Origin: a virus
Length of the DNA stretch: 64,000 nt
Virus record (IMG/VR): IMGVR_UViG_3300050016_000100
Span: 9,145-73,144 of that record
Reading direction: 5' to 3' (one strand)
This document shows, one piece after another, positions 1 through 64,000 of this stretch. Under the pieces are notes generated by a model. It was not told the DNA's origin and ran no database searches. It saw only the letters and a program-made list of their open reading frames with translations. Every line of letters begins with the position of its first letter. Positions within the stretch are counted from its first letter, which is position 1. The translations under genes were made by a program, and so were the position numbers.

Positions 1-2
1 CA

Positions 3-674
3 CCGATCGGTGATGCCAGGAAGGAATTGCTGCTGGCCGCCGATGCCTTCGGCCTCAATCGCGACTACATGCTCGCGGTAGCCAAGGTCGAGTCCGGCTT
101 CGCCTGTAAGCAAACGACCGGCCAATACAAGGGCACTTTCCAGCTCAGCAACCATGAGTTCGACACCCATCTGGGCGGCGGTGGGATCATGGACTGCCGG
201 CGCAACGCCTTTGCCGCGGCGAGCAAGTTTGTGACCGAGAAGATTCTGTTCGAGCACTTCGTCGGCCGCGAGGCTGCGTTCGAGGACATGTACCTCGTCC
301 ACCAGCAGGGACTCGGCGGCGCCATCGCTCACCTGACGCATCCCGACCGGATCGCGTGGCGGTCGATGTGCGCGACCGAGGAGGGCATCGAGAAGGGCGC
401 CGCGTGGTGCAAGCGGGCGATCTGGGGCAACACGCTGCCGGCGATCAAGGCCCGCGCCGGCTCCGTCGAGAAGCTGACCAGCGGCGAGTTCGTCGATCAC
501 TGGAACCGACGCATCGCCGGCCTTGTCGGCGGAACGGCTCCCGCGTTCGAGACGGCATCCGTCAAACCGGCATCAGCCGATCGCCGGAAACGTGCCCACC
601 ATCGCGGTGCCCGCATGGCCTACTACCAGTCCAGCAAGGAGAGCTACAATGCAGGGGCAGAGATTCCTCGCTAA
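3..674 (+). CDS. Lytic transglycosylase (SLT/lysozyme-like) endolysin, 5'-partial
   Basis: AVAKVESGF catalytic Glu motif, GTFQL motif, YLVHQQG motif; frame is open to the window edge. Confidence 0.75.
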   Translation, partial: PIGDARKELLLAADAFGLNRDYMLAVAKVESGFACKQTTGQYKGTFQLSNHEFDTHLGGGGIMDCRRNAFAAASKFVTEKILFEHFVGREAAFEDMYLVHQQGLGGAIAHLTHPDRIAWRSMCATEEGIEKGAAWCKRAIWGNTLPAIKARAGSVEKLTSGEFVDHWNRRIAGLVGGTAPAFETASVKPASADRRKRAHHRGARMAYYQSSKESYNAGAEIPR

Positions 675-1101
675 GGCGGCCGCGGTCTGCATCGCGCTCG
701 CGGTGACGATCTCGGTGGCGGATGCCGGGTGGGACTATGTCGGAACGCATAAGCCGCATCCGAGCAGCTGCGGCGGTGCGCGGATGGTCGCGCTCTCACG
801 CTATAACCTCCCGGGAAGTCAGGTCTCGATCAGCACGAGGGCCCGCCCGGTCTACTTCAACGCCGAGGCCAATACCTGCGCGTCGAACATGCCGGATGGA
901 TTCCAAAAGGGCAGAACGGTGAACCTAAGAAACCCGCGCACCGGGCAGACCAGCCACTGCATCATCAACGACACACTGCCACGAACTGGTGACGCGTGGC
1001 GTGTCGGAGTCCGCCTCGATGCGACGCCACTGGTCTTCCGGCAGCTTGGCCCTCTTGGGCCCGGCCGCAGGAAGGAATCGGGATGGGTGTGCGCGTCATG
1101 A
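649..1101 (+). CDS. Secreted RlpA/DPBB-like protein
   Basis: AAGGAG RBS; N-terminal signal; TCAS...GRTVNLRNPRTGQTSHCIIND...LDATPLVFRQLG resembles a double-psi beta-barrel. Confidence 0.6.
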   Translation: MQGQRFLAKAAAVCIALAVTISVADAGWDYVGTHKPHPSSCGGARMVALSRYNLPGSQVSISTRARPVYFNAEANTCASNMPDGFQKGRTVNLRNPRTGQTSHCIINDTLPRTGDAWRVGVRLDATPLVFRQLGPLGPGRRKESGWVCAS

Positions 1102-1436
1102 CGATCCACCGCCGCATCATATTATTCGTCATCGCCGTCGCCGCGTGCTGCCTCATCGGGGTCAAATTTGCTCCGGCCGGAACGCTCGTTCAGATGCCGC
1201 CGGCGAAGTGGAAGGGCTGCAAGCCGAAGGGCCATGTCACGATCCGGCACCATGTCGGGTTCGTCAGTTGCGGCGGCGTGATGGCGCCGTCCTGCGTGAC
1301 CTGGCGCGGGAAGAATTATGTCATCGACCTGCAAAGCGACGTCGACGCCTGCGTTCGCGGAAAGATGCTGGCGCACGAGATGGCACACACTTGCGGGTGG
1401 AACCATGAAGGCATGACGTGGGAACGATGTCCGTGA
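1098..1436 (+). CDS. Small secreted Cys-rich protein with metzincin motif
   Basis: Hydrophobic N-terminus; HEMAHTCGWNH fits HExxHxxGxxH; ATGA overlap with the upstream gene. Confidence 0.6.
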   Translation: MTIHRRIILFVIAVAACCLIGVKFAPAGTLVQMPPAKWKGCKPKGHVTIRHHVGFVSCGGVMAPSCVTWRGKNYVIDLQSDVDACVRGKMLAHEMAHTCGWNHEGMTWERCP

Positions 1437-1464
1437 TCTAGCGGCACGCTTCTAATAATGCTAT

Positions 1465-1577
1465 GCGCGAAGGCGGGCTCTGGTCTTTCGTATGTGGCCG
1501 GCGCCCGTGCCCTCCTTGGGCGTTTCCTCCCTAGACTTGGCCGCCGGTTCTTAGAAGGCTCCGGCGGCCTTTTTTTG
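1465..1577 (+). ncRNA. Candidate CU-rich sRNA (Rhizobiales BjrC1505/cuckoo-like)
   Basis: CCTCCTTGGGCGTTTCCTCCCTAGACTTGG followed by a terminator; TAATAAT upstream; 5' end is approximate. Confidence 0.45.
1539..1576 (+). terminator. Rho-independent terminator
   Basis: GGCCGCCGG/CCGGCGGCC 9-bp stem plus T7, between convergent gene blocks. Confidence 0.85.
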
Positions 1578-1578
1578 T

Positions 1579-2118
1579 TCATTGATCAACGATAGGCAAA
1601 AGCAGCATCAGCACATCGAGCGGGATCGGATTCGCCTGCGGACATTTCGGCGTGACGTCGAGGCATAGGTCCTCGCGTTTGATCCGGACCATGAGCGCGG
1701 ACGACGGTGCGGTGAAGGCCTTGTCCATGTCAGCCAGGAACGCCTCGCGTTTCGGGTCCGGCTCGCCTTCCTTTGGCAATTTATCGGCTGATCCGTAATG
1801 CTGCTTGATCAGTGCCGCGTGGGCGTCCTGATAGGCCTTGAGCACGATGTCGGACTGCTGCAGGTCGACCGACATTGCGAACATGACATCGCCGCCGAAG
1901 CGGTACGGCGTCGGCCGATCGGGGCCGTAGGGGACGTTCGCGATCTGCCCTTCCTTCCCGACCGAGACGTAGTATGTCAGGCGCCTAAGCGCTTGTCCGA
2001 CGCCGGTCACCTGCGCCACTGTCAGGCTCGATGCTTTCGCAGCCTTCGGCGGTTCGGCGGAGAACGCCGCAGTAGCGCAGCCGATCAGCATCACCGCCAT
2101 CATCATCGTCTTCATCAT
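1579..2118 (-). CDS. Hypothetical protein with signal peptide
   Basis: AGGAGAGG RBS; MMKTMMMAVMLIGCATAAFSA signal-like N-terminus. Confidence 0.7.
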   Translation of the reverse strand: MMKTMMMAVMLIGCATAAFSAEPPKAAKASSLTVAQVTGVGQALRRLTYYVSVGKEGQIANVPYGPDRPTPYRFGGDVMFAMSVDLQQSDIVLKAYQDAHAALIKQHYGSADKLPKEGEPDPKREAFLADMDKAFTAPSSALMVRIKREDLCLDVTPKCPQANPIPLDVLMLLLPIVDQ

Positions 2119-2315
2119 GTCGCCTCTCCTCGTTTCTGATTCACATTGCTGGACACGCTCCACGCCAGGCACACCACCCATCCGATCATCGTCCATCCGA
2201 AAAACAGGTTCACGATCAGGATCGACGCTCGGTTCATGTGATCGCGTCGATAGGCGATCATCGCCGGCAGCATGTAAACGAAGGGCACGAGAAACATCCA
2301 TAGCGGAGCGTCCAT
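2115..2315 (-). CDS. Superinfection immunity protein (T4 Imm-like)
   Basis: YMLPAMIA..R.H.N..SI.IVNLFFGWTMIGWVVCLAWS signature. Confidence 0.85.
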   Translation of the reverse strand: MDAPLWMFLVPFVYMLPAMIAYRRDHMNRASILIVNLFFGWTMIGWVVCLAWSVSSNVNQKRGEAT

Positions 2316-2325
2316 TGGATTCCTC

Positions 2326-2880
2326 CTAAGCTGTGTTCGCCTTTGCGAACATCTTGAATGGAACGCCACCGGGCTCCCGGTACTCAGCCCACGGCCAGCG
2401 GCGCAGGATTGACTCGTCTTGCGCGCGGAGCAGCCCAGCTCGAGCCGCATCAGGACCAAGCGCAAAAATCCAACGATCTTTCACCGATTGCTTTTCGCCT
2501 TCGATCCATGATCCGTTGCCGGTCGGCGGCGGCCGGAGCCGATGCCACGTTGGTGCCCACCACCAATTACACGCGCGATAGAGCGCGCCAGTATGACCTT
2601 GGCTCGGATCACTATAGCTGACGATAGTTGTAACTTCTGGGCGAGACTGACGCAGCGCGCGGACAAACGCCGCCCACTGGCGACTGCCATCGTTCGGTTG
2701 CCTGCGCGTAAGGCACCAACGGACGAGCTCAAGCCAATGCTGCGGAAGCCGCCGAGCAGTTGGCGGTGCTACGATGATCGCCCCAAACTCGTCGTGCCAC
2801 GCCATGCCGCGATTAATCGGGCCGAGATAATGGTTCTCGGTCAGCAACCCGGCGACAGATCGACAGCTAGTCCAAGCCAC
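2326..2880 (-). CDS. Mom-like GNAT DNA modification enzyme
   Basis: ENHYLG, LELVRWC and VSYSDPSQGHTGALYRACNW motifs. Confidence 0.75.
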   Translation of the reverse strand: MAWTSCRSVAGLLTENHYLGPINRGMAWHDEFGAIIVAPPTARRLPQHWLELVRWCLTRRQPNDGSRQWAAFVRALRQSRPEVTTIVSYSDPSQGHTGALYRACNWWWAPTWHRLRPPPTGNGSWIEGEKQSVKDRWIFALGPDAARAGLLRAQDESILRRWPWAEYREPGGVPFKMFAKANTA

Positions 2881-2888
2881 AGTCGCTC

Positions 2889-4956
2889 CTATCTCGGCTC
2901 GTGCTGTTCGCACCATTTGTCCGCGTGCGTAAGTGGCACGGCGTCATTCCATTTCAGTCCGCGCCACTTTGCAAAGCAGATTGCCGCGTGTCCGGGCGAG
3001 AGTGGAGCAAAATGCCTACACGTCGCACAAGTTGGGGTTAGATAATCGTGCGCCACCTCTGCAGCCTCTCGATCTTGCGGTGCGCCGCGCATCAAATTCT
3101 CCTATTTCTTTAGCGCGTTCATAACGAAACGGGCCTGCCGTCGATACTCTTTCCTCTCACGCGCAGCAAAAGCCTCGCGCCAATAGCGGTCGCTAAACTC
3201 ACGGCGGCCTTTGTCGGTTAGACCGGCGCGGGCGAGTGCCTTAGCTGCAATCTCAGTTTGGCTTTCCTTACGCACCGATTTCCTCCTATATATCGTCGGA
3301 CTTATCTGGGCAAACGTGAGCCATCGTCTTTTCAAGACGCACAACGCGCTCTTCAAGTGACGGCTTATCGTAAGAATCATTTTCCGGCACAATCCGGTAG
3401 CCGATGTTGGCGGCGATCCGCGTGGCGAACACTTCCTGCGCTTCGCAGCGCAGTTTAAGAATTTCCGCTAATAGACCATTTTCGCCGTGCGTTAAGATCA
3501 CGAAATTCTCCTTTATCTCTTGACCGTATCAGCGGCAATCTTGAGCGCCAACGATATTGCGTTCCATTCGGTCTTGTTCATGTACCAAACCGGAGCGTTG
3601 CGCGGCAGCTTGCGTTGCCGGTCAAATTCTTTCTTGACCTTGAGATAGGTCGCACGGCTGAAATTGCGCCGTTCCTTTTTGTAAGCCGCCTTCTGCTTTG
3701 CGGTCCACGACATCAAATTCTCCTGCTCTGTTAGTCACGCTTTCCGAAATGCGTGTACATCCAACCGCGCTTAATCCACCTCAACCCTAGAGCATGGATT
3801 GCGGCCAATGCCTCCTTTTCCTACTCAGTTAACCGGCGGCGACCATCGGCTCGCACCAGGCAGTCGCCTCCCCTACAGCCATTTTAGCGCCACCGATCTT
3901 GTGTCTAAAATTGACATGCAAGCAACCGTCCACATGGCAGAAGCATAACGGTTCGGTGAGTGCGATTGAGTGCGGCTGAGCCGCGCCGGGTTCCTCCTAA
4001 GATGGGTGGTTGTATTGGAGAACATATTTTTTGGCTTCATCCTTGTTCACGTCCTTGCCATCCCAATCGAGGTGGATGGTCTCGCAATCAAGTTGGTCAA
4101 TTAGCTCGCACAGAATGAGCCGCCGATCAGCGTCAGGATGATCCATCGCGCAGGACATCGAGACACCATCCGCAAAAAACCGCTCAAGGATTTTGACGGA
4201 CTTATCGGTGAAGCCGCCCCATCCCTTGATCGTTCCCCACTTAAGCGTCAGCGACTCGGCCATCGTGATCAGCTCCTACTTTGTTAAGCGATAGCCGTAG
4301 CAATCGCGGCCCCAGAACAAGCGCGAGCCACATACGAAAGAGTCTGGTTCCGGCACTTCATGGCAATAATAGTATTTGGTGTCGGCCTCATTCGCAGACA
4401 TGGCATTGCTGATGCGCGTCGAAACTTTCTCACAGCTTTCCAGGCTATCGAAATCCGAGACGTTGACCCGTCGCTCCATCGGGGTGCCTGCAAGAAACAC
4501 CACCATGAGAAGATATTTCACGGTCACTCCTATGCCTCGTTGGCGATTACGGACAACTTGCTCGCTGCCGATATGGTGACGTGGACTTCCTCTTTGCGAT
4601 CTGGAAACGCCAAGCCAATCCACAAGGTCTTGTCGTCCATCATTTCCATGTGGACAAACGGACCAGCCGCGACAAGTTCATCGAACGCGCCAGCTTCGTC
4701 GGGCCGCGTAAAGATTTTGCCATCCACCCACGTCTTGTCGATATGTTTGCCCAAGTCGGCTCCTTTTTCACCAACTCATGTGCGGTAAGAAATGTGACGC
4801 GGCGATCAGCGCCGCAACGATCAGGCCGCCGATCACGTAGGGCGCAACGCCGGAAGTTTGACCTGGCGCGTCACTCATGCCAGAAGCGAACAGCCCAAGC
4901 AGCCCGAGAGCGAGTGAGAGTAACGCGACGATTCCTGCGATTATAAATGCAACCAT
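2889..4956 (-). other. Run of tiny leftward hypothetical ORFs (about 2889-3092, 3102-?, 3286-3501, 3513-3713, 3997-4263, 4276-4521, 4530-4754, 4768-4956)
   Basis: Most are preceded by an AGGAG RBS, often with the upstream stop codon embedded in it. Confidence 0.65.
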
Positions 4957-4971
4957 GTTTCAGTCTCCTGC

Positions 4972-5301
4972 TCATTCAACGGTTGCGTGAACTTTTGACG
5001 GCGCGAGCATCTTCACGAAGATACTGATGTCGGTTTTCTTCTCGATGACCGGGCGGAACGCTTCTGCCCAAAACCATTTCTCTTGATCCGGTGCGTCTCT
5101 GAATGGGACAATCGGATTCACAATCTCGGCCAAGTGAACATGCTGCCGACCATCCTTGCCGATGCGGGTATCGCGCACGGTGTAAATCAAACCGCGCTTC
5201 GGCGTGACGACTTTCCAATAGGCACACCATGCGGCCCAATCGAAGCCGGGGCTACCTTCGGTTCCGATGCACACTACTTTCTGTCCAACGGTGAAAGCCA
5301 C
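4972..5301 (-). CDS. Hypothetical protein (F.VGQKVVCI...EIVNP...FRPV..KTDIS family)
   Basis: RBS plus GTG; paralog at 30267-30602. Confidence 0.75.
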   Translation of the reverse strand: MAFTVGQKVVCIGTEGSPGFDWAAWCAYWKVVTPKRGLIYTVRDTRIGKDGRQHVHLAEIVNPIVPFRDAPDQEKWFWAEAFRPVIEKKTDISIFVKMLAPSKVHATVE

Positions 5302-5310
5302 GAAAATCTC

Positions 5311-5907
5311 CTAATCCAGTAGCCCGCGACTGCGAGCAACATTTTCAAGTTGATACAGAAACCACGTCCGCCCAGGTATCGGATCAATGCCGAGCTTTTT
5401 CATGGCCGCTCGGCGCGTGCGCCAGTTCTTGTACTTGACGCTTTCCTTGACGCGCATCAGGTCACGTAGATCGTTGTCCGAGTATCGTTCCGCAAGCGGC
5501 GGCGTGCCCTTGCGGCCGTTGAATATCGACTTGCGGCCCTGCGCCAGTCTGCGGCATATCTCGCAGCCGTCGCGCTTCATTGCCGCCCAATTCTTGCGGC
5601 TATCCCGGCCGTTGGCATCCACCACCCATCGCCCGCGCTTGTGGATCGCCGTCTTGGTCGTAACCAGGCTATCGGTCCGGTCGAGCTTGCTGCCCTTGTT
5701 CTCGGCCAGCATTGCCGGGACAGCCACCAGCGCCACGCGCGGCGCTCGCATCATCTTGGCGTAGTCCTCAAGATTGCCGTCTTTGCCGATTACAAACCAA
5801 TCTGTCGGCTCGAACCGCGCCAGCATCACCCGCTGCTTATCGTCGGGGAACCCCGAAACCGGGTTTATCAGGGCGATATATTCGGGTTTATCCACCATTT
5901 CCCGCAT
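5311..5907 (-). CDS. Degenerate serine-recombinase (resolvase)-like protein
   Basis: Pattern resembles a resolvase (PVS..Q...L; MR...V.LV; D.L....I..RG..V; G....GRKG.P) but the catalytic Arg residues are missing. Confidence 0.4.
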   Translation of the reverse strand: MREMVDKPEYIALINPVSGFPDDKQRVMLARFEPTDWFVIGKDGNLEDYAKMMRAPRVALVAVPAMLAENKGSKLDRTDSLVTTKTAIHKRGRWVVDANGRDSRKNWAAMKRDGCEICRRLAQGRKSIFNGRKGTPPLAERYSDNDLRDLMRVKESVKYKNWRTRRAAMKKLGIDPIPGRTWFLYQLENVARSRGLLD

Positions 5908-5922
5908 ATCATAAAACAGGGG

Positions 5923-5952
5923 TGGACAAATAGCAAGGCCCGTGCTTATATT
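5923..5952 (+). promoter_or_regulatory. Candidate sigma70 promoter driving the rightward island
   Basis: TGGACA-N18-TATATT in an AT-rich divergent region. Confidence 0.45.
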
Positions 5953-6057
5953 CTCCCCAGGCCCCACGGGTTGCCCATTATTGGGAACAACGGCCAAGCC
6001 GACTAGAAGCAAATCCGGTGCATCGTGGGAAAGCCGGGCTTCTAAAGGAAAACGCCG

Positions 6058-6162
6058 ATGAAACGATGGCTTTACTGGCGCGTCGTATGGCTGAATGACA
6101 GAACCAATGGCCGATATTTGCGGCTGCAATCGCGGCTGTGGATTGCTGGTTGGAGCGATTGA
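6058..6162 (+). CDS. 34-aa Trp/Arg-rich peptide (not in the ORF track)
   Basis: AAGGA RBS; MKRWLYWRVVWLNDRTNGRYLRLQSRLWIAGWSD; stop overlaps the next RBS. Confidence 0.45.
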   Translation: MKRWLYWRVVWLNDRTNGRYLRLQSRLWIAGWSD

Positions 6163-6176
6163 AGGAACAGGCCGCC

Positions 6177-6554
6177 ATGAAATTCGCCACGGATGCAGTG
6201 CTCGGAACCTCGACAGGCCGCCTTTTGGGCGACATTGGCGGCATCTACAAGGTGCTTTCCTTCATGATCGGGCGCGCCGCCTATACGCACGATCTAGCAT
6301 TCTATGGCCGTCAGGCCAGCAAGGCGCTCAAGGCCGCGCTCCCCGATCTGCCGATTGAGAAAGATGCCGGTCATGTGACCGGCGAGAATTACCGCGATTG
6401 CTTGGAAACGTGGGTCAAGCAATTCGGTCCTGAAATCGACCTGCCTGACAGCCTGCGCGACTGTCTCGCGGACGACAAGAGCGCGATGCAGACGCTTACC
6501 GAAATGGTCGATCCGAAAAAGATAATTCCGATCACCGTCGGTCGCGAGGAATAG
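6177..6554 (+). CDS. Hypothetical phage protein
   Basis: GAAGGA-N-GCCGCC-ATG start. Confidence 0.7.
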   Translation: MKFATDAVLGTSTGRLLGDIGGIYKVLSFMIGRAAYTHDLAFYGRQASKALKAALPDLPIEKDAGHVTGENYRDCLETWVKQFGPEIDLPDSLRDCLADDKSAMQTLTEMVDPKKIIPITVGREE

Positions 6555-6800
6555 GCCGGACTTCCGGCAACATGCGCCTCGGTGATGCAGGGGCAGAGTA
6601 AATCAGATGGTCAATCATCCTAACCGCAGCAAAACCAAACTTTTGAAGTTCAATGTTCTCAATCGTTATTCTGGCGAAGTTCAATTCACAGCCGAGATTG
6701 ATTGCGCGGATGATGCCAAGGCTTCGGTCAAACTTGGCTTGGCAGTAAAGTGGGCGATTGAAAGCCGGGCCGACCTGAGCGGGGCCGACCTGAGCGGGGC
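6553..6800 (+). repeat. Copy 1 of a ~250-bp inverted duplication (partner 8482-8742, minus strand)
   Basis: Near-identical leader plus 5' end of the MVNHPNRSK gene. Confidence 0.9.
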
Positions 6801-7251
6801 CGACCTGAGCGGGGCCGACCTGAGCGGGGCCGACCTGAGCGGGGCCGACCTGAGCGGGGCCAACCTGAGCCGGGCCAACCTGAGCGGGGCCAACCTGAGC
6901 GGGGCCGACCTGAGCGGGGCCAAAGACGCGGATTACGCCATCGCCTGCACGCGCATTTTACCTGATGGCGAGCTGATCGGCTGGAAAAAGTGCAAAGAGA
7001 GCGTCATTGTCAAACTGCGCATCCCAGAGGCGGCAAAGCGCAGCCATGCGTTCGGTCGTAAATGCCGCGCTGAATTTGCGGACGTGATCGAAGTCATTGG
7101 CGGGGAAATTGGCTACGCGCTACATGACGGAAAGACTGAATACAAACCCGGCCAGCGCGTGACCCCCGACAAGTGGGACGATAACTGGATTGACGAATGC
7201 TCCAATGGCATTCACTTTTACATCACCCGCGCCGAAGCCGAGGCGCATTGA
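6607..7251 (+). CDS. Pentapeptide-repeat protein with DUF5758-like C-terminal domain
   Basis: (A[DN]LSG)x10; C-terminal GWKK..KCRAE..ECSNGIHFYITRAEA. Confidence 0.85.
   Translation: MVNHPNRSKTKLLKFNVLNRYSGEVQFTAEIDCADDAKASVKLGLAVKWAIESRADLSGADLSGADLSGADLSGADLSGADLSGANLSRANLSGANLSGADLSGAKDADYAIACTRILPDGELIGWKKCKESVIVKLRIPEAAKRSHAFGRKCRAEFADVIEVIGGEIGYALHDGKTEYKPGQRVTPDKWDDNWIDECSNGIHFYITRAEAEAH
6766..6921 (+). repeat. 15-bp tandem repeat x10 (GGGGCCGACCTGAGC)
   Basis: Seen directly; encodes the pentapeptide repeats. Confidence 0.95.
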
Positions 7252-7335
7252 AGGATTAGCCCGCATCCGGGCGACACCTTCTGGCACCCGATCCATCCAT
7301 TGAATGTATGGTCACACCATTCTATTTTTGAATTT

Positions 7336-7452
7336 TCACCCATCGGTTCTCTCCAGATAGGCAACGGCGGCACGAATCAAATCGACGCGATCTTCAAACT
7401 GTCCGAGGCCTACATTGCAGCGACTGCATATCAACCCGCGAACTTTGCCAGT
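7336..7452 (-). pseudogene. C-terminal fragment of an endonuclease VII-like gene
   Basis: TGKVRGLICSRCNVGLGQFED...AVAYL; the N-terminal CxxC/DHDH part is absent. Confidence 0.6.
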
Positions 7453-7466
7453 ACCATCTCGCCCAT

Positions 7467-7649
7467 TTATTTCGGCCTCCCACATTCCGGACAGCCGTGG
7501 ACCCAGACATCGGCGATCTTGCGTGATGACCATCCCTCGCGCTGCGCGGCCGGCCAGACCTCGGACCACTCGCCGCTCACGCCTTCGAACGTCGTGTCGC
7601 AGGAATCGCACTCGATAACAATTTTGTTATATTGCCGGTCCACGCTCAT
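7467..7649 (-). CDS. Small Zn-ribbon protein
   Basis: CDSC...GW...CPEC. Confidence 0.65.
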   Translation of the reverse strand: MSVDRQYNKIVIECDSCDTTFEGVSGEWSEVWPAAQREGWSSRKIADVWVHGCPECGRPK

Positions 7650-8212
7650 TTTGCCTTCCTCCTGAACGGTCGCTGGCCCTTCCCCGGCAGGCGGTTGGCG
7701 CTGCGCAGCGGCCGCGATGTAATCTGCTTTACCTGGGACGGCCTTTTCGGGAATCCACTTGCTTTTCGCCGAGCTTGGCCTTTCGCCCTGTTCTTCGCGA
7801 TCCGCTTGTTCTTCCGCGCCAGCCCGAGATCGCTGTGCTGTCCGTGCTGGCCCCGGACGCGGGTCTCGACGTCGTGGTCGGCCTCGGGCAGCCAGAACAG
7901 GTGCGCGGGCGAGTTCGCCGGCGGCCTGTAGCCGACGATGATGCCGCCGCGTTTAATTTTCTCCCGGTTTACCAGCGCGGGACGGTGATGCAGTTCGGCC
8001 TTCTGGTTTCCGAACAGCAACCGCAAAAACATATCGAGCTGCTCGCGCAGAGACGATCTTCCCTTCCAGTGTTCGCGATCTACGAATGAACGGAAGACCG
8101 AGGCGGCGCGTTCTCCGTTTTCATGCGCGAACGACTTGGCAGCGTCGAACTGCCGCTCCGCGACATGCACGCGGATCTTGAGCGGAATGTGCGGGCGCGG
8201 CAGGCGGCTCAT
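7646..8212 (-). CDS. HNH-like phage protein (degenerate)
   Basis: RPHIPL, ELHHRPAL, NSPAHL...H motifs; basic C-terminal tail. Confidence 0.5.
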   Translation of the reverse strand: MSRLPRPHIPLKIRVHVAERQFDAAKSFAHENGERAASVFRSFVDREHWKGRSSLREQLDMFLRLLFGNQKAELHHRPALVNREKIKRGGIIVGYRPPANSPAHLFWLPEADHDVETRVRGQHGQHSDLGLARKNKRIAKNRAKGQARRKASGFPKRPSQVKQITSRPLRSANRLPGKGQRPFRRKAK

Positions 8213-8688
8213 GATTTCCCCCTATGAATCGCGTCGACCATGCTCAGCCGAACGGATGGTCCTAGCTTCGGTGTCTTTCGATTTACTTTGCGAGGCCGAT
8301 AGACAAAAGTTTTCGAGGCATCCGCTGCGTCCTCGGCCTGCACGATCTCGGCCCACGCCTTTCCATCGCGCCGGAATAGCGGGAAGTCCGCATGGTCCCC
8401 ACCGACGATGTAGATCGGATAACCCTTGCTCTTGCCGGATGCGTTTAGGCGAAGGCCCCATCCGACGCCGGTCGGGTCGATCCGGCTCAGGTTGGCCCCG
8501 CTCAGGTCGGCCCCGCTCAGGTAGGCCCGGCTTTCAATCGCCCACTTTACTGCCAAGCCAAGTTTGACCGAAGCCTTGGCATCATCCGCGCAATCAATCT
8601 CGGCTGTGAATTGAACTTCGCCAGAATAACGATTGAGAACATTGAACTTCAAAAGTTTGGTTTTGCTGCGGTTAGGATGATTGACCAT
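8209..8688 (-). pseudogene. Chimeric ORF: pentapeptide N-terminus + ATPase fragment + unrelated tail
   Basis: N-terminus identical to the 6607 gene; IDPTGVGWGLR segment identical to 11979-12046. Confidence 0.8.
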
Positions 8689-8742
8689 CTGATTTACTCT
8701 GCCCCTGCATCACCGAGGCGCATGTTGCCGGAAGTCCGGCCT
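8482..8742 (-). repeat. Copy 2 of the inverted duplication
   Basis: Reverse complement of 6553-~6800; one GAC/TAC difference and only 3 pentapeptide units. Confidence 0.9.
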
Positions 8743-8934
8743 CTACTGACTGAAAACGCGGGTGGCGATATTTGCGGGGATCGTGAAGGGCCATGGTGCA
8801 GCGGAGATAAAAGCACAGATAGCAAAGCTCTCGCCATTTCTGATGCAGACGGGGCGATTGTAAAAGTAGCCGGTGCCGACAGCCCAACCAAAAATGTATA
8901 TCCAAAACATCGTTATTGCTGCTCGATCCGACAC
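8743..8934 (-). CDS. Small membrane protein
   Basis: Two hydrophobic segments; RBS motif upstream. Confidence 0.55.
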   Translation of the reverse strand: MSDRAAITMFWIYIFGWAVGTGYFYNRPVCIRNGESFAICAFISAAPWPFTIPANIATRVFSQ

Positions 8935-8940
8935 GGCGGG

Positions 8941-9120
8941 CTAATCCTTCAAATTGCGGATGGTCTGAGCGATGTCGTGGCCGATGGTTGGTTCGCCTAA
9001 TACTCTGCCGCGCTGATACGCTGTCTCGGCGCATCGTTCCCGCTCTTTTGCCCTAACGGCGTCAAAGCGATCACCAACGCGCTCCATCGCTTCTTTCAGA
9101 ATGTTAGGCGTATGTGTCAT
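8941..9120 (-). CDS. Hypothetical protein (ERERCA family)
   Basis: Paralog at 28113-28289. Confidence 0.65.
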   Translation of the reverse strand: MTHTPNILKEAMERVGDRFDAVRAKERERCAETAYQRGRVLGEPTIGHDIAQTIRNLKD

Positions 9121-9134
9121 ACATATCCCTTTCG

Positions 9135-9600
9135 GGCCTCTATATCCAAGTTGATTACGCGAGAAGCCCCTTGAGAGCTTCAGCGAATTTTCTCGTTTCT
9201 TCGTTATCCAGCTCGCGATGACAAAGTTGCTCGCGCTTGCCGTCGTTTTGCGCGGTCGGCTCTGTCCGGTAGACGCGGAAGGACGTGCGGCCCATCGCGC
9301 AAAGAGTAGTGGAAAACTCAATCTCCACCGATCCCCAACGCATCGGTCCCGGCTCACCTTTCCCGGCTTCGGTCCCGCAATAAAGTGAAACGCTTGCCAT
9401 GTGTGGGTAATCCTCTAGGTGTGAGCGTGACTTTTCAACCATGCCAAAACTTCGACAACGGCGGGGTCTGGTTTGTCGGGCCATAGTACCGGGTCAAAGG
9501 CTCCGTAACCGCGAATGACCTGATGCTGCGCCTCATATCGCGAAAGTGTCTCGAAGCATTCGAGGAACCGGGCAATTTGCGCTGCGGTTGGCATGGCGGC
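9135..9600 (-). repeat. Copy 1 of a 466-bp direct duplication carrying two ORFs (9415-9594, 9155-9400)
   Basis: Matches 11473-11938; one mismatch seen. Confidence 0.95.
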
Positions 9601-9601
9601 C

Positions 9602-11468
9602 CTAATCCTTCAACTGATCGAGTTGTTCTTGCAGGCGATCGCGCTGGGCAAAAGCGTCACCCAATCCACAGGCATAGGGAACGCCCCAAGGCGTCTCTGT
9701 GTTCAGCGGATTCATCTTGAACTGCCGAATATCGCCCTCAAAGACCAGGGTGAAGGCTTCGGTAAATTCCTTTTTATCGCGCGGATCGAGCGGATGGCTT
9801 GGCATCGGGCCTTCTCCTACAACGTGACGCCGAGCTTTTTTAGCTCGGCCTGAATGATCTTTTTGGCGGCGGCGACGATCAACGCGCCGGTCTTGCAATC
9901 GACCACGACCGAAGCATCGTTGTTGTCCACATATCGGTCGCTGGCTAGACCGCCGACTAGAAACTCAAGACCGCGATCAGTGTCATGCTTGCGGCAGGCG
10001 CGAGCGAGTTTGTTCCACCCGCCGAGAGCATCAACCAAAAATCCAGGCCGATAAGCTTCGTTCGCTTTCACGGCGGCCTAATCCTCTAAAACATGCGCGG
10101 CAAAATAGTTGCCAGCCATACAGTCAGCTTGAGACGAATAACCGCTGCGGGTTTTTCCAGTATGGGAAATGACACGACCACCCGGCATCGGCCAATCTGG
10201 ATCATAGCTAACGACCGTGCGCGACTTCAATTCGCGAGAGCCATAGCCCTTGAAGCGGTATGTCTTGCCCACCTGAATGTCGCGCGACTCCATTTGCGGG
10301 CCCTTTCTAACAGGGTTGGCTGACGCGAATTTCGTCAGCGTTGGAGTAGTCGCACAGGTGCAATTCCCAACTCTCGATAGGCTCCATTAGGGCCGCCATC
10401 GAGGCGAGAAACCCACTATCGTTAAAACTGTATTGCTTGTTCTGTTCAGGGTGTGCCGCCAGCCATTCGTCACGCAGCCGCTCAACGTCAATTTCCGCAC
10501 GCGCCAGGAATACTCCCTGCACCATAAAGTCGCTGTAGCAGCCCGAAGTCACGGTAAAGGTCGCGCCCTTTGGGATCGGAACTTGCTTGCTCATTTCCGG
10601 GCTATTTTGACTGATCGAGGCAGAATGTCATAATAATGCGATGCTCATTCCCAACATGAAGTTTTTTGCCTTCGGCTATACAGCCGTCCTCAGTACGGAA
10701 CCCCGGCACTGAACTAATGGCTGCGGCTGGACTAGAATTGTAAAGTCCGCCCTGCGCGAAAGCGATCACAACTAAAATCCATGTCATAGCGGCCTCTCTC
10801 CTTCAATCGAGGGGGTCTGGAATTAGACCAGTTATTTCGCTGTACGTCGACAGCATCATAAGCGGCGGCACTAGAAATATGTCCCACCCGCCATCGTCGC
10901 CTCTAAGCATTGCGATAAGACAGAGAAGGCCCCAGATCGGGAACGCTACGATGTCGAAAACAATCCCGAGCGGCACCCATAACAAGGCCAGCGCCAAGAA
11001 CGGAAGCGATAAAATGAAAATTGCGGATACTCGGGCGGCGTTTTTAAGTGACCAATCCATCGGGGCTATTCCTCTAGGCCGCTACTTGGTTCGGGCAGAC
11101 AAACTTGCAATCGAAAAACCGCTCGATGTTTGGCCGTTCATAAATCTGCAATTCAGCGTGGGGAAACACCGGCCCGACCCATCCGCCGCCCGGCGGCGGC
11201 CCCTCCTTGCGCCAGCGATACGTGCTCTCCATGACCTTGCGCTCTTGCCGGACCGCGCCACACTTTTTGCATTTCGTCACGGCGGCTATCCTGACAATGC
11301 CGTGTCGATCTTATCGAGCAGCGGCTTTAGGGTTTGAGAGTTTTCGGAAAGTAGCTGTTTCTCGACCGCCGCCAACCACGCCCGCGCTTCCACCAACGCC
11401 TCTCGGACCTGCGTATAAGCCTCGCAGGGCTCCGCGCCATCTGGCATCATGCAACCGGGTAACGACAT
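9602..11468 (-). other. Run of tiny leftward hypothetical ORFs (9602-~9805, 9817-10071, 10078-10293, 10307-10594, 10602-10787, 10803-11060, 11074-11280, 11286-11468)
   Basis: Tightly packed, with shared RBS-spacer motifs. Confidence 0.7.
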
Positions 11469-11472
11469 TTCC

Positions 11473-11938
11473 GGCCTCTATATCCAAGTTGATTACGCGA
11501 GAAGCCCCTTGAGAGCTTCAGCGAATTTTCTCGTTTCTTCGTTACCCAGCTCGCGATGACAAAGTTGCTCGCGCTTGCCGTCGTTTTGCGCGGTCGGCTC
11601 TGTCCGGTAGACGCGGAAGGACGTGCGGCCCATCGCGCAAAGAGTAGTGGAAAACTCAATCTCCACCGATCCCCAACGCATCGGTCCCGGCTCACCTTTC
11701 CCGGCTTCGGTCCCGCAATAAAGTGAAACGCTTGCCATGTGTGGGTAATCCTCTAGGTGTGAGCGTGACTTTTCAACCATGCCAAAACTTCGACAACGGC
11801 GGGGTCTGGTTTGTCGGGCCATAGTACCGGGTCAAAGGCTCCGTAACCGCGAATGACCTGATGCTGCGCCTCATATCGCGAAAGTGTCTCGAAGCATTCG
11901 AGGAACCGGGCAATTTGCGCTGCGGTTGGCATGGCGGC
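11473..11938 (-). repeat. Copy 2 of the 466-bp direct duplication
   Basis: Offset 2338 bp from copy 1. Confidence 0.95.
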
Positions 11939-12187
11939 TTCTTCGCCACAGTAAAAGCAATGCCTCATTTTCGGTGCCATCGGATAACCCTTGCTCTTGC
12001 CGGATGCGTTTAGGCGAAGGCCCCATCCGACGCCGGTCGGGTCGATGTTGCAGACGCGTTCACCGGCTGCGAGTGCCGGCTCGATGATCTGGCTCTTGGC
12101 GACCGATGTCTTGCCGCTTCCGTTCATGCCGAGGATGGCGATGTGCTTCTTCAGCGCGGACTCCGGAATCAAGTTCTTCGCCATCAT
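11753..12187 (-). pseudogene. Triple chimera: HerA/DUF87-like ATPase N-terminus + MAPKMRHCFYC fragment + duplicated MPTAAQ gene
   Basis: Walker A GMNGSGKT and IDPTG motif, then abrupt in-frame switches at 11980 and 11938. Confidence 0.75.
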
Positions 12188-12504
12188 GATTCCCCCCCGA
12201 ACCGCTCGAGCGCCTGCTTCACCGTAGGCCAGCGGCCAATCAGTTCCTCAGCGATGCCGACGAGCGCCCCGCGGTCGTAGCCCAGCCTCGTTTTCGAACG
12301 ATGCGCGAACACGATCCTTCGCTCTAGTTCGGCCAATGCGATACTCGGCGCTCCACCCAGGCGGCCGCGCAGGTCTGCGGCGATGGATCGGACGATCCGA
12401 ATCTGACGATAATTGTCCTCGGTGGCGGCTAACCTGCGGAGCGCCTCGATCTGGCGCTCGACCTCGGCGAGCTTTTCCTCCGTCGTGAATGTGTAAAGGG
12501 TCAC
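12184..12504 (-). CDS. Hypothetical phage protein
   Basis: 4-bp overlaps with both neighbours. Confidence 0.7.
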   Translation of the reverse strand: MTLYTFTTEEKLAEVERQIEALRRLAATEDNYRQIRIVRSIAADLRGRLGGAPSIALAELERRIVFAHRSKTRLGYDRGALVGIAEELIGRWPTVKQALERFGGES

Positions 12505-12857
12505 GGGACCAGCTCCGCCGCGGCTTTGATACCTGCATCGGTCAGCTTCCAGACGATGGCCGGACTCCCGCTCGGTGCCGGACGGTGATCTTGTGTCGCG
12601 AAGACGAGGCCGGCATCGCGGAGTTCGCCACGCCGTTTGCCGGCGCTGGTCTGCTGGCGTCCTATGGCGTCCCCGAGTTCGAAGTCGGTTAGGCCGGACG
12701 GCGCATTGGCAAGCGCGAGAAGTGCCTGCTTGCGGACCGTGCGGCGGTTCGACCGGTTGCGGCTCGCTGTCTGGTGGCTGGTCTCCGGATCAGTCGTGCG
12801 GGCGCCGGGACCAACCGAGAAAAGGTCCGGAGCTAGTTTCTCGTGTGTCCGGCTCAT
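12501..12857 (-). CDS. Winged-helix DNA-binding protein
   Basis: ARTTDPETSH; GLTDFEL...KRRGELRDAGLV. Confidence 0.7.
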   Translation of the reverse strand: MSRTHEKLAPDLFSVGPGARTTDPETSHQTASRNRSNRRTVRKQALLALANAPSGLTDFELGDAIGRQQTSAGKRRGELRDAGLVFATQDHRPAPSGSPAIVWKLTDAGIKAAAELVP

Positions 12858-13399
12858 GCCGACCTCCCTGCCTCTTTTTTCAATGTCGCGCGAGTCGTCC
12901 CGGTCATCGTCGCGAGTAGGTCGAGGACGTCGCGCTTTGACTTCTCGAAGGGCTCCTTCGCCATCGATGCCGCGCTCTGCGACTTGGCGGTTCTGACGAT
13001 AACCTTCTTCCCGCTCAGATGGATTCTAGCGTACTCGTCGACGCTCCGAATGAAGGTCGCCAGATTCCGCGCGTGCGATGGCGTGTCGCAATCGAAGTCC
13101 TTCTCGTCGAACCATCCGGTCTCGATCAGCGCCCACTTCCTTAAGTGCTCCGCAGAAGGCCATCGCGCCGCGATTGATTCCGGAAGGTTGTGCCATGCGT
13201 CGTCGATGGCGGCGAAGTATTGGTTATGACTCGCGCGGGATCGCGCCTCGAGGACGACGAGTGGGTAATCCTCATTCTCGTGAAACTGGCGCCGCGCGAC
13301 CTTTTCATATCGGGTCTCCGGCATCATAACGAGCTTGAGTTCGCCGCTATCCGGGAGCGCCGCCCATGTCCACCGAAAGACAACCGGGACCATCCTCAT
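12854..13399 (-). CDS. NinB/DUF1367-like recombination-associated protein
   Basis: RS.ASHNQYFA, EHLRKWALI, KSQS..SM motifs; located beside exo/ERF. Confidence 0.5.
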   Translation of the reverse strand: MRMVPVVFRWTWAALPDSGELKLVMMPETRYEKVARRQFHENEDYPLVVLEARSRASHNQYFAAIDDAWHNLPESIAARWPSAEHLRKWALIETGWFDEKDFDCDTPSHARNLATFIRSVDEYARIHLSGKKVIVRTAKSQSAASMAKEPFEKSKRDVLDLLATMTGTTRATLKKEAGRSA

Positions 13400-14145
13400 C
13401 GCGGGATCGCCTCCTTCGCGACGTCGGCCGGTTTGCGCTTCCCGCCGAGCATCGAGCGGACCTTCTCGACGAGCTGCTTCAGGTCGTAGTCGAAGCGCTC
13501 GATCTCGCTCTCGATCTGCTTGATAAAGGCATCGTCGCGCGCGACGGTAAAGACGAGGGCGCCCGGCATCCCGCGGTAGAAGATCACGAGGTCGACCTCC
13601 TCGAGCTCGGCGACGAGCATCGTCCCCTGGACCTGCGCGCGGTGCTCGGGAGGAATCCCACCGCGCATGAGCTGCTCGATCATCAGGCGCGGAATCTGCG
13701 TCTTGATCTCGAGGCCCTTGGCTCTCTTCGTGAAGTCGTTGACGACGAAGCCGTCCGGCGACGCTCCGACGATCTGCCCGCGCGGGAGCTTGTTACGAAC
13801 GAAGCCGACCCGCTCGACCTCGACGCCTCGGGTGAACGCGTAGTGTTCCCGCGCCTCGGCCTCCATTATCTTGCCGCGCTCCATCGCGGGGCCGGACCAA
13901 TTCTCGGCCGGCTCGCCGGTCAAGAGTTCGCCCGCGAGGTCGTAGAGGAGTTTGCGCCGGGTCAGGCTCTCGCCCCCGTCCTTCCCGGACGCCATGATCG
14001 TCCCGAAGTTCGAGGCGGTCGGGAGGCCGAGCCGGAGTTTTATCCATTCCTCAGAGCCTTGTTCGCAATAGAAAATCTCAGGCGAACTCTTCGTAGAGTT
14101 CTTTGCGTTTGGCCGCATAGATGAGGCGAGCTTCTTCTCGATCAC
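13396..14145 (-). CDS. YqaJ/lambda-like exonuclease
   Basis: QGSEEW..LR.G..TAS, GASPDG, GLEIK, QVQG motifs. Confidence 0.9.
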   Translation of the reverse strand: MIEKKLASSMRPNAKNSTKSSPEIFYCEQGSEEWIKLRLGLPTASNFGTIMASGKDGGESLTRRKLLYDLAGELLTGEPAENWSGPAMERGKIMEAEAREHYAFTRGVEVERVGFVRNKLPRGQIVGASPDGFVVNDFTKRAKGLEIKTQIPRLMIEQLMRGGIPPEHRAQVQGTMLVAELEEVDLVIFYRGMPGALVFTVARDDAFIKQIESEIERFDYDLKQLVEKVRSMLGGKRKPADVAKEAIPR

Positions 14146-15044
14146 TTCTTCGCCTCCGGCGCCTTCGCGCGTGCGGCAGCGTTCGCCTCGTAGCTCCGGA
14201 TCGCCGCGACCGTCTCATCGAACCGCCCGCGCGGTAGTTTCGCGAGGCCGTCGATCTCCGGGTGGCCCTTCGGGCGCGTCTTGTTCATGTGGACGACGAG
14301 CCGATCCTTCGGGCAGCCGGCAGCGTCGGCGAGCGCGATGATCTGCTCTAGCTCGTCTTGCAGGAGCGGGTCGCCAAGGACGACCGGACGCCCGCTCTTC
14401 TTCCCGTCGTCATCTTCGCCCTTGGTGACGATATTGAGGACCGCGCAAGCGGTGTGCCGTTTCGCGTAGCTGACGGACGATGCCCATGCCTGGGCGTTGT
14501 TCTTGCTTCCGGTCGTATCGGCACCGAGGTCGAAGTAGCAGGATTCGTCGGTGTGGCCGTGGCCGATCAGAATGGCAGTGACGCGGACGCGACCATCGGG
14601 TGCGGTCCCGATCCGATGCCGAAGGCCAAAGCCGTACTTGTGCAGTATCGGCTTGATCACCGGCATCATAATTTCCCATTTCGCATACGGGGTGTCCTGC
14701 GACACTTCGCCTGTCCGCTTGCCCGTCGCGTCCTTCTCCCGGACAACAATCGCTCCGCTTTTCGTGACGACCGGGAGCTCCGGTTGCATTTCGATCATCG
14801 CGTGATCGAACGCATCGCGCGCGGCGCGGTTAAGTACCCGCTCTTGGAAGTCAAGGATCGGACCAAGGGTCGCTGCTGCTGCCGGGTTAACCGCAAGCCG
14901 CTCAACCATCGCAAGGAAGTCTCCGCCGAACCGGACCATCGCTATCCGATCAGGTGGAAGCGTCGCGACCTCCTGCTTAGCGACCGGTGGGCTTTCGAAT
15001 AACCAGTCCTCGTCCACCTTCTCATTCACCTGCACCTTCGTCAT
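14142..15044 (-). CDS. erf: ERF-family single-strand annealing protein
   Basis: YA.WE..IKP.L..GF; Q..ASSVSYAKRH....LNI..EDDDG. Confidence 0.85.
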   Translation of the reverse strand: MTKVQVNEKVDEDWLFESPPVAKQEVATLPPDRIAMVRFGGDFLAMVERLAVNPAAAATLGPILDFQERVLNRAARDAFDHAMIEMQPELPVVTKSGAIVVREKDATGKRTGEVSQDTPYAKWEIMMPVIKPILHKYGFGLRHRIGTAPDGRVRVTAILIGHGHTDESCYFDLGADTTGSKNNAQAWASSVSYAKRHTACAVLNIVTKGEDDDGKKSGRPVVLGDPLLQDELEQIIALADAAGCPKDRLVVHMNKTRPKGHPEIDGLAKLPRGRFDETVAAIRSYEANAAARAKAPEAKK

Positions 15045-15064
15045 GATATTCTCCCTGGGTTAAA

Positions 15065-15373
15065 TTATTCTTCGACCTCGGCCATCGGCCATCGATCGGC
15101 CGAGAAAGTAAACTTCGCGTCGATGCTCGGACCCTTTCGGTCGCCATTGAGTGGTGGCGCACCGTTCGCATCGATGAAGGCTGCGAGTGGCGCCACTTGG
15201 GTCGCCCGGACATAGCCGATGTGCTTGCTCTGCGCCCATATTTGAACCGCGTTCCGGTCGAACTTGTTCGACGGCTCGCGGATCAGCGTCAGTGGCTCGC
15301 CCTTCGGTAGCGATGCGACCAAGGCTTCGCTGCCGCGGTGTTTCATGCCGACGATCGAGTAGAGGCCTTTCAT
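15065..15373 (-). CDS. HIRAN domain protein
   Basis: IVGMKHR, L.REPSNKFDRNAV, IGYV. Confidence 0.85.
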   Translation of the reverse strand: MKGLYSIVGMKHRGSEALVASLPKGEPLTLIREPSNKFDRNAVQIWAQSKHIGYVRATQVAPLAAFIDANGAPPLNGDRKGPSIDAKFTFSADRWPMAEVEE

Positions 15374-15375
15374 CT

Positions 15376-15798
15376 TTATCCCCTTTGATGTCCTCTCGGC
15401 GGCTTGAATGTTGCAATCGGCAATGACTCAGCTCGTTCTTTTATGCTCGCGACCTCTACAAGCGTACGGCGGCCGGATTTTTTAGCTTTAAGGACGCCGC
15501 GACGTAAAAGGTCTTCGATGGTCCAGGTAGACTCGCTCGTATAACGCGCTGCGTTTTCTATGCTAAGGAACGCAGGCTCAAGTTGTTCACCACTGAGGGC
15601 TTCGGCGATATGCTCGCAAAGTCCGTATAGCAGTGTCGGGTGAATGTAGGTCTCGTTCGACGCGCCGAGCGTTTTCCCGATGATCTCCTGCGCTTTGCTC
15701 CATTGACCGGAGCTAATCGCGCTCGTCTTGATCGGCAGGTTACCGTCGACGATCTTCCGGGCGACCTCAAGATATTCCTTGTTGGTCACGGTTTTCAT
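15376..15798 (-). CDS. Excisionase-like HTH protein
   Basis: LSIENAA..TI..L...G.L.AKKSGRRTLV. Confidence 0.65.
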   Translation of the reverse strand: MKTVTNKEYLEVARKIVDGNLPIKTSAISSGQWSKAQEIIGKTLGASNETYIHPTLLYGLCEHIAEALSGEQLEPAFLSIENAARYTSESTWTIEDLLRRGVLKAKKSGRRTLVEVASIKERAESLPIATFKPPRGHQRG

Positions 15799-16712
15799 CG
15801 GACGACCGACTTCGGCTTCTTGCCGATGCTCGCCCCGGCCATCTGGACGGTATAGCCGTTATTTTTCGCCCAACCGCGTACCGCCTTCTCGATGGCGTCG
15901 AGGGAGAAGTACGGGCCGAGCGTCACGAAGTCGAGCTTCGTCCGATCCTCGACGAGCGCGTATGGCTCCGTCGTCATCGTTGATAGCGTGCCGTCGCTCC
16001 CGCGCTGGCGCATTAAATCGGCCGGCTTCGCGAGCGTGTCGATATGGGCGGTCTGTGCGGCGCCGGCGGCGACATCGGCATGGGCCGACGCGGCAGATGC
16101 CTTAACTTCCTGGGCTTCGGCGGCGGCGGTCTTCTCCTCGATCTTCGCCGGCGCCCGTGCCCGCTCGGCTTCCTGGCGCCGCGCCTCGGCGGCGGCCAGT
16201 TCCTCAGCCTCCTTCTTACGAGCGATCTCGGCCTCGCGTTCCGCGGCCGCGGCGATCCGATTCAGCTCAGCTTGCTTCTCTGCAAGGATGCGATTGTCGT
16301 AGTCCGTGAGCCTGGCGTTCAGTATGTCGGCAGCGCCGGGCTTGTTCGTCTTGACGCGCCGCGCCAGTTTGTCGATCGGACCGAAGAAAGTTTGATCAAC
16401 GGCTTGGCCGCCGCGATAATACGCCATCTTTTCCTTCTCGTGGAACGCGGTGAGAGCCTTGGCGTGATCGCGGATTCGTTTGATCAGGCTGGTGTACTTG
16501 CCTTTGGTTTCATCGCTGTCGATCTGCTCCGGCAGCGCGCGCGCTTCGTCGAGAAGCGTGGTGGTGAGCGCGAGTGAATCTTTGAACTCGTCGCTCAAGT
16601 ATTCGGTAACCACCTGCGCGAAGTCGCCCTCCTGTTCGGCGATTAGCTTCGGAAGCGGCGGTTGATTATGCCCCATCGGCGGCGGGGCGACGGTCTCAGT
16701 TTTTGCGTCCAT
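15795..16712 (-). CDS. Coiled-coil phage protein
   Basis: GHNQPP N-terminal motif; long Ala/Glu/Lys helix; RBS upstream. Confidence 0.7.
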   Translation of the reverse strand: MDAKTETVAPPPMGHNQPPLPKLIAEQEGDFAQVVTEYLSDEFKDSLALTTTLLDEARALPEQIDSDETKGKYTSLIKRIRDHAKALTAFHEKEKMAYYRGGQAVDQTFFGPIDKLARRVKTNKPGAADILNARLTDYDNRILAEKQAELNRIAAAAEREAEIARKKEAEELAAAEARRQEAERARAPAKIEEKTAAAEAQEVKASAASAHADVAAGAAQTAHIDTLAKPADLMRQRGSDGTLSTMTTEPYALVEDRTKLDFVTLGPYFSLDAIEKAVRGWAKNNGYTVQMAGASIGKKPKSVVR

Positions 16713-16878
16713 CGGTCTCTCCCTTGATGATCTTGATCGCCTTGTTGTAACCCTCGATCTCGCCTTCGCCGCGAGCGATCTCAAGCATCCCGGCGAGCAG
16801 GTCGATCGCGACGCCCGTCGAGCCGCCGCGTATGTAGTCGATGTTGTCCTTCGCGCGCTGCTGCGCCCAGTCGCTCAT
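16696..16878 (-). CDS. Hypothetical protein
   Basis: AAGGAG RBS; overlaps neighbours. Confidence 0.6.
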   Translation of the reverse strand: MSDWAQQRAKDNIDYIRGGSTGVAIDLLAGMLEIARGEGEIEGYNKAIKIIKGETDGRKN

Positions 16879-17453
16879 CGGTTTTCTCCTTCGTTAAAAG
16901 CAGCCGAGGACGCGAGACCGGTCCCGGCCGCTTCCCCCACGTTGGGGCTATCGCGAAAGCCGCGCTTGAACTCGCGCAGCCTGATCTTCTCCGGCGCCGA
17001 CAGGTGGCCGGCCTCGGTGTTGCAAAGGACGCAAGCGAGGAAGATGTTCGAGATGTGGTTCGGGCCGCCGTGAGCCTGCGCGATCAGATGCTCGCGCGTC
17101 CGCGCTTCGGGCGTTCGGAACGCCATCCCGCAATAGAAGCACTCGTCGCCGTCGCGAGCGATCAGCGTCTCGATCACGGGTGGGTTGCGCTTATTGCGCT
17201 GAAGGAAGGCATCGGGCGGCCGCTGCACAGCGAGCCGGAAGTCAGGGTCGTTCTTCTTGAACGCTTCCCACGCCGCCTGCGCCTGCCCGGTGAACGTCCG
17301 CTGACCCGTCAGCTTTTGATAAATGATGGACGTCACGCCGCCGCCCTTGAAGCGGACGACCTCCCACTCGTTCGTCGTGACGAGAAGCTCGGCTCCCCGG
17401 CCGACGAGCCACGCCTTGAAATTGTCGACCTCGTCGCGCTTGCGAGACTTCAC
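16875..17453 (-). CDS. HNH endonuclease
   Basis: RDGDECFYCG..TREHL...GGPNHISNIFLACVLCN. Confidence 0.85.
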   Translation of the reverse strand: MKSRKRDEVDNFKAWLVGRGAELLVTTNEWEVVRFKGGGVTSIIYQKLTGQRTFTGQAQAAWEAFKKNDPDFRLAVQRPPDAFLQRNKRNPPVIETLIARDGDECFYCGMAFRTPEARTREHLIAQAHGGPNHISNIFLACVLCNTEAGHLSAPEKIRLREFKRGFRDSPNVGEAAGTGLASSAAFNEGENR

Positions 17454-17619
17454 AGGATGCTACCGTGCAGGAGAAGGTGGATCGCTGCGAACAGTGACGC
17501 GCTCGCCAACGCGAGGCAGACCAGCAAGACCACGGTCTGCCGGTCCTCCGGCTTGACGCGCCGGAGAGGATTAAATCCATAAGGTGTGTCGGGAGTCAGG
17601 TTCATCGTCCGCCCCTATA

Positions 17620-17744
17620 CGATTCGGTTGCGACGCCCGATCAATATAGTCGACTTTTCTCCCCACGGGAAGGCCCTGCGCGGGTAACCGGGGATAAGTT
17701 GCCCTTGTGCAACACCCGCCACGTCTGCTATTTAGGCGACCGCC
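17620..17744. promoter_or_regulatory. Divergent early control region
   Basis: Strand switch point; TTCCCG-N17-TATATT on the minus strand. Confidence 0.45.
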
Positions 17745-18029
17745 ATGTTCGAGAAGGTGTGCCGAGAGAACCTGATAAAGCTCGCCGACGGCTTCGCCGC
17801 GGCGACCGGCCTCTCGCTCTCGACGGTCGGCCGGAGATTCCACGGCAACCAGGCCTTCTTCACGGAGTTCAAGCGCGGCGAGTGCTCCCTGACCGTCTCG
17901 AAGTACGACGAGATGGTCGAGACCTTCCGGGCAGAATGGCCGAAGGACGCCCATTGGCCGTTCCTCCGGCCCGCGATGATCTCCCGCCCGAAGGGTAAAA
18001 AGTCGCTGGATAACAACTCTCGCCGCTAG
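17745..18029 (+). CDS. Cro-like HTH regulator
   Basis: First rightward gene; AATGLSLSTVGRR..GN..F....G....T....WP pattern. Confidence 0.6.
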   Translation: MFEKVCRENLIKLADGFAAATGLSLSTVGRRFHGNQAFFTEFKRGECSLTVSKYDEMVETFRAEWPKDAHWPFLRPAMISRPKGKKSLDNNSRR

Positions 18030-18063
18030 TGCGGATTTCCCGAATCGCTTAAATCTTCGCTCC

Positions 18064-18279
18064 ATGAGCGACCCGTTCTACGACCGCGACGATCAGGTGA
18101 CCTTCATCCAGGTCCCCCTCGACGACGCTACCTTCGCGTGGGTCATCGAGCTCGCGGAGCTTTGCCACGTCGAGCCGAGGCTCGTCATCGCGGCGATCCT
18201 TCGCGACGTCCGCGTCGACGATCAGACCGAGCACATGAACGAGCCGAGGCGGAGCGGCGGCGGGATACCGTTGCATTGA
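18064..18279 (+). CDS. Hypothetical (RHH-like) protein
   Basis: Short ORF in the rightward operon. Confidence 0.5.
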   Translation: MSDPFYDRDDQVTFIQVPLDDATFAWVIELAELCHVEPRLVIAAILRDVRVDDQTEHMNEPRRSGGGIPLH

Positions 18280-18301
18280 TCCACAACAGAGAAGACGAAC
18301 G

Positions 18302-18769
18302 ATGTCGAAGAACCGGAAGAAGGCGAAGAGCGGAAAGGCGGCACCGAAGCAGGAGCCGGTCAAGTCGTCGGAGGTCACGCAGCAGATCAGCGCCCGGAAG
18401 CTCTGTTCTCTGCTGGCGACAGCGCGCTCGACCTACAAGGACGTCCGCGAGATCGCCGGCGCGTTCGGCGCCGAGGTCAAGAACGCGGCCGAGCACGAGC
18501 ATCTGAACAAGAAGGCGTTCAGCATGGTCAAGACGCTAGACCGGATGGAACCGGAGAAGCTCGCCGACACGCTCGACTCGCTCGACTATTACCTCGACGT
18601 CTCCGGTCTGCGGAAGCGGGCCTCACAGGTCCAACGCCTGCCGATGGGCGGCGGCGATGAGGCGGCCGAGGAAGAACACGACACCGAGCCGGCGCGCGAG
18701 GGCGCGAAGGCCGGTAACGGTCATGCGGACAAACCGATGCCGGCGCCCGTCGGCGCGAGCGCAGACTGA
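18302..18769 (+). CDS. GapR/DUF2312-like DNA-binding protein (tentative)
   Basis: A....LNKKAF..V..L..ME......LD.Y....G pattern. Confidence 0.4.
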   Translation: MSKNRKKAKSGKAAPKQEPVKSSEVTQQISARKLCSLLATARSTYKDVREIAGAFGAEVKNAAEHEHLNKKAFSMVKTLDRMEPEKLADTLDSLDYYLDVSGLRKRASQVQRLPMGGGDEAAEEEHDTEPAREGAKAGNGHADKPMPAPVGASAD

Positions 18770-18772
18770 TCG

Positions 18773-19204
18773 GTGCGGTGGACGGCGAAGCAGCTAGCCG
18801 AGCACGACGCGCGGCGGGGGATCAAACGGCCTCCCGCAGCGCCCGCGTCGAAGACGCCTGGTCACGCCCGGCTCGCGCTCGGGCGCCTCCCGACCGGGAC
18901 GATGAACAAGACCGAGGCGGCCTACGACGCCCGCCTCCGGGAGCTCACCCACGCCGGCGAGGTCCTCTGGCACAAGTTCGAGGGGATCAAGCTCCGGCTC
19001 GCGGATAATACGTTCTACACTTGCGACTTCGCCGTCCTGCCGAGGTCGGGAATCCTTGAGCTGCATGAAGTGAAAGGCGGCTTCTGGACGGACGACGCAC
19101 GGGTAAAGATTAAGGTCGCGGCGGCGCTCTATCCGTTCAAGTTCATCGCGGTTAAGGTCAGGGCGAAGAAGCGCGGCGGCGGCTGGGAGACGGAGGAGTT
19201 CTGA
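18773..19204 (+). CDS. DUF1064-like PD-(D/E)XK endonuclease
   Basis: MNKTEAAY, YTCDF, HEVKGGFW..DARVKIK. Confidence 0.8.
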   Translation: MRWTAKQLAEHDARRGIKRPPAAPASKTPGHARLALGRLPTGTMNKTEAAYDARLRELTHAGEVLWHKFEGIKLRLADNTFYTCDFAVLPRSGILELHEVKGGFWTDDARVKIKVAAALYPFKFIAVKVRAKKRGGGWETEEF

Positions 19205-20526
19205 TGAAGGGCCTGCGCTCGATCCGCCCCCTCCCGCGCGATTCGCTCCGCGGCATCGAGTTCGCGAAGGTCGGGAAGAAACTCCCGAAGTTCGAGATCA
19301 TCGACCCGGAGTCGATCTACGTCGAGGATTCCTACCAGCGCGCGATCATGAAGACCGGGCAATCCCTGATCCGGAAGATTTGTGAGAACTTCGACTGGAG
19401 CCACTACAAACCGCCGGTCTGCGTCCGCGTGAAGGAAAGCGGCAACGTTCTCGTTTGCATCGACGGCCAGCACACCGCGACGGCCAGCGCGTGCCACCCC
19501 GACATCGAGAAGATCCCGGTCATGGTCGTCGACGCTGCCGACGTCCCGAAACGCGCGGCCGCCTTCGTCGGGCACAACAAGGACCGGATCGGGCTGACGA
19601 CGGTGATGATCTACCACGCCGAGCTCGCCGCGCAGGACCCGGACGCGGTCGTCATCGATCGCGCGCTGCGCGCGACCGGAGCGTCGATCCCGAAGCGCGC
19701 GATCTCGACTTCTGGGAAGGAAAAGCACCCGGTCGGCGTGACGATGTCGATCGGCGCGATCCGCGCGATCGCGAAGCGGCAGGGCCAGGACGCGCTCGAG
19801 CGCGTCCTTCGGCTCATGGTCGCGGTCGGGCGAGGACCGATCAAGTCGGTCGAGATTACGGCGGCGGCGTTGATCTTCGCGATCTACCCGCCGCCGATCG
19901 ACGACAAGCTCCGCAAAATCATCATGCGGAAAACGGCGGAGGAGTGGACTGCCTTAGGCTACGCCGAATCCGTCGCAAGCGGAAAGGCGATCGCCGTCGC
20001 CGTCGCGGCGATGTGGTGCCGCGAGCTCGGCGTCGAAGCTCCGGACCCGGGCGTGAAGGGCAACGCGACGGACCACGCCCGGCTGATCGTCGGACAGGCG
20101 CAGAAGAAGATCGCCCCCGCGCCGAAGCCGATTCCGCCGCCGCCAGCACCAGCGGCGAAAGGTAACAATCCCGCGCCTAAAGGTTACAATCCGCCCGTCT
20201 CGGCGGCCGCTCCGGCACCGGCGGCGCCGCAGCTCATCGAGCGGAACGGCGTCAAGGTCGACCTCGAGCTCGGCGCTATCTTCCACCGGAAGAAGGCCGC
20301 ACGCCTCTCGGACGAAGGCGCTACCCTGGTCGGTGCGCTCGCGCGCGTTATGCCGGCGATGCTAGTCAACGACGACCTGGCGCGGAAGGTCTGGGGCAGC
20401 GCGATCGACTCGACTAACCGGATCGACGAGCTCGTTAAGCAAGTCGCCCCCGCGCTCGCGTCTGTTGACTTAAAAGTCAACACCGTCCCGAAGCTCGGCC
20501 GGACCCTCGCGGCGGTCGGGGGATAG
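19204..20526 (+). CDS. ParB/Srx-like (DUF6551-type) protein with C-terminal wHTH
   Basis: VEDSYQR..F.W..PP..IDGQHT..A..F...N. Confidence 0.7.
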   Translation: MKGLRSIRPLPRDSLRGIEFAKVGKKLPKFEIIDPESIYVEDSYQRAIMKTGQSLIRKICENFDWSHYKPPVCVRVKESGNVLVCIDGQHTATASACHPDIEKIPVMVVDAADVPKRAAAFVGHNKDRIGLTTVMIYHAELAAQDPDAVVIDRALRATGASIPKRAISTSGKEKHPVGVTMSIGAIRAIAKRQGQDALERVLRLMVAVGRGPIKSVEITAAALIFAIYPPPIDDKLRKIIMRKTAEEWTALGYAESVASGKAIAVAVAAMWCRELGVEAPDPGVKGNATDHARLIVGQAQKKIAPAPKPIPPPPAPAAKGNNPAPKGYNPPVSAAAPAPAAPQLIERNGVKVDLELGAIFHRKKAARLSDEGATLVGALARVMPAMLVNDDLARKVWGSAIDSTNRIDELVKQVAPALASVDLKVNTVPKLGRTLAAVGG

Positions 20527-20594
20527 CGGGGACATTGGCTGGACCGGCTCCCCGATCCGACGCTAGGCTCGGTCGGTCGAATCGGGACCCCTTC

Positions 20595-21260
20595 ATGCAA
20601 GAGCTATTTCGAGGTGCGCGGCGCGGTCACTTCGCTTGCATAGCAATCGACGATGATTCGGCTATGCTCGAACGCGGAACGGCGGCCGAGCACATCGTCT
20701 GCGCTGATTTGCTCCTGCGGCGTTATCGGGCCTATTTGGCCGGACATGGGCTTCCCTATGACGTCGTCGCGGATTGCTTCGGCCGCCTTTCCAGGATTCA
20801 GGTAAAGGGAACGCTCCAGCCGAAGAACGTCAGCGCGAAAGGTCGCGCTCCTCGGCTCGCTTATAGCTGGAACATTAGGAAGCGCGGGAAACTTCGGGCA
20901 CGGAGACTGACCAATGATCAGTGCGACGTTATTGCGCTGGTGGCACTAGACATCCGCGCGGTTGCCTATTTCCCGGTCGCAGTCTGTAAGCAGACTGTTC
21001 AGCTTTTAGCTCCTGGCGGTCGACGCGCGCGAAGTGGCCGGCGTGGATTTTTGGGTGATGTCAGTCAATACCCGCCCGAACCCGCGATCCGTCAGCGCCA
21101 CGGGTTTTATAAACTGGCGCCGCTCCCTCTCGAATGTCCCCACGGTCATAAATGGACGAAGCGAAACACGATTCAGCAAAAGGGTAGCGGGCGATCATGC
21201 CGTGAATGTCTTCGAGCATCGGCACTTCGCCGTTCGCATCGGAGATCAAAAGGTGACTGA
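20595..21260 (+). CDS. PD-(D/E)XK homing-type endonuclease
   Basis: G.AAE..V.ADL, PYDVV, RIQVK motifs; C-terminal CPHGH..N..CREC zinc ribbon. Confidence 0.8.
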   Translation: MQELFRGARRGHFACIAIDDDSAMLERGTAAEHIVCADLLLRRYRAYLAGHGLPYDVVADCFGRLSRIQVKGTLQPKNVSAKGRAPRLAYSWNIRKRGKLRARRLTNDQCDVIALVALDIRAVAYFPVAVCKQTVQLLAPGGRRARSGRRGFLGDVSQYPPEPAIRQRHGFYKLAPLPLECPHGHKWTKRNTIQQKGSGRSCRECLRASALRRSHRRSKGD

Positions 21261-21861
21261 TCTTTTTCGGGGTGCAAAAAAACATCATTATGGCTGCATC
21301 GCCGTCGACCCGCCGTGGCATCACGGGACATGGTCCGACAAGGGCCGCGGGCGATCCGCAAAATACGACACGATGACCCTCGCCGAGATCGCCGACCTGC
21401 CGGTCGCCGACTACGCGGCGAAGAACGCGTTCCTCTTCCTCTGGATCACCGGACCGTTCCTCGCGCTCAGCGTTCACGCCTCGATCATGCAGGCCTGGGG
21501 CTTCGAACCAAGCGCGGTCGCTTACGTCTGGATGAAGCCGACCCGCAAGGGCTACGAGCAAGGCCACCTGTTCAACTTCCTCGACGATCCGAAGCTGTTC
21601 AAGATGGGCATGGGAAAAACGACCAGGCAGAACGCCGAGTTCGCGATCCTTGGCCGACGCGGATCGCCGCGGCGCCTGAGCGCTGGCGTACGGCAGGAAA
21701 TTATCGAACCGGCACGCGAGCACTCGCGCAAGCCCGAGCAGTTCTACGAGAAGGTCGAAGCCTTCTGCGCCGGGCCGAGGCTCGACATATTCGGCCGGCA
21801 GCGTCGGCCCGGCTGGACCGTCATCGGCAACCAGGCCGACAAGTTCGGAAGGGCCGCATGA
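21253..21861 (+). CDS. MT-A70 family adenine methyltransferase
   Basis: DPPW, LFLWIT, WGF, W.K, EHSRKP, LDIFGR..RPGW..GNQ. Confidence 0.92.
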   Translation: MTDLFRGAKKHHYGCIAVDPPWHHGTWSDKGRGRSAKYDTMTLAEIADLPVADYAAKNAFLFLWITGPFLALSVHASIMQAWGFEPSAVAYVWMKPTRKGYEQGHLFNFLDDPKLFKMGMGKTTRQNAEFAILGRRGSPRRLSAGVRQEIIEPAREHSRKPEQFYEKVEAFCAGPRLDIFGRQRRPGWTVIGNQADKFGRAA

Positions 21862-22067
21862 CGAAACGGATGCGCGCTCACGAGATCGAACGGAGGGCCC
21901 GAGCGAAGCGGTCATCCGCGCTGGCGCGTAACGAATTGCGCCAGCCTTCGGTCCCGCGCGTCTCCGCTGCTGGGCCGACATCGCCTGCGATCAAGGCCGA
22001 GGACCCGGCGATCCGCGCGATGATTGACGCCGCAATCGCGGAACGGAAGGCGCCCGTCGATGATTAG
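21858..22067 (+). CDS. Hypothetical protein
   Basis: ATGA overlap with the MT-A70 stop. Confidence 0.5.
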   Translation: MTKRMRAHEIERRARAKRSSALARNELRQPSVPRVSAAGPTSPAIKAEDPAIRAMIDAAIAERKAPVDD

Positions 22068-22341
22068 GGTGCCCCCGCCGGAGCAATATACCGCCGCGCC
22101 GAAGCTGACGATGCAGATGCGCGCCCTACTCTGGAAGTTACAAGAGACGGGCGGGAATCTGAGATCGACCTACGGCACCGGATTCGTCATCAGGTCGCAC
22201 AATAGATTCGAGGACCGTGCCGTTCTTGTGTTCTGGACGCCAAAACGAGTCCGCGATGCGGCGATCCGATTTGGTTACGTGGACGAGCGCGGTCGACTCA
22301 CCTCCGCTGGCCGTGCAGCACTGAAGGAAGGGACGTCATGA
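22060..22341 (+). CDS. Hypothetical protein
   Basis: Overlaps neighbours; RBS upstream. Confidence 0.55.
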   Translation: MIRVPPPEQYTAAPKLTMQMRALLWKLQETGGNLRSTYGTGFVIRSHNRFEDRAVLVFWTPKRVRDAAIRFGYVDERGRLTSAGRAALKEGTS

Positions 22342-23147
22342 CCGATGATCGATTGCCTTGGTTTCATTGCTATCCGGAAAAGTGGCTTGCTGCGCTCGCC
22401 GAAATGAAACCTGACCAAGGATATGTCTATTGGATCATCTGCTTGCGCATCTATGAAAAACGCGGCCCGATCCCCGACAGCACCGAAGCATTGGCGCGGC
22501 GCATTGGCTATCGGCCATCGCACATTCAACGCATTGTCGAAACCCTTTGCGCGCTCGGCAAGCTAATCCGGACGCCGGATGGTCGGCTGACAAACCCATT
22601 TTCTGAGCAGGAAATTCTCTCCGGTGCGCAGATTGCGTCACGAACGCGTACGATTCGAACACACGCCGCGAATATATCGTGGCAAAAACGTAAACAAAAT
22701 CAACACAACGGCCATGCACATGCAATGCAAAACGGTACACAGTTAGATATAGACTCAGAGACAGAGATAAAAGAAGAAGGAAAAGAACCATCGCTCGCCC
22801 TAACGGGCGGCGATTCTACTCCCTCGGACGGATGGCCTAGTCATGCGTGGGAACAGTTCTGGGGCAAATATCTGCACAAGGTCGGGAAGGCTGATGCCAA
22901 AAAAGCGTTTGACCGCGTTCGACGCGCGCGGATCGTAACATGGGCCGAGCTCGAGGCTGGACTTGATCGCTATCTCGCGAAGACTGACGACCGGCCGTGG
23001 TGCAATCCTTCGACGTGGCTGAATCAGCACCGATGGGCGGACCAGCCAGCGCAAGTGGTATCGACACGCGCGCGCAGTGGAGGTGGGTTTGCAGCGGTTG
23101 CACGGCGACTAGGACAATCTGAGCGAAACCAGGGAGGCGAACGATGA
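22338..23147 (+). CDS. Replication initiator (YdaU/DUF1376-like)
   Basis: LPWF..YP..WL, G.Y..I; C-terminal FW..Y..KVGK..A..PSTWLNQHRW.D. Confidence 0.8.
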   Translation: MTDDRLPWFHCYPEKWLAALAEMKPDQGYVYWIICLRIYEKRGPIPDSTEALARRIGYRPSHIQRIVETLCALGKLIRTPDGRLTNPFSEQEILSGAQIASRTRTIRTHAANISWQKRKQNQHNGHAHAMQNGTQLDIDSETEIKEEGKEPSLALTGGDSTPSDGWPSHAWEQFWGKYLHKVGKADAKKAFDRVRRARIVTWAELEAGLDRYLAKTDDRPWCNPSTWLNQHRWADQPAQVVSTRARSGGGFAAVARRLGQSERNQGGER

Positions 23148-23962
23148 CGGCTATGCCAGCGGTCCGAACGACCGGTGAACTCTATCCGGCGACAACAAGC
23201 GTCGAGATGCACCAGTTCATGTCGGCGGTTATTACAGGCGAGCGGGACGACCGCTACAATGCGATCCTGCGAAGGGCGCTGACGCCAGCGGAACGGCAGG
23301 CGCTGACGAAGCGCGCAGGTGAGATCGCGCCGCTTCTGGAACGGGCGCAGTACCGGAAGTCGGCGAAGATCATCTCCGAGATGCTGGCGGGGTTCGGATC
23401 GTCGCGGGCGAGTGAGGACGAAGCCGAAGTTGTCGCCGCGCAATATGCTGCAGCACTCGCTGGACATCCGCTCTGGGCTATCGAACGGGCGTGCGGGCGG
23501 TTCTCGCGTGGCGAAGTCGATGCCGACGAGGTCGGCGCGAAACACCTGGACCGTGCGTTCGCGCCGTCGACTGCGCAGCTCGCGATGATCGCGAAGAAAA
23601 TCGTCAAGCCATTCGAGGACGACCTCATTCGGATCAAGATGATCTGCGGCGGAACGGTTGTGCCGGAGGAGATCAGCCCGGAGGAGCGCGAGCGTGTCGG
23701 CAAGAAGGTCGCAGCCTTCGCTGCCGAGCGCCGGCGCGAAGAGGACTCGGCCGACGAAGAGCGGCGCCAGTCAACGCAGCGTTCGCTCGAGAACACGCGC
23801 AATCTGGTTCTGGCCGAGTATCGGCAGGCCGGCATCGCGCCAGTCTATAGCGATAATGGAACGCTCTGCTCGATCTCGCTCTACCGCTCGCTCGGCTACA
23901 CGATCGAGGAGATTGACGGAAGGCGCGCGCTCGTCGCACCGGCGAAGGCGGCCGCGCCATGA
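23144..23962 (+). CDS. Replication-associated protein (helicase loader/inhibitor-like)
   Basis: Y..AL..HP.WAI..AC, FAPS.A.L; located after the initiator. Confidence 0.55.
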   Translation: MTAMPAVRTTGELYPATTSVEMHQFMSAVITGERDDRYNAILRRALTPAERQALTKRAGEIAPLLERAQYRKSAKIISEMLAGFGSSRASEDEAEVVAAQYAAALAGHPLWAIERACGRFSRGEVDADEVGAKHLDRAFAPSTAQLAMIAKKIVKPFEDDLIRIKMICGGTVVPEEISPEERERVGKKVAAFAAERRREEDSADEERRQSTQRSLENTRNLVLAEYRQAGIAPVYSDNGTLCSISLYRSLGYTIEEIDGRRALVAPAKAAAP

Positions 23963-23985
23963 GCGACCATCCGATCATATTCAGT
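23959..23985 (+). pseudogene. 5' stub (MSDHPIIFS) of a phage gene interrupted by IS1595
   Basis: ATGA overlap, cut off at the IS end. Confidence 0.5.
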
Positions 23986-24685
23986 GGGAATTATACGCTT
24001 GACTCCCGTGCCGTTTTGGGCTAGATTTTGAGCCTGAAAAGAGGTGTAAATCATGAGTAAATCCACTGTTTCGACCTTCGAGATTTTCGCCATGTTTCCC
24101 GACCAAGAGGCCGCCCGGACCTACCTTGAAGGCCAGCTTTGGCCCAATGGTCCTACATGCCCGGTCTGCGGCCTTGGCGAGCGCATTACAGCGCGCAAGG
24201 GCGGCTTCTTCAGGTGCAATCAATGCCAAGAGGACTTTACCGTCCGCACGGGCACCATTTTCGAGCGCAGCCACATTCCGCTGCACAAGTGGCTTTACGC
24301 CATGTATCTGCTGCTCACCGCCCGCAAGGGAATTTCCAGCCTTCAACTCTCGAAAGAGATCGGCATCCGCCAAGGCTCGGCGTGGTTCATGCTTCACAGA
24401 ATCCGTGAAGCCTGCGGCGGCGACCTGACCAAGCTGCAAGGCATCGTCGAAATCGACGAAACTTACATGGGCGGCATCGAAGGCAACAAACACAAATCCA
24501 AGAAGCTGAATGTCGGCGGCGGCACGGGCGGCAAGGCCGCCGTCCTCGGCATGAAAGAGCGCGGCAAAGGCGGTCGCACTAAGGGCTTCAAGATCGAAGC
24601 AACCGACGCGCAAACGATCCGGGACGTGATCGTGCAGAACGTCGAGGTTGGTTCGACGCTGCACACCGATGAACACCTTGCCTAT

Positions 24686-25969
24686 CATGCCTATCCGGTT
24701 GACGCACACAGGTACTAGATGTTGATGGAACACACCGAGATTTTGGCGGAAGGCATCACCCAATATGTAGGGGATTGCCGCGACGTGCTGCGCACGTTGC
24801 CGCCCGAGTCCGTGCATTGCTGCGTAACCAGCCCGCCCTATTTCGGCCTGCGGGACTATGGCACCGCGACATGGGAGGGCGGAGACCCTACTTGCGACCA
24901 TCTGAGGCCCGCCGCGCACGGTTACAAGCCGTTTGAAACCTCTACCCTCGGACCTAAAGCCGATGGAATTTCCGCCGACAATTCCGCCCATGCCGATGCC
25001 GTCAAGCGCCAGCAATACAAGGGCACTTGCTCCAAGTGCGGCGCTCACAGGATCGATAGTCAGATCGGTCTTGAGCCGACGCCCGCCGCCTTCGTTTCCG
25101 AGTTGGTAGGTGTGTTCCGCGAGGTCCGGCGCGTTCTCCGCACGGACGGGACGCTGTGGCTCAACCTTGGGGATTGCTACTGCGGAGCAGGGTACTCGAA
25201 TCACACGTTGGAACGGAACGGTGCGGCGCAACGCGCGGACGGCGGCAAACAAAAGCACGGCACCGTGTGCCTGGATGGCCTCAAATCCAAGGATTTGATC
25301 GGTATCCCGTGGATGGTTGCCTTTGCCCTTCGTGATGATGGCTGGTTCCTGCGTTCCGACATCGTGTGGAACAAGCCGAACCCAATGCCGGAAAGCGTGA
25401 CCGACAGGCCGACACGCTCCCATGAATACCTGTTTTTGTTGACCAAATCGGCACGGTATTTTTACGATCACGAAGCCATTGCCGAACCCGCCACAATGAA
25501 GCCGCAGGCTCGGTTGACGCCGCGCGATTTTGTGAACGGGAAAGACGCTGGCAGGGCCGCGCACCGCCGTCCCGATTATCGAATCCGTGACGATGCCGAA
25601 CAGGAAAACGCGACCCGCAATAAACGATCCGTTTGGGAGGTCACTACCAAGCCTTTCGCGGGTGCCCACTTTGCAACCTTCCCGCCCGACCTGATCGAGC
25701 CGTGCATCCTCGCTGGATGCCCTGCGGATGGCACTGTGCTCGATCCTTTCGGCGGGGCTGGCACAACAGCCCTTGTCGCTGATCGCCTGCACCGCCGCGC
25801 CATTCTGATCGAACTGAACCCCGAATATGCGGCGATGGCCGAACGGCGTTTCCGGTCGGACGCGGGAATGTTTGCGCGTGTCGAAACCGTCAACACTACA
25901 GGTAGACCATGAAGGGAACACTAGATGTGGTGTCATTTTCGACCTGTGTGCGTCAACCGGATAGGCATG
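24686..25969 (+). mobile_element. Non-autonomous IS1595-derived cassette (MIC) carrying a DNA methyltransferase
   Basis: Perfect 28-bp TIRs (24686-24713, 25942-25969); 8-bp TSD TTGCCTAT (24678-24685, 25970-25977). Confidence 0.92.
24725..25912 (+). CDS. N4-C/N6-A DNA methyltransferase (beta class)
   Basis: VTSPPY motif IV precedes DPFGGAGTT motif I. Confidence 0.92.
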   Translation: MEHTEILAEGITQYVGDCRDVLRTLPPESVHCCVTSPPYFGLRDYGTATWEGGDPTCDHLRPAAHGYKPFETSTLGPKADGISADNSAHADAVKRQQYKGTCSKCGAHRIDSQIGLEPTPAAFVSELVGVFREVRRVLRTDGTLWLNLGDCYCGAGYSNHTLERNGAAQRADGGKQKHGTVCLDGLKSKDLIGIPWMVAFALRDDGWFLRSDIVWNKPNPMPESVTDRPTRSHEYLFLLTKSARYFYDHEAIAEPATMKPQARLTPRDFVNGKDAGRAAHRRPDYRIRDDAEQENATRNKRSVWEVTTKPFAGAHFATFPPDLIEPCILAGCPADGTVLDPFGGAGTTALVADRLHRRAILIELNPEYAAMAERRFRSDAGMFARVETVNTTGRP

Positions 25970-26277
25970 TTGCCTATGCCGGAATGGGCGGGCTGTTTTT
26001 CAATCACGAAACGATCAATCACGGCAACGGCGAGTATGTCCGCGACGGCGTGACGACCAACTCGATTGAGTCCGTGTTCGCCGTTCTTAAGCGCGGGATC
26101 ATCGGCGTGTACCACCACGCCAGCAAAAAGCACATTGGCCGTTACGTCGATGAATTTGCTTTCCGCTTGAACGAAGGCAACGTGCAGCACCACACCATGA
26201 CCCGCCTGCAAAGCCTTGTCGGCGCAGTCAAGGGCAAACGGCTGACCTACAAAACATTGACGGCATAGGAGAACACA

Positions 26278-26484
26278 ATGGCTCGCGTGATTTTTATCTG
26301 TGATGGCTGCGGTAAGCAGGGTGACGGTTATTTCGGCCAGCTTTGCGAAGCTCACAAGCCATCCGATTGGTTCGCTCGGCGCGACAAAGATGGCGAGCGC
26401 GAAGTTCAAATAGCTTGCTCTCGGCGCTGTATTGGTATTGTCGCATCTAAAACCGGCAAGACTGCCTGCATTCTGCCAGTCTGA
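26278..26484 (+). CDS. Small Cys-rich protein
   Basis: AGGAG RBS; CDGC..ACS..C. Confidence 0.65.
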   Translation: MARVIFICDGCGKQGDGYFGQLCEAHKPSDWFARRDKDGEREVQIACSRRCIGIVASKTGKTACILPV

Positions 26485-26492
26485 GCGAACGC

Positions 26493-26592
26493 ATGAAAAC
26501 ACCAAAATCATTCGACGCGATGACAAAGATCGTCCTTGCCTATCGACCGAAACCGAAAACCAAAAAAGCGCGAGCGCGCAAGAGGAAACGTG
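26493..26592 (+). CDS. Small basic peptide following the transposase (approximate end)
   Basis: MKTPKSFDAMTKIVLAYRPKPKPKK...; not in the ORF track. Confidence 0.4.
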
Positions 26593-27750
26593 ACCGTTCA
26601 AATCCTCAAAGGTGATTGCAGGGACGTGTTGCGGACGCTGCCAGCGGAGTCCGTGCATTGCGTCGTTACAAGCCCGCCCTATTGGGGCTTGCGGGACTAC
26701 GGCATTCCTCCGTCGATTTGGGATGACGACCCGGACTGCGATCATCAATGGGGCGAGACTATTTCGGTCAACGCGACCAATCACACCACGAAGGCCCGAT
26801 GGAATCACACGCGCAATGGCCGCGACGAATTGCAGCCGACAGAAAAGCGCGTTTCGTGGTTGCGCACCGAAGTTAAGCAGGGCCAATTCTGCCAACGCTG
26901 CGGCGCATGGGCTGGCGCGTTCGGCCTTGAGCCTACCTATCAGCTTTACGTCGATCATGCCGTCGATGTGTTCCGCGAAGTTAGCCGCGTCCTGCGGCCG
27001 GACGGAACGCTTTGGCTTAACCTGGGTGACTCGTATTGCTCCGGCGGGCGCGCGACGTGGCGCAGCGGCGCGAGCGAGAACAAGGGGCAAGACGTTCTCA
27101 ATGATATGCCGCGTCCGGCGCAGCCGACCGACTTGAAGCCGAAAGACCTGATCGGGATTCCGTGGCGGGTTGCCTTCGCATTGCAATCCGATGGCTGGTG
27201 GCTGCGGCAGGACGTGATCTGGGCCAAGCCCAATCCTATGCCGGAAAGCGTGACCGACCGCTGTACCAAGGCGCACGAATATCTTTTCCTGATGACGAAG
27301 AGCGAGCGGTACTACTTCGACGCCGCCATGATTGCCGAAGATGCCACTACGGACGCCGCTCACAAGCATTGGACAGAACGCAAATACGATCAATCCATGC
27401 TTGCGAACAAACAAGAAAATGGTGTCAAAGGCCGTCCGATTGGAGTTGCTGGATATACCGCACCAGGAAAGCGGAATAAGAGGTCGGTTTGGACGGTCAA
27501 TACTCAACCCTTCCCGGAGGCTCATTTTGCGACCTTCCCTACGGCTCTCGTCGAGCCTTGCATCAAGGCCGGCTGCCCGAAAGGCGGTGTCGTTCTGGAC
27601 CCATTCGGCGGCGCGGGTACGACTGGCATGGTGGCTGACAGACTTGAACGAGACGCGATCCTAATTGAGCTCAATCCAGAGTATGCAGCGATGGCTGACC
27701 GGCGCATTCGTGCCGACGCAGGCATGTTCGCTAGCGGTGAGAATGGATGA
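26589..27750 (+). CDS. N4-C/N6-A DNA methyltransferase (beta class), paralog of 24725
   Basis: GAGG RBS plus GTG; VTSPPY and DPFGGAGTT. Confidence 0.92.
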
Positions 27751-27878
27751 TGGCGTGCGCGGCAGCACTCAAGGCTGTAAGTCGAGTCATCTCGACGGAG
27801 CCGAAAACGGCCGAGGAAATTTTTTCAAAGGTGAATTGGTGGACGTTCGACACAATAGCGGAGGCGCTTCAAGAACTG

Positions 27879-27896
27879 GGCGATTATGCACTTGAC
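27879..27896 (+). mobile_element. Second, orphan ISNwi1-type terminal repeat
   Basis: GGCGATTATGCACTTGAC, 14/18 identical to the 23986 end and in the same orientation. Confidence 0.45.
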
Positions 27897-27912
27897 AATA
27901 CCAGTAGTTAGT

Positions 27913-28116
27913 TTAGGCGATCCGATCAGCTGTCCGATTGTCCCGTGCTTCATTGGTCTCGGATTGAAGGATTGCGCGAGCTTCTCGGACCGTGATCTCG
28001 CGCGAGAATGGACCCTGCATTTTGCCGGCCAGACGTGATGCCGAGCAAATATCATCGTACTCCGCCGGAGTGACGTGCATCGTAATCTTGACTCTCCCGT
28101 CTTTCGGGCTGGTCAC
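27913..28116 (-). CDS. RHH-like small protein
   Basis: VKITMHVTPAEYD.I..A pattern. Confidence 0.5.
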   Translation of the reverse strand: MTSPKDGRVKITMHVTPAEYDDICSASRLAGKMQGPFSREITVREARAILQSETNEARDNRTADRIA

Positions 28117-28289
28117 GAAACCACACCGTTTCGGATTAACTTTGCGATGTAGAGGCCCACGGCTGGTTCCTGTAATTCGCGGCCGCCGATCTCAGCCAAC
28201 TTTGCGCATCGCTCCCGTTCGTCGGATCGCACGGCGTCGAACTTATCACCCACTCGATCCATCGCCTGCGCTAGAATAGAGTTGCCCAT
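28113..28289 (-). CDS. Hypothetical protein, paralog of 8941-9120
   Basis: IL..AM.RVGD.FDAVR..ERERCA shared. Confidence 0.65.
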   Translation of the reverse strand: MGNSILAQAMDRVGDKFDAVRSDERERCAKLAEIGGRELQEPAVGLYIAKLIRNGVVS

Positions 28290-28938
28290 TTTCGGCATCC
28301 TGGTGTTGGGGTTATCCACAATGGAAATATCGCGTAACTCGCGCGGCATGTCCAGTAGCCCGCAGCGACTATTTTCCCTATGCTTCGAATCGTTCGGTTC
28401 GCCACGCAGCGGTCTCGACACCTACATCAAACGAAGGGCTAAGGCCCATTCAAGCATGAGCACCATAGCGAGGCAGACTGGACCGCCGGCAGCGGCGTCA
28501 CTGCTGCGACCTATTTGGCGGGCGTTCTGCATCTGGCGATCTCGCCGGGCTGCTGCCCGCGCCGTACGGGCGATGCACCGATGGAATCACCGCCGCGCAG
28601 CCCGTAACATTATCCTCGCATCGAAGTGGGAGCGCCGCGCATGACCGTCCGATGTTGGAAGCACAACATCGACATGGTCGTCGTGCGGCTCGATCACGGT
28701 AATCCAGTCCACCATTGTTCGGAGTGTGTGCGGATCGCACGCGAGAAGGTCGACGCCGTCTGCGCGGCATTTAGGGCGAAGGCGGGAAGATCCCGGCTCG
28801 GCGTTCGTCTTGCGGTTGACCAGAAACGACGAGCCTTGTAGAAACGCGGCAATCGCGAGAGTTGTCAGTAGTCGCGCCCGGACGTGCTTTGCGTATCCGC
28901 CCGGGCGCGCGTTCGTTTTCCAGGACCAACTGCCGCCA

Positions 28939-29478
28939 ATGGCCGACGATGCCCTCCGCTGGTACGCCGCCCGCGCCAAGCCTGGGCACGAGCGTGTCGC
29001 AATGGTGAATCTCGCGCGCCAAGACTTCCCCGCCTATTATCCGCAGATCACTATCGAGCGGCGCCGGCGCGACCGAATCGTGAACGACACCGAACCGCTT
29101 TTCCCTGGCTATATCCTGATCCAGTTCGAGCTCGCGGTGGGCGCGTGGAAAGCGATCAACGGAACGCGTGGGATAATTCGGCTGCTAGGTTTCGGCGACG
29201 AGGGCACGCCATCGCCGCTTCCGATCGGTGAGATCGAGCGGCTCCAGGACCGCGAAACATCCGGATCGCTGTGCGTTTCCGAGGTGGTGCGCATCAGCCG
29301 CGACGACGTCTGCCGGATCAAGTTCGGTAATGCCGTGGACAAGATCGGACCGGTGCTGCGCACCCGCGGCGAGCGGATCACGCTGCTTTTAGATTTACTC
29401 GGGCGCAAAGTTCCTGTAACGGTGCCAATGCACGCTCTCGAGGTTGTCCATCGGGCCGATTCACGCCCGATGCGGTAG
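28939..29478 (+). CDS. NusG/RfaH-family antiterminator
   Basis: WYA...PG.E..A..NL..Q, PLFPGYI, I..TRG...L, KOW-like C-terminus, LLGR. Confidence 0.88.
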   Translation: MADDALRWYAARAKPGHERVAMVNLARQDFPAYYPQITIERRRRDRIVNDTEPLFPGYILIQFELAVGAWKAINGTRGIIRLLGFGDEGTPSPLPIGEIERLQDRETSGSLCVSEVVRISRDDVCRIKFGNAVDKIGPVLRTRGERITLLLDLLGRKVPVTVPMHALEVVHRADSRPMR

Positions 29479-29591
29479 CCACTGACCGGAGAGAATCCAA
29501 TGCGCTAAGGAAACGCGCGCGGCGTAGGGCGAGAAGGGCCATGCCCAAGTCCGCGAATCATCTGAAGTGATTCATCGTCGCGCGCATCCTT
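29472..29591 (+). promoter_or_regulatory. ops-like site plus structured late leader
   Basis: GCGGTAGC at 29472; 10-bp stem 29515-24/29576-85 enclosing two hairpins. Confidence 0.45.
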
Positions 29592-29802
29592 CGGGGCCGG
29601 AACTAATAAGGCACTTTTAAGTGCTTTTTAAGTGCGAGTGCCGCGCCCACGAGTCCGAGAACATCCACCTACCCCCAAAACACACCTACGCAGTCGGGGT
29701 CAGCCATCTCGACGGCGTGGACGCGTCCCGTCCTCGGAACCGTCGCCCCCCGATGGGCGGGACGCACTTGAAAACTATTCGGAACAAAAGTAGCTTCGTG
29801 CA

Positions 29803-30273
29803 ATGCCACGAGCAGTTAAGGGCCAAAGGTTCGGCGGGCGCCTGAAGGGCGTGCCGAACAAAGCGACTATCGAGAGGGCGCTTCTCGCTGAGCGCGCGAT
29901 TGCTGAGGCGAAGGCCAATGCGAAGCCGCTCGCGCGAGAAGTCCTCGATCAGTTCATGCAGCTTTTCGCCGGGATGGCAGCGCATCACCAGCCGATGCCG
30001 GCAGGCCAGATGGCGCCACCGGATCGGAATCCGGATGAGACGAAGTTCGAGAAGTGGGCGCGGCTCGCCGTTCAATGCGCGAAGGACCTCGCGCCTTACC
30101 AGAGCCCGACGTTCCGCGCGATTGTGGTGGCGCCGACGCCTGAAAGCCCGAGGGGCAAGATCACGCGGTTTACGCTCGAGATATTTGATCGCACCGGACG
30201 CGGGCCGATCAAAGGGGCGAATGGCGCAGCCGGTAATGGAAAGGTGATCGAGCACGAGGCTGACGCATGGTGA
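29803..30273 (+). CDS. Terminase small subunit (probable)
   Basis: GGRLKGVPNKAT and AKDLAPYQSP motifs; upstream of TerL. Confidence 0.7.
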   Translation: MPRAVKGQRFGGRLKGVPNKATIERALLAERAIAEAKANAKPLAREVLDQFMQLFAGMAAHHQPMPAGQMAPPDRNPDETKFEKWARLAVQCAKDLAPYQSPTFRAIVVAPTPESPRGKITRFTLEIFDRTGRGPIKGANGAAGNGKVIEHEADAW

Positions 30274-30602
30274 ATTGGCAGTTTGAGATCGGCAAGCAAG
30301 TCGTCTGCATCAAAAAAGATGGCGACTGGACATGGGAGCCGCCCGAGATCGCGGCTGGATGTCGAGGGCCACTCCACGGCGATGTGCTGACGATCCGATC
30401 CATCAAGAATCATGAGCTCGGCGCGATCGGCATCGCTTTACAATTCTATGAGATCGTCAATCCGCCAGTGAAGTATTTGAACGGCGATCACGAGTGTCTA
30501 TTTGACGCCGTTTACTTTCGACCTGTGAGGCGCACGGACATCTCCGAACTCCGCAAGCTGACGGTTCCGCGGCCGTCGGTGCGAGTGGCGGAGGACGCAT
30601 AG
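30267..30602 (+). CDS. Hypothetical protein, paralog of 4972-5301
   Basis: VVCI, EIVNP, FRPV..TDIS. Confidence 0.7.
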   Translation: MVNWQFEIGKQVVCIKKDGDWTWEPPEIAAGCRGPLHGDVLTIRSIKNHELGAIGIALQFYEIVNPPVKYLNGDHECLFDAVYFRPVRRTDISELRKLTVPRPSVRVAEDA

Positions 30603-31861
30603 TGGCCATTGCTGCGGACGAGCATCTGCTCAAATACAGCCGGCCGTTCCTTTACCCGAAACAGCGGGCCGCAATCTTCGACGCCAGGCGTTATTCGATC
30701 ACCGAAGCATCGACAAAGTCCGGTAAGACTTCGGGTGCAATCGTCTGGATCACCGAGATGGCATTCGCTGGCTGTGCCGGGTGGAATTACTGGTGGGTTG
30801 CACCGGTCAGCGGCCAGGCCGACATCGCCTTCCGCCGATGCTTGCGCGCGATCCCGCGCGAGCTCGCGACACCGAACATCACGCTCAAGACGATCACGCT
30901 CGTCAACGGCGCGATCATCTGGTTCAAGTCCGGCGACAAGCCCGACTCGCTCTACGGCGAGGACGTCTACGCCGCCGTAGTCGACGAGGCCTCCCGCACG
31001 AAGGAGGATGCGTGGTACGCGCTGCGTACAACGCTGACCGCCACGCGCGGGCCGGTCCGGATCATCGGCAACGTCAAGGGGCGCCGGAACTGGTTCTTTC
31101 AGATGGCGCGGCGGGCAGAGGCCGGAGCGCCCGACATGGGCTACCATAAGCTGGTCGCGGCTGACGCTATCGAAGCCGGCGTTCTCGATGCCGACGAGGT
31201 CGAAGACGCGCGGCGCAATTTGCCGGACCGGGTGTTCCGCGAACTCTATCTCGCCGAGCCATCGGATGACGAAGGCAACCCGTTCGGCCTTGCGGCCATC
31301 GCCGAGTGCATACAGCCACTTCAACCTGGCGTTCCTACCGTATGGGGGTGGGACCTCGCGAAGCACGTCGACTGGACCGTGGGCATCGCGTTCGACAAGC
31401 AAGGGCAGACCTGCCGGTTCGATCGTTTTCAGATGCCGTGGGACGAGACGATGACGAGAATCCACGCCGCGACCGGCCGCACCCCGGCGCTGGTGGATTC
31501 CACCGGTGTCGGCGATCCGATTGTCGAGATGCTGCAGAAGAAACCAGGATCGAAGTTCGAGGGCTACGGCTTCACCGGCCCATCGAAGCAGAAACTAATG
31601 GAAGGCCTGGCGGTCGCGATCCAATCGAAGTCGATCACGTTTCCGGCCGGACCGATCACCCTCGAGCTCGAGCAATTCGAATATGAATACACCAAGACCG
31701 GCGTGCGCTATGGTGCGCCGGAGGGTTTTCACGATGACTGCGTCTGCGCGCTCGCGCTCGCGGTCATGCACAAGGGACACGCGCGGATGCCGATGAAGAT
31801 CAGCAACGAAGCCATCGCGCGCGCCCACCGCGGCGGTTTGCGTGGAGCGCTGCGACCGTGA
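30602..31861 (+). CDS. terL: Terminase large subunit
   Basis: KSGKT Walker A, WVAP, VVDEA Walker B, GWDLA, DSTGVG, HDDCV. Confidence 0.93.
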   Translation: MAIAADEHLLKYSRPFLYPKQRAAIFDARRYSITEASTKSGKTSGAIVWITEMAFAGCAGWNYWWVAPVSGQADIAFRRCLRAIPRELATPNITLKTITLVNGAIIWFKSGDKPDSLYGEDVYAAVVDEASRTKEDAWYALRTTLTATRGPVRIIGNVKGRRNWFFQMARRAEAGAPDMGYHKLVAADAIEAGVLDADEVEDARRNLPDRVFRELYLAEPSDDEGNPFGLAAIAECIQPLQPGVPTVWGWDLAKHVDWTVGIAFDKQGQTCRFDRFQMPWDETMTRIHAATGRTPALVDSTGVGDPIVEMLQKKPGSKFEGYGFTGPSKQKLMEGLAVAIQSKSITFPAGPITLELEQFEYEYTKTGVRYGAPEGFHDDCVCALALAVMHKGHARMPMKISNEAIARAHRGGLRGALRP

Positions 31862-33447
31862 AACGCAAGAACGTCGAGCAGCTGGTATTCGATGTCGTGG
31901 CGAAGATCGACGCCAAACGCGAAAAGGCTGCGCCGGCATCGGAGCCCGCGCCAGTAAAGGCCGCGCGCAAGCCGGTCAAGATCGGCGACATCGCGCTCGG
32001 TCGCGCCAAGGCGAATCGTCGTCGCGCCATCAATCCGTTCATCCTGGCGAACCATCCGCCGAGCGTCTTTCCTAAGGGCGTCAAGCCCACGATGGCGCAG
32101 GATAAGGCGATTAACGATTCGCTGGACTGGGCGGCACAGTCGATTCAGTCCGGGTTATTCGAGGAAGGGCTCGCGTTCCTGGGTTACCCGTACCTGGCCG
32201 AGCTCGCGCAGCGGGCGGAGTATCGCGTCATCAGCGAGACGCTCGCGACCGAGGCCACGCGCAAGTGGATTAAGATCGAGGCCGCCGGCGATACCGACAA
32301 GACCGATGAGATCAAGGCGATCGAGGCCGAGTTCGTCCGGCTCAAGGTCCAGGACATATTCCGCGAAATATCGGAACAGGACGGATTCTTCGGTCGCAGC
32401 CATCTCTACATCGACACGGGCGAGGGCGACGATCGCAAGGAACTCATCACGCCGATCGGTGACGGTCGCAATGACGTCACCACGGCGAAGTTCAAGAAGG
32501 GATCGCTTACTCGACTCAAGGCAGTCGAGCCGGTGTGGTGCTACCCGGCCCGGTACAATTCGAACGATCCGCTCGCGGTCGACTGGTACAAGCCCGAGTC
32601 GTGGTTCGTGATGGGCAAGGAACTCCACGCCTCGCGCCTGCTGACATTCGTCGGTCGCGAGGTGCCGGACATGCTCAAGCCGGCGTATTCGTTCGGCGGT
32701 CTGTCAATGTCGCAGATGGCGAAGCCTACCGTCGACAACTGGCTTCGCACACGGGCGAGCGTTTCGGACCTCATCAAAGCGTTCTCGGTGATGGTGATAT
32801 CGACCGATATGAGCGAGGTCCTATCTGGTGGTGGCGATGAGTTCTTCAGGCGCCTCGATTTTTTCAATGCGAACCGCGACAACAACGGCATCATGGCGGT
32901 TAACAAGGATTCCGAGGAACTCACAAACGTTTCGGCCCCGCTCGGCACGCTCGACACTCTTCAGGCGCAATCGCAGGAGCACATGGCGTCGGTGAGCCGA
33001 ACGCCTATCGTCAAGCTGCTCGGTATCCAGCCGGCGGGCCTGAATGCGTCGTCGGAAGGCGAGATCAAGACCTGGGACGACTGGGTTGCGGCCTACCAGC
33101 AGCGTTTCTTCCTCGAGCCGCTCACCCGGATTCTTGGGTTCGCGCAGATGAACTTGTACGGCAAGGTCGATCCGGACATCACAATCGCATTCGAACCGCT
33201 CAGGCAGATGACCGAGAAGGAGATCGGCGAGATCGACAAGGCCGAGGCCGAGGCGGACCAGATTCGCATCGACACCGGGGTGATCTCGGCCGAGGAAGCG
33301 CGCAGGGCGCTCGCGGCGAAGGAAGACTCTCGTTATGCCGGCATCGACGTCGAAGACGTCCCGGACCTCAAGGAAGAGGAAGCCGAGGGTCTCCAGCCGA
33401 AAGGCCAGAAAGGCTCCGGCGGTGAGGGCGGAGACGATGGCGATTAA
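31858..33447 (+). CDS. Portal protein (DUF1073-type)
   Basis: Follows TerL; P.VKLLG..PAGLNASSEGE motif. Confidence 0.88.
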   Translation: MKRKNVEQLVFDVVAKIDAKREKAAPASEPAPVKAARKPVKIGDIALGRAKANRRRAINPFILANHPPSVFPKGVKPTMAQDKAINDSLDWAAQSIQSGLFEEGLAFLGYPYLAELAQRAEYRVISETLATEATRKWIKIEAAGDTDKTDEIKAIEAEFVRLKVQDIFREISEQDGFFGRSHLYIDTGEGDDRKELITPIGDGRNDVTTAKFKKGSLTRLKAVEPVWCYPARYNSNDPLAVDWYKPESWFVMGKELHASRLLTFVGREVPDMLKPAYSFGGLSMSQMAKPTVDNWLRTRASVSDLIKAFSVMVISTDMSEVLSGGGDEFFRRLDFFNANRDNNGIMAVNKDSEELTNVSAPLGTLDTLQAQSQEHMASVSRTPIVKLLGIQPAGLNASSEGEIKTWDDWVAAYQQRFFLEPLTRILGFAQMNLYGKVDPDITIAFEPLRQMTEKEIGEIDKAEAEADQIRIDTGVISAEEARRALAAKEDSRYAGIDVEDVPDLKEEEAEGLQPKGQKGSGGEGGDDGD

Positions 33448-34324
33448 ACTCCGCGAACCAGACCTTAACGACATGTATCAGCGGCCCTATATGGCGCCGC
33501 GCCCGGCCACCGCACCGATCGCCAAGGACGCCGCCCCGCGAAAGAAGGGGGCAACCGTTCTTCCTTCGGTCCAGCCGAACGTCGGCATCGAGGCAGCCTA
33601 CCGCAGGCGCATGTATGCGCTGATCGAGGCGATGCACAACTCGATCATCTATTGGATCAAGGCAGCCTACAAAAAGAACGCGCCGGCGATCGCCCAGGAT
33701 ACTGCGGCCGACGAGCTGCGGATCGCCATGCGCAAGCTCGCGCGGCAGTGGCGCAAGAACTTCGATGAGGCAGCCCCGGAGCTCGCCGATTACTTCGCGA
33801 CGGAAGCGTCTGAGCGGTCAGATGGCTCGCTGCGGTCAATCCTGCGGCGGGCCGGCATGTCGGTCAGGTTCAAGATGACGGCCGCAGCGCGCGACATAAT
33901 GGACGCGACGATCAATGCGCAGGTTGGGCTGATCCGGTCGATCTCGCAGGAATACCTCACCGCCGTCGAGGGCATCGTCATGCGATCGGTCCAGACCGGG
34001 GGCGATCTCGGGCAGCTATCGCAGGATTTACAGGCGCAGTTCGGCGTTACGAAACGCCGCGCCGCGCTGATCGCGCGCCACCAGAACAACATGGCGACGT
34101 CCGCAATGACCCGCGCGCGCCAGCAGGAGCTCGGGCTCAATACCGCCCGCTGGCGGCATAGCCACGCTGGCAAGGAACCCCGCCCGACGCACGTTGCTAT
34201 GGACGGGAAGACCTATGACGTGCGAAAGGGAATGTGGGACCCCGCGGAAGGGCGCCGCGTGTGGCCGGGCGAACTAATAAACTGCCGATGCACGTCGCAG
34301 ACGGTGGTGCCGGGATTCGGATAA
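33437..34324 (+). CDS. Head morphogenesis protein (MuF/SPP1 gp7-like)
   Basis: RA.LIAR.Q, PRPTH..DG, PGELINCRC. Confidence 0.88.
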   Translation: MAIKLREPDLNDMYQRPYMAPRPATAPIAKDAAPRKKGATVLPSVQPNVGIEAAYRRRMYALIEAMHNSIIYWIKAAYKKNAPAIAQDTAADELRIAMRKLARQWRKNFDEAAPELADYFATEASERSDGSLRSILRRAGMSVRFKMTAAARDIMDATINAQVGLIRSISQEYLTAVEGIVMRSVQTGGDLGQLSQDLQAQFGVTKRRAALIARHQNNMATSAMTRARQQELGLNTARWRHSHAGKEPRPTHVAMDGKTYDVRKGMWDPAEGRRVWPGELINCRCTSQTVVPGFG

Positions 34325-34675
34325 ATGCCTACGCTGCGAACGCTCGACGCGACCTTCATCAAACACGAAGTGCGGGACGGTCACGACTATCACGTTCACG
34401 TCGACCGGATCGAAGACGCCCAGGGCGTCCAGTTCCTATGCCCGAAGTGTTTCGTGGCTAATGGCGGCGCTGTCGGCACCCACCAGGTCATCTGCTGGTC
34501 GCGCAGCCGCGGTGTGCCTGACGAGGTCCGCCCGCAGCCCGGTAGGTGGAAGATCGACGGCACCAGCATCGATGACCTGACCCTGAACGCCGATCCGCCG
34601 GCGACGCAGCGATCAGTTGCGATCACTGGCGGGTGTGGGTGGCACGGCCACGTCACGAACGGAGCCGCAGAATGA
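34325..34675 (+). CDS. DUF6527-like Cys/His protein
   Basis: FLCPKC...W...G...LTL...S...GCGWHG.VTNG. Confidence 0.5.
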   Translation: MPTLRTLDATFIKHEVRDGHDYHVHVDRIEDAQGVQFLCPKCFVANGGAVGTHQVICWSRSRGVPDEVRPQPGRWKIDGTSIDDLTLNADPPATQRSVAITGGCGWHGHVTNGAAE

Positions 34676-34863
34676 TGGCGCGCATGATCATCGATCAGAA
34701 TGGCTACTTCGCCGCTCCGCCGGCACTCATCGGCGCAACCGACGCGGAGATCGTCGCCATGTACGAAAACAGGCTGCCGGCTGATCGCGCGACTGTGATC
34801 GCCAACGGTCTTCTGAGCGCTGCGATCGCGCTCAACAACACGCAACCCGCAGGACGATGCTGA
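34672..34863 (+). CDS. Hypothetical protein
   Basis: GGAG RBS; ATGA overlap. Confidence 0.5.
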   Translation: MMARMIIDQNGYFAAPPALIGATDAEIVAMYENRLPADRATVIANGLLSAAIALNNTQPAGRC

Positions 34864-34864
34864 C

Positions 34865-36826
34865 GTGACGACGATTGCGACTGACCCTCCAGTATCTGAG
34901 AAACAGCGCCGCGCGATGTTCGCCGCACGCGAGGGCCGCAGCACGCTGGGGATTCCGAAGAAGGTCGGCGAGGAGTTCGTCGGTAGCAAGGACGCCAAGC
35001 CCGCGGCTGGGGTCGCCATCACCGGCCCAGGAAACACGGCGCTGTTCCTGAAGCGGGCGCGCACTGCCGATCATCCGGGCGAATGGTGCTGGCCTGGTGG
35101 CGGCATCGAGGCAGGAGAGAAGCCGGAGGATGCGGCCCGCCGCGAGACCGCCGAGGAAACCGGATATAAACTGAACGGCATCAAGCCAATTCATCGCGCG
35201 ATCAGCGACGATGGCGTCGACTTCACGACCTTTCACCAAGACGTCGGCGAACATTTCGTCCCGAAGGTCAATGACGAACATGCCGGATGGGCGTGGGCGT
35301 CGATGAGCGACCCGCCGCAGCCGCTTCACCCAGGCGTCAAGGCGATGCTCGAGAAGGTTACGAAGGACGCGGACGTGCGTGCCCATGATCAGGCACTCGC
35401 CCTCGATCGCTCGTCGGTCCGGTCATACGATAAGGATGGCCGGATGCGCGTCGAACGCGCGCACATCAGTAAGGCGAACGTCTGCCCGTATAACGGCAGC
35501 GAGATCCCGGATTACGAGGCGCTCGGTCTCGATCCGAACAAAGTCTACCAGCTATTCCGCGATCCGGACGAGCTCGCCAAGGCGGCGCCGACGTTCAACG
35601 GAATCCAGCTCCTGCTCAAACACGTCCCGGTCAACGCGGACGATCACCAGCCAGACCTGGTCGTCGGCACGACGGCGACCGGCGCGGAGTTCAATGCTCC
35701 GTACCTCGACAATGGTCTCATCGTCTGGGTGCGTGAAGGCATCGATGCAATCGAATCCGAGAAGCAGAAGGAACTGTCCAGCGCGTATCGCTACCGCGCC
35801 GACATGACGCCGGGCGCCTATCAAGGCGTCCCCTACGATGGCGTCATGCGGGACATCGTCGGAAACCACGTAGCGCTCGTAGAAGAAGGCAGAGCCGGGG
35901 CCGATGTGGTCGTCGGCGATGCCGCCACCCAAAAACTAGAGGAGCTATTCATGACGAAGCCTGTCGTGCTGTCACGCAAGGCGGCGATGGTTCAGGGGGC
36001 GCTCGCCGTCTACCTGAAGCCGAAGCTCGCCAACGACGCGAAGATCGACCTGGTGCCGACGCTCAAGGATCTCACCAGTAAGAACTTCGCGGAAAAGAAA
36101 CCGGGGGTCATCACCAGCCTGAAGGAGATCACAAAGGACAAGCTCGCAAAGGACGCGAGCCTCGACGATGTGACCGGCCTGCTCGACGCGCTCGAGAAGG
36201 CTGAGATGGCCGAAGGCGATGCGACCGAGCCGAACTCCGGGCTTCCGCTTGTCGGCGGCAAGAAGGACGAGACGATGGACGCTGCCACCGAGTTCCTGAA
36301 GGGCAAGCTCTCATCCGACGACTTTTCCAAGTTCGAGGAGATGTCGAAGGAGAAGAAGGCTGGCGACGCGACCGAGACCCCTGAGGAAAAGGCGGCGCGC
36401 GAGGCCAAGGACAAGGCAGCGAAGGATGCCGCCGACAAAAAGGCGAAGGACGAGGCCGAAGCCGAGAAGGACAAGCCGACGAAAGCCGGCATGGACGCGG
36501 CGATCGCCAAGGCGACCCAGGACACCGAAGCACGCGTACTCAAGACCCAGCGCGATCTCCGGGAAGCCGAGGAAGCCGTCCGACCCTACGTCGGCAAGCT
36601 CGCCATCGCGCACGATAGCGCCGAGTCGGTCTACCGCACCGCGCTCACGACTCTCGGCGTCGACAAGGCGGACGTCGAAGGGCTCGCCATTGGCGGCCTG
36701 AAGGCGATCCTCAAGCAGATGCCGTTGGCCGATGCCAAGGACAAGAAGCCGATCGCGATGGATGCGTCGGCACTCAAAGACTTCAGCGCGCGTTATCCCG
36801 ACGCCGCGAAAATCACGCTCGGATAA
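34865..36826 (+). CDS. Nudix-DUF2213 (head maturation protease/scaffold) fusion
   Basis: Nudix box GGIEAGEKPEDAARRETAEETG; ELSSAY and NHVALVEEGRAG; acidic/Lys-rich scaffold tail. Confidence 0.85.
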   Translation: MTTIATDPPVSEKQRRAMFAAREGRSTLGIPKKVGEEFVGSKDAKPAAGVAITGPGNTALFLKRARTADHPGEWCWPGGGIEAGEKPEDAARRETAEETGYKLNGIKPIHRAISDDGVDFTTFHQDVGEHFVPKVNDEHAGWAWASMSDPPQPLHPGVKAMLEKVTKDADVRAHDQALALDRSSVRSYDKDGRMRVERAHISKANVCPYNGSEIPDYEALGLDPNKVYQLFRDPDELAKAAPTFNGIQLLLKHVPVNADDHQPDLVVGTTATGAEFNAPYLDNGLIVWVREGIDAIESEKQKELSSAYRYRADMTPGAYQGVPYDGVMRDIVGNHVALVEEGRAGADVVVGDAATQKLEELFMTKPVVLSRKAAMVQGALAVYLKPKLANDAKIDLVPTLKDLTSKNFAEKKPGVITSLKEITKDKLAKDASLDDVTGLLDALEKAEMAEGDATEPNSGLPLVGGKKDETMDAATEFLKGKLSSDDFSKFEEMSKEKKAGDATETPEEKAAREAKDKAAKDAADKKAKDEAEAEKDKPTKAGMDAAIAKATQDTEARVLKTQRDLREAEEAVRPYVGKLAIAHDSAESVYRTALTTLGVDKADVEGLAIGGLKAILKQMPLADAKDKKPIAMDASALKDFSARYPDAAKITLG

Positions 36827-36838
36827 GGAGAGACCCTC

Positions 36839-37795
36839 ATGGGTGACTTTCAGAAGCAAGTGAACGCGAACCAGGCTCCCGCGGTTGCGGGCGACTACGC
36901 CAGTTCGAATCCGCGATCCTCGGTTCTTGCCGGGGCTGGCGGACTCGTCGCCGGCGCCCCCGGCGTGACCGTCGGCCGATTCGCATGGCTGAGCTATGCG
37001 ACGAGCGACAACGACAATGCTCCGGCAACCGTCTTCAGCTTTGGTTCCGGACCCGTTGCAGGCATCGTGCCGCGGAAGCAGCAGGCGCTGATCACGAAGT
37101 ACCTCGCCTCGGCGAGTAACGTCATCGCCCCGGGCTTCGGCATGTGGCTCGATAGCTCCGGCGACTTCTGGATGCAAAATGACGGCATCACACCGGCGCT
37201 GATCGGCCAGAAGGCGTTCGCGAACTATGCGGACGGCAAGGCCATCTTCGCCGCCGCAGGCGCCACGCCCGCGACCGCGTCGGTCACCGGCACCGTTGCC
37301 GGCCAGACCGCGTCGGTCACCGGATCGATCCTGGGCAATCTGCTCACGGTCAGCGCGGTCGGCTCCGGTTCACTCGTTCCAGGTGCAGTCCTTGCTTCCG
37401 GTACGGCGGTCGCTACCGGCACGAAGATCGTGCAGCAGATGTCCGGCACCATCGGCGGCGTCGGCACTTACCTGGTCGACATTCCGAACCAGAACACCAC
37501 ACCTAACCTGACGATCACGGCCGCCTATGGCCTGCTGACTGTCTCGGCCGTCGGTTCGGGTGCTCTTGACGTTGGCGATGTCCTCGCGTCCGGAACTGCC
37601 ATCACTGCCGGCACGGTCATCACCGGCCTCGGCACTGGCACCGGCCTCACCGGCACTTACTACGTCAGCCAGGCGACCGACTCGACGCCTGGAATCACCA
37701 TCACCGCCGCGCGCGCCATCGAGACCAAGTGGTACGCGAGGTCAGCCGGGCTCCCGGGCGAGCTCGTCAAGATTTCCTCACAGCCGCTCGGCTAA
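36839..37795 (+). CDS. Head decoration/structural protein with two inserted G/S/T-rich domains
   Basis: Between protease and MCP; FQ..VN..APAVAGD.AS.NP, GDFW, ETKW motifs. Confidence 0.75.
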   Translation: MGDFQKQVNANQAPAVAGDYASSNPRSSVLAGAGGLVAGAPGVTVGRFAWLSYATSDNDNAPATVFSFGSGPVAGIVPRKQQALITKYLASASNVIAPGFGMWLDSSGDFWMQNDGITPALIGQKAFANYADGKAIFAAAGATPATASVTGTVAGQTASVTGSILGNLLTVSAVGSGSLVPGAVLASGTAVATGTKIVQQMSGTIGGVGTYLVDIPNQNTTPNLTITAAYGLLTVSAVGSGALDVGDVLASGTAITAGTVITGLGTGTGLTGTYYVSQATDSTPGITITAARAIETKWYARSAGLPGELVKISSQPLG

Positions 37796-37809
37796 AGGAG
37801 CAACGCATC

Positions 37810-38901
37810 ATGAACCGACAAGAAGCAATGCAGGCTTGGGGCGCGGACTCCGCGCACCTGGCCGCCCGTGGGTTGGTCCTTCTGGACGCGAAGTCGTATA
37901 TCCCGGACGAGTTCCGGCACGACTTTGCGCTCGCGATGGACGCGCAACCTGCGCTCGCGACATCGGCGAACGCCGGCATCCCGGCTTATCTGACGATGTT
38001 CGTCGATCCGGAGCAGGTCAAAATCCTGTTCTCTCCGACCAACGCCGCGAAAATTATCGGCGAAATGAAGAAGGGCACGTGGCTCGACGAAACCGCGATA
38101 TTCACGGTGATCGAACACACCGGCGAGGTGACCAGCTACGGCGACTACGCCGAGGGTGGCAGTTCCGGTGTCAACACCAACTTCCCGCAGCGCCAATCGT
38201 ATCTATTCCAGACGATGAAGCGCTACGGCGAGCGTGAGCTCGAACGCGCTGGTCTCGCCCGCCTCAACTATGTGAGCGAGATCGACGTCGCGGCGTCGAT
38301 GAGCCTGAACAGGCTTGCCAACCTCTCCTACTTCTTCGGTATTGACGGCCTGCAGAACTATGGGCTGATCAACGACCCGAACCTGTCGGCGGCGATCACC
38401 CCGGCGACGAAGTCGAACGGCGGCACCGGCTGGTTCACGACCGGCGGCGGCGTCAACGCGACGGCGAACGAGGTCTACAACGACATCGTCGCGATGTTCA
38501 AACTGCTGGTCGATCAGTCCGGTGGCAACCTCGACAAGGAAGCGAGTTGCGTCCTAGCGATGTCGCCCGACTCGGCACTCGCCCTGCAGTTCACGAACAC
38601 CTTCAACGTCAACGTGGAGGATCTGCTGAAGAAGAACTTCAAGAACCTCCGCCTCCAGACCGCCGTGCAGTACGGCGCCACGTCGGCGACCAACCCGCAG
38701 GGCGTCGCCGCCGGCAATCTCGTTCAGCTGATCGCTGAGAACGTGGAAGGCCAGAAAACCGGCACCTGCGCGTTCAACGAAAAGATGCGCTCGCATCCGA
38801 TCATCCGGGCGACCTCGTCCTTCCAACAGAAGGCAACCGCGGGAACCTTCGGGGCCGTGATCAAGCAGCCCTTCGCGTTCGCGCAAATGGTGGGAGTGTA
38901 A
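37810..38901 (+). CDS. Major capsid protein (DUF2184-type)
   Basis: AAGGAG RBS; SYGDY, GLQNYGLINDPNL; position in the operon. Confidence 0.88.
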   Translation: MNRQEAMQAWGADSAHLAARGLVLLDAKSYIPDEFRHDFALAMDAQPALATSANAGIPAYLTMFVDPEQVKILFSPTNAAKIIGEMKKGTWLDETAIFTVIEHTGEVTSYGDYAEGGSSGVNTNFPQRQSYLFQTMKRYGERELERAGLARLNYVSEIDVAASMSLNRLANLSYFFGIDGLQNYGLINDPNLSAAITPATKSNGGTGWFTTGGGVNATANEVYNDIVAMFKLLVDQSGGNLDKEASCVLAMSPDSALALQFTNTFNVNVEDLLKKNFKNLRLQTAVQYGATSATNPQGVAAGNLVQLIAENVEGQKTGTCAFNEKMRSHPIIRATSSFQQKATAGTFGAVIKQPFAFAQMVGV

Positions 38902-38907
38902 GATCCA

Positions 38908-39438
38908 ATGGCTGATAAGCAGAAGCAGAACGTCAAGACCGCGGGGGCCGTAGCGGCTCCCGCGATCGCGGCAGCGAAAGCGACCAAGACTGTCACCGTC
39001 GCGTGCAAGATGCCGAGCGGCCTCCTGCTCCGCATCTTCAAGATGGTCGACCAATCCGTCCAGGTCATGGGCGGCGGCAGCCGCATCGAGAAGCAGGCCG
39101 AACAGATCGGCAAGGCCGTAAAGATCAACGGCTACGCCAGCCCGTTCGGTAAGGCGCCGAAGCACACCGTCCTCGAGCAGACCTACGGCGGCTACGGGCT
39201 CACGCCCGGAGTCGACGCGGAGTTCTTCGCCAAGTGGATGCACGACAATGCGGAGAGCGATCTGGTGAAGAACAGGATCGTATTCGCGGCGTCCGACTCG
39301 GATCGAGTCGAAGCTGAAGCGGATGACTACAAGAAGGAATGGGACGGGATGCACCCGATCACGCCCGACACCGACAAACGCATCCCACGCGGTGTCAAGA
39401 CCGCCGACGAACAGAAGAAACCACAGGCGGCGGCCTGA
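38908..39438 (+). CDS. Virion-associated protein
   Basis: VTVACKMPSGL, GYGLT..VD.EFF..W. Confidence 0.7.
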   Translation: MADKQKQNVKTAGAVAAPAIAAAKATKTVTVACKMPSGLLLRIFKMVDQSVQVMGGGSRIEKQAEQIGKAVKINGYASPFGKAPKHTVLEQTYGGYGLTPGVDAEFFAKWMHDNAESDLVKNRIVFAASDSDRVEAEADDYKKEWDGMHPITPDTDKRIPRGVKTADEQKKPQAAA

Positions 39439-39442
39439 TCCG

Positions 39443-39895
39443 ATGGGCGCCGTCGCCACCTTCGACTATGCGGCATGGCTCGCGCGCTATCCTGAGTTCG
39501 GCCCGAGCGGGCAGCAGCCCGTCTCGGCCGACCAGGCGGCGATGTATTTCGCGGAGGCAACGGACAATCATCGCAACGACGGATTCGGGCCCGTCGAAGA
39601 TGCGACCACGCAGCTTCGGCTACTGAATATGCTGACCGCACACATCGCGGTCCGCAACGCAGCAAACGCTAATGGATCTCCGGCATCCGGGCTGGTCGGG
39701 CGAATCTCGTCCGCGACCGAGGGCTCGGTATCGGTATCAACCGATGCTCCGGGGATTCCCGCATCGGCGGCATGGTTAGCGCAGACCAAATATGGACTAG
39801 ACTACTGGAACGCGACGAAGTCGTACCGGACGGCCCGCTATCGCGCGCGCCCGACGAGGGTCATCAACGGCCCCTACCCGTTTTTTAGGCAGTAG
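39443..39895 (+). CDS. Head-tail adaptor (DUF4054-like)
   Basis: RYPEF, LTAHI, GRISSATEGSVSVS, QTKYG..YW. Confidence 0.82.
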   Translation: MGAVATFDYAAWLARYPEFGPSGQQPVSADQAAMYFAEATDNHRNDGFGPVEDATTQLRLLNMLTAHIAVRNAANANGSPASGLVGRISSATEGSVSVSTDAPGIPASAAWLAQTKYGLDYWNATKSYRTARYRARPTRVINGPYPFFRQ

Positions 39896-39897
39896 CC

Positions 39898-40347
39898 GTG
39901 GCGAGGTTCAAGGGCGGCGCGAAACTCACTGCCGCGCTGCGCGAGCTGGCGGAGAAGGTCACGAAACCCGGCACGCTCCGCGTCGGGTTCCTCGAAGGCG
40001 CGACCTATCTGGACACCACGCCGGTCGCGATGATCGCGGCGATCCAGAACTGGGGAGCGCCGAAGGCCAACATCCCGCCGCGACCGTTTTTCTCGAACAT
40101 GGTCCGCGACAAGAGTCCGGGATGGGGAAAAGCCGTCGAGACGAACTTGAAGGACACCGGGTACGACGCTACGGTGGCGCTCAAGCGAGTCGGTAAAGGA
40201 ATTGCGGGACAGCTGCGACAATCAATCCTCGATACGACCACCCCGCCGCTTAAGCCGGCGACGGTCCGTCGAAAAGGATTCGACAAGCCGCTGGAAGATA
40301 CCGGCCACATGCTCAACAGAGTAAACTTCGAAGTTAAGGGCGACTGA
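39898..40347 (+). CDS. Neck/tail completion protein
   Basis: IPPRPFF, KPLEDTGHML. Confidence 0.78.
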   Translation: MARFKGGAKLTAALRELAEKVTKPGTLRVGFLEGATYLDTTPVAMIAAIQNWGAPKANIPPRPFFSNMVRDKSPGWGKAVETNLKDTGYDATVALKRVGKGIAGQLRQSILDTTTPPLKPATVRRKGFDKPLEDTGHMLNRVNFEVKGD

Positions 40348-40350
40348 CCG

Positions 40351-41571
40351 ATGCGAGGAATCTACGCCAGCCTCCCGATATGGGGGGGCGCGCACGTCGC
40401 GCTCTGGAGCCGCTATGCGCTTCCGGCCATGCTGGCGCCAGGCAATCTGCCGGCGATCTCGCGGATCGCGCCGACGACGGTGCTGATCTACACGAACGCG
40501 ATGGACAGGAACGTTATTGAGGCGCTTCCCGAGTTTAACGACCTGATGGACGTCTGCGCGGTATCGTTCGTCATCATCGGCGTCGACGCGAACGAAATGG
40601 TGGAGCTCCTTCACCCCCAGGCCCGCCACGGTGGAACCTGCTACAAAAATTGTCAGAACATGGCAATCAAGCGCGCGTGGGAGGACGACTGCGGCAACGT
40701 CTTTATGACCGCCGACACGATCTGGTCGAACAACGGCGCGGCCAAGATCGAGGAGGCGCTCGCCGCAGAGAAACGCGGACTCGTACACGTCGGCTATTGC
40801 ACGGGCGGGCGGGCACTCACGGCGAATCCGGATGCGCTCGGCCGCGAGATGGCGGCGTGGGCGGCCGATGCAACACCGCTCGAGATGTCGCGGCGCTTCC
40901 TGCGCGCAAGCGGCGGCGGGGCGCTGCCGCCATCGATCACGGAGCCGAAGTTCGGACGTAACCCGTCGAACCTACGATGGTCGACGGGGGACGGGCGCGG
41001 GATGATGGTCCGGCCGATCCATCTCAACCTCAGCTTCGCGTACCCGCAGATGGGGCCGATCGCGATGAACCACGGCGTCGACCACGACTTCGCGAACCGG
41101 GCGTTCACCAGCCGGGACCAGCTGATGCTGATCCAGGACACGACCGAGTTCATGGTGCTCAGCATCGATACGCTCGGCGATAGCGCACCGGTCTATGATC
41201 CTGGGCAGGAGCCGGACTATCCGGACTACAGCCCGGAACTCGTGGCGGCCTACATGAAGGATTCGGCGTCGCCGTGGCAGCGGGAGTGGATGCGCGATTA
41301 CTGGTGGTGCCACGATGGCACGCTTGCGCTTGACGACCCCGATCGCCAGCGCGTCGAACGCGAGAGCGATCTAGCGGTTGATGAGATGTTCGCTTGCTAC
41401 AACCGCGCGGCCACCATTGCGTTCTGGGCGAATCGGCGGCAACAAGGATTGCCAATGACTCACAGAACGGAAGTGGGACACAAGAAACACAGCGCGACTA
41501 TGCGTGCGCGACATCAACTAGGGCGATCTCGCCCCAACCGCTCGGCGGTGATAGGAAGGGAGGTGGGTTGA
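40351..41571 (+). CDS. Putative GT-A-like glycosyltransferase/hypothetical protein
   Basis: IWG..H..L.....LP.MLAPGNLPA and TAD.IWS (DxD-like); first gene of the sugar cluster. Confidence 0.45.
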   Translation: MRGIYASLPIWGGAHVALWSRYALPAMLAPGNLPAISRIAPTTVLIYTNAMDRNVIEALPEFNDLMDVCAVSFVIIGVDANEMVELLHPQARHGGTCYKNCQNMAIKRAWEDDCGNVFMTADTIWSNNGAAKIEEALAAEKRGLVHVGYCTGGRALTANPDALGREMAAWAADATPLEMSRRFLRASGGGALPPSITEPKFGRNPSNLRWSTGDGRGMMVRPIHLNLSFAYPQMGPIAMNHGVDHDFANRAFTSRDQLMLIQDTTEFMVLSIDTLGDSAPVYDPGQEPDYPDYSPELVAAYMKDSASPWQREWMRDYWWCHDGTLALDDPDRQRVERESDLAVDEMFACYNRAATIAFWANRRQQGLPMTHRTEVGHKKHSATMRARHQLGRSRPNRSAVIGREVG

Positions 41572-41576
41572 CGGAA

Positions 41577-42504
41577 ATGAAGTTTCTCGTCAACCTTTGA
41601 CCTCTTTAATCACAATGAGACCGGGCAGCGGTCGCTCGAGGACGTGGTCGGCATCTTCGGCCACCAGCTTCGCGCGCTCGGCCACAAGATCGTATGGGCG
41701 CCGGATAACAAAAAATGGCTTCCGCGCGATGCTGGTGTGAACATCATCGTCGAGGGGTTCTCGAAGGAAGCTGTTGCGTCGATTGCTAACGGTCACGCGC
41801 AGGGTGCGCGATTCTTGATCCTCGCGACGGAAGAGCCCACACCGAAGGGGTTCAACCACGGCACGCAGGAAGAGATGGTCCGGCGCCAGGAGTTATTTCC
41901 GGAGGCCGCTAAGTATGCGGAGGGGATCCTTCACTTCGTTCCGGGCGACGCGGTCACGCGCTGGTACGCGCAGTTCGCGCCGGCTGCGATGGTCGAGCTC
42001 GGCTACGCCGACACGCTTGTTCGCACTCCAGACAATAAGGAACCAGCCTACGACTTCGGTTTCTTCGGATCACTGTCGCCTCGCCGGCACAAGATTCTCA
42101 AGAAACTCGCGAAACGCATTGGCACCGTGAAGGCGGTCCGGATCGTCGCTGACTTTGCGACTCAGTTTGACCGCGATCAGGCCATGCGGGAGGCAAAGGT
42201 CATCGTCCAGATCAGGAAGTTCGATGAGATGGGGCTGGTCTCGTCGTCACGATGCAACACTTCCCTGTGCATTGGGCGTCCGATCGTGGCGGAACCCCAC
42301 TTGCTATCGAAGCCGTGGGACGAGATAGTGCGGTTCTCGACCACCCTAGACGGTTTCTACGATACGGCAATTATGATACGCGGAGCCTGGCGCGGCGTGC
42401 ACGCGGATCAATTCGCCAAGTTTAAGCATCGGCTATCTCCCGAGCATTGCGTAGGCCGCGCGATGCGAGAGATCGGGTTCGACCTCGAAAGGTGTGCGGC
42501 GTGA
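41577..42504 (+). CDS. GT-B-like glycosyltransferase; 5' end frameshifted at CTT-TGA-C (41595-41601)
   Basis: YDFGFFGSLSPRR, RD.....AKV, SSR......G.PIVAE resemble Glyco_trans_1_2; RBS plus ATG at 41577 is out of frame by +1. Confidence 0.6.
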
Positions 42505-42526
42505 AGTAATTCAAAGGGGCGCGACA

Positions 42527-42955
42527 ATGGCTGACACGGTACGGGCTCGGAAGTATCTTCCGACGCTCTCTGACCTCATCGACCGGCTGACGATCGTCCA
42601 GCTGAAGGCAGTCTTTATCCCGGCGCACCGGGACGAATACGTCGCCGAACGCAAGCTGATTGAGCACGACATCGACCTGATCCTATCGAAACAGAAACGC
42701 CGCATGACGGCAGCCGACATCCATGCGATCGTTGTCATCATGCTCGCGAACCGATTCATCTGGGAAAACGAATCGAAGGCCAGGGCCGGTGGCAAGGAAC
42801 AGGACAAGCTCCTGAAGCTCACGCACTCGATCAACGGTGTGCGCGCGGCGGCAAAGAACGCGCTCGCACGATTCGACGGTGGCCGGAAGGATTACAAGAT
42901 CGATGCCTTGGCGGCTGACTTGCCTCCGGAGTTCGGGAACTGGAAGGTGTTCTAG
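42527..42955 (+). CDS. Helical protein (DUF4254/DUF6165-like)
   Basis: LSDLIDRLTIVQLK, N..IW..E, N..R...KN. Confidence 0.55.
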   Translation: MADTVRARKYLPTLSDLIDRLTIVQLKAVFIPAHRDEYVAERKLIEHDIDLILSKQKRRMTAADIHAIVVIMLANRFIWENESKARAGGKEQDKLLKLTHSINGVRAAAKNALARFDGGRKDYKIDALAADLPPEFGNWKVF

Positions 42956-43191
42956 TGACCGATGATCTCGAAACATTGATACGCAATAGGCAGAACGAAT
43001 TGCGCGACCCGCGACGATTCACCCATCCGGTGATTGTTATCGACGAACGCTCGTTGACAGAGCGAGTCGGCGACTGGATCGACGAACACGAATACGGATT
43101 GTTGAACTGGTCGATTGTGGCCACAGGCGCGGCTCTGATTCTCATTGTCGTCTGTCTGCTAGTAATGATCAGCGTCAGAGTTGTCAGTTGA
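42955..43191 (+). CDS. Small protein with C-terminal TM helix
   Basis: Hydrophobic C-terminus; overlaps neighbours. Confidence 0.55.
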   Translation: MTDDLETLIRNRQNELRDPRRFTHPVIVIDERSLTERVGDWIDEHEYGLLNWSIVATGAALILIVVCLLVMISVRVVS

Positions 43192-43799
43192 AGACGATCG
43201 ACCTGATCTCCTTCGAGGCCGACATCGCGGAAGCGTTCAATCGCGGCGAGATACGCGCGCCGGTCCACCTTGCGGGCGGAAACGAGGAACAGCTCATCGA
43301 GATATTCGAGGGCGTTCGGCCGATTGACTGGGTCTGCTGCTCGTGGCGATCGCATTACCACTGCCTGCTCAAAGGCGTCCCACCGGAACGGCTGAAGGCC
43401 GACATCATCGCGGGCCGGTCGATAACGCTGACCTATCCGGAATACAGGATCGTCTCGTCGGCAATCGTCGGCGGCGTCCTACCGATTGCGCTCGGCCTCG
43501 CCTGGTCTATCGCGCGGGCGGGCGGCGATGAGCGGGTATTCGTCTTCGCTGGCGACATGACGTCGCTCGGCGGCATGTACGCAGAATGTAAACGCTATGC
43601 CGAGGGGTTCAACCTGCCGGTATTCTTCGTCGTCGAGGATAACGGCATCTCGGTCTGCACGGATACGAAAGACACGTGGGGCGAGCGGACGACGGTCTCA
43701 AAGCCTGAGGGAGTGCGCGCCGCGAATGGTGCGACGATGAGGTATCGCTACGTGCTGCCGTGGCCCCATGCCGGAGCAGGGAAGCGAGTTCAGTTTTGA
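43188..43799 (+). CDS. TPP-dependent enzyme, E1-alpha-like (minimal)
   Basis: HL..GNE, RSH, IVGG, GDM...VEDN TPP-binding motif. Confidence 0.85.
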   Translation: MKTIDLISFEADIAEAFNRGEIRAPVHLAGGNEEQLIEIFEGVRPIDWVCCSWRSHYHCLLKGVPPERLKADIIAGRSITLTYPEYRIVSSAIVGGVLPIALGLAWSIARAGGDERVFVFAGDMTSLGGMYAECKRYAEGFNLPVFFVVEDNGISVCTDTKDTWGERTTVSKPEGVRAANGATMRYRYVLPWPHAGAGKRVQF

Positions 43800-44317
43800 G
43801 CGCGTACTTCACCGAACTGTCACGCGCGATGGAGATGATCGGCTCCCACCCGCGCGCCGTGTTCATGGGCCAAGCGGTTGCCTGTGCCGGAACCGCAATG
43901 AGCCGAACACTTGCGGGCGTCCCGAAGAACAAGTTGATCGAGTTGCCCGTCGCTGAGGACATGCAGATGGGCATGGCGATCGGTGCAGCGATGAACGGCG
44001 ATATGCCGGTGTGTATCTACCCGCGATTTAATTTTCTGCTGCTGGCGATGAGCCAGTTGGTGCTGCATCTCGATAAGCTGCCACTCTATTCCCGCTACCG
44101 GCCGCGCGTGATCATACGCACGGCGATCGCGACGCCGGACCCGCTCGATCCTGGACCGCAGCACCTCGGCGACTATACCGAGGCGTTCGAACTGATGCTC
44201 ACCACCGTCGTCGTGCGTAGGCTTGACGATGCCGCGCGGATCGTGCCGGAGTACATGGACGCAACGCAGCGGTTGGAATCGACGCTGCTGGTCGAGCGGA
44301 CGGAGCTCTACACATGA
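43796..44317 (+). CDS. TPP-dependent enzyme, E1-beta-like pyrimidine-binding domain
   Basis: ELPVAE...GMAIG.A..G, GPQH. Confidence 0.85.
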   Translation: MSAYFTELSRAMEMIGSHPRAVFMGQAVACAGTAMSRTLAGVPKNKLIELPVAEDMQMGMAIGAAMNGDMPVCIYPRFNFLLLAMSQLVLHLDKLPLYSRYRPRVIIRTAIATPDPLDPGPQHLGDYTEAFELMLTTVVVRRLDDAARIVPEYMDATQRLESTLLVERTELYT

Positions 44318-45453
44318 GTAGGCCGGAGATCAGATACCCCACAGCGTTCTCGGTGTGGGGCGACGAGGAGCGCGCGGCAATCGACCGTATTTTGAGGCGC
44401 GGCCAGTTAACGATGGGCGCCGAGGTCGCAACATTCGAACGCGAGTTTGCATCCTATCACGACCGTAAGTACGCGATCATGGTCAACTCCGGAAGCTCGG
44501 CCAACCTGGTCGCCGTCGCGGCATTGTGTCACCGCACTGGATCTCGACCGATCAAACGCGGGGATGTCGCATTGGTGCCTGCGCTGGCGTGGAGCACGAC
44601 CTACGCTCCGATTATCCAGCACGGCCTCGATCTCGCGCTAATGGACTGCGACGGCGGATGGAACGCCGACGTTTATCATCCAAGACTCGATGCGAAGAAT
44701 GCCCGCCTCGTTGTGGGATGCTCGATCCTCGGCAATCCAGCGAACCTGGAGGCGATGCGCACTATGGCCGGTGTGCTCGATGCCGCATTCCTCGAAGACA
44801 ACTGCGAGAGCATCGGCGCGCGGACGAGCGACGGGAAGCTATGCGGTACATTCGGCGATCTGAGCACCTTCTCGTTTTTCTATTCGCATCAAGTCAGCGC
44901 GATCGAGGGCGGCGCGATCCTGACCGACGACGAAGAGCTCGCCGGACTTTGCCGCATCTTGCGGGCCCACGGATGGACGCGCGACGTCACGCCGCCGGTG
45001 TCGTTCGACGAGGAATACAATTTCGTCGCCTTCGGCTACAACGTGCGCCCGCTCGAGATGCACGCCGCGGTCGCGCGATGCCAGCTACGCAAGCTCGACG
45101 CCTTCACAATTCGCAGGCGGATGAACGCCGTCCTATTCCGCAAGCTGACCGCCGACCTTCCGATCTTTCACCCGGACATCGATGGCGATCCGAGCCCGTT
45201 CGGTCTGCACTTCATGGTCAATGACCACGACGCCAGGAACCGGCTTGCGGTGGCCCTACGGGGCGATGGAATCGATTGCCGGCTGCCGACTGGCGGTAGC
45301 CTCACCCGGCATCCCTACGGGGCCCGCTGGAGCGCCCAGGAGACCCCTCGGGCGGATGCGGTCCATGATCAGGGCATGTTTCTGGGCAACGGCCCGCTGG
45401 ACCTGACCGATCAGATTACGGCGGCGGTCGAAGTCATGCGGAGGACGCTCTGA
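44314..45453 (+). CDS. DegT-fold PLP/PMP enzyme, ColD/E1-like 3-dehydratase
   Basis: NSGSSANL, EDNCES.GA, SFFYSHQVSAIEGG (His at the usual Lys position). Confidence 0.82.
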   Translation: MSRPEIRYPTAFSVWGDEERAAIDRILRRGQLTMGAEVATFEREFASYHDRKYAIMVNSGSSANLVAVAALCHRTGSRPIKRGDVALVPALAWSTTYAPIIQHGLDLALMDCDGGWNADVYHPRLDAKNARLVVGCSILGNPANLEAMRTMAGVLDAAFLEDNCESIGARTSDGKLCGTFGDLSTFSFFYSHQVSAIEGGAILTDDEELAGLCRILRAHGWTRDVTPPVSFDEEYNFVAFGYNVRPLEMHAAVARCQLRKLDAFTIRRRMNAVLFRKLTADLPIFHPDIDGDPSPFGLHFMVNDHDARNRLAVALRGDGIDCRLPTGGSLTRHPYGARWSAQETPRADAVHDQGMFLGNGPLDLTDQITAAVEVMRRTL

Positions 45454-46385
45454 TGCGGATACTGATCACCGGCGGAGCCGGCTATATCGGATCGGTTCTC
45501 ACGGCCGCGCTCCTGGAAGATGGCCACGATGTCACGGTTCTCGACAACTTCATGTATCGGCAGACGTCGCTGAACATGCTTTGCGCGTACCATGACTTCG
45601 ATGTAATTCGCGGAGACGCGCGGGATGCGGTGGCGCTATTGCCGCTGATCCGGAAGGCGGACGTGGTGATTCCCCTGGCGGGGCTTGTCGGCGCGTCGCT
45701 CTGCGCGAGCGACATGGCCGGCGCCGAGACGACGAACCTCGGCGCCGTGGTGACCGCGATCTCGTTGATGAGCCGGGAACAGTTGATGCTGATCCCGATC
45801 ACGAACAGCGGTTACGGCGTAGGCGAACCAGGAATCGAGTGCACGGAAGAAACACCGATGCGGCCGATCAGTCTCTATGGGCGGACGAAGGTCGAAGCCG
45901 AGAAGATCGCACTCGATCATGGCAATGCGATCAGCTTCCGGCTCGCGACGGTCTTCGGTATGTCGGCCAGGATGCGGATCGACCTGTTGGTCAACGATTT
46001 CGTCTATCGCGCTGTGACAGACCGCGCGGTGGTGCTATTCGAGTCGCACTTCAAACGGAATTACATTCACGTTCGCGACGTCGCCCGCGCGTTCTGTCAC
46101 GGCATCGATAACTTCGACGCCATGAAGGGCCGACCCTATAATGTGGGGCTGTCCGATGCTAACTTATCGAAGCTGGAACTATGCGAGCGGATCAAGGCGC
46201 GAATCCCGGCCTTTGTCTTTCTGGAGGCACCGATCGGTGAAGACCAGGACAAACGGGACTACATCGTCTCAAACGCACGCATCGAGGCGACCGGCTGGCG
46301 TCCGACATGGACGCTCGATGCTGGCATCGATGAGCTCGTCAAAGGCTACAGGATGATCAGGAACACGATTCATGGGAACGCATAG
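45453..46385 (+). CDS. NAD-dependent epimerase/reductase (extended SDR)
   Basis: TGGAGYIG and YGRTK. Confidence 0.9.
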   Translation: MRILITGGAGYIGSVLTAALLEDGHDVTVLDNFMYRQTSLNMLCAYHDFDVIRGDARDAVALLPLIRKADVVIPLAGLVGASLCASDMAGAETTNLGAVVTAISLMSREQLMLIPITNSGYGVGEPGIECTEETPMRPISLYGRTKVEAEKIALDHGNAISFRLATVFGMSARMRIDLLVNDFVYRAVTDRAVVLFESHFKRNYIHVRDVARAFCHGIDNFDAMKGRPYNVGLSDANLSKLELCERIKARIPAFVFLEAPIGEDQDKRDYIVSNARIEATGWRPTWTLDAGIDELVKGYRMIRNTIHGNA

Positions 46386-47856
46386 ACTCGACCTGATGCT
46401 GATCCACCCCGGTGCCGCGCATGGCATCTACGGGGCGCTCGGTGATGATCTGGTCGCGGTCGAACCGCCGCTGTGGTGCCGGCTGATCGCCGGATATGTG
46501 CGCGACCGAGGATTCTCAGTCCGGATCATCGATGCCGAGGCCGAGCGGTTGCATCCGGCGAGCGTTGCCGCGTTCGTGGCCGAGGCCGATCCACGGCTGG
46601 TCTGCATCGCGGCCTACGGTCACCAGCCATCGGCGTCGACTCAGCAGATGGTCGCCGCCGGCACCACAGCGCGCGAGATCACTGATCGTTCGGCCACCCC
46701 GATCCTGATGGTCGGCGGCCACGTTTCTGCGCTACCGGAACGGACGCTGAATGAGGAAATGATCGACTATGCCTGCGTCGGCGAAGGTCCGGAAACGGTC
46801 GCGAGCTTATTGCGCGGCAACTCGGTTGAGGAAGTGCCCGGCCTCGTCTGGCGCGATTCGGAGACACTGAAGGTCCGGATCAATCCATCGGCGCCGCTGA
46901 TCGAAGACCTCTCGCAGCTTCACGGCGATGCCTGGGACCTGCTGCCGATGGCGACCTACCGGGCGCACAACTGGCAATGCTTCGGCGAGCTCGGCCGGCG
47001 CAAACCATACGCCTCGATCTTCACGTCGCTCGGCTGCCCGTATCGATGTTCGTTCTGCTGCATCAACGCGCCGTTCGAGACGAATCGATACCGTATGCGC
47101 GATCCGCGTGATGTCGTTGACGAGATCCTCAGTCTCCGGAGTCGATACGGCGTCACGACCTTCAAGATCGTCGACGAGATGTTCGTGCTCAACGAGCGGC
47201 ACTACACGGCTATCGCCGAGGGCCTCGTCGCATCGGGGATCTCCGATGACCTGAACATCTGGGCCTATGCCCGCGTGGATACGGTTAAGCCGGATAAGCT
47301 CGCGCTCCTGCGCACCGCCGGCATCCGGTGGCTCGCACTCGGGATCGAATCGGCCAGCGCCTATGTTCGCGATGGCGCATCGAAACGGCTCAAGAACGAC
47401 GACATCGTCGGCGTGGTGCGCACGATCCAGGCGGCCGGGATCAACGTGATCGGAAACTACATCTTCGGGCTGCCGGACGATGATAGTGCATCGATGCAGG
47501 CCACGCTTGACCTTGCGCTCGAACTCAACACCGAGTTCGCTAACTTTTATTCAGCAATGGCCTATCCGGGCTCCCGGCTCTATGACGAGGCGGTCGCGAA
47601 GGGATGGACGTTGCCGGAGACCTGGCGCGGATATAGTCAGCACAACGACGATTGTCGGCCGCTCGACACCACGCACGTCGATGCGGCCACCGTGTTGCGG
47701 TTCCGCGATGCGGCTTTTACCGCCTACTTCACCGATCCGGACTATCTCGACATGGTGCAGGATCGATTTGGTCTCGAGACGCTCGATCACGTCCGGCGCA
47801 TGACTCAGTACCGGCTACGCCGGAAACTCCTCGAGCGCGCGCGGGCGGCGGCGTGA
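46372..47856 (+). CDS. Cobalamin-binding radical SAM enzyme
   Basis: N-terminal B12 domain (GGH.S..PE, GEG); CPYRCSFC; GIES. Confidence 0.9.
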   Translation: MGTHRLDLMLIHPGAAHGIYGALGDDLVAVEPPLWCRLIAGYVRDRGFSVRIIDAEAERLHPASVAAFVAEADPRLVCIAAYGHQPSASTQQMVAAGTTAREITDRSATPILMVGGHVSALPERTLNEEMIDYACVGEGPETVASLLRGNSVEEVPGLVWRDSETLKVRINPSAPLIEDLSQLHGDAWDLLPMATYRAHNWQCFGELGRRKPYASIFTSLGCPYRCSFCCINAPFETNRYRMRDPRDVVDEILSLRSRYGVTTFKIVDEMFVLNERHYTAIAEGLVASGISDDLNIWAYARVDTVKPDKLALLRTAGIRWLALGIESASAYVRDGASKRLKNDDIVGVVRTIQAAGINVIGNYIFGLPDDDSASMQATLDLALELNTEFANFYSAMAYPGSRLYDEAVAKGWTLPETWRGYSQHNDDCRPLDTTHVDAATVLRFRDAAFTAYFTDPDYLDMVQDRFGLETLDHVRRMTQYRLRRKLLERARAAA

Positions 47857-48227
47857 ATCTACACGACATTGCGTCTGGCGCGATCGGTTCGGTCAACCCG
47901 ACCGTGCTGGTAACGCTACAGCACAGCACCGGATCGACGACGGACGACGATGGCAAGCGGACCCCGACCTACGACACGACGACCGGGGTGCGCGCGCAAG
48001 TGCAGGCGCTGACGTTCACTGACCTGCACCAAATTGACGGGCTAAACCTGAACGGGACTCGGCGTGCCATCTATCTATACGGCGCCGTCGCTGCTACGGT
48101 GCGCGCGAGCGGTCAGGGAGGCGACCTGATAACGCTACCAGACGGAAGCGTGTGGCTGGTCGCTTACGTCCTCGAACAGTGGCCTGATTGGTGCAAAGTA
48201 GTTTGCACCCTCCAGGACGGGTCATGA
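47853..48227 (+). CDS. Head closure/neck protein
   Basis: NLH.IA..AI..VNP, QVQAL, GGDL, VLEQWPDW. Confidence 0.78.
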   Translation: MNLHDIASGAIGSVNPTVLVTLQHSTGSTTDDDGKRTPTYDTTTGVRAQVQALTFTDLHQIDGLNLNGTRRAIYLYGAVAATVRASGQGGDLITLPDGSVWLVAYVLEQWPDWCKVVCTLQDGS

Positions 48228-48805
48228 ACTCTGGCATTTATGTAATCACGTCACCGTCCGGCGGGCAGTATATCGGAAGCGCCATTCACTTCGGCACCCG
48301 CTGGCGACAACATCAGTACGAACTTCGGAAGGGTTCTCACTTTAATCGCGCGCTACAGCGGGCGATGGCTAAGTATGGAATCGAGCAGTTGCGGTTCGAA
48401 AAGTTACTGGTGTGTCATCCGACCGATTTGCTGATGTTCGAGCAGATCGCACTCGACGGATTAAATCCGAGATACAATGCTTGTCCAATTGCTGGAAGCC
48501 AACTCGGGCGCCGCCATACCCACGACTCGAACGAAAAAAACGCCGCCGCTCATCGTGGCAAGAGTCTCACGCCAGAGCATAGAGAAAAGCTTCGGCAGAA
48601 GTCTCTTGGCAATCAGAACATGAAGGGGAAGCTGATGCCGTGCGAGGTTAGAGATAAAATCTCTGCGGCATTAAAAGGACGCGGCCCTTCCTCGGATCAC
48701 ATGCAACGTCTTCATCATAGTAACCGAGGCCGAAAAAAATCGGCTGAGGAGATAGCTCGGCGCCAAACGACTCGTGCGGCGAATCAGATGGCGGCAATGG
48801 CATGA
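48224..48805 (+). CDS. GIY-YIG homing endonuclease with NUMOD3-like repeats
   Basis: SGIY...YIGS...RW..H; HTHDS/EHREK repeats; lower GC. Confidence 0.88.
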   Translation: MNSGIYVITSPSGGQYIGSAIHFGTRWRQHQYELRKGSHFNRALQRAMAKYGIEQLRFEKLLVCHPTDLLMFEQIALDGLNPRYNACPIAGSQLGRRHTHDSNEKNAAAHRGKSLTPEHREKLRQKSLGNQNMKGKLMPCEVRDKISAALKGRGPSSDHMQRLHHSNRGRKKSAEEIARRQTTRAANQMAAMA

Positions 48806-49530
48806 CGGCGCTGCTCGCTCCGACTCAGTCGAACATCATGAAAACGCTGCGGACGTTCATCTTGAGCGTCGTTCCGTCTGGCGTCGCAGTGGTCGATGGG
48901 CAAGACAACCGCGTGTCGGAACCGGCCGGTTCGGACTTCGTGGTGATGACTCCGATCAGGCGCGACCGGCTTTCGACCAATGTGGACACATACGTCGACG
49001 CACTGTTCACCGGATCGATTGCCGGAAACATCCTAACCGTCTCCGCCGTATCGTTCGGCGCTATCAAGATTGGCAGTCCGGTCCTCGGCAGCGGGGTCAT
49101 GGCGAACACGTCCGTCACGGCGCTCGGCAGCGGATCTGGGGGCACCGGGACTTACACGATCAACAATCCCCAGAACCTCGGCAGCCGGCCGATCGCGTGC
49201 GGCGTCGCGGCGATCCTGCAGCCGACAAGGGTGATCGTCCAACTCGACGTCCACGGACCAGGCAGCAACGATAACGCGCAGATCATCGCGACAGCGCTTC
49301 GCGACGAGTACGCGTACGAAAGTTTCAAGGCATCCGGATTCGACGTCACTCCGCTCTATGCGGAGGACCCGAGGCAGATACCTTTTCTGAACGATCAACA
49401 GCAGTACGAGACCCGGTGGGTGATCGAGGCCGCAATGCAGGCCAACCAAGTCGTGACGGTTCCGCAGGAGTTCGCGGGCGTCGTGACGGTCCTCACCAAG
49501 AGCATCGAAGAGGCATTTCCAGCATCATGA
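48802..49530 (+). CDS. Tail terminator/neck protein with G/S/T-rich insertion
   Basis: GQDNRV.EP, QLDVHG, PLYA, QYE.RW. Confidence 0.78.
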   Translation: MTALLAPTQSNIMKTLRTFILSVVPSGVAVVDGQDNRVSEPAGSDFVVMTPIRRDRLSTNVDTYVDALFTGSIAGNILTVSAVSFGAIKIGSPVLGSGVMANTSVTALGSGSGGTGTYTINNPQNLGSRPIACGVAAILQPTRVIVQLDVHGPGSNDNAQIIATALRDEYAYESFKASGFDVTPLYAEDPRQIPFLNDQQQYETRWVIEAAMQANQVVTVPQEFAGVVTVLTKSIEEAFPAS

Positions 49531-49542
49531 GGAACTAAAACC

Positions 49543-51288
49543 ATGACAATTCCCGCAAACCAAGTCGTCACCGTCACCCCAGGCGTGCTCGCCGCAGGCG
49601 GCAATGCGCTCGACCTAATCGGAATCATGCTGACCGCGAACACGAGGGCACCGGCGGGCACGATCCTTTCATTCCCGGACCCGACGTCCGTTGGAAAATA
49701 CTTCGGTTCATCGTCGGATGAGACCGCAAAGGCCAAGGTCTACTTCAAGGGGTTTGATAATTCGAATGTCAAACCGGCCAAGTTGCGCATCGCGCAATAC
49801 AACGCGGCGGCTGTCCCCGCCTATTTGCGCGGCGGCCAAGCATCGACGCTGACGTTGACACAACTCCAGGCGCTCAGTGGGTCACTGACCGTCGTGATGG
49901 ACGGCTATCCGCACACCGCTAATGCGATCAACCTCTCGGCCGCGACAAGTTTCTCGTCGGCTGCGAGCATCATCGGAAGCGCGATTAACGCCTCCGAACC
50001 GGTCCAAGCTAACTTCACCGGCTCGATCTCTGGCAACCTCCTGACCGTTTCCGCGGTAGCTTCGGGCGTGCTCGCGATCGGTCAGACCGTGAGCGGCACC
50101 GGCGTCGTAGCTGCGACCATCATCACTGGACTCGGAACGGCAACCGGAAGCACCGGAACGTATAACGTCAATAACGCGCAGACGGCTATTAGTGCGGGCA
50201 TGAGCTCGCTCGCGACCGCGCCCACCGTGAGCTACGACTCAATCTCCGGCGCGTTCGTCGTCACTTCCGGAATCGTTGGTGACGAATCGTCGGCGGCGTT
50301 CGGCAGTGGCACCATCGCTGCCGGACTGATGCTGACGTCCGTCACTGGTGCCGTGCTGAGTCAAGGCGCAGACGCGACCACGCCAGGCCCATTCATGGAT
50401 TCGATCGTCAACCAGACCCAGGACTGGGCGACATTCTTCACGCTGTTCGATCCTGATGGCGGCAACGGCCATGCGAACAAGCTAGCGTTCGCTCAGTGGA
50501 CGAGCCTGACCATCGACCGCTACGCGTACATCTGTTGGGACAATGACATCGTCGCGACGGAGATCGTTCCTGCGACGTCGACCCTCGGCTACGCGCTGCA
50601 GCAGGCCAACTATGACGGCACCTGCCTGATCTATTCACCCGACGCCGAAAAGGCGGCGTTTATCAGCGGCACGGTCGCATCGATTGACTTCACCGAGACG
50701 AACGGCCGTACCACCGGCGCGTTCCGCTCGCAGGCCGGGCTGCTTGCCGACGTCACCGACGCCGCAACCGCGGTCAACCTTGCGGGCAATCCGCAGGTCG
50801 CTGGCGACTTCGGCAACGGATATAACTTCTATGGAGCCTATGCGACGGCGAACGACCAGTTCGTGTTCTTCAATCGCGGCACCATCACCGGTCCGTGGGA
50901 CTGGTTGGACAGCTACATCAACCAGATTTGGCTGAACAACCAGTTCCAACTCGATCTGATGCTGATGCTGACTCAGAACAAGTCCGTGCCGTACAACCCG
51001 CAGGGCTACGCGTTGATCGAAGCCGCGCTGATGGACACGATCCAGGAGGGCCTCAACTTCGGCGCCTTCCGCGCCGGCGTCACGCTTTCCGCGCTACAGG
51101 CCGCAGAGGTCAACAACGCGGCGGGCAAGCCGATCGACAAGACGCTCAGCACACAGGGCTGGTACTTGCAGATCAAGGATGCCCTCCCGGCCGTTCGCCA
51201 GAACCGCGGCTCGCCGCCGTGCACGTTCTGGTACATGGACGGTGAGAGCGTCCAGGCCATCAACCTCGCCAGCATCGACGTCCAGTAA
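49543..51288 (+). CDS. Tail sheath protein (DUF3383-type)
   Basis: 581 aa; FG..S.E, WATF, GYNFYG, R.SP...WY.DG. Confidence 0.88.
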   Translation: MTIPANQVVTVTPGVLAAGGNALDLIGIMLTANTRAPAGTILSFPDPTSVGKYFGSSSDETAKAKVYFKGFDNSNVKPAKLRIAQYNAAAVPAYLRGGQASTLTLTQLQALSGSLTVVMDGYPHTANAINLSAATSFSSAASIIGSAINASEPVQANFTGSISGNLLTVSAVASGVLAIGQTVSGTGVVAATIITGLGTATGSTGTYNVNNAQTAISAGMSSLATAPTVSYDSISGAFVVTSGIVGDESSAAFGSGTIAAGLMLTSVTGAVLSQGADATTPGPFMDSIVNQTQDWATFFTLFDPDGGNGHANKLAFAQWTSLTIDRYAYICWDNDIVATEIVPATSTLGYALQQANYDGTCLIYSPDAEKAAFISGTVASIDFTETNGRTTGAFRSQAGLLADVTDAATAVNLAGNPQVAGDFGNGYNFYGAYATANDQFVFFNRGTITGPWDWLDSYINQIWLNNQFQLDLMLMLTQNKSVPYNPQGYALIEAALMDTIQEGLNFGAFRAGVTLSALQAAEVNNAAGKPIDKTLSTQGWYLQIKDALPAVRQNRGSPPCTFWYMDGESVQAINLASIDVQ

Positions 51289-51304
51289 GGAAGGAACAAA
51301 CATC

Positions 51305-51736
51305 ATGGGTCTCACCCTCACCGCGGCCAATTCCATCATCCAGATCACGGTCGCCGGCGTCGGCGGCGCCACGCTTGCAGGATTTGCTGCCGACGACATC
51401 TTCAACACCCCGTCGATCGCACCGACCGAAACGGTCATGGGCGTCGACGGCAACCTCTCCGGCGGATTCACCTTCCGCGAGATCAAGCAGGACTATTCGA
51501 TCATGCCGGATAATCCGGCGACGAACGACCTGTTCACGCAATGGCAGCAGCAGCAGCAAAGCCAGCAGGACGCGTTTACGGCGAACGGTATCGCTATCGT
51601 GCCTGGTCTGCTTCAAAAGTGGATCATGACCAAGGGATTCCTGACCGGCTTCCCACCGGTGCCGAGCGCCGGCAAGCTGTATAAGGCGCGCAAGTTCGAG
51701 ATCACCTGGGAACGGGTCAATTCCGCGCCGACATGA
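51305..51736 (+). CDS. Tail tube protein
   Basis: Follows the sheath; MGVDG.LSGGF. Confidence 0.8.
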   Translation: MGLTLTAANSIIQITVAGVGGATLAGFAADDIFNTPSIAPTETVMGVDGNLSGGFTFREIKQDYSIMPDNPATNDLFTQWQQQQQSQQDAFTANGIAIVPGLLQKWIMTKGFLTGFPPVPSAGKLYKARKFEITWERVNSAPT

Positions 51737-51748
51737 GGAGGACGTTAG

Positions 51749-52198
51749 ATGGGGCGAAAGACGAAGCCAATCGAGATCAAGGAAGAAGGTCGCGACAAGG
51801 GTAAAGTATTCGTCATCAAGGAGATGTCGGCGCGCGGCGCCTTTAAGTGGGGTTGCCGCGCGCTGTCTGCGATGTCTCGATCGGGCGTTCCGATGCCACC
51901 AAATATCGAAGGCACCGGTCTGCTCGGCGTCGCGGCGATCGGCATCCGCGGCATATTCCTCGCGGACCCGGACGAGATCGAGCCGCTGCTCGATAAAGTC
52001 ATGAGCGAGTGCATACGCTTTGCGCCCAGCAAGGAACCGGAGCTGACCCGACTCGTCAACGATGATCTTGATGACATCGAAGAAGTCGCAACGGTGATTT
52101 TTCTCTACATGGAGGTGCTCGACCTGCACGTGGGTTTTTCCGTGGCCGACGCCCTTTCGAAGCTGGCGTCGGCGAAGACGACGACGGACCAGAACTAG
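51749..52198 (+). CDS. Tail assembly chaperone (G)
   Basis: GRDKGK.F.I.EM, DIEEV.T; position between tube and tape measure. Confidence 0.8.
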   Translation: MGRKTKPIEIKEEGRDKGKVFVIKEMSARGAFKWGCRALSAMSRSGVPMPPNIEGTGLLGVAAIGIRGIFLADPDEIEPLLDKVMSECIRFAPSKEPELTRLVNDDLDDIEEVATVIFLYMEVLDLHVGFSVADALSKLASAKTTTDQN

Positions 52199-52359
52199 TC
52201 GAGTACCCCAACGTAGACCCCGCCTGTGGAGCAGTAATTTCGGCCGGCAAAGCTACGATGCACGAGCTCGACACGGTCTACGGGCTGGAGGACCTTTACG
52301 ACTTGCTCGAGATACTGACCGTCGACACCCACAATCGCCGTTTGCTAAAAAGGGAATGA
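52132..52359 (+). CDS. -1 frameshift extension of the tail chaperone (GT-like)
   Basis: In-frame slippery G GGT TTT at 52132-52138; -1 frame open to TGA at 52359 (EYPNV...ATMHELDTVYGLEDLYDLLE). Confidence 0.75.
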   Translation, partial: GFFRGRRPFEAGVGEDDDGPELVEYPNVDPACGAVISAGKATMHELDTVYGLEDLYDLLEILTVDTHNRRLLKRE

Positions 52360-52363
52360 CGAC

Positions 52364-52570
52364 ATGCCATCACTAACTGCCGCCCAAGCCACCACGTTTG
52401 CTGACCAGATGCTGATCTCTCAGGCAGGCCAGAGATATATCCAGGTTGCCAATGACCCTACCCTCCAGGACGCCTTCACTAAGGTAAATTCGTTCATAGC
52501 GAAGTACACCGTCGCGGCTGCTTTTCACGATGCTCTAATCGCCGACTCCAGGTTTGTGCCACCGGGCTGA
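52364..52570 (+). CDS. Small hypothetical protein
   Basis: ORF between chaperone and tape measure. Confidence 0.55.
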   Translation: MPSLTAAQATTFADQMLISQAGQRYIQVANDPTLQDAFTKVNSFIAKYTVAAAFHDALIADSRFVPPG

Positions 52571-52582
52571 TAGAAAACCGTC

Positions 52583-54115
52583 ATGCCCACCATCATCGAC
52601 TCCCTCATCGTCGAACTCGCGCTCGATCCTTCTAAGTTCACGCAGGGTCAGCGAGAAGCCGTCGACTCGCTTCGAAAGACCGAGGAAGCGGCGGTCGGGT
52701 CCGGCAAGAAGACCGAGGAGGCTGGCGCCAGGTCGTTCGAGGGCATGAACCGGCTCGGCAAGCAGGCGCTCGGGTTCTTCGCTCTCATCGCCGGCGGTGT
52801 TGGCATGAAGGAGTTCGCGCAGCGGATCGTCACCGGCGACGTTGAGATGGGGCGCATGGCGCTGCGGCTCGGCCAGACCGTCAGCGGCCTCTCTGTCATG
52901 CGCGGCGCTGCGATTCTCGCCGGCGGCGACGCCGCAACGATGACGCAGTCGGCACTGAACCTGACCCAGCAGCTCCAGATGCTTTGGATCACCGGCACGT
53001 CGCAGGTGATCCCGTTCTTCCGCGCGCTGCACATTGACGTGCGCCGCGGCAATGGCACGTTCAAGGACGCGACCGAGCTCTACCTTGAGATGGCGAAGCG
53101 ATTCGAGGGAATGGACCCCGCGCGCGCCGGCGCCTTCATGTCGGCGATGGGCATCGACAACACCACCATCGCCATGATCCTCAAGGGCCGCGACGCCTTC
53201 CAGTCTTACCTCGACGAAGCCAAGAAGTTCGGCCCGATCAATGAAGAAGATGCCGCCGCAGCCGAGACGATGCTGCGCGCCTGGCGCGCGATCGAAGTCC
53301 GGTCGCTGGCGCTGGGCGGCCGCCTAACGACCACGCTTCTGCCGACGATCAGGCGCATTAAGGAAATCCTCGAACAGCCGATCTCGGAAGTCCCCGGCAA
53401 TCTGGCGGCGTGGATTTCGCGCAAGTTCTCGCCTGACAAAAGCGTCGCCGCGATAGACAAAATCAATCCGTTCGCGCCCATCATACTGCCGGAACCAAAG
53501 AAAACGCCGGGACTCGTGGATACGGTTACCACGCCGTTCCGCGAGATGTTCAAGGGTGCCACGACGACGCCGTCACCGTCGCCGCCTATCCAGCTACCCG
53601 AGCCGGAGAAGATGCCGGGACTCTGGGAGACGATCACCGCCCCATTCCGCGGCGAGCCTGAGCCGACGCCGTTGCCGAAGTCGCGCCCGATCCCGTCCCG
53701 CGCGTCCGGCGACTGGAAGGTCCCCGAGATTATGCTGGCGATGCTCCACCCCGGTGAGATGGTTGTGCCCGCGCCGATCGCCGATAAGGTTCGCGCTGGT
53801 GGCGATGGAGGCGGCTTGCCCGGTCGCGCTCCGGAAGACCGTGAGACGCGCCTACACGGATGGGAAGGCATTGCGCTACGCGGCGTTCAAGGTCTGCTGC
53901 AGGGCGCGGCGGGCGCGGCGCAGGTGAACAACAGCCATACCGATAACCGTTCCGAAAGCAGCGTTCACAACAACACCGAGACCCACGTCGGCAACGTCCA
54001 CATCCACACGACCGCGCAGGATGCCAGCGGCATCGCTCGCGACCTTCGCGCTGCGCTCGAGACATCGAATGAGCGGATCCGCCGGACCGCGCAAGCCAAC
54101 AGCAGCCTGGTGTGA
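52583..54115 (+). CDS. Tape measure protein
   Basis: TIIDSL.V.L.LD N-terminus; Ala/Gly-rich helices; position. Confidence 0.8.
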   Translation: MPTIIDSLIVELALDPSKFTQGQREAVDSLRKTEEAAVGSGKKTEEAGARSFEGMNRLGKQALGFFALIAGGVGMKEFAQRIVTGDVEMGRMALRLGQTVSGLSVMRGAAILAGGDAATMTQSALNLTQQLQMLWITGTSQVIPFFRALHIDVRRGNGTFKDATELYLEMAKRFEGMDPARAGAFMSAMGIDNTTIAMILKGRDAFQSYLDEAKKFGPINEEDAAAAETMLRAWRAIEVRSLALGGRLTTTLLPTIRRIKEILEQPISEVPGNLAAWISRKFSPDKSVAAIDKINPFAPIILPEPKKTPGLVDTVTTPFREMFKGATTTPSPSPPIQLPEPEKMPGLWETITAPFRGEPEPTPLPKSRPIPSRASGDWKVPEIMLAMLHPGEMVVPAPIADKVRAGGDGGGLPGRAPEDRETRLHGWEGIALRGVQGLLQGAAGAAQVNNSHTDNRSESSVHNNTETHVGNVHIHTTAQDASGIARDLRAALETSNERIRRTAQANSSLV

Positions 54116-54118
54116 CGC

Positions 54119-54610
54119 ATGGAATTACTGACCGCAGACGGCCCGAATCTTCCGGCCATCACCCAGTGGGGACTTTTCGGCGGTGGCGGCGCGGCCGTAA
54201 CCGCTGACAATGTCGTCGCGTTCGAGCTCAAGAAGAATTGGTACTTGGCCGACTACCCGGTCGAGGGCGGAGGATTCGAGAGCTACGACAAGGTTGCGGT
54301 GCCCTATGACGTCCGACTCCGTTTCTCGGCGGGCTACTCCGCAGGTAACCGCGCGGCGCTGCTCAATTCAATCGACCGGATCGCCGGAGACCTGAATCTC
54401 TACGATGCGGTGACGCCCGAAAAGACCTACCCGAACGTCAATGTCACGCACTACGATTTTCGACGGACTGCCGATCGCGGCGCCGGGCTGATCCAGCTCG
54501 ACGTGTGGCTGCTCGAAGTCCGATCCGGGTCGTCATCGGTGTTCGGCAGCGGTGCGCAGGGTGCAAGCGCGTCGAGCGCGAGCTTCGGCGGAAACGTGCA
54601 GGCGAAATAA
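54119..54610 (+). CDS. Baseplate/tube initiator protein
   Basis: DYPVEGG.F.SY.KV.P motif. Confidence 0.7.
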   Translation: MELLTADGPNLPAITQWGLFGGGGAAVTADNVVAFELKKNWYLADYPVEGGGFESYDKVAVPYDVRLRFSAGYSAGNRAALLNSIDRIAGDLNLYDAVTPEKTYPNVNVTHYDFRRTADRGAGLIQLDVWLLEVRSGSSSVFGSGAQGASASSASFGGNVQAK

Positions 54611-54611
54611 G

Positions 54612-54926
54612 ATGAAGACGATTCCTCTCCAGCCGCTTCCATGCCAGATCGTGGGCGTCACGCTTGCGAACCAGGTCTGCCAGATCAAGGTCTACCAGAA
54701 GTTCTTCGGCGTATTCATGGACCTCTACGTCAACAATAAGCTGATCATCGGCGGCGTCATCTGCGAGAACCTGAACCGGATCGTGCGATCGCTTTATCTC
54801 GGCTTCCTCGGCGACCTGCAATTTAAGGATACGCAGGGCTCCGCCGACGTGGAGTACCACGGCATCGGCACGCGGTTCGTGCTCCAATATCTTGAGGTAT
54901 CGGACTTGGCTCCAGGGGAAGGCTAA
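54612..54926 (+). CDS. Baseplate protein
   Basis: IPL..P.Q...L.NQ, GF.GDL.F.DTQG. Confidence 0.72.
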   Translation: MKTIPLQPLPCQIVGVTLANQVCQIKVYQKFFGVFMDLYVNNKLIIGGVICENLNRIVRSLYLGFLGDLQFKDTQGSADVEYHGIGTRFVLQYLEVSDLAPGEG

Positions 54927-54930
54927 CCGC

Positions 54931-55827
54931 GTGGCCTTCTTCCACAAGATGATCAACGTGACGTTCGGGCTTGCGAGCGGGTCGCTGTTCGCACAGTCGG
55001 GTGGCGTCCCTGGCGACATGCTTCAGCTTAAGGGATTGCGCGTGACGGCCGAGATCACTAAGGCCGGCGGCGCAGCGCTCGGGACCGCGCGGCTCAAGAT
55101 TTACGGAATGACGAACTCGCACATGAACAAGCTCTCGACGCTTGGCATGATCTACCAACTGGTCCCGCGCAACAGCGTCACAGTCGAGGCGATTGACGAA
55201 AACGGAAGCTCGATTGCGTTCACCGGCACGATCACGAACGCCTATGCCGACTTTAAGTCGATGCCGGACGTTCCATTTCACGTCGAGGCGCACACTGCAC
55301 TCTACGAGGCCACGGAATCCGCGCCCGAGCAAAAGAGCTACAAGGGCACGATCGACATCTCGCGGATCGTCACCGAACTCGCCGGACTGATGGACCTAAC
55401 GCCAGAGCTCAATGGCACGACCTTCAAGCTCCACGATCAGACGCTCAAGGGCTCCTACCGCGAGCAGGTCAAGCAAGCGATTGAAGCTGCCGGCCTCGGC
55501 AATAACTGGGTGATCGACGACACCACGCTGGCGATCTGGCCGAAGGGCAGCTCGCGGCAGACGAAAGGTGCGGTGCTGATCTCGAAGGATACCGGGATGA
55601 AGGACGCGCCGTCGTTTACTGCGATGGGGATATTGGTCGAGACCAGGTATAACCCGAATATCGTGTTCGGCGGCAAGGTCGAGATCAAGAGCATCTATAC
55701 GCCGGCGAACGGCACCTACACGGTCTACACGATCAACCATTACCTCGAGGCGAATGTCCCGAAGGGCGGATGGTTCTCGACCATCGGCGCTTACGATTCG
55801 TCCGCTGCCGCACCGGTGACGCTATGA
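54931..55827 (+). CDS. Baseplate hub protein
   Basis: GLR, IYG...M..L, IS..TGM..P. Confidence 0.75.
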   Translation: MAFFHKMINVTFGLASGSLFAQSGGVPGDMLQLKGLRVTAEITKAGGAALGTARLKIYGMTNSHMNKLSTLGMIYQLVPRNSVTVEAIDENGSSIAFTGTITNAYADFKSMPDVPFHVEAHTALYEATESAPEQKSYKGTIDISRIVTELAGLMDLTPELNGTTFKLHDQTLKGSYREQVKQAIEAAGLGNNWVIDDTTLAIWPKGSSRQTKGAVLISKDTGMKDAPSFTAMGILVETRYNPNIVFGGKVEIKSIYTPANGTYTVYTINHYLEANVPKGGWFSTIGAYDSSAAAPVTL

Positions 55828-56885
55828 GCGGCGATCTCGTCGGATACGGCCAGCAGGAGCCGGGCGATACCTCCTCGGACTTCAACACCACGACCTTCAT
55901 GGTCCGGCAGATGATTGCGCGCCTATCGATTACCAAGCTGGTGCAGGTGGTGGCGGTCAATAAGGAGAAGAATCCGAACCCGCAACAGGGCGAGGACCCA
56001 GACGTCGCGCCAGCTGGCACCGTCGACGTCGTTCCGCTCGTCAACCAGATCGACGGGCGTGGCAACGCAACGCCTTGGGCCACCGTCTACAACGTGCCAT
56101 TCACGCGCATTTACTCCGGCACCAGTACGCAAAACGGCGGAACGATTAGCGCGATCATCATGGACCCGCAGGTCGGGGACATCGGTTACGTCGTGGCGAA
56201 TGACCGCGATTCCGGGACAGTGATCAGGAATCTACAGGCGATCATCCGGGCCGACGGCCAGATCCCGGTCGCGAAGACGAAAAGCCAGGTTCCGACGCCA
56301 CCGCAGGGCAATCCTGGCTCCTTCCGCCGTTTCGACATATCCGATGGAATCTATGTCGGCGGCGTGCTCGACAAGAAGCCGAACCAGTACATCCTCTTCA
56401 ACGCGAAGGGGATCGTCGTCTACGACAGTTTCAAGAACAACATGGTGATGAACAAGGACGGCATCGTCATCCTCGACAAAAATAATAACAAAATCACCAT
56501 GAACAAAGACGGCATTGTGATCCTCGATAAAAGCAACAATAAAATCACGATGGACACCTACGGCATTGTCGCGCTGGACAAGAACGGCAACCAGATCACG
56601 CTCAACGCGAACTGCATCGAGGTCAAGGATTTCAACAGCAACGACATGCTGATGAACGCGAGCGGAATCCACATGACCCCGAAGACCGGGCAGCCACTAT
56701 CCATTAACGGTTCGGTGTCAATCAATGGTGCGCTGACCGCTACGGCGAACATCGGAACTACCGGCGGGAACGTCATCGCGCTCCTCGGAAACCCGGGTCA
56801 GGTCGACCTGCTGTTCCATGTTCATACCTACGACCGACCGGACGGCGTGTCCCATCCGTTCAACACTCTCTTCCCACAGGGGTAA
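55824..56885 (+). CDS. Baseplate spike (gpV/Gp138-like)
   Basis: VDV.PLV.Q, P.VGD.G....DRD, R.FD.SD; beta-helix repeats; HVH tip. Confidence 0.8.
   Translation: MSGDLVGYGQQEPGDTSSDFNTTTFMVRQMIARLSITKLVQVVAVNKEKNPNPQQGEDPDVAPAGTVDVVPLVNQIDGRGNATPWATVYNVPFTRIYSGTSTQNGGTISAIIMDPQVGDIGYVVANDRDSGTVIRNLQAIIRADGQIPVAKTKSQVPTPPQGNPGSFRRFDISDGIYVGGVLDKKPNQYILFNAKGIVVYDSFKNNMVMNKDGIVILDKNNNKITMNKDGIVILDKSNNKITMDTYGIVALDKNGNQITLNANCIEVKDFNSNDMLMNASGIHMTPKTGQPLSINGSVSINGALTATANIGTTGGNVIALLGNPGQVDLLFHVHTYDRPDGVSHPFNTLFPQG
56401..56660 (+). repeat. 51-bp (17-aa) imperfect tandem repeat in the spike gene
   Basis: NKDGIVILDKNNNKITM-like unit about 5 times. Confidence 0.8.
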
Positions 56886-56888
56886 CAG

Positions 56889-57245
56889 ATGCAGACGCTT
56901 CTCCTCGACCCCGATACCTGGGACCTCACGGTCGACGGCCACGGCAACATTGCCGTCGCCGATCCGGCGCTCTCGCTCGCGCAGGATGCGGCGGCAGCGA
57001 TTCGTCTGTTCCGCGGCGAGCTCTGGTACGACATCGGCCCCGGCGTTCCGTACTGGGAGGCGATCCTCGGTAAGTGGCCGCCGGTCGAGCTGATGAAGGC
57101 GAAGTTCAACGAGGCGGCGCTGAGCGTGCTGCCGGAGGGGTTCACGGCGGAGTGTTTCATCACCTCCATCGTTGACCGCCGTGTCGCCGGTCAGGTACAG
57201 ATTAAAGACTCGGGCGGCACGATCGTTTCAGCGGCGGCGTTCTAG
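56889..57245 (+). CDS. Baseplate wedge (gp46/W-like)
   Basis: WDL..D..GNIA, GE.WYD..GVPY. Confidence 0.78.
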   Translation: MQTLLLDPDTWDLTVDGHGNIAVADPALSLAQDAAAAIRLFRGELWYDIGPGVPYWEAILGKWPPVELMKAKFNEAALSVLPEGFTAECFITSIVDRRVAGQVQIKDSGGTIVSAAAF

Positions 57246-57247
57246 CG

Positions 57248-58681
57248 ATGGGCACCACCAACGTTCCAGTCCCGAACTTCGGCCTCACCGGCTTCATTGC
57301 TCCGCTCGAGGAGGACGTCCTCAAGGGCGTCATCACCGATTATCAGACTGCGTTCAATGGCCGGCTGAACCTGGACATCAACATCACCTCGACACTGAGC
57401 ACGCCGCAGGGCCAGCTCGCGTCGAGCACCGCTGCGATCATCGGTAACGTCAACGACCTGTTCGTCTATTACACCAACCAGGTCGATCCGGCCTACGCCA
57501 AGGGCCGGATGCAAGATGCGATAGCTCGCATCTACTTCATCGAACGAAACCCGTCGCAACCTACCGTGATCCAGGTCGAGTGCGTCGGATTGACCGGGGT
57601 CGTGATTCCGGTTGGCTCGCTCGTCCAGGACACCGACGGAAACATCTATGCGTCCGGGACCGCCGGCACGATCCCGCTCGGCGGCATGGTGCTGATCGCG
57701 TTCGCCAACCTCGTCCCGGGTCCGACGGCAATCCCCGGCACCAACGAGATCGCGATCTATCAGGCGATCCCCGGCTGGGATACCGCCACGGTCGCCTCCG
57801 GGATCGTCGGCAACGACGTCGAGGGTCGAGACGCCTTCGAGGAACGACGCGCGCTCTCGACCGCGCAGAACTCTGCCGGATCGCTGCCGTCCGTGCTCGG
57901 TGCCGTGCTCAACGTCCCCGCCGTGCTCGACGCCTTCGTGACCGAGAACGCGACGGGCACCGCGGTCACCCTCGGCGGATTCACGATCGCGCCGCACTCG
58001 ATCTACGTCGCCGTCGTCGGCGGAGATCCGAACGCCGTCGCGAAGGCGATCTGGACACGCAAGGCGCCGGGGTGTTCCTACAACGGCAACACGTCGGTCA
58101 CGGTCTACGATGACAGCTCCGGCTACACGCCGCCGTTCCCGGCCTACACCGTGCTCTATGAAACGCCGAAGTCGCTGCCGATCCTGTTCAGCGTCAACAT
58201 CCTTGAGAACGCGCAGGTCCCGGCCGACATCGTCGACCAGATCAAGGCCGCGCTGATCGGCGCTTTCGCCGGTAGCGACGGAGGGGCGCGCGCGCGCATC
58301 GGGACGACGATCTATGCCAGCCGGTATTACCAGTCGCTGTTCTCGCTCGGCTCATGGATGAAGATCATCAACGTACAGGTCGGATCGAAAAACGACGCCG
58401 ACGTCGCGACCTTCACCGGCTCGATCGGTGGGACCGCGCTCGTCGTAAGCGGCGTGAGCGGAATCATCGCGATCGGGCAAGCCGTGTTCGATACCAGCGG
58501 AAACGTCCTCCCCGGCACCATGATCGTCGGCGGCGCCGGTACGCAATGGACGCTCAACTATTCGCAGAGCGTTGCAAGCGAGACGATGCAGGCCGCCAGC
58601 GCGAACGAGGTCGACACCCCCGTCAACATCGACCAGGTACCGACGCTGATCGCCGATAATATAACGGTGACCCTGACATGA
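57248..58681 (+). CDS. Baseplate J-like protein
   Basis: TPQGQLA, DP..A.GRMQD, G...E....FE.RR, HS.YV.V.GG. Confidence 0.85.
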   Translation: MGTTNVPVPNFGLTGFIAPLEEDVLKGVITDYQTAFNGRLNLDINITSTLSTPQGQLASSTAAIIGNVNDLFVYYTNQVDPAYAKGRMQDAIARIYFIERNPSQPTVIQVECVGLTGVVIPVGSLVQDTDGNIYASGTAGTIPLGGMVLIAFANLVPGPTAIPGTNEIAIYQAIPGWDTATVASGIVGNDVEGRDAFEERRALSTAQNSAGSLPSVLGAVLNVPAVLDAFVTENATGTAVTLGGFTIAPHSIYVAVVGGDPNAVAKAIWTRKAPGCSYNGNTSVTVYDDSSGYTPPFPAYTVLYETPKSLPILFSVNILENAQVPADIVDQIKAALIGAFAGSDGGARARIGTTIYASRYYQSLFSLGSWMKIINVQVGSKNDADVATFTGSIGGTALVVSGVSGIIAIGQAVFDTSGNVLPGTMIVGGAGTQWTLNYSQSVASETMQAASANEVDTPVNIDQVPTLIADNITVTLT

Positions 58682-59343
58682 CCGGCCCGCAATACCCGCG
58701 GCCGCGGCCTGCGGGATCGAACGCCATCGGGACCTTCGCGATCGGCATCAGCCCGATCGGCACGATGCCGCCGTTCGACTACTGGAAGACGATCATCAGC
58801 GAGTACGGCAACAGCGACCTGCTGACGACGCTGATCGGAAATATGTGGCAGTACCTCGACCAGACAAAAAACATGGACGACTTCTTCGACCTGATCTGGA
58901 ACGTCGACACCGCGCAGGGCTACGGCCTCGACGTCTGGGGCCGCATCGTTGGCGTGACCAGGACGCTGCATATCGTCGCCGGTAACTTCTTCGGCTTCGA
59001 ACAGGGGCCGTGGGACGACTTCGGCCCGTCCGGCGGCGAATCGCCGTTCTACAAGGGTGCCGCCTCGACGAGCAACTATCTGCTAACCGATCACGCCTAC
59101 CGCTTCCTGATCTTCGCCAAGGCGCTCGCCAACATCTCCAACGGCTCGATCCCGAGCATAAACCAGATTCTTCGGCTCCTGTTCCCTGGCCGCGGGAACG
59201 CCTATGCTACAGATGACGGCAACATGACGATGCGGTATAAGTTTGAGTTCGCGTTGGCACCGTTCGAACTCGCGATCGTCACGCAATCGAACGTCCTGCC
59301 GAAGTCGACGGGTGTGAGCTGCGCCGTCGACGCCCCGACCTGA
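58678..59343 (+). CDS. Baseplate protein (DUF2612-like)
   Basis: TA.GYGLD.WGRIVG, L.D..YR..I..KA..NI. Confidence 0.82.
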   Translation: MTGPQYPRPRPAGSNAIGTFAIGISPIGTMPPFDYWKTIISEYGNSDLLTTLIGNMWQYLDQTKNMDDFFDLIWNVDTAQGYGLDVWGRIVGVTRTLHIVAGNFFGFEQGPWDDFGPSGGESPFYKGAASTSNYLLTDHAYRFLIFAKALANISNGSIPSINQILRLLFPGRGNAYATDDGNMTMRYKFEFALAPFELAIVTQSNVLPKSTGVSCAVDAPT

Positions 59344-59357
59344 TCCGAGGATTCCCC

Positions 59358-60512
59358 ATGAAGGCCAACGCGATCCCCACCAAGTTCGTCGTCCCCTTCG
59401 GCTACAACGTCGGAGGCGGCGACATCCGCGCGATTCCGCTCGACACCTCGGATGCGAACGCGGCGTCGCTGCGGGGCGGTTTCCCGCCGTCTACGTTTAC
59501 CCCGGTCAACGCTGGCGGCGTGCCGCCGGACGGCCGCGACTTCAACGGACTGTTTAATCAGGATACCGCATGGGCGCGATGGTTCAGCGCCGGCGGTCCG
59601 GTCGAGTGGGACCCGACGTTCTCGACCGCGGTCGGGGGCTACCCGAAACACGCCATCGTCGCATCGGCGGTGACCGAGGGATATTTCTATTACTGTCTCG
59701 TCGACGACAATACGACCAACCCGGACACCGGCGGAGCGGGATGGTTGCTGTTCACGCTGCTCACGGTATTCCAGCAGGCCCTCGCCGGCGCTGCGATCAA
59801 CCTGCGCGGCACCGCGACGGGCGGGACCAAGCTGGCGTCATGGACCGCAGACGAGATGGTGGTCGAGACTGCGCTCGGCGGCATCGGCTACAAGTGCCCG
59901 AATATGGCCGTCGCGATCAATGCGGCCACGGTCGGCGCGAACGGCATGGACACGGGGTCGTCTCCGACGTCCGGCGACCTCAGCATTTATCTAATCTTTA
60001 ACCCGGTAACGAACACGTGGGCCACGCTCGGCACGATCACCGGGTATGGAGCAACATACTCAGGCACGCACATGCCGGCGGGGTACACCGCATCGGGACT
60101 GCTATGGCATGGCAAGACGGACGCCAGCGGAAACATCCTTCAGTTCGCGCAGGTCAACCGCAAAATATACATCACCGAACTCGGCGGCGGACCTCTCGGT
60201 AACGTCATCGTGTACACCGCCAACCTTCCTACGACGCCGACATCTGTGAGCTGCAGCACATACGTCCCGCCGGGAGCTGTGGAAGTGTTCGGCGGCGCGT
60301 CGTGCTCAGGCGCACCGCTCGGGTTCTTGTGGATCGCCGGCACCCCCGGCAACGGTATCTACGCAGGCGGGATGGCCGGCGTTTCGGTTGTCGGGTTCGG
60401 CGTTAACAGCATGTGGGGTCCGGTGCCGCTGGTCACGCCGCAGATGCTCTACTACTACTCGCTGCTCGCCGGGCAGTTGGGAGGCTTCTGGGTCAGCGGC
60501 TATTCGATCTGA
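59358..60512 (+). CDS. Tail fibre protein
   Basis: GFPP....GGVPP.G.DFNG, GGYP.HA, N...PD..GW. Confidence 0.8.
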   Translation: MKANAIPTKFVVPFGYNVGGGDIRAIPLDTSDANAASLRGGFPPSTFTPVNAGGVPPDGRDFNGLFNQDTAWARWFSAGGPVEWDPTFSTAVGGYPKHAIVASAVTEGYFYYCLVDDNTTNPDTGGAGWLLFTLLTVFQQALAGAAINLRGTATGGTKLASWTADEMVVETALGGIGYKCPNMAVAINAATVGANGMDTGSSPTSGDLSIYLIFNPVTNTWATLGTITGYGATYSGTHMPAGYTASGLLWHGKTDASGNILQFAQVNRKIYITELGGGPLGNVIVYTANLPTTPTSVSCSTYVPPGAVEVFGGASCSGAPLGFLWIAGTPGNGIYAGGMAGVSVVGFGVNSMWGPVPLVTPQMLYYYSLLAGQLGGFWVSGYSI

Positions 60513-60523
60513 GGGCAAGCAAG

Positions 60524-60973
60524 ATGCAGTACGTTCAAACAACTCCGGATAGAACTGCGATCGCGGTCTGGTATGCCGGTCCGCAGTCGATCACGACCGA
60601 CAAGCCGTTCTACGCCGTGATCGCGGACGACGATCCGCGGTATATCGCATGGCTGGCCGCGCAGCAGGTATCCAAGGAGTACACCATAGCGATCGGCGCG
60701 GGGGTCCAAATCGTCTCGACCGGAACGCCTGCGTTGAACGGCACCTATGCAATCGACACTCCAGCGCAGCAGAATCTCTCGGCGGTAGCGGCTGGCATCG
60801 CCTCGCGCAACCGCGTTCCCGGGGGTGGTACGACGTTCAACTATTACGACACCGCGGGAAACCCGCACGCCTTCAACGCCACCAACTTTTTGAACTTCGC
60901 GTCCGCCGTCGAGGACTACGTCTACGCGCTTGACGAGGGCCAGTTTCCCTCGCAGCCGGTCACGATCCCATGA
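60524..60973 (+). CDS. Tail fibre assembly chaperone-like protein
   Basis: DDPRY.AW; DUF4376-like C-terminus; follows the fibre gene. Confidence 0.55.
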   Translation: MQYVQTTPDRTAIAVWYAGPQSITTDKPFYAVIADDDPRYIAWLAAQQVSKEYTIAIGAGVQIVSTGTPALNGTYAIDTPAQQNLSAVAAGIASRNRVPGGGTTFNYYDTAGNPHAFNATNFLNFASAVEDYVYALDEGQFPSQPVTIP

Positions 60974-60987
60974 GAGGAACGACCAAC

Positions 60988-63483
60988 ATGACGATGAGGA
61001 AGTTCGCGGTCGCCGCGCTCGCGCTGGCGTTGCTGTGGCCTGCTGCGGCCGCGGCTCAGTCGACCCCGCAGCCCGCGCTCTATTACGGCTACGTCCCGAC
61101 CGCAGCGCAGTGGAACGGATACTTCGCGGCCAAGCAGGACGCCCTCGGTTATTCGCCGCTGAACAAGGCCGGCGATACGATGCTGGGCAAGCTGATCGCG
61201 GCCACGCCGTCGGCCAGTCTCGCCAGCCTCAATCTGCCGCACGGCACCGCGCCATCGGCCCCGACCAACGGCGATATGTGGACGACGACGGTCGGCCTTT
61301 ATGCCCGGATCAACGGCGCCACGGTCGGCCCGTTCTCTACCGCATCGGCCGCTACCTTCGCCGCCGGCGCCGGTCTCGGGGTCACCTTCCCGGCGAGCGT
61401 CGTCACCTACGCGATCAACTATGCCTCTGCCGGAACATGGACCGTTGCCCAAGCCATCAGCCTGAACGCCGCTGCGCTTCCCGCTGGTCTTACTGGCAGC
61501 GTTCTCCGACTCGGTCAGGTCGACGGCACTATCGCGCGGCTGGAGGTGGACAGCTTCGGGACCTCGGCTCCTGGTGTCCTGTCTATCGTCTATGGGCGCG
61601 GCACCGCTGCTGCCCCGACCGCCGTGCAGAGCGGCGATGAGCTCGGCAGTTTCAACTCCTGGGGCTACATCGGTGCCGGGACTCTTTCGAGCACGGCCGT
61701 CGCCGCGTTCCGCACCTACGCAGCAGAGACATTCTCGTCTGGACATCAGGGCAGCCAGGCCTGCATCTCGACGACCGCCATCGCGGCGGCCACTCTCACC
61801 AACGGTCTCTGCCAGAACAACGACTTCGGGGTGACCATCGCTTCGCCGACTGGCGGAAGCAAGGGCGCCGGCACCCTCAACGCCACCGGCCTCTACGTCA
61901 GCAATGTGAGCGTCCTGACCGCCAACCAGACGATCACGCTTACCGGCGTCGTAACCGGCTCCGGCACCACCTCCATCACCACCGCGTTCGCCAGCAACCC
62001 GGCACTGGGAGCTGCGACGGCAACGTCCGTCGCAATCGGCGGCTGCACCATCGGCAGCAACGTGCTCTGCGCCACCGGCACGACCAACCTGGCCGGTGCC
62101 ACCACCGTCACCGGCGCCAGCTTCGGCCTCAGCGGCAACATCTCGGCTGCGGCGTGGACCACCAGCGGCGTCCGGTACAAAAACGTCGCTGCGACTCTGA
62201 CCGACACCTCGTCGAGCGGAACCGTCGCCACCGCATACACCGATATATGGGGCGGCAACACCATCGCGGCGTCGAGCGCGGCGACGTTCACGAACTACTA
62301 TGGAAGTTACTTCAAGGTTCCTGCCGCCGGCACGAACGTCGTCATCACGAACCCGTATGCGATCGGTGCCGACAGCGCGAACTTCGCTACGCTCGCCGTC
62401 GGCGGCGTCGGCGTCACCCTCCCGATCAGCGTCGCGAACAGCGCCTCGGGCGTCGCCAACCTGGCGACGATGGCGGCCTACACGATCAAGGGCAACGCGA
62501 CGAGCAGCACCGCGGCACCGACCGACATCCTGCTTTCGGGCCTGACCAATAAGGCATCGCCGACGTCCTCGGATATTTTGCTGATCTCGGATGAGGCGGC
62601 GAGCCACGCGCTGAAGTATTCCACCATCGCCCAGCTCGTCGGTGCCGTGACCTCCGGCGTCTCGTCGGTAGGAAACGCCTCCTCGGACACGTCGCTGACC
62701 ATCACTGGCACTGGCTCGGGGCCGTGGACCGGCGCCGTAACGGTCAAGCTCAACCTCGCCGTCGCCCAGACCTGGACCGCTCTCCAGACCCACAACAACT
62801 CGATGATCGCGATGCTGGGATCGTCGACCGGCAAGACCACGCTTACCAGCGCCAATGCCGGGGCATCGAACTATACGGCGACCCTTCAGGCTGCGTCCGG
62901 CACCTTGGCCTACCTGGACCTCGCCGGTCAACTCATGGCTGGCGGCGCCAACGTCACGCCGTTCAGCATCGGCTCGGTGAGCAGCGGCACGACTACGATT
63001 GATTGCAGCAAGAACCCGCAGCAGTGGATGGTCAACACCGGGGCCTCCACCATCGCCGCGCCGACCAGCGACAGCTCCTGCACGATCACAGTCATCGACG
63101 GCGCCAGCGCCGGGCTCATCACGCCCTCCGGCTTCGTCAAGGTTGGTGGTGCCACGTTTGCACAGGCTGCCACGGCATCGGCGAGCTGCACGGCCACGAG
63201 CGCCAGCCCGGCCGTGTTCACCTATACGTCGAACGGGCTCATAAACAATCAGCCGGTCTATCTGTCCGGCACCACGGCGCCGACCGGCTTTGCGCTGGGC
63301 ACGGTCTACTACGTCAACGCGGTTGCCACGAACACCTTCCAGCTCGCAGCCACGCCGGGAGGAGCATCGATCAACTCCAGCAGCACCGGCACGTCGATCA
63401 CCTGCAACGTGCCGTCAGTCTACGCGCTGGTGATCGTGCGCACGAACGGCCTGTCCACCGCATCGTGGGTGCAGCAGCAATGA
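60988..63483 (+). CDS. Large A/T/S/G-rich fibre/adhesin-like protein with signal peptide
   Basis: GAGG RBS; MTMRKFAVAALALALLWPAAAAA-Q; beta-rich low-charge body. Confidence 0.7.
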   Translation: MTMRKFAVAALALALLWPAAAAAQSTPQPALYYGYVPTAAQWNGYFAAKQDALGYSPLNKAGDTMLGKLIAATPSASLASLNLPHGTAPSAPTNGDMWTTTVGLYARINGATVGPFSTASAATFAAGAGLGVTFPASVVTYAINYASAGTWTVAQAISLNAAALPAGLTGSVLRLGQVDGTIARLEVDSFGTSAPGVLSIVYGRGTAAAPTAVQSGDELGSFNSWGYIGAGTLSSTAVAAFRTYAAETFSSGHQGSQACISTTAIAAATLTNGLCQNNDFGVTIASPTGGSKGAGTLNATGLYVSNVSVLTANQTITLTGVVTGSGTTSITTAFASNPALGAATATSVAIGGCTIGSNVLCATGTTNLAGATTVTGASFGLSGNISAAAWTTSGVRYKNVAATLTDTSSSGTVATAYTDIWGGNTIAASSAATFTNYYGSYFKVPAAGTNVVITNPYAIGADSANFATLAVGGVGVTLPISVANSASGVANLATMAAYTIKGNATSSTAAPTDILLSGLTNKASPTSSDILLISDEAASHALKYSTIAQLVGAVTSGVSSVGNASSDTSLTITGTGSGPWTGAVTVKLNLAVAQTWTALQTHNNSMIAMLGSSTGKTTLTSANAGASNYTATLQAASGTLAYLDLAGQLMAGGANVTPFSIGSVSSGTTTIDCSKNPQQWMVNTGASTIAAPTSDSSCTITVIDGASAGLITPSGFVKVGGATFAQAATASASCTATSASPAVFTYTSNGLINNQPVYLSGTTAPTGFALGTVYYVNAVATNTFQLAATPGGASINSSSTGTSITCNVPSVYALVIVRTNGLSTASWVQQQ

Positions 63484-64000
63484 GATCGCGCCTACTACTT
63501 TGCTTCGCGGTTGCTCTAACCGTTCTCAGGGCGGCGTCGGCGCTCGCCCAGGCCGGCGCCGGGCCGCTTCCCGGCATGGCTCCGGGGTTGTTCCTCGCGC
63601 CATCGGTGCCCATCGGGACTCCGGTCTTCATCGGGGCAAACAACAACACCGGCGGAACGACCACGATCGCCAAGGCGACCACGGCAAGCGCTCCCGTCGG
63701 CAGCGTCGTCGTCGTCTCCATCGGATGGCTGCTGAACGGCAGTCTCCACGTCACCGGGGTCAGTGACGGGACGAACACCTACACTGCTGCGGTCAGCTCG
63801 ACGTCAGGCGGAGAGGTGTGGAAGTCTGGCATCCTGACGGGAACGCTCGCCTCCAACACGACCATCACCGTCACGTTCTCCGGAACACCGAACATCGCCG
63901 AGTACCTCTCGATTGCCTACGTCACTGGTCTGTCCAGCGCCGCCGCCGACAAGACGGCCAGCGCAGATGCTGGTACTGGGTCGAGCTACAGCGTGTCGAC
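63480..64000 (+). CDS. Secreted-type beta-rich protein, 3'-partial (not in the ORF track)
   Basis: ATGA overlap; MRSRLLLCFAVALTVLRAASALA-Q; open to the window end. Confidence 0.65.
   Translation, partial: MRSRLLLCFAVALTVLRAASALAQAGAGPLPGMAPGLFLAPSVPIGTPVFIGANNNTGGTTTIAKATTASAPVGSVVVVSIGWLLNGSLHVTGVSDGTNTYTAAVSSTSGGEVWKSGILTGTLASNTTITVTFSGTPNIAEYLSIAYVTGLSSAAADKTASADAGTGSSYSVS

Follow-up and report, generated by a model that had tools for sequence, protein, structure and literature searches.

Recurring ribosome-site linkers in a phage accessory gene array and their possible role as joints for gene shuffling

Introduction

Whether the joints of mosaic phage genomes form at short conserved boundaries, or arise at random and are then sorted by selection, is a long-standing debate. 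The accessory array described here poses that question on a small scale: do the short sequences that recur between its genes serve translation only, or are they also joints at which genes are shuffled? An earlier note, made from the sequence alone, had taken the second view, describing about 30 tiny ORFs separated by recurring linkers at which microhomology would move gene-sized units already supplied with a ribosome site.

All positions refer to the window, the whole 64,000-nt stretch of DNA analyzed; the parent viral record is complete at 73,144 bp and its ends overlap with one mismatch. The array (2889-12187) makes up 12.7% (about 13%) of that genome and most likely represents the dispensable, hyperplastic end of the early operons in a tailed phage of about 73 kb.

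Organization of the array

About 30 small genes lie head to tail in the array, and 31 ORFs were modelled in 2326-12187, two of them being duplicates and three being fragments or fusions (Table 1). The nine ORFs of the type A array matched no family in Pfam and PHROG scans. The genes flanked by linkers are not paralogues, significant protein pairs being recent duplicates only, and an ATPase (about 580 aa), of which 56 full-length homologues were found, and a DUF5131 gene survive only as fragments. Gaps between array genes measure 5-34 nt and hold nothing but stop, Shine-Dalgarno (SD) sequence, spacer, and start; in the type B array only 4.9% of the DNA is intergenic. Next to each other, 1.2 kb upstream, lie genes for an ERF-family annealing protein and a YqaJ exonuclease (PHROG 155 and 149); they constitute a recombination module, in agreement with the earlier note.

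Table 1. Features of the array and its surroundings (window coordinates)
Feature	Position	Strand	Remarks
Type A array, nine small ORFs downstream of g193	2889-5310	-	GC 53.9% vs backbone 61-62%
Type A linker TAGGAGAATTTGATG	3090-3104	-	sister copies 3499-3513, 3711-3725, 5299-5313
g193, conserved 195-aa protein	5311-5898	-	heads type A operon; ends LLD*
Plus-strand block bounded by type B linkers	6159-7264	+	
Type B linker	6159-6179	+	
DUF7736 gene	6177-6554	+	
I1 arm a	6553-~6812	+	260-bp inverted repeat; inverted copy 8742-~8483
Pentapeptide/DUF5758 gene	6607-7251	+	
Orphan type B linker	7248-7264		ends plus-strand block
DUF5131 gene remnant	7265-7343	-	PF07505, profile positions 1-25 of 243; cut after codon 28, abutting inverted orphan linker
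Backbone genes g60z (7467-7649) and g188 (7646-8212)	7467-8212	-	homologues in relatives L004 and L017
Chimeric ORF	8209-8688	-	5' pentapeptide copy (I1 arm, 8742-8482), ATPase codons 48-~100 (8481-~8340), unrelated tail
Type B array, 3.5 kb	8482-11978	-	GC 54.9%; between two 68-bp ATPase copies (D3)
Type B linker TTGAAGGATTAGCCCGCCGTG	8932-8952	-	relatives 9592-9612, 10069-10088, 10785-10802, 11058-11073, 11278-11291
D2 copy a (X59 9415-9594, X81 9155-9400)	9135-9600	-	466-bp direct repeat; copy b 11473-11938
Fusion ORF	11753-12187	-	ATPase codons 1-69, 16-codon remnant ORF, X59 copy b
NinB-like gene	12854-13399		near YqaJ/Erf
YqaJ-type exonuclease	13396-14145	-	PF09588, E 1.2e-19; PHROG assigned
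Erf annealing protein	14142-15044	-	PF04404, E 2.8e-10; PHROG assigned
HNH protein	16875-17453		

Two linker families

Two linker families, type A (TAGGAGAWTTTSRTG) and type B (TTGAAGGATTAG(G)SCCGCCRTG and relatives), are both confined to the array, which bears out the recurring linkers that had been noticed. The type A sequence AGGAGAWTTYSRTG occurs on the minus strand at 3090, 3499, 3711, and 5299, and these are all four copies in the 73,144-bp genome; a looser type A test is weaker when taken alone (seven matches against 2.64 expected, seven being reached in three of 100 shuffles). For type B, the pattern RGGA-N2-7-CCGCY-RTG fits 8932-8952, 9592-9612, 10069-10088, and 11278-11291 on the minus strand, 6159-6179 on the plus strand, and a sixth site at 10785, which together are the only copies genome-wide, and all four genomic copies of RGGATTAG likewise lie in the array. 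The exact pattern AGGATTAGN{0,1}SCCGCCRTG has three matches compared with none in any of 100 shuffles, while GAAGGATTAGGCCGCC, with up to three mismatches allowed, has seven (five of them linkers), where shuffles averaged 0.68 and never exceeded 4. The orphan linker at 7248-7264 is identical to 8936-8952 at 17 of 17 bases, as first reported.

The linkers resemble one another much more closely than do the ordinary ribosome sites of this genome. Among pairs of upstream regions, 14 of 378 in the array share at least 13 of 18 bases, against 1 of 2628 among the 73 other genes and 1 of 2044 for array-versus-rest pairs. TAG is the stop codon of 19 of 28 array genes but of only 14 of 73 elsewhere (Fisher p = 8e-6). 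Each module links the upstream stop (mostly TAG) to the next start codon through an SD-like AGGA/GGAG and a spacer that is fixed as AWTTTS or GGCCGCC, and many gene borders share the same 9-17 bases. Upstream genes do stop inside the linker, ending in LKD* (8941-9120, 9602-9805), LED* (10078-10293), or LLD* (5311-5898). Linker conservation lies at the nucleotide level: two upstream genes translate TTGAAGGA as TTG-AAG-GA(T), whereas in others it supplies the stop, xAT-TGA.

The 18 junction contexts folded no better than shuffled sequences (z -1.3 to +1.9), and a repeat search together with this folding found no inverted-repeat or hairpin sites at the linkers. Promoter-like and terminator-like matches were near shuffle expectation with none at linkers, and no promoter/terminator cassette was found in the array. 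Among five related records the type B motif appeared once each in two; an exact-pattern scan of IMG/VR returned 12 single hits, judged to be about chance level, and the motif is not widespread.

Repeat edges and gene-internal junctions

Duplicated segments in the region are 99.8-100% identical. The two D2 copies differ at one internal base (9207); their upstream edge falls directly before GCCGCCATG and their downstream edge directly after TAGAGGCC, each lying in the gap that separates a ribosome site from its start codon. On its outer side the inverted repeat I1 breaks at TAG/(A)GGCCGG (here and below a slash marks the break), directly after the stops of the DUF7736 gene and of ORF 8743-8934; this edge, like both of D2, is no more than 20 nt from a stop or start codon. 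D3 (8414-8481 and 11979-12046, 68 of 68 bases) has one edge at CCGAT/G, the start of a remnant ORF.

Only a few, distant relatives are available, and the rearrangements amount to only some six to eight events; within that sample, homology to other phages stops in the spacer that leads from ribosome site to start codon. In four phages, g193 is followed by four different genes, with divergence beginning in or right after TAGGAG, and homology of the DUF7736 gene to that of the relative L021 runs from 8 nt before the ATG to TAGGCCG. Homologues of ORF 8941-9120 are identical as far as ...IRN(L) and then differ, one of three having the LKD end, which was found in none of 10 homologues of ORF 9602-9805.

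The claim that most breakpoints fall at linkers stands in part. It holds for D2, the outer edge of I1, one edge of D3, and the ends of homology with relatives, but about half of the junction sides lie within coding sequence, and shuffling is thus not restricted to linkers. The gene-internal junctions join pentapeptide and ATPase sequence at 8481/8482, leave the ATPase after about codon 100, and interrupt DUF5131 at codon 28; the earlier note had not recorded them. Two junctions that destroyed a gene nevertheless have a linker partner, ATPase codon 69 being joined to an ATG and DUF5131 codon 28 to the orphan linker, a pairing not predicted by selection for intact genes alone.

Linkers as proposed coupling modules and joints

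The motifs, their confinement to the array, and the positions at which repeats and homology end are direct observations. The explanation we prefer, with about an even chance of being correct, is that the linkers are translational-coupling modules doubling as short-homology joints for gene shuffling. Judged by position and spacing, they most likely serve mainly to couple translation tightly, or to allow re-initiation, from gene to gene along the operon. The GC-rich type B spacer and the recurrence of the same 9-17 bases at many borders lead us to propose that the modules also act as preferred joints, where gene-sized pieces could be duplicated, inverted, inserted, or replaced and a moved piece would keep or regain a working ribosome site. 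Such joints would be favoured mechanistically rather than only retained by selection, either by single-strand annealing through the phage Erf/YqaJ proteins or by template switching in replication; the enzyme and any circular intermediates we only infer.

Annealing is consistent with the phage's own Erf-family protein and YqaJ-type exonuclease, as Erf-type recombinases were shown to recombine diverged sequences efficiently and the Erf/Exo pair of phage D3 is reported to match the efficiency of Red on diverged substrates (PMC3945230). Against it, the available microhomology of at most 6-17 nt is below the 23-27 nt quoted as minimal pairing for Red-beta (PMC3945230). Contigs of one public run contained no alternative joints or circles.

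In our reading, the array may be a ribosome-site-sized variant of known modular shuffling and of start-associated sequences. The former is exemplified by the PeSLs of T4-type phages (PMC2839356; PMC4122927), each a unit of about 100 bp that combines an early promoter with a stem-loop terminator. They too are short conserved intergenic modules, and the genes they flank are small orphans of hyperplastic regions; insertions, deletions, and replacements are accounted for by recombination from module to module, every gene that moves brings an expression signal of its own, and mini-circles have been demonstrated (PMC2839356). As with PeSLs, endpoints in the array lie inside a repeated module (both D2 edges, the outer I1 edge, one D3 edge, and the relatives' homology ends), but its gaps of 5-34 nt, without predicted structure, are too short for a promoter and stem-loop terminator. 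Should the linkers prove recombinogenic, they would amount to a minimal PeSL counterpart at the level of translation and to a simple rule for loading new small genes into expressed phage operons; the motif could then help to locate such arrays and to plan insertion sites in engineered phages. More generally, gene borders may serve as joints for phage gene shuffling.

Alternative explanations

It is possible, though on balance unlikely, that the linkers are purely expression signals, an array-specific initiation or coupling element that may be bound by a factor of phage or host origin, and that breakpoints coincide with them through survival of those random illegitimate recombinants that kept intact genes and ribosome sites. 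In its favour, stop, SD-like core, and start stand in a fixed register, the linkers have a single orientation relative to transcription, and the initiation regions are unstructured; the in-gene junctions agree with it as well, indicating breaks elsewhere too. There is also a precedent with nearly the same properties in the SAS of Cluster K mycobacteriophages, asymmetric repeats of about 13 bp with an SD core, located in one orientation a few bases upstream of starts, for which factor binding has been proposed (PMC3203893). SAS precede unrelated gene families among non-structural genes only, sometimes contain the upstream stop, and are essentially absent from other phages (PMC3203893). The array linkers share the SD core, orientation, position, and restriction to non-structural genes by analogy, their sequence not being the published Cluster K consensus and their host lineage being another; two families occupy one genome here and recent duplications end inside them, whereas no link to recombination breakpoints was drawn for SAS (PMC3203893).

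Three points argue against expression signals alone. Three gene-truncating junctions still partner a linker or start codon; near-identity of the duplicates leaves little time for selective filtering; and efficient translation initiation by itself would probably not favour a GC-rich GGCCGCC spacer. Because some of these very young events, with edges inside conserved linkers, destroyed a neighbouring gene, targeting can here be separated from selection.

A stronger form of the joint hypothesis, which we consider doubtful, holds that the linkers are true recombination sites of an integrase-less phage cassette system. Units bounded 0-6 nt upstream of starts would be excised or copied, perhaps in circular form (for example D2 plus the eight genes of 9601-11472), and would enter again at other linkers as the GC-rich spacer anneals, with Erf/YqaJ or a linker-specific nuclease as the agent, so that arriving genes would plug straight into a translationally coupled operon. 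The cassette-like shuffling of the earlier note survives insofar as linkers are array-specific, the genes unrelated, and edges placed in the spacer. The array resembles an integron in that its genes are small and unrelated, mostly lack promoters, share one orientation, and have boundary elements that recur, but has ribosome-site linkers as boundaries and lacks tyrosine integrase, attI, and structured attC. Integron identity was rejected, in keeping with the earlier note: there was no Phage_integrase-type Pfam match among 84 scanned ORFs, all beyond the first 9.1 kb of the record, and no attC-like inverted repeat or structure in the gaps or the 18 contexts.

A dedicated site-specific nuclease or recombinase cutting or joining just upstream of starts, making the array a true cassette system, is improbable. 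Fragment ends do cluster 0-6 nt upstream of starts (GCC/GCCATG, GCCCGC/CGTG, CCG/ATG, GAGGCC/GGAAATG), and the HNH protein and resolvase-like g193 are candidates. The top Foldseek match of g193 is to small serine recombinases (2r0q_C), a weak one (E = 7e-3) from a model with mean pLDDT of 54; its C-terminal part, preceded by GRP, has weak homeodomain-like matches, and a T5orf172/MUG113 domain occurs in 3 of 23 scanned family members. Resolvase Pfam matches were absent from four members at E up to 10 and from 23 at E up to 0.01, and the candidate N-terminal serine is not conserved in a 32-sequence alignment, which speaks against a Resolvase catalytic domain in g193. Moreover, g193 relatives exist without repeated linkers, and the linkers have none of the inverted repeats or hairpins sought.

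That the duplications and inversion are assembly artefacts, strain variants threaded into one contig with the motif alone being real, is slightly less probable still. The record is metagenome-assembled, with the mismatch in its end overlap, and unique parts of the 3.5-kb insert have a depth of 18.6-20.3 against 22.8-27 for the backbone (run X1). Contigs from an independent assembler, however, break exactly at repeat edges, collapsed repeats have about double depth (D2 35.1, one 466-nt Logan contig; I1 42.7, Logan contig 6553-6796), the D2 copies differ at one base, and each unique junction is bridged by contigs, although the run is possibly the source sample and hence not independent.

Least probable is that the linkers are repressor operators spread through the early operon and oriented with transcription, like the L5 stoperators described as a contrasting case to SAS (PMC3203893): asymmetric one-orientation repeats at gene borders would suit this, but the linkers keep a fixed register with the start codon and contain an SD core, two different families track operon membership, and there is no copy in the divergent regulatory region at about 17.6-18.3 kb or near the g193 promoter. 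That promoter-like sequence, TTGCTA-17-TATGAT at 5936-5908 upstream of g193, is conserved.

Genomic setting of the array

The viral record is 73,144 bp long, the window being its bases 9145-73144, and was rated 100% complete by CheckV. Its ends (1-200 against 72945-73144) overlap by approximately 165 nt with one mismatch; thus the phage genome, though classed as linear, is probably circularly closed or terminally redundant. Pfam and PHROG assignments indicate a tailed phage, with a portal, a tail sheath-like DUF3383 protein, baseplate J, several DNA methylases and a NusG-like protein; no integrase was found among the 84 ORFs scanned with Pfam. Across 2326-12187, 31 ORFs were modelled, most of them without a Pfam or PHROG family, and the array contains neither an Rfam family nor a tRNA gene.

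Just outside the array, beyond its Mom-like end, 1502-1584 (+) matches the suhB/mmgR sRNA family (RF00519) in Rfam at 68.6 bits (gathering score 41), and L017, a locus of a related phage, has a 76%-identical stretch. The phage thus carries a copy from a family of regulatory sRNAs of alphaproteobacteria, and the match hints at an alphaproteobacterial host. Alignments made with g193 (the gene for a 195-aa protein at 5311-5898, minus strand) and with the ORF at 9602-9805 revealed no prophage relative in genomes.

Features of the array and its surroundings (g193 junctions are those following the gene in the window and in three related phage loci)
Feature	Position	Description
Early operon (leftward), gene 1	16875-17453	HNH
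Early operon, gene 2	15065-15373	HIRAN
Early operon, gene 3	14142-15044	Erf
Early operon, gene 4	13396-14145	YqaJ exonuclease
Early operon, gene 5	12854-13399	NinB-like protein
Early operon, end		two small genes after the NinB-like gene
Array	2889-12187 (-, some +)	directly follows the early operon, stops at the Mom-like gene
Mom-like gene	2326-2916	
D2	9135-9600 and 11473-11938	direct repeat, 466 bp, one internal mismatch; two genes
I1	6553-~6812 and 8742-~8483	inverted repeat, ~260 bp; 5' part of pentapeptide-repeat gene
D3	8414-8481 and 11979-12046	perfect repeat, 68 bp; ATPase piece, codons 48-70
Plus-strand block	6159-7264 (+)	type B linkers, in the block's own orientation, at both ends
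g193 junction, window		TAGGAGATTTTCGTG
g193 junction, L017		TAGGAGAATTTTGTG
g193 junction, L018		TAGGAGCCGCCATG
g193 junction, L020		TAGGAGCCGAGTCGTG

Linkers at gene borders

Gene borders in the array carry linkers of two families, types A and B, each made up of an upstream stop, a core resembling a Shine-Dalgarno (SD) sequence, a spacer and the next start codon. An earlier note had interpreted the region as a cassette-like array shuffled by microhomology at these linkers, and its motif coordinates were all correct. Type A (AGGAGAWTT...) has four copies genome-wide, every one in 2889-5313, while the four genome copies of RGGATTAG and the six of the composite RGGA-N2-7-CCGCY-RTG all lie in the array, which accounts for just 12.7% of the genome. 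Shuffles never contained the exact type B pattern, and the type B 16-mer, allowing up to three mismatches, was observed seven times against a shuffle mean of 0.68. Type A, taken alone by this looser test, is less compelling (seven against 2.64, with seven reached by 3 of 100 shuffles).

The 18 bases before every start codon were also compared and pairs counted at 13 or more identical bases. Within the array 14 of 378 pairs reached this level, against only 1 of 2628 among the 73 other genes of the genome and only 1 of 2044 array-versus-rest pairs; therefore the linkers exceed the likeness among ribosome-binding sites elsewhere in the genome and are not ordinary ribosome sites. TAG stops terminate 19 of 28 array genes versus 14 of 73 others (p = 8e-6), because TAG forms part of the linker module, as TAGGAG in type A and as GATTAGGCC or TAGAGGA in type B. 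Conservation of the linkers acts at the nucleotide level: TTGAAGGA is translated as Leu-Lys-Asp by two upstream genes, and the same bases give an in-frame TGA stop to others. No consistent RNA fold was found at the linkers. Since the stop lies inside or next to the SD-like core, with 5-15 nt to the next start, their primary function would be as a translational coupling signal. Paralogous expansion of a single gene together with its linker is excluded, as array proteins show significant similarity only between recent duplicates and are otherwise not paralogous.

The only long gap of the type A array (283 nt, 3717-3996) has no convincing ORF and includes a promoter-like TTTAGA-17-TAAAAT at 3909-3881 (-); an internal promoter, or a small RNA that has escaped recognition, may lie here.

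Repeats and junctions within the genome

Three repeats were detected in the array. D2 begins six bases 5' of a start codon (the edge preceding GCCGCCATG) and ends immediately 3' of the next gene's SD-like GAGGCC, and its unit therefore runs from spacer to spacer. At its outer edge I1 directly follows the TAG that terminates each of two different genes upstream; at its inner edge it is fused, within a gene, to an ATPase fragment. The D3 copies flank a 3.5-kb block (8482-11978) that is home to nearly all type B linkers; at one edge, ATPase codon 69 runs through a shared CCGAT into the ATG of a remnant ORF of 16 codons. The orphan distal linker of the plus-strand block adjoins a DUF5131 gene that is truncated at codon 28.

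By our count, at least 7 of approximately 13 classifiable junction sides fall at a linker, stop or start, the remainder lying inside genes; the type B array is just 4.9% intergenic DNA. The main rival explanation is that selection acted on random breaks and that the linkers are expression signals only, a role with a precedent in that proposed for SAS, the start-associated sequences of Cluster K mycobacteriophages (PMC3203893). Three gene-truncating events, in which the other partner is still a linker or start codon, offer the best hint of linkers being favoured in themselves and not only preserved by selection.

The pentapeptide-repeat gene contains 11 tandem 15-nt units (6763-6927), of which the inverted partial copy (8483-8530) retains only about three, so either repeat number was altered or the fusion happened within the repeats.

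The ATPase cannot be explained as a protein of 137 aa, intact but for the 3.5-kb block having simply inserted into it: 56 of 60 non-self homologues are 543-627 aa long (N-terminus 71-94% identical) and most of the gene is therefore missing in the window, where only codons 1-69 and about 48-100 are retained. A tblastn search of 50,697 phage records with a full-length ATPase homologue gave one distant match only (38.5%). In P0113, a protein on another contig, the first ~40 ATPase residues are fused to the DUF5131 protein body. This is an independent deletion joining two genes, each of which is truncated in the window, and thus the ATPase-DUF5131 interval seems to be a recurrent hot spot in the phage group.

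Public sequencing run X1, labelled a peat metagenome and possibly the source sample, contains 97% of sampled words. Its contigs, separately built, end exactly at repeat edges and bridge each unique junction, and depth is roughly double in the collapsed repeats (D2 35.1, I1 42.7; unique flanks 18.6-27); 11618-11851 is without contig cover because the repeat was collapsed. No alternative joints were present in the contigs, which cannot reveal circles or minority orders. The contigs fit the record as assembled and, X1 being possibly its source, are not independent data.

Comparison with related phages

Megablast of the array against the same 50,697 phage records gave no matches, and relatives were sought gene by gene. 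Homologues of g193 in L017, L018 and L020 are 56-62% identical, and in all four phages the gene ends in ...GLL(D/E)-TAG-GAG followed by a different gene in each; DNA homology extends no further than 5308 with L018 and 5296 with L017, which has a second type A-like linker elsewhere. The DUF7736 gene shares 81% DNA identity with that of L021, beginning 8 nt before the ATG (AGGCCRCCATG); in both it ends in TAGGCCG, which in L021 is followed by CCATG and another gene. Measured against the condition that the earlier note set for refuting its reading (random breakpoints in relatives), these few relatives behave as that reading requires.

The NinB-like gene has relatives at two loci (49%), which include almost no downstream DNA, g188 (7646-8212) at one locus, and none were found for the ORFs at 4972-5301 and 10307-10594. 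Alignment searches yielded one new viral and one metagenome locus, and no genome loci, for g193; for ORF 9602-9805 they yielded four viral loci, which share no other array gene and lack such linkers, and two MAG contigs uninformative on host. LKD does not stand at the end of any of 10 homologues of ORF 9602-9805. Homologues of ORF 8941-9120 are identical through ...IRN(L), beyond which they differ; of three, one ends in LKD. The type B core is present once each in two of five related records, and an exact scan of IMG/VR found the type B pattern at 12 loci, once at each and nowhere twice or more, which we judge to be roughly chance level. Repeated type B use is thus a property of the array, or of whatever donated its low-GC blocks (54-55% GC; backbone 60-62%), rather than of gene families.

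Mechanism and known systems

The linkers are the only sequence common to otherwise unrelated neighbour genes, and both young repeats and inter-phage replacements have their edges within them. The original observation is confirmed, and its interpretation as microhomology shuffling is partly supported: linkers are array-specific and edges lie inside them, but the remaining junction sides are inside genes. Short-homology joining at linkers would be the simplest mechanism, through annealing with the help of the Erf/YqaJ pair that the phage encodes, as the earlier note had proposed, or through template switching during replication. Erf-type enzymes are described as efficiently recombining diverged DNA, and the minimal pairing segment of Red-beta is quoted as 23-27 nt (PMC3945230); the 6-17 nt shared at linkers is short for the Erf/YqaJ route.

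A dedicated enzyme acting on the linkers is possible, if weakly supported. A candidate, g193 (5311-5936 including upstream sequence, minus strand), heads the type A operon, and a promoter-like upstream element is conserved in the four phages. In a low-confidence model, its predicted fold weakly resembles small serine recombinases and its C-terminus is homeodomain-like, but the protein lacks both a Resolvase signature and a conserved serine. Its family, which has no Pfam entry, is small: a search of 1.84 billion proteins gave 42 representatives with E-values up to 0.001, and a T5orf172/MUG113 domain is fused in 3 of 23 members scanned.

The array is not an integron. The boldest reading of the data, an integrase-free cassette system using ribosome-site linkers as joints, has a low probability. 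The closest known system, following the same logic, is modular shuffling by PeSL, the promoter/terminator stem-loop modules of T4-type phages; these differ from the array linkers in being 100-bp promoter-terminator units for which circles have been demonstrated (PMC2839356). The linker motif itself most resembles SAS (PMC3203893).

Other features of the phage genome

At 24678-25977 lies a 1284-bp element whose terminal inverted repeats (24686-24713 and 25942-25969) are 28 nt long and perfect; the 8-bp direct repeat TTGCCTAT flanks it on both sides. It carries an N6/N4 DNA methylase ORF (24719-25912), splits an IS1595-type transposase ORF into 24053-24718 and 25909-26268, and looks like a cargo-carrying non-autonomous transposon. 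Within the virion-gene module, 43188-47856 (+) encodes an E1 dehydrogenase-like protein, a transketolase-like protein, a DegT-type aminotransferase, an NAD-dependent epimerase and a B12-binding radical SAM protein, a cluster that may serve sugar or nucleotide-sugar modification.

Follow-up and report, generated by a model that had tools for sequence, protein, structure and literature searches.

A putative homing endonuclease and a substitute 5′ end at the catalytic motif of a phage MT-A70 methyltransferase gene

Homing endonuclease genes are thought to persist within genes only by means of self-splicing introns or inteins, or else to reside between genes. The locus described here raises the question of how an endonuclease gene could come to lie within the catalytic codons of a phage DNA methyltransferase whose reading frame is nevertheless intact. 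It is found on the plus strand of a 64,000-nucleotide stretch of viral DNA (IMG/VR record IMGVR_UViG_3300050016_000100, positions 9,145 to 73,144), which we call the window and whose numbering is used throughout. According to the original prediction, an intron-less homing endonuclease had inserted in frame into the codons of the DPPW motif, kept the old start and supplied a recoded 5′ end that rescues the host gene.

The methylase and its two 5′ ends

The downstream gene encodes an intact MT-A70 DNA methyltransferase (21253–21861) of 202 residues, which reads (M/V)TDLFRGAKKHHYGCIAVD-PPWHH... from a GTG at 21253. It is assigned to the MT-A70 family by a match to the whole of Pfam profile PF05063 (positions 1–172 of 172, E = 3.2e-25) together with the DPPW motif IV (21307–21318; residues 19–22 numbered from the GTG). 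The protein also matches PHROG 359 (E = 1.9e-58), is labeled MTase_II by PADLOC, and keeps every invariant column of its seven-member alignment. We note that this methylase is called in the database from an internal Met and without the catalytic motif. As predicted, the gene has its own ribosome-binding site, a GGAG at 21241–21244 that lies inside the nuclease ORF 8 nt before the GTG, and its start overlaps the nuclease stop (GTGACTGA, 21253–21260).

The nuclease ORF (20595–21260) runs from ATG 20595 to TGA 21258–21260 and encodes 221 residues, beginning MQELFRGARRGHFACIAID-DDSAML..., that comprise a leader, a PD-(D/E)XK core and a C-terminal Cys/His module. Its leader A (20595–20651) consists of the ATG plus 18 codons and ends in the D codon GAC at 20649–20651. 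Leader B, the GTG plus 18 codons with which the methylase begins (21253–21309), likewise ends in a D codon at 21307–21309, so that these 19 codons are present twice in the window, at a distance of 658 bp. Codon-by-codon comparison reveals 11/19 identical residues and 33/57 identical bases, and 6 of the 11 shared residues are specified by different codons. The protein similarity is far above chance, with a Smith-Waterman score of 68 (z = 11.8 and 14.4 against shuffles) that none of 500 shuffled sequences reached. The DNA similarity is weak when taken alone, as the local score of 13 over 97 nt is attained by 2.7% of random windows. Past the two D codons the sequences are unrelated (GATGATTCG... 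versus CCGCCGTGG...). These observations bear out the prediction of two leaders that are alike in protein, diverged in DNA, and similar only as far as the D of DPPW. On first impression the ribosome-binding region also appeared to be part of the duplicate, an idea that the random-window controls do not support: the similarity of the 40 nt preceding each start is equalled in 20–23% of random windows, and we therefore do not place this region within the duplication.

Uninterrupted relatives indicate which of the two ends is native. The closest MT-A70 proteins read M(H)ELFRG..HFACIAID-PPW, and P0169 reads MHELFRGLKLGHFACIAID-PPW within one ORF. Leader A is identical to the N-termini of P0169 and P0168 at 15/19 and 14/19 positions, respectively, and PPW or LPW follows directly in these proteins. 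The 13 nearest relatives have a full leader and a body identity of 60% or more; 12 of them are closer to A, one is tied and none is closer to B. Over all 93 relatives with a full leader, the split is 65 closer to A, 14 tied and 14 closer to B, and the best match to leader B is only 11/19. Because the nearest uninterrupted relatives carry the A type, we take leader A to be the resident 5′ end of the MT-A70 gene, now the N-terminus of the nuclease, and leader B to be the outlier. The comparison with nuclease-free alleles therefore agrees with insertion at the catalytic codons and retention of the old start, since these alleles join leader A straight to PPW. The claim of a replacement 5′ end also stands, though what was called recoding may instead be import from another methylase lineage. 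Leader B bears no recognisable "immunity" signature in the window.

A blastn search of 18300–23200 against GenBank phages matched only a DUF1064 gene, and no viral locus was found for the upstream 440-residue protein. The MT-A70 protein identifies 37 viral loci, all at 52% identity or less, and a scan of genome contigs with it added two loci that are 50% and 46% identical. With no close DNA relative found, the window junction is fixed at the protein level only. In the one public run that holds the stretch, a peat metagenome, we found one identical contig and no nuclease-free variant or joint.

An I-Ssp6803I-type nuclease with a recurrent insertion site

The nuclease core (20673–20990, residues 27–132) matches PF11645 (PDDEXK_5), the family of I-Ssp6803I, over profile positions 6–108 of 138. 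Its score of 27.4 bits exceeds the Pfam gathering cut-off of 26.1 by a narrow margin for this single sequence; the precomputed PF11645 label is carried by 35 of 44 homologs. Across 24 aligned sequences Glu32, Asp56 and Lys71 are invariant and Gln69 nearly so, and we take these to be the catalytic E...D...(E/Q)xK residues, as assigned from the fold. A PDB profile search matches the nuclease to 2ost (E = 0.011), with the YD...VQVK stretch aligned to 2ost residues 33–60. The AlphaFold model has an overall pLDDT of 85.3, and Foldseek places the 2OST chains (I-Ssp6803I) at ranks 1–4, with E values of 5.6e-7 to 3.2e-5 and target-normalised TM scores of 0.57–0.61. Archaeal Hjc resolvases and SPARDA nuclease domains follow. 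Profile score, I-Ssp6803I fold and catalytic-type residues together place the protein in PF11645. The gene for I-Ssp6803I reportedly lies in a group I intron that interrupts a cyanobacterial tRNA gene. The two enzymes share the Pfam family, the best structural match and the active-site stretch, whereas the window nuclease has no intron, sits in a protein-coding gene, and carries an additional C-terminal module.

This Cys/His module (21090–21251; CPHGH..N..C..C and a basic helix) matches PHROG 826, "HNH endonuclease" (profile positions 157–208, E = 1.4e-9), and is present in only some of the aligned homologs. It is modelled as two short strands and a helix with pLDDT of about 85–95, and it probably binds DNA, a function suggested by these features. 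Residues 1–18 of leader A have pLDDT below 50, and the leader is predicted to be disordered in the nuclease protein. By direct reading, the stretch from the junction to the core offers no good start codon that is in frame and preceded by a ribosome-binding site. No PADLOC, defence-system or NCBIfam model matches the nuclease. Both its nuclease activity and its homing are inferred from sequence.

No intron or other RNA is detected by Rfam in 20300–21500 at E values up to 1, as the description of an intron-less element anticipated. The arrangement is also not that of an intron or intein, in that the nuclease ends in a stop codon and the methylase has its own start. By direct reading there is no Cys or Ser at the junction and no Cys, Ser or Thr after it.

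For the nuclease family, 44 homologs were found and 23 aligned, 79 viral loci were examined, and loci and neighbouring ORFs were counted by profile searches. None of the 23 aligned homologs and 79 viral loci has the 19-residue leader of the window as part of the nuclease; the original prediction had named its presence on free-standing homologs in other contexts as the observation that would count against insertion. Leaders occur on nucleases only where a methylase follows, and each matches its own methylase type (MT-A70, N6_N4 or PHROG 799). A DNA methylase gene adjoins the nuclease in 73/80 loci and lies downstream in 36 of these. Of the distinct loci in which the methylase lies downstream, 28 in all, half (14) retain a remnant of the old 5′ leader in front of the nuclease; the other 14 lack one, and there the nuclease begins with a short N-terminus of its own. 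The remnant ends within one codon of the D of DPP(W/Y) in 13 of the 14 loci (L001 being counted at its DP), in both MT-A70 and N6_N4 genes. The exception is L016, a PHROG 799 methylase whose junction is not at an NPP/DPP motif.

Ten of the 14 remnants are in frame with the nuclease and four are not. At the out-of-frame loci the nuclease uses its own start, and the remnant stops within 2–12 codons, except in L036, where it runs to the end of the printed stretch. The in-frame insertion originally predicted is therefore correct for the window, where the ORF is fused in frame, and is neither required nor general. When lineages are grouped on the nuclease tree (our own grouping), the in-frame share is roughly 6/10, which is not clearly above one third. 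We also considered selection for in-frame fusion and set it aside, since the numbers are too low and the lineages cannot be treated as independent.

On the nuclease tree, fused loci are interspersed with out-of-frame and remnant-free ones. Its clades follow the methylase type, a label that requires nine changes against a shuffled mean of 25.5. The neighbours of this one nuclease family, whose core identity is 40–60%, belong to three methylase families without a Pfam or PHROG model in common, and the nuclease may lie on either side of the methylase gene. One member, L050, seems to represent a 3′-end version.

The sister N6_N4 family provides the junction at higher resolution. When L024 is compared with a naive allele, homology on the A side ends right after the D codon GAT and resumes on the B side at CCG CCC TAC. 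The junction in this locus is exact to the base in DNA. Identities are 74/96 between the naive allele and A and 63/96 between the naive allele and B. Leader A of L024 equals the family consensus, with DAVVTD present in 93/119 homologs. The nuclease core profile detects a nuclease in 3/60 distinct alleles of this methylase family and in 0/39 MT-A70 loci. A Cys-variant leader is found in 3/3 nuclease-bearing and 4/57 nuclease-free alleles (Fisher p = 0.001), a pattern that rests on three related alleles in a methylase family other than that of the window. In L038, a fused locus from another subfamily, leader B has the naive-like DAVVTD end. L024 and L031 share features specific to leader A as well as features specific to leader B, which suggests that the whole A-nuclease-B unit is inherited or mobile as one.

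Explanations for the locus

We consider it likely that the window contains a homing-type selfish element inside a phage MT-A70 gene, positioned between D and PPW, which carries a nuclease and a substitute 5′ end and spreads by cutting naive alleles. The element would consist of the I-Ssp6803I-family nuclease gene followed by a substitute ribosome-binding site, a start codon and the first 19 MT-A70 codons (leader B), and would be inserted into catalytic motif IV, exactly after the D codon and ahead of the codons for PPW. Leader A, with the resident start and 19 codons in all, would have stayed upstream, here in frame with the nuclease, so that the nuclease is probably translated from the old methylase start and its product would be a disordered 19-residue tag joined to the enzyme. 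The methylase would be made through leader B from the GTG that overlaps the nuclease stop, and would remain whole. During co-infection, the nuclease may cut nuclease-free methylase alleles at or near the D-PP codons, and repair templated by the element-bearing genome would transfer the nuclease with leader B. Once invaded, an allele would escape re-cutting because the left half of its site has become either the junction of leader A with the nuclease or the diverged leader B; the cleavage resistance of leader B is thus presumed, and the Cys-variant pattern of the sister family is the one indirect indication that occupied alleles would be spared. Sporadic presence among homologous targets and a fixed, highly conserved insertion site, both observed here, are features of homing endonucleases.

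Part of the evidence could also be read as the relic of a single imprecise repair event. A free-standing homing endonuclease that usually resides in the gap just upstream of the methylase would have found homology only at the right of the break, and the left end ...IAID would have been linked to the 5′ part of the nuclease gene with no homology to guide the joint; leader A would then be dead baggage, in frame by chance. The 14/28 loci in which a nuclease with its own short N-terminus precedes the methylase without any remnant are consistent with this, as are the four out-of-frame remnants, the mixing of the three forms on the nuclease tree and the predicted disorder of leader A. We nonetheless regard this account as unlikely, because the leader-specific features shared by L024 and L031 on both sides of the nuclease suggest a unit inherited or moved as one, and because the window offers no good ribosome-binding-site-bearing start in frame between junction and core. 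What separates the relic from the selfish element is only how the arrangement arose and whether the fusion is of consequence, and a nuclease aimed at D-PP is needed by both.

A restriction-modification-like pair, in which the nuclease is a restriction or exclusion enzyme working with the adjoining methylase and the two genes are linked by function and not by parasitism, appears improbable. PD-(D/E)XK is the commonest fold among restriction enzymes, and its close linkage to methylases is also expected of such a pair. The adjacency in 73/80 loci, the overlapping and co-oriented genes that permit coupled expression, and the MTase_II label would all fit. Yet one nuclease family accompanies three methylase families with no Pfam or PHROG model in common, it is present in only 3/60 close alleles of one methylase family and in 0/39 MT-A70 loci, and it matches no PADLOC model, which is not the pattern of a restriction-modification system. 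Functional pairing would also leave the duplicated gene ends broken at the D-PP codons unexplained, and the only characterised relative, I-Ssp6803I, is a homing endonuclease. Local tandem duplication of the methylase 5′ end, followed by divergence and chance capture of the nuclease between the copies, would account for the same 19 codons occurring twice 658 bp apart, but we consider it very improbable. The copies are 58% identical in DNA with synonymous change saturated, whereas leader A is 74–79% identical in protein to relatives whose bodies are 73–74% identical. Moreover, nothing close to leader B is seen in this lineage, and the same layout recurs with different methylase families.

Relation to known systems and implications

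Several known elements resemble the proposed selfish element in part. The T4-like free-standing homing endonucleases (seg, mob), whose immunity arises from target-site differences, and mobE of phage Aeh1, which is said to split nrdA, also show intron-less homing beside or inside a conserved phage gene. Unlike the window element, they lie between genes or leave a gene split into two working pieces, and to our knowledge none of them provides a substitute for a gene end. Integrating elements such as prophages in tRNA genes and SXT in prfC restore the gene that they interrupt; as in the window, the insert brings a substitute gene end and the target stays functional, but these elements rely on integrases and attachment sites rather than on a nuclease with break repair.

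In the literature that we found, gene-end replacement is documented only for the 3′ ends of fungal mitochondrial genes. The mORFs described in one such account include the hybrid atp6 gene of Allomyces macrogynus and insertions in atp6, atp9, cox2 and nad3 of Glomus (PMC3630166). As described there, an endonuclease ORF lies inside a conserved gene without intron or intein, a foreign copy of the gene end travels along and becomes the expressed one, and the native end is left as a displaced duplicate (PMC3630166). Native ends there are nearer to relatives than inserted ends, and the reading frame of the ORF can agree with that of the host gene (PMC3630166). The window matches this arrangement, with an endonuclease ORF between native and inserted copies of a gene end and the native copy nearer to relatives, except that the replaced end is the 5′ end and not the 3′ (C-terminal) one. 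The mORFs of that account encode LAGLIDADG or GIY-YIG enzymes in mitochondrial respiratory genes (PMC3630166), whereas the window has a PD-(D/E)XK enzyme, a phage host, and the catalytic motif of a DNA methyltransferase as its target. Since the 5′ end is the one replaced, the nuclease inherits the start of the host gene. Closer in host, the ShiLan domain is a hidden HNH endonuclease within an actinophage DNA methylase gene (PMC11855218). It belongs to another nuclease family, is translated in frame within the methylase, with the HNH encoded in another frame, and the available part of that report does not mention a duplicated gene end (PMC11855218).

On balance we lean toward a broader reading, in which a whole branch of the I-Ssp6803I family is specialised in parasitising phage DNA methyltransferase genes, homing into the codons of the most conserved motifs and replacing the gene ends, as a phage counterpart of the mORFs. 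In this reading, held with the same modest preference, 5′ insertions would target DPPW/DPPY and 3′ insertions a C-terminal block, in at least three methylase families. No intron or intein would be needed, because each element would bring a pre-diverged, cut-resistant replacement for the gene end that it displaces, and in the 5′ version the nuclease would take over the translation start of its victim.

The window locus and its relatives point to a third solution in phages, namely to replace the gene end that is cut off by the insertion. Such replacement explains odd gene calls, including a methylase call without its catalytic motif, and predicts natural nucleases with long recognition sites centred on DPPW/DPPY codons. 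If the broader reading is true, endonuclease genes would have a general third means, alongside splicing and a place between genes, of residing within essential coding sequence. The locus also marks phage methyltransferases, which are key anti-restriction genes, as ground contested by selfish elements and as a route by which phages exchange gene ends.

A nuclease gene within the catalytic codons of an MT-A70 methyltransferase

The structure of the locus reveals an I-Ssp6803I-family nuclease gene within an MT-A70 gene, positioned after the D codon and ahead of the PP codons. Upstream, fused to the nuclease, is the resident leader; a divergent leader that brings a ribosome-binding site and a GTG of its own restores the methylase. 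Within the 73-kb virus record, the nuclease ORF (+ strand, ATG 20595 to TGA 21258-60) encodes 221 residues beginning MQELFRGARRGHFACIAID-DDSAMLERG. The methylase ORF (+ strand) starts at GTG 21253, with GGAG ahead of it at 21241-44, and its start overlaps the nuclease stop (GTGACTGA). Its product, 202 residues that begin (M)TDLFRGAKKHHYGCIAVD-PPWHH, is an MT-A70 methyltransferase of full length (PF05063, E 3.2e-25; PHROG 359).

Compared codon by codon, the 19-residue leaders A (20595-20651, nuclease ORF) and B (21253-21309, methylase ORF) agree at 11 residues and at 33 of 57 bases, and six of the identical residues are encoded by different codons. The sequences lose any likeness past the D codons. 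The protein match (score 68; z = 11.8 and 14.4 against shuffles) is reached by none of 500 shuffles, and the DNA signal is almost lost, with the score over 97 nt equalled by 2.7% of random windows. These results confirm the original prediction on the two ORFs: leaders similar in protein and diverged in DNA up to the D, and a methylase with its own ribosome-binding site and GTG overlapping the nuclease stop. The 40 nt upstream of both starts are not significantly alike, which gives no support for a duplication that reaches into this region.

The protein-collection gene call for the methylase (P0167, 21373-21861) comprises 162 aa from internal Met 41 and lacks DPPW, likely owing to the overlap of the true GTG start with the nuclease ORF. 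P0170 is a similarly shortened call, starting MAIDVPW, and such calls may conceal the same layout elsewhere. Further along the window, a 221-aa ORF with a CxxC...CxxC N-terminus (24053-24718, + strand) presumably resembles an IS1595-type transposase fragment; the long opposite-strand ORF overlapping it (23981-25936, - strand) is probably spurious, in GC-rich DNA.

A protein search with the window's methylase gave relatives at most 74% identical to it. The nearest with full N-termini, all single uninterrupted ORFs, are P0169 (MHELFRGLKLGHFACIAID-PPW), P0168 (..MHELFRGLRRGHFGCLVID-LPW) and P0171 (..NLFRGLRKQHFACIAID-PPW), to which leader A is identical at 15, 14 and 13 of the 19 positions, respectively; for leader B the figures are 11, 9 and 10. 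Among the 13 relatives whose body identity is 60% or more, A is closer in 12, B in none, and one is a tie; for the 93 of 119 relatives with a full leader, the corresponding counts are 65, 14 and 14. The best match of leader B anywhere is 11/19. Against P0169, the first 20 methylase residues (leader B) are 11/20 identical and the next block 16/20. These comparisons identify leader A as the orthologous, resident 5' end and leader B as its divergent replacement. The proposal that the nuclease kept the old methylase start is supported by the uninterrupted relatives, where P0169 and P0171 join an A-like leader straight to PPW. None of 39 MT-A70 loci examined has the nuclease within ~3 kb.

Fold and relatives of the nuclease

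Nuclease residues 27-132 match PF11645 (PDDEXK_5) barely over the Pfam cut-off, and a profile of 24 family members has 2ost as its sole PDB match (E 0.011). The AlphaFold model built on the 24-member alignment has a pLDDT of 85, with residues 1-18 below 50 and the fold starting at residue 21. Foldseek ranks the four chains of 2OST, homing endonuclease I-Ssp6803I, 1-4 (E 5.6e-7 to 3.2e-5), followed by archaeal Holliday-junction resolvases and SPARDA nuclease domains. E32, D56 and K71 are invariant in the family alignment, and Q69 is nearly so. The C-terminal 55 residues match part of the phage PHROG 'HNH endonuclease' (PHROG 826); this CPHGH..N..C..C module (21090-21251), found in some homologs only (P0003, P0004, P0006, P0008, P0010), looks like a swappable DNA-binding add-on. 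Rfam yields no family match in 20300-21500, indicating that the insertion is not an intron, as predicted, and the nuclease stop and methylase restart rule out an intein.

Of 44 nuclease homologs from the protein search, 23 were aligned. Most begin ~10 residues ahead of the conserved G-AAEH motif; P0017, P0019 and P0020 have longer N-termini that resemble N6_N4 methylase starts, ending V(T/S)D. The MQELFRG leader occurs in none of the 23, so the 19-residue leader does not accompany these homologs in other contexts.

Methylase genes and duplicated ends at related loci

The viral contig scan gave 196 relatives, from which 79 distinct loci were retained; the nuclease core profile detects the gene in each of them, as well as in the window. 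Ten downstream ORFs were typed as five PF01555 N6_N4 methylases, two PF05063 and three without a Pfam match that match PHROG 799 'DNA methyltransferase'. With these as seeds, methylase ORFs within 400 nt of the nuclease were counted at 80 loci (window included): downstream in 36, upstream in 41, on both sides in four and on either side in 73. The seven with neither are L045 (upstream flank only 52 nt), L072 and L075-L079. In the tree of 64 distinct nuclease cores, a branch with good support (96/81) has all 12 MT-A70-linked cores on the same side, and the methylase-type label changes 9 times versus 25.5 when shuffled.

At loci with a methylase downstream, the methylase leader was compared against all three frames ahead of the nuclease core, covering 27 distinct loci and L038, found later. 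A second leader is kept in 14 of these 28, in every case agreeing in type with the methylase of the same locus. It is in frame in the window (z 14.4 against shuffles), L031 (27), L024 (25), L010 (9.4), L038 (8.7), L016 (7.3), L007 (4.1), L004 (3.7), L005 (3.3) and, partially, L001 (3.3), the three weakest having z of only 3.3-3.7. Out-of-frame remnants precede a nuclease with its own start in L063 (16.4), L036 (14), L068 (11.7) and L006 (9.0). The remnants end in IAID (window), ILADP (L007, L010), ILATD (L004, L005), VVTD or VITD (L024, L031, L038), SIVTD, then 12 codons and a stop (L063), VVTG (L036), LIMG (L006) and AILA (L068); that of L001 is alignable up to DP, where its nuclease has SP. 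The break lies at the catalytic D, to within a codon, in 13 of the 14. The exception is L016, whose junction comes after WAREKDD, away from any NPP/DPP motif. There (L016:3896-5028; identical copy L017) the nuclease is in frame with a duplicate of the ~20 first residues of a PHROG 799 methylase (..LKAHVWAREKDD versus ..LRQSHIWERDPED-FYVEP), well upstream of the DPxCGxG and NPP motifs of that enzyme; methylases of this class are thus targeted at another position.

L024, from the sister N6_N4 family, can be compared with a nuclease-free allele, L186. Its A side is identical to L186 at 74 of 96 positions through the D codon GAT and unrelated beyond; its B side is identical at 63 of 96 ahead of the D codon, and its match to the naive allele resumes at CCG CCC TAC. 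Leaders A and B are identical at 61 of 96 bases. Among methylase homologs, 119 of 120 have the motif, 93 ending DAVVTD before PPY and 84 having LGDC; leader A has exactly this form, and leader B (LADC..DGVCTD) is a rare variant. The 80 viral loci of this family give 60 distinct alleles after omission of 13 duplicates, six loci with <700 nt upstream (three also allele repeats) and L130 (no motif). Three of the 60 carry the nuclease. A Cys lies within four residues before the D in 3/3 nuclease-bearing versus 4/57 nuclease-free alleles (Fisher p = 0.001), the three belonging to one nuclease clade and thus not representing three independent events. In L038, which belongs to another subfamily, leader B has a naive-like DAVVTD. 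Directly upstream of leader A, L024 has a second, different N6_N4 methylase gene (about 3000-3870; L051-like, E 4e-51) that ends 135 nt ahead of the nuclease core; in this phage the nuclease element is therefore flanked by two methylase genes.

The 41 upstream methylases comprise three of PHROG 799 type (L055, L056, L059) and 38 of N6_N4 type. Among the latter, L024 and L025 have a separate whole methylase and L036 only its own leader remnant; the others are L011-L015, L018-L023, L026-L029, L032, L033, L040-L042, L046-L050, L053, L058, L060-L062, L067, L069-L071 and L074. Methylase homology stops 50-195 nt short of the nuclease core. A 25-member nuclease clade of such loci has N-termini such as MQQSLFE, QLTLFD, LGLLFD and RQLSFLD (examples from L014, L032, L048, L058, L012 and L053; the upstream flank of L045 is too short to tell), which we take to resemble the QL[SD]LF sliding-clamp-binding motif. 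At L050 (nuclease ORF 3764-4462), ~55 residues of the methylase C-terminal end (..KP.....SKSRDIVLDP.GG.GTTMVAAER.GRRARL.ELDP.YVDV.V.RWQ) lie on both sides of the nuclease (L050:3705-3800 and L050:4490-4660; z 25). This appears to be a 3'-end version of the gene-end replacement, like the mobile ORFs (mORFs) of fungal mitochondria. At L047, the sister locus of L050, there is no downstream copy.

Proposed homing with replacement of the 5' end

Architecture and comparative evidence support the predicted nuclease insertion with 5'-end replacement. The best explanation, and a probable one, is a homing-type nuclease element in the MT-A70 gene that carries a replacement 5' end; nuclease activity, homing and resistance are predicted. 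The nuclease would recognize conserved DNA around the motif IV codons of nuclease-free alleles, and the break would be repaired from the element-bearing genome. Leader B would travel along, such that the invaded gene stays functional and the reconstituted site differs from the target. One simple origin would be a free-standing nuclease upstream of a donor methylase, with repair by homology confined to the right side and the left break end joined into or before the nuclease 5' end. This would generate both in-frame and out-of-frame forms, and the left junction would mark where the cut was made.

A restriction-like partnership, the chief rival on function, would also account for the linkage of nuclease and methylase. 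We consider it very unlikely given the sporadic nuclease distribution (3/60 and 0/39), the duplicated gene ends, the pairing with three methylase families that have no common Pfam or PHROG model, and the lack of any PADLOC match to the nuclease.

Our literature search turned up no description of PF11645 nucleases next to methylase genes, or of 5'-end replacement by an endonuclease element. The nearest printed parallel in that search is the mORFs, in which an endonuclease ORF with an inserted C-terminal replaces the native one of atp6, atp9, cox2 or nad3. The native copy, moved downstream, resembles relatives more closely than the inserted copy does (PMC3630166, where the Allomyces case is cited). 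The window's element is the phage mirror image of an mORF, differing in nuclease fold and in target class. ShiLan is likewise an endonuclease element in a phage methylase gene that is neither intron nor intein. Unlike the window's element it is read through, and no duplicated end is reported in the portion of its description available (PMC11855218).

Motif IV is DVPW or DLPW, not DPPW, in many of the closest MT-A70 relatives (P0168, P0170, P0174-P0177 and others). Such alleles could be naturally resistant if these are the codons that the nuclease recognizes.

Follow-up and report, generated by a model that had tools for sequence, protein, structure and literature searches.

A putative glycosylation island among the neck genes of a myovirus late operon, with virion proteins as the possible acceptor

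Within the window, a 64,000-nucleotide stretch of viral DNA from a peat metagenome, nine tightly packed and co-oriented ORFs on the plus strand occupy positions 40351 to 47856. They lie at 40351-41571, 41581-42504, 42494 or 42527-42955, 42955-43191, 43188-43799, 43760-44317, 44314-45453, 45453-46385, and 46372-47856, with overlaps of 1 to 40 nt and gaps of 3 to 22 nt. The left flank is a tail completion/Neck1 gene (39898..40347, plus strand; phrog_222, 1.6e-40) and the right flank is a head/neck gene (47853..48227, plus strand; phrog_1912, 2.5e-38), whose start shares GTGA with the stop of the last ORF. A preliminary description of this DNA had reported nine mostly overlapping genes between two neck genes and the GTGA junction, and the ORF layout, the flanking matches, and the junction sequence bear this out. 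It had also suggested comparing neck-gene pairs among relatives. In at least seven cultured phages, namely, Aeromonas 4_D05, 2_D05, vB_AsaM-56, and 62AhydR11PP, Burkholderia vB_E177 and PE067, and Pantoea PA-1, the two neck genes are directly adjacent, spaced by only 5 to 42 nt. Judged by this synteny, the nine-ORF stretch is an insertion between two neck genes.

The GC3 of the island (0.74 to 0.80) equaled that of the structural genes (0.71 to 0.82). Promoter-like sites were not enriched (2, against 4.1 ± 2.2 in shuffles), and none of the 17 terminator-like sites (11.8 ± 3.6 in shuffles) was located at the island borders. Just ahead of the late operon, a gene for a NusG-like transcription antiterminator (28726..29478, plus strand; Pfam NusG, 3e-18; phrog_6386, 1.7e-16) is a candidate for a role in read-through of the island. 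Scans of 58 ORFs with Pfam and of 49 with PHROGs turned up neither an integrase nor a repressor. The Pfam scan also identified a Mom-like protein and two N6/N4 methylases in this genome. A GIY-YIG gene adjoins the neck locus, where HNH genes are found in relatives.

None of the first four ORFs had a match of its own in Pfam, PHROG, or NCBIfam. The first, g406 (40351..41571, plus strand), has an intact reading frame and encodes a soluble protein of a family without a name, likewise lacking a PDB match; it ends in a basic tail, about 35 aa in length, that is absent from its four close homologues. The g406 profile retrieved 2322 representatives, many of them multidomain proteins, and weak GT2 matches among these overlapped a second g406-like domain in two of three cases. 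In one related locus (L088), a g406 homologue with 27% identity lies between Neck1 and the GT-B-like gene gGTB. We regard g406 as probably a divergent GT-A-like transferase.

The second gene, gGTB, had been described as starting at 41577, a start that does not hold. The ATG at 41577 opens only seven codons (41577..41600, plus strand; ATG...CTT TGA), severed from the main frame by a 7-nt insertion that shifts the frame at codon 8. The long ORF (41581..42504, plus strand) is in the +1 frame with GTG 41644 as its first in-frame start, and a full-length product requires +1 frameshifting at CTT TGA C. The insertion was absent from all five aligned relatives, the N terminus was intact in all eight homologues fetched, and an independent contig from the probable source run was identical at the frameshift site. 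In the present genome, gGTB may either yield a low-level product via the +1 shift or be inactive.

The 523 homologues of gGTB at E ≤ 0.001 are about 306 aa long, and none of the 120 listed carries a Pfam domain; an Atlas look-up of one of them (P0053) returned TM values of 0.71 to 0.82 to GT1/Glyco_trans_1_2 clusters. Searches with Pfam, PDB profiles, and hhalign gave either no match or no significant one for the GT folds of g406 and gGTB; the predicted folds rest on this look-up of a homologue, from which gGTB appears Glyco_trans_1_2/YkvP-like, and on the weak transitive GT2 matches. The earlier labels of GT-A-like, GT-B-like, and DUF4254-like have indirect support but no family match of their own. 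The comparative loci link gGTB to the neck locus: Neck1 or the phrog_1912 gene was at most 1.5 kb from gGTB in 23 of 31 viral loci, and at least three cassette genes were within 8 kb in 9 of the 31. In three loci (L005-L007), gGTB is the sole gene between the two neck genes, and in another (L009), it is accompanied by GT9 and FkbM methyltransferase genes. By this comparison, gGTB is conserved at the neck locus across the phage lineage.

The third gene, g153 (42527..42955, plus strand), encodes a 142-aa helical protein; the protein on record (P0129) is this 142-aa form, matching the start at ATG 42527. It belongs to a very conserved, mostly viral family distantly related to DUF6165/DUF4254, with 1398 homologues at E ≤ 0.001, identities of 67 to 88% among those listed (120), and weak DUF4254 matches in 14 of 25 members (best, 0.0031). 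The small ORF that follows, g78 (42955..43191, plus strand; 78 aa), carries the C-terminal transmembrane (TM) helix noted in the preliminary description (Kyte-Doolittle, 3.09), the only TM segment predicted in the island. It gave no tblastn match in 89 loci and has a GC3 of 0.62, against 0.74 to 0.80 in its neighbors. Because it is unconserved in relatives and of odd composition, g78 possibly stands outside the pathway.

The next two genes are firmly assigned from their sequences as a minimal TPP-dependent E1 pair. E1 alpha (43188..43799, plus strand; 203 aa) consists of the PP domain only (E1_dh, 4.6e-10; phrog_34187, 3.7e-43) and aligns with human PDH E1 alpha (1.4e-6) over the GD...N cofactor motif. 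E1 beta (43760..44317, plus strand; 185 aa) consists of the Pyr domain only and is without the transketolase C-terminal domain. It matched Transket_pyr at 1e-5 (25.7 bits, under the gathering score of 27), phrog_34187 at positions 242 to 403, and PDH E1 beta at 9e-5, and it has the Pyr-domain Glu. The two genes overlap by 40 nt, as they do in two related loci (L001 and L002).

The dehydratase that follows (44314..45453, plus strand) is firmly assigned on sequence as a ColD-type PMP/PLP-dependent sugar 3-dehydratase. It matched ColD/WbdK in the PDB over its full length (1.4e-71), in addition to DegT (3.2e-54) and RfbH (7e-58). Its His192 aligns with His188 of ColD, the active-site His of E. coli O55 GDP-4-keto-6-deoxy-D-mannose 3-dehydratase (colitose) that replaces the aminotransferase Lys, which is likewise absent here, and the ColD-like label given earlier is supported. 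The catalytic His was kept in all 34 DegT-family genes that neighbor g153 or gGTB across related loci.

The assignments of the last two genes, an extended SDR and a B12-binding radical SAM enzyme, are equally firm at the level of family. The SDR (45453..46385, plus strand) has GxxGxxG and YxxxK motifs (Epimerase, 6.8e-31) and is close to PDB 6VO6/6VO8 (6VO6, 2.5e-107 over residues 2 to 303). We take 6VO6 to be Campylobacter jejuni Cj1427, a GDP-heptose C4-dehydrogenase, an identity supported by a single 7-residue primer-derived peptide. Given its closeness to 6VO6, the SDR is therefore probably a GDP-sugar C4-dehydrogenase and the entry oxidase of the pathway rather than its final reductase. 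The ORFs scanned included no 4,6-dehydratase, so the 3,6-dideoxy sugar that had been proposed is without support. The radical SAM enzyme (46372..47856, plus strand; B12-binding, 3.6e-17; Radical_SAM, 2.8e-14) is of class B type with a visible CxxxCxxC motif. Its best matches, HpnJ (5e-42), BchE (2e-41), and AprD4, were all under their cut-offs, and its reaction may be C-methylation, dehydration, or rearrangement; of the methylated sugar suggested earlier, C-methylation stays as one option. None of the six cassette genes is disrupted, and their catalytic motifs are kept.

The cassette begins with g153 and continues with the E1 pair, the dehydratase, the SDR, and the radical SAM enzyme; it recurs across dozens of viral contigs. 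At least three of E1 alpha, E1 beta, SDR, and B12 enzyme genes were within 10 kb in 26 of 52 viral g153 loci. Gene order was kept across contigs at 50 to 70% identity, which argues for selection. Among loci with structural genes like those of the window, the cassette lay inside the structural operon in five of six, with three distinct insertion sites. Marine contigs of low GC content have it next to QueD/QueE-like genes. In cyanophages, related cassettes occur in "LPS clusters" away from virion genes; in S-SM2 and P-TIM68, a fused E1 alpha-beta homologue shares its cluster with genes for GmhA and heptose kinase/adenylyltransferase. From these loci, the cassette is tied to virion genes in the present lineage, not everywhere.

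Several known systems share parts of this logic. In vitro, Cj1427 and the HS:5 PLP-dependent C3-dehydratase of the C. jejuni capsular heptose pathway yield GDP-3-deoxy-4-keto-heptose, Cj1427 being the GDP-heptose C4-dehydrogenase (PMC10680097, in excerpt). The island likewise pairs a 6VO6-like SDR with a His-type 3-dehydratase; unlike that pathway, it has no C3/C5 epimerase, C4-reductase, or GDP-heptose-making genes, adds E1 alpha/beta, the radical SAM enzyme, and g153, and is phage borne in a virion operon. With AviB1/AviB2 (avilamycin) and Pau11/Pau12 (paulomycin), it appears to share a split E1 beside 3-deoxy-4-keto nucleotide-sugar enzymes, although its subunits are minimal and a dedicated branch ketoreductase is lacking. 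An excerpt of PMC4753412 proposes these split enzymes as the source of C-4 acetyl branches from pyruvate, in keeping with the sugar-branching role suggested earlier. The same excerpt describes yersiniose as a 3-deoxy C-4 hydroxyethyl sugar and YerE as a single flavoprotein, so that YerE had been wrongly grouped with the split E1 enzymes. Compared with the E. coli O55 colitose pathway, the island has no Gmd or ColC partner, and its substrate likely keeps the C6 oxygen or is a heptose.

Taken by its matches, the cassette very probably tailors a GDP-sugar, and a sequence of C4-oxidation, 3-deoxygenation, and C4-branching is reasonably well favored. The phage encodes no enzyme making the GDP-sugar, and the substrate thus depends on the host, from whose pool it would be drawn. 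The SDR would oxidize it at C4, the His-type PMP enzyme would remove the C3 hydroxyl, E1 alpha/beta would add a two-carbon (acetyl or hydroxyethyl) branch from pyruvate onto the C4 ketone, and the radical SAM enzyme would further change the branched product. A 3-deoxy, C4-branched derivative of GDP-heptose or GDP-mannose with C6 retained seems a more likely product than a 3,6-dideoxy sugar. The soluble, transferase-like gGTB and/or g406 would then transfer the sugar onto an acceptor in the cytoplasm.

The earlier view of a nucleotide-sugar tailoring and transfer cluster within the late morphogenesis operon is supported by the Pfam/PHROG matches and by the neck-gene adjacency in cultured relatives. 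We propose that the region is a glycosylation island whose acceptor is one or more virion proteins, at a probability of roughly 0.45. Virion proteins are the best-supported target because the island would be translated together with the structural genes, encodes no membrane transferase or flippase, and in this lineage always accompanies head, neck, and tail genes. We know of no multi-step sugar-tailoring cassette reported for mycobacteriophages with virion glycosylation, whose lineage and transferase families also differ. In those phages, glycosyltransferases are reported to place glycans on virion proteins (Freeman et al. 2023, cited in an excerpt of PMC12619734), the kind of product that we propose here.

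A less likely reading is host envelope remodeling, in which the sugar would be added late in infection to LPS core/O-antigen, capsule, or an S-layer or flagellin glycan precursor and could keep progeny off debris or exclude other phages. It draws on g153 in a bacterial polysaccharide cluster (L065) that also holds Bac_transf, GT1, and GT2 genes, on the known presence in O-antigens of yersiniose and other C-4 branched 3-deoxy sugars (PMC4753412, in excerpt), and on the cyanophage clusters annotated LPS/capsule (S-SM2, P-SSM2, and S-SSM7; Sullivan et al. 2010). The S-SM2 fused E1 homologue (38 to 40% identity) lies beside nucleotide-sugar epimerases and heptose-activation genes. The cyanophage clusters, however, occupy hypervariable regions close to tRNA genes, outside the structural operon, and include de novo heptose activation. 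In the island, by contrast, there is no flippase, polymerase, GtrA/B-like protein, or other membrane transferase, and the sole TM segment is in the unconserved g78. The missing integrase and repressor (58 ORFs by Pfam, 49 by PHROGs), the transferase gene near neck genes in 23 of 31 lineage loci, and co-expression with late genes, which leaves little time for envelope rebuilding, also weigh against it.

It is more doubtful still that no macromolecule receives the sugar, with a free nucleotide sugar being made or consumed, or that the island is mobile cargo in decay; the cassette might deplete the GDP-sugar pool of the host or yield a small effector, gGTB being the first casualty. The frameshift fits this, as does a neck locus that is a mobile-DNA hot spot (GIY-YIG next door, HNH in relatives), and "stuffer DNA" was left open for cyanophage LPS clusters (Sullivan et al. 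2010). Yet the six cassette genes are undamaged, retain catalytic motifs, and match the phage's codon usage, their order is kept at 50 to 70% identity, arguing for selection, and the second transferase-like gene, g406, is intact. Least probable is DNA hypermodification, with the sugar placed on modified bases, ahead of packaging or in its course, as protection from restriction: phage glycosyltransferases are often DNA directed (PMC12619734, in excerpt, citing Pyle 2024), the genome carries the Mom-like protein and methylases, and QueD/QueE-like genes adjoin the marine cassettes, but the scanned ORFs included neither a hydroxymethylase nor any other base-activating enzyme, the island is within the structural operon and outside the replication/early module, and the nearest fold relatives of gGTB are Glyco_trans_1_2/YkvP-like clusters.

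If virion proteins are indeed the acceptor, these findings suggest a phage that modifies its own virions with an unusual branched deoxy sugar.

The window spans bases 9145-73144 of one 73,144-bp viral contig. Its + strand carries a myovirus late operon, which was delineated with PHROG and Pfam scans. It runs from the large terminase (30602-31861) and portal (31858-33447) genes through those for a head morphogenesis protein, a NUDIX domain fused to a prohead protease (34865-36826), the minor and major head proteins, a DUF4054 protein (39323-39895) and the tail completion protein Neck1 (39898-40347). A NusG-like antiterminator gene (28726-29478) lies just upstream of the operon. Neck1 is followed by nine ORFs, directly after which come the phrog_1912 head/neck gene (47853-48227), a GIY-YIG endonuclease gene and the genes for neck terminator, sheath, tube, chaperone, tape measure and baseplate. 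The preliminary description had read the nine ORFs (40351-47856) as a co-oriented sugar cluster set between two neck genes, and this layout was borne out: they are spaced by 3-22 nt or overlap, and GTGA is common to the last of them and the next gene. In cultured relatives the Neck1 and phrog_1912 genes touch, as in the Aeromonas phage 4_D05 (29719-30150 and 30165-30524), the Burkholderia phage vB_E177 (8551-8976 and 8997-9389), the Pantoea phage PA-1 (29190-29570 and 29576-29932) and four further cultured phages. Approximately 7.5 kb has therefore been inserted in the window phage.

The GC3 of the island (0.74-0.80) is the same as that of the structural genes (0.71-0.82). The only outliers are a small ORF with a transmembrane (TM) segment, g78 (0.62), and the adjoining GIY-YIG gene (0.56, compared with about 0.77 for its neighbors). 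Promoter-like sites were not enriched (2 versus 4.1 ± 2.2 in shuffles), and terminator-like sites numbered 17 versus 11.8 ± 3.6 in shuffles, with none at the island borders. When the island was compared with cultured phages at the nucleotide level, no match was obtained. The GIY-YIG homing endonuclease gene (48188-48805) lies between the phrog_1912 and neck terminator genes, and the neck locus resembles a mobile-DNA hot spot.

One enzyme of the island is a ColD/E1-type pyridoxamine phosphate (PMP)-dependent sugar 3-dehydratase (44314-45453, + strand; PF01041, 3.2e-54, residues 17-369), which aligns over its full length with ColD/WbdK (PDB 2gms; 1.4e-71, residues 6-375). At the catalytic position, located by the ColD mutant chains H188N and H188K (3b8x, 2r0t), an active-site His replaces the Schiff-base Lys of aminotransferases (His192 in the window protein, where YSHQ is aligned to YSHH of ColD). 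With a full-length DegT fold and the catalytic His kept, the ColD-like assignment made earlier holds, at a score below the equivalog level for RfbH (NF011936, 196 bits versus a cut-off of 423). The next ORF (45453-46385, + strand) encodes an extended short-chain dehydrogenase (SDR) that matches PDB 6VO6/6VO8 (2.5e-107, residues 2-303), with GGAGYIGS (Rossmann GxxGxxG) and YGRTK (YxxxK) in the alignment. We take 6VO6 to be Cj1427 of C. jejuni. The published primer Cj1427cF918, when reverse-complemented, encodes RAFKMMK, the C-terminal peptide of the 6VO6 chain, which fits this identity. Cj1427 is described as a GDP-sugar C4-dehydrogenase in PMC10680097. Because of the 6VO6 match, we favor a role for the SDR as putative pathway-entry GDP-sugar C4-dehydrogenase. 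On the same match we set aside the role of terminal 4-ketoreductase that the preliminary description had implied.

The ORFs at 43188-43799 and 43760-44317 (both + strand) had been described as a minimal pair of thiamine diphosphate (TPP) E1 alpha and beta subunits, a reading that holds for the first and probably for the second. The first matches E1_dh (PF00676, 4.6e-10), and its GDM...EDNG, aligned to GDG...ENN of human E1 alpha, represents the TPP diphosphate-binding GD...N motif. The second is an E1 beta-like Pyr domain (PF02779, 1e-5) that scores just under the gathering score (25.7 versus 27 bits) and is devoid of a transketolase C-terminal domain. Its PVAEDM is aligned to PISEM of human E1 beta; the conserved Glu of such stretches presumably has a role in the pyrimidine-binding domain. 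Both subunits are about half the normal length, and the pair matches a single fused phage family, phrog_34187. The two genes share 40 nt (43760-43799), as do their counterparts in the distant marine relatives L001 (4170-4209) and L002 (10366-10405). Alpha and beta form a single fused ORF in cyanophages S-SM2 and P-TIM68, as in phrog_34187. For AviB1/AviB2 and Pau11/Pau12, C-4 branching with a two-carbon unit from pyruvate is proposed in PMC4753412. The last ORF of the island (46372-47856, + strand) proved to be the B12 radical SAM enzyme anticipated from its sequence, a class B (B12-binding) protein with both domains (PF02310, 3.6e-17; PF04055, 2.8e-14) and the CxxxCxxC motif of the radical SAM core (CPYRCSFC). 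No named reaction could be assigned, as the best 25 of its 27 NCBIfam matches all fall far below cut-off (HpnJ, 144 versus 578 bits; BchE, 142 versus 481 bits). The best PDB matches were AprD4 (5e-18) and TsrM (8.5e-15).

Four ORFs, g406 (40351-41571), gGTB (41581-42504), g153 (42527-42955) and g78 (42955-43191), had no PHROG, NCBIfam or Pfam match up to an E value of 10, bar noise for gGTB and DUF6165 (0.21) for g153. Only four close homologues of g406 were found, and a profile derived from these reaches 2322 cluster representatives, many of them long and multidomain. When 26 distant relatives were scanned with Pfam, 20 had no family, 3 had a weak GT2 match (in two cases inside a second g406-like domain), and one each matched GT41 plus TPR, a methyltransferase and a sulfotransferase. 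Residue D122, within the motif ADxxW, is invariant. g406 itself had no profile match to a GT-A family (Pfam; only chance hits in a PDB profile search), and its alignment scan of viral contigs gave no relative. Judging from its sequence relatives, g406 is plausibly a divergent GT-A domain.

At least 523 proteins, about 306 aa in length, make up the gGTB family, and none of the 120 listed carries a Pfam domain. An Atlas model of the gGTB homologue P0053, which is 63-65% identical to the window protein, has TM scores of 0.71-0.82 to glycosyltransferase clusters; the cluster names are GT family 1, Glyco_trans_1_2 and YkvP, with feature scores of 0.97-0.98 for the homologue's model. Sequence profiles gave gGTB no match to a GT-B family (noise in Pfam, chance hits in the PDB profile search). 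With hhalign, its profile reached nonsignificant probabilities of 1.3% against a GT1 protein and 0.3% against a GT47-like protein, the stretch aligned in this nonsignificant match being the usual C-terminal GT-B motif. Neither gGTB nor g153 had a tblastn match in cultured phages. g153 is a protein of 142 aa with its ATG at 42527, and its family has at least 1398 members, of which the 120 listed are 67-88% identical. As to its earlier label, DUF4254-like, 14 of 25 family members have a weak DUF4254 match (best, 0.0031) and 5 of 25 a DUF6165 match; the window protein, with its DUF6165 match only, stays below the Pfam gathering score. An Atlas look-up for g153 agrees at lead level, with nearby clusters that contain DUF6165 in 20-74% of their members. 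A strong C-terminal TM helix was computed for g78, in line with its description as a TM peptide, and no relatives of it occur in the loci examined.

It should be noted that the reading frame of gGTB is not intact in the window (41577-41644). Reading from its ATG at 41577 runs into a TGA at codon 8, and the remainder lies in the +1 frame. A DNA alignment places a 7-nt insertion after codon 4 that is absent from five of five relatives, and all eight homologues fetched have the intact N-terminus MxFLxN..NHxxxGQRSLED. Among sequencing runs listed as containing the sequence, one was of DNA, probably from the source sample, and none of RNA. An independent contig from this probable source run (word depth about 25) has the same sequence at the site. 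Around the stop it reads CTT TGA C, which we take to be the heptamer of an RF2 +1 frameshift site; no Shine-Dalgarno-like element lies just upstream of it. The protein may be made at a low level by +1 slippage, or N-terminally short from GTG 41644, or not at all. Possibly, transferase levels are tuned here by a programmed +1 frameshift of the RF2 type.

The six-gene cassette of g153, E1 alpha, E1 beta, dehydratase, SDR and radical SAM enzyme recurs in this order in other viruses. An alignment scan with g153 returned 52 viral loci, many cut by contig ends and several near-duplicates. Half of these (26 of 52) contain at least three of the E1 alpha, E1 beta, SDR and radical SAM genes (≥35% identity) within the fetched 10 kb. 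Window-like structural genes are present in 6 of the 52 loci, 5 of them with the cassette, which was located after Neck1-gGTB (locus L012), after the DUF4054 gene (L021, L025 and L055) or after the head morphogenesis gene (L017). In a version from low-GC marine contigs, which adjoins QueD/QueE-like genes, there are additional genes of RmlC-like, PfkB kinase, cytidylyltransferase and GT2 type. In DegT-family genes of the g153 and gGTB loci, His occupies the catalytic position in all 34 alignments that cover it, duplicates included; the dehydratase step is thus a constant of the cassette. On account of this His, a reading of the marine DegT homologues as aminotransferases was rejected. Where g153 occurs without the cassette, its neighbors are genes for GDP-mannose 4,6-dehydratase, epimerases or reductases, DUF5672, GT2 and GT9, and in one bacterial chromosome it belongs to a Bac_transf/GT1/GT2 cluster. 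On one 66-kb viral contig (L024), the GDP-mannose 4,6-dehydratase gene (7639-9663) beside the g153 homologue is split by an intein with a LAGLIDADG domain. The fused E1 alpha-beta of cultured cyanophages S-SM2 and P-TIM68 is 38-40% identical to the pair, and in S-SM2 it neighbors GmhA, heptose kinase/adenylyltransferase and epimerase genes. Clusters of the S-SM2 type were named LPS clusters, with function unknown, by Sullivan et al. (2010). No description of the cassette in phages was found in the literature covered, which lacks most subscription journals.

The putative transferase gene is tied to the neck genes. Among 31 viral loci obtained by a gGTB alignment scan, 23 have Neck1 or phrog_1912 no farther than 1.5 kb from gGTB, 27 contain some window-like structural gene, and 9 have at least three cassette genes within 8 kb. 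The cargo of gGTB differs: nothing in L005-L007, GT9-like and FkbM methyltransferase genes in L009, and in L088 a homologue of g406 (27% identity, E 4e-34), where the order Neck1, g406, gGTB, phrog_1912 is that of the window and the cassette is absent. The full cassette accompanies gGTB in L069, L070, L074, L076, L077 and L089, as it does in L081 and L082, where the g153 end is off the locus. Loci L025 and L080 belong to the same 110-kb contig, in which the cassette follows the DUF4054 gene and gGTB follows Neck1. The cassette ends about 16 kb away from gGTB there, which makes an island of more than 20 kb between two normally adjacent connector genes. The NUDIX hydrolase domain in front of the DUF2213 prohead protease (residues 45-162), which has no specific subfamily, is present in L021, L025, L088 and L094, absent or unmatched in L012, L071-L073, L079 and L090, and cleanly absent in L005-L007, a distribution with no clean link to the cassette.

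The genes and motifs, the insertion, the recurrence of the cassette and the neck linkage are shown; the pathway that follows is inferred. The chemistry of the island would combine two known modules with a B12 radical SAM enzyme and with the conserved g153. The SDR and dehydratase would correspond to the heptose C4-oxidation and C3-dehydration module of C. jejuni, and the E1 pair to the C-4 branching module of actinomycetes. A host GDP-sugar would be oxidized at C4 by the SDR, and the His-type PMP enzyme would take off the C3 oxygen. The TPP pair would then attach two carbons from pyruvate to C4 as a branch, in the manner proposed for AviB1/B2 and Pau11/12, the radical SAM enzyme would modify the branched sugar further, and g406 and/or gGTB would transfer it. 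By the Cj1427 link and the cyanophage context, we favor a heptose as the probable substrate, with GDP-mannose as the fallback. The preliminary description had proposed a branched, methylated 3,6-dideoxy sugar; no sugar-activating enzyme or 4,6-dehydratase was found among the ORFs scanned, and "3,6-dideoxy" is therefore not supported.

All island enzymes are predicted to be soluble, and g78 is the only TM protein in the island. Scans of 58 ORFs (Pfam) and 49 ORFs (PHROGs), which covered ORFs from about 100 aa upwards, turned up no integrase, no repressor and no enzyme that would form an acceptor, such as a base hydroxymethylase. On these grounds virion proteins rank first as acceptor, followed by the host envelope, no acceptor or decay, and DNA. 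We put the probability that the sugar is attached to virion proteins at roughly 45%; the link to virion glycosylation is here a genomic association with structural genes only. That host envelope glycans are the acceptor is unlikely: the membrane transferase or flippase and the integrase of Gtr/Oac-type serotype conversion were not found in the ORFs scanned, and the island lies inside the late operon. Less likely still, the sugar may have no macromolecular acceptor, or the island, with its interrupted gGTB frame, may be decaying. Transfer to DNA is the least probable, with no acceptor-forming enzyme beside the transferase among the ORFs scanned, as phage DNA glycosylation would call for.

An Ig-like insert of about 70 aa (phrog_21413, phrog_38233) is common to three virion proteins, the minor head protein (36839-37795, residues 157-228), the neck terminator (48802-49530, residues 66-132) and the sheath (49543-51288, residues 155-246). 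These inserts are possible surface decorations, glycan acceptors or binders. A Mom-like DNA modification protein (2326-2916, - strand; Pfam Mom, 7.4e-14; phrog_1384) is encoded, like the phage's DNA modification genes in general, in the early region and well away from the sugar island. An N6/N4 DNA methylase gene (24719-25912) lies exactly between the N-terminal (24053-24718) and C-terminal (25909-26268) ORFs of a split IS1595-like transposase, and a second methylase gene is at 26536-27750. Pentapeptide-repeat proteins of the early region (6607-7251 and 8209-8688), one with DUF5758, are possibly DNA mimics or anti-defense proteins.

Taken jointly and still tentatively, for we consider it well short of an even chance, a widespread soil/freshwater myovirus lineage may keep a glycosylation locus where head and tail genes of the structural operon meet, made up of gGTB as conserved soluble transferase and of swappable cargo. 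The cargo would range from none, through a second transferase or GT9 with a methyltransferase, to the six-gene cassette. The sugar of the cassette would be an undescribed C4-branched, 3-deoxy, radical-SAM-modified heptose or hexose, and the resulting virion "glyco-serotypes" would vary among related phages as O-antigens do among bacteria. No published account of such a setting, in which a phage structural operon holds a lineage-conserved transferase together with swappable cargo, was found in a coverage without most subscription journals. In the literature covered, with Freeman et al. (2023) as cited in PMC12619734, tailed-phage virion glycans are established for mycobacteriophages only, where they shield particles from antibodies.

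If true, virion glycosylation would extend beyond mycobacteriophages to a separate, large environmental lineage, whose nearest cultured relatives infect Proteobacteria, with a modular sugar-building island in the structural operon. This would suggest a branched deoxy sugar of a new kind, along with novel uses for a minimal TPP enzyme and for a radical SAM enzyme that binds B12. A testable function would be at hand for g153 (at least 1398 members), gGTB (at least 523) and the g406 domain (2322 cluster representatives), and the cyanophage "LPS clusters" might be explained.
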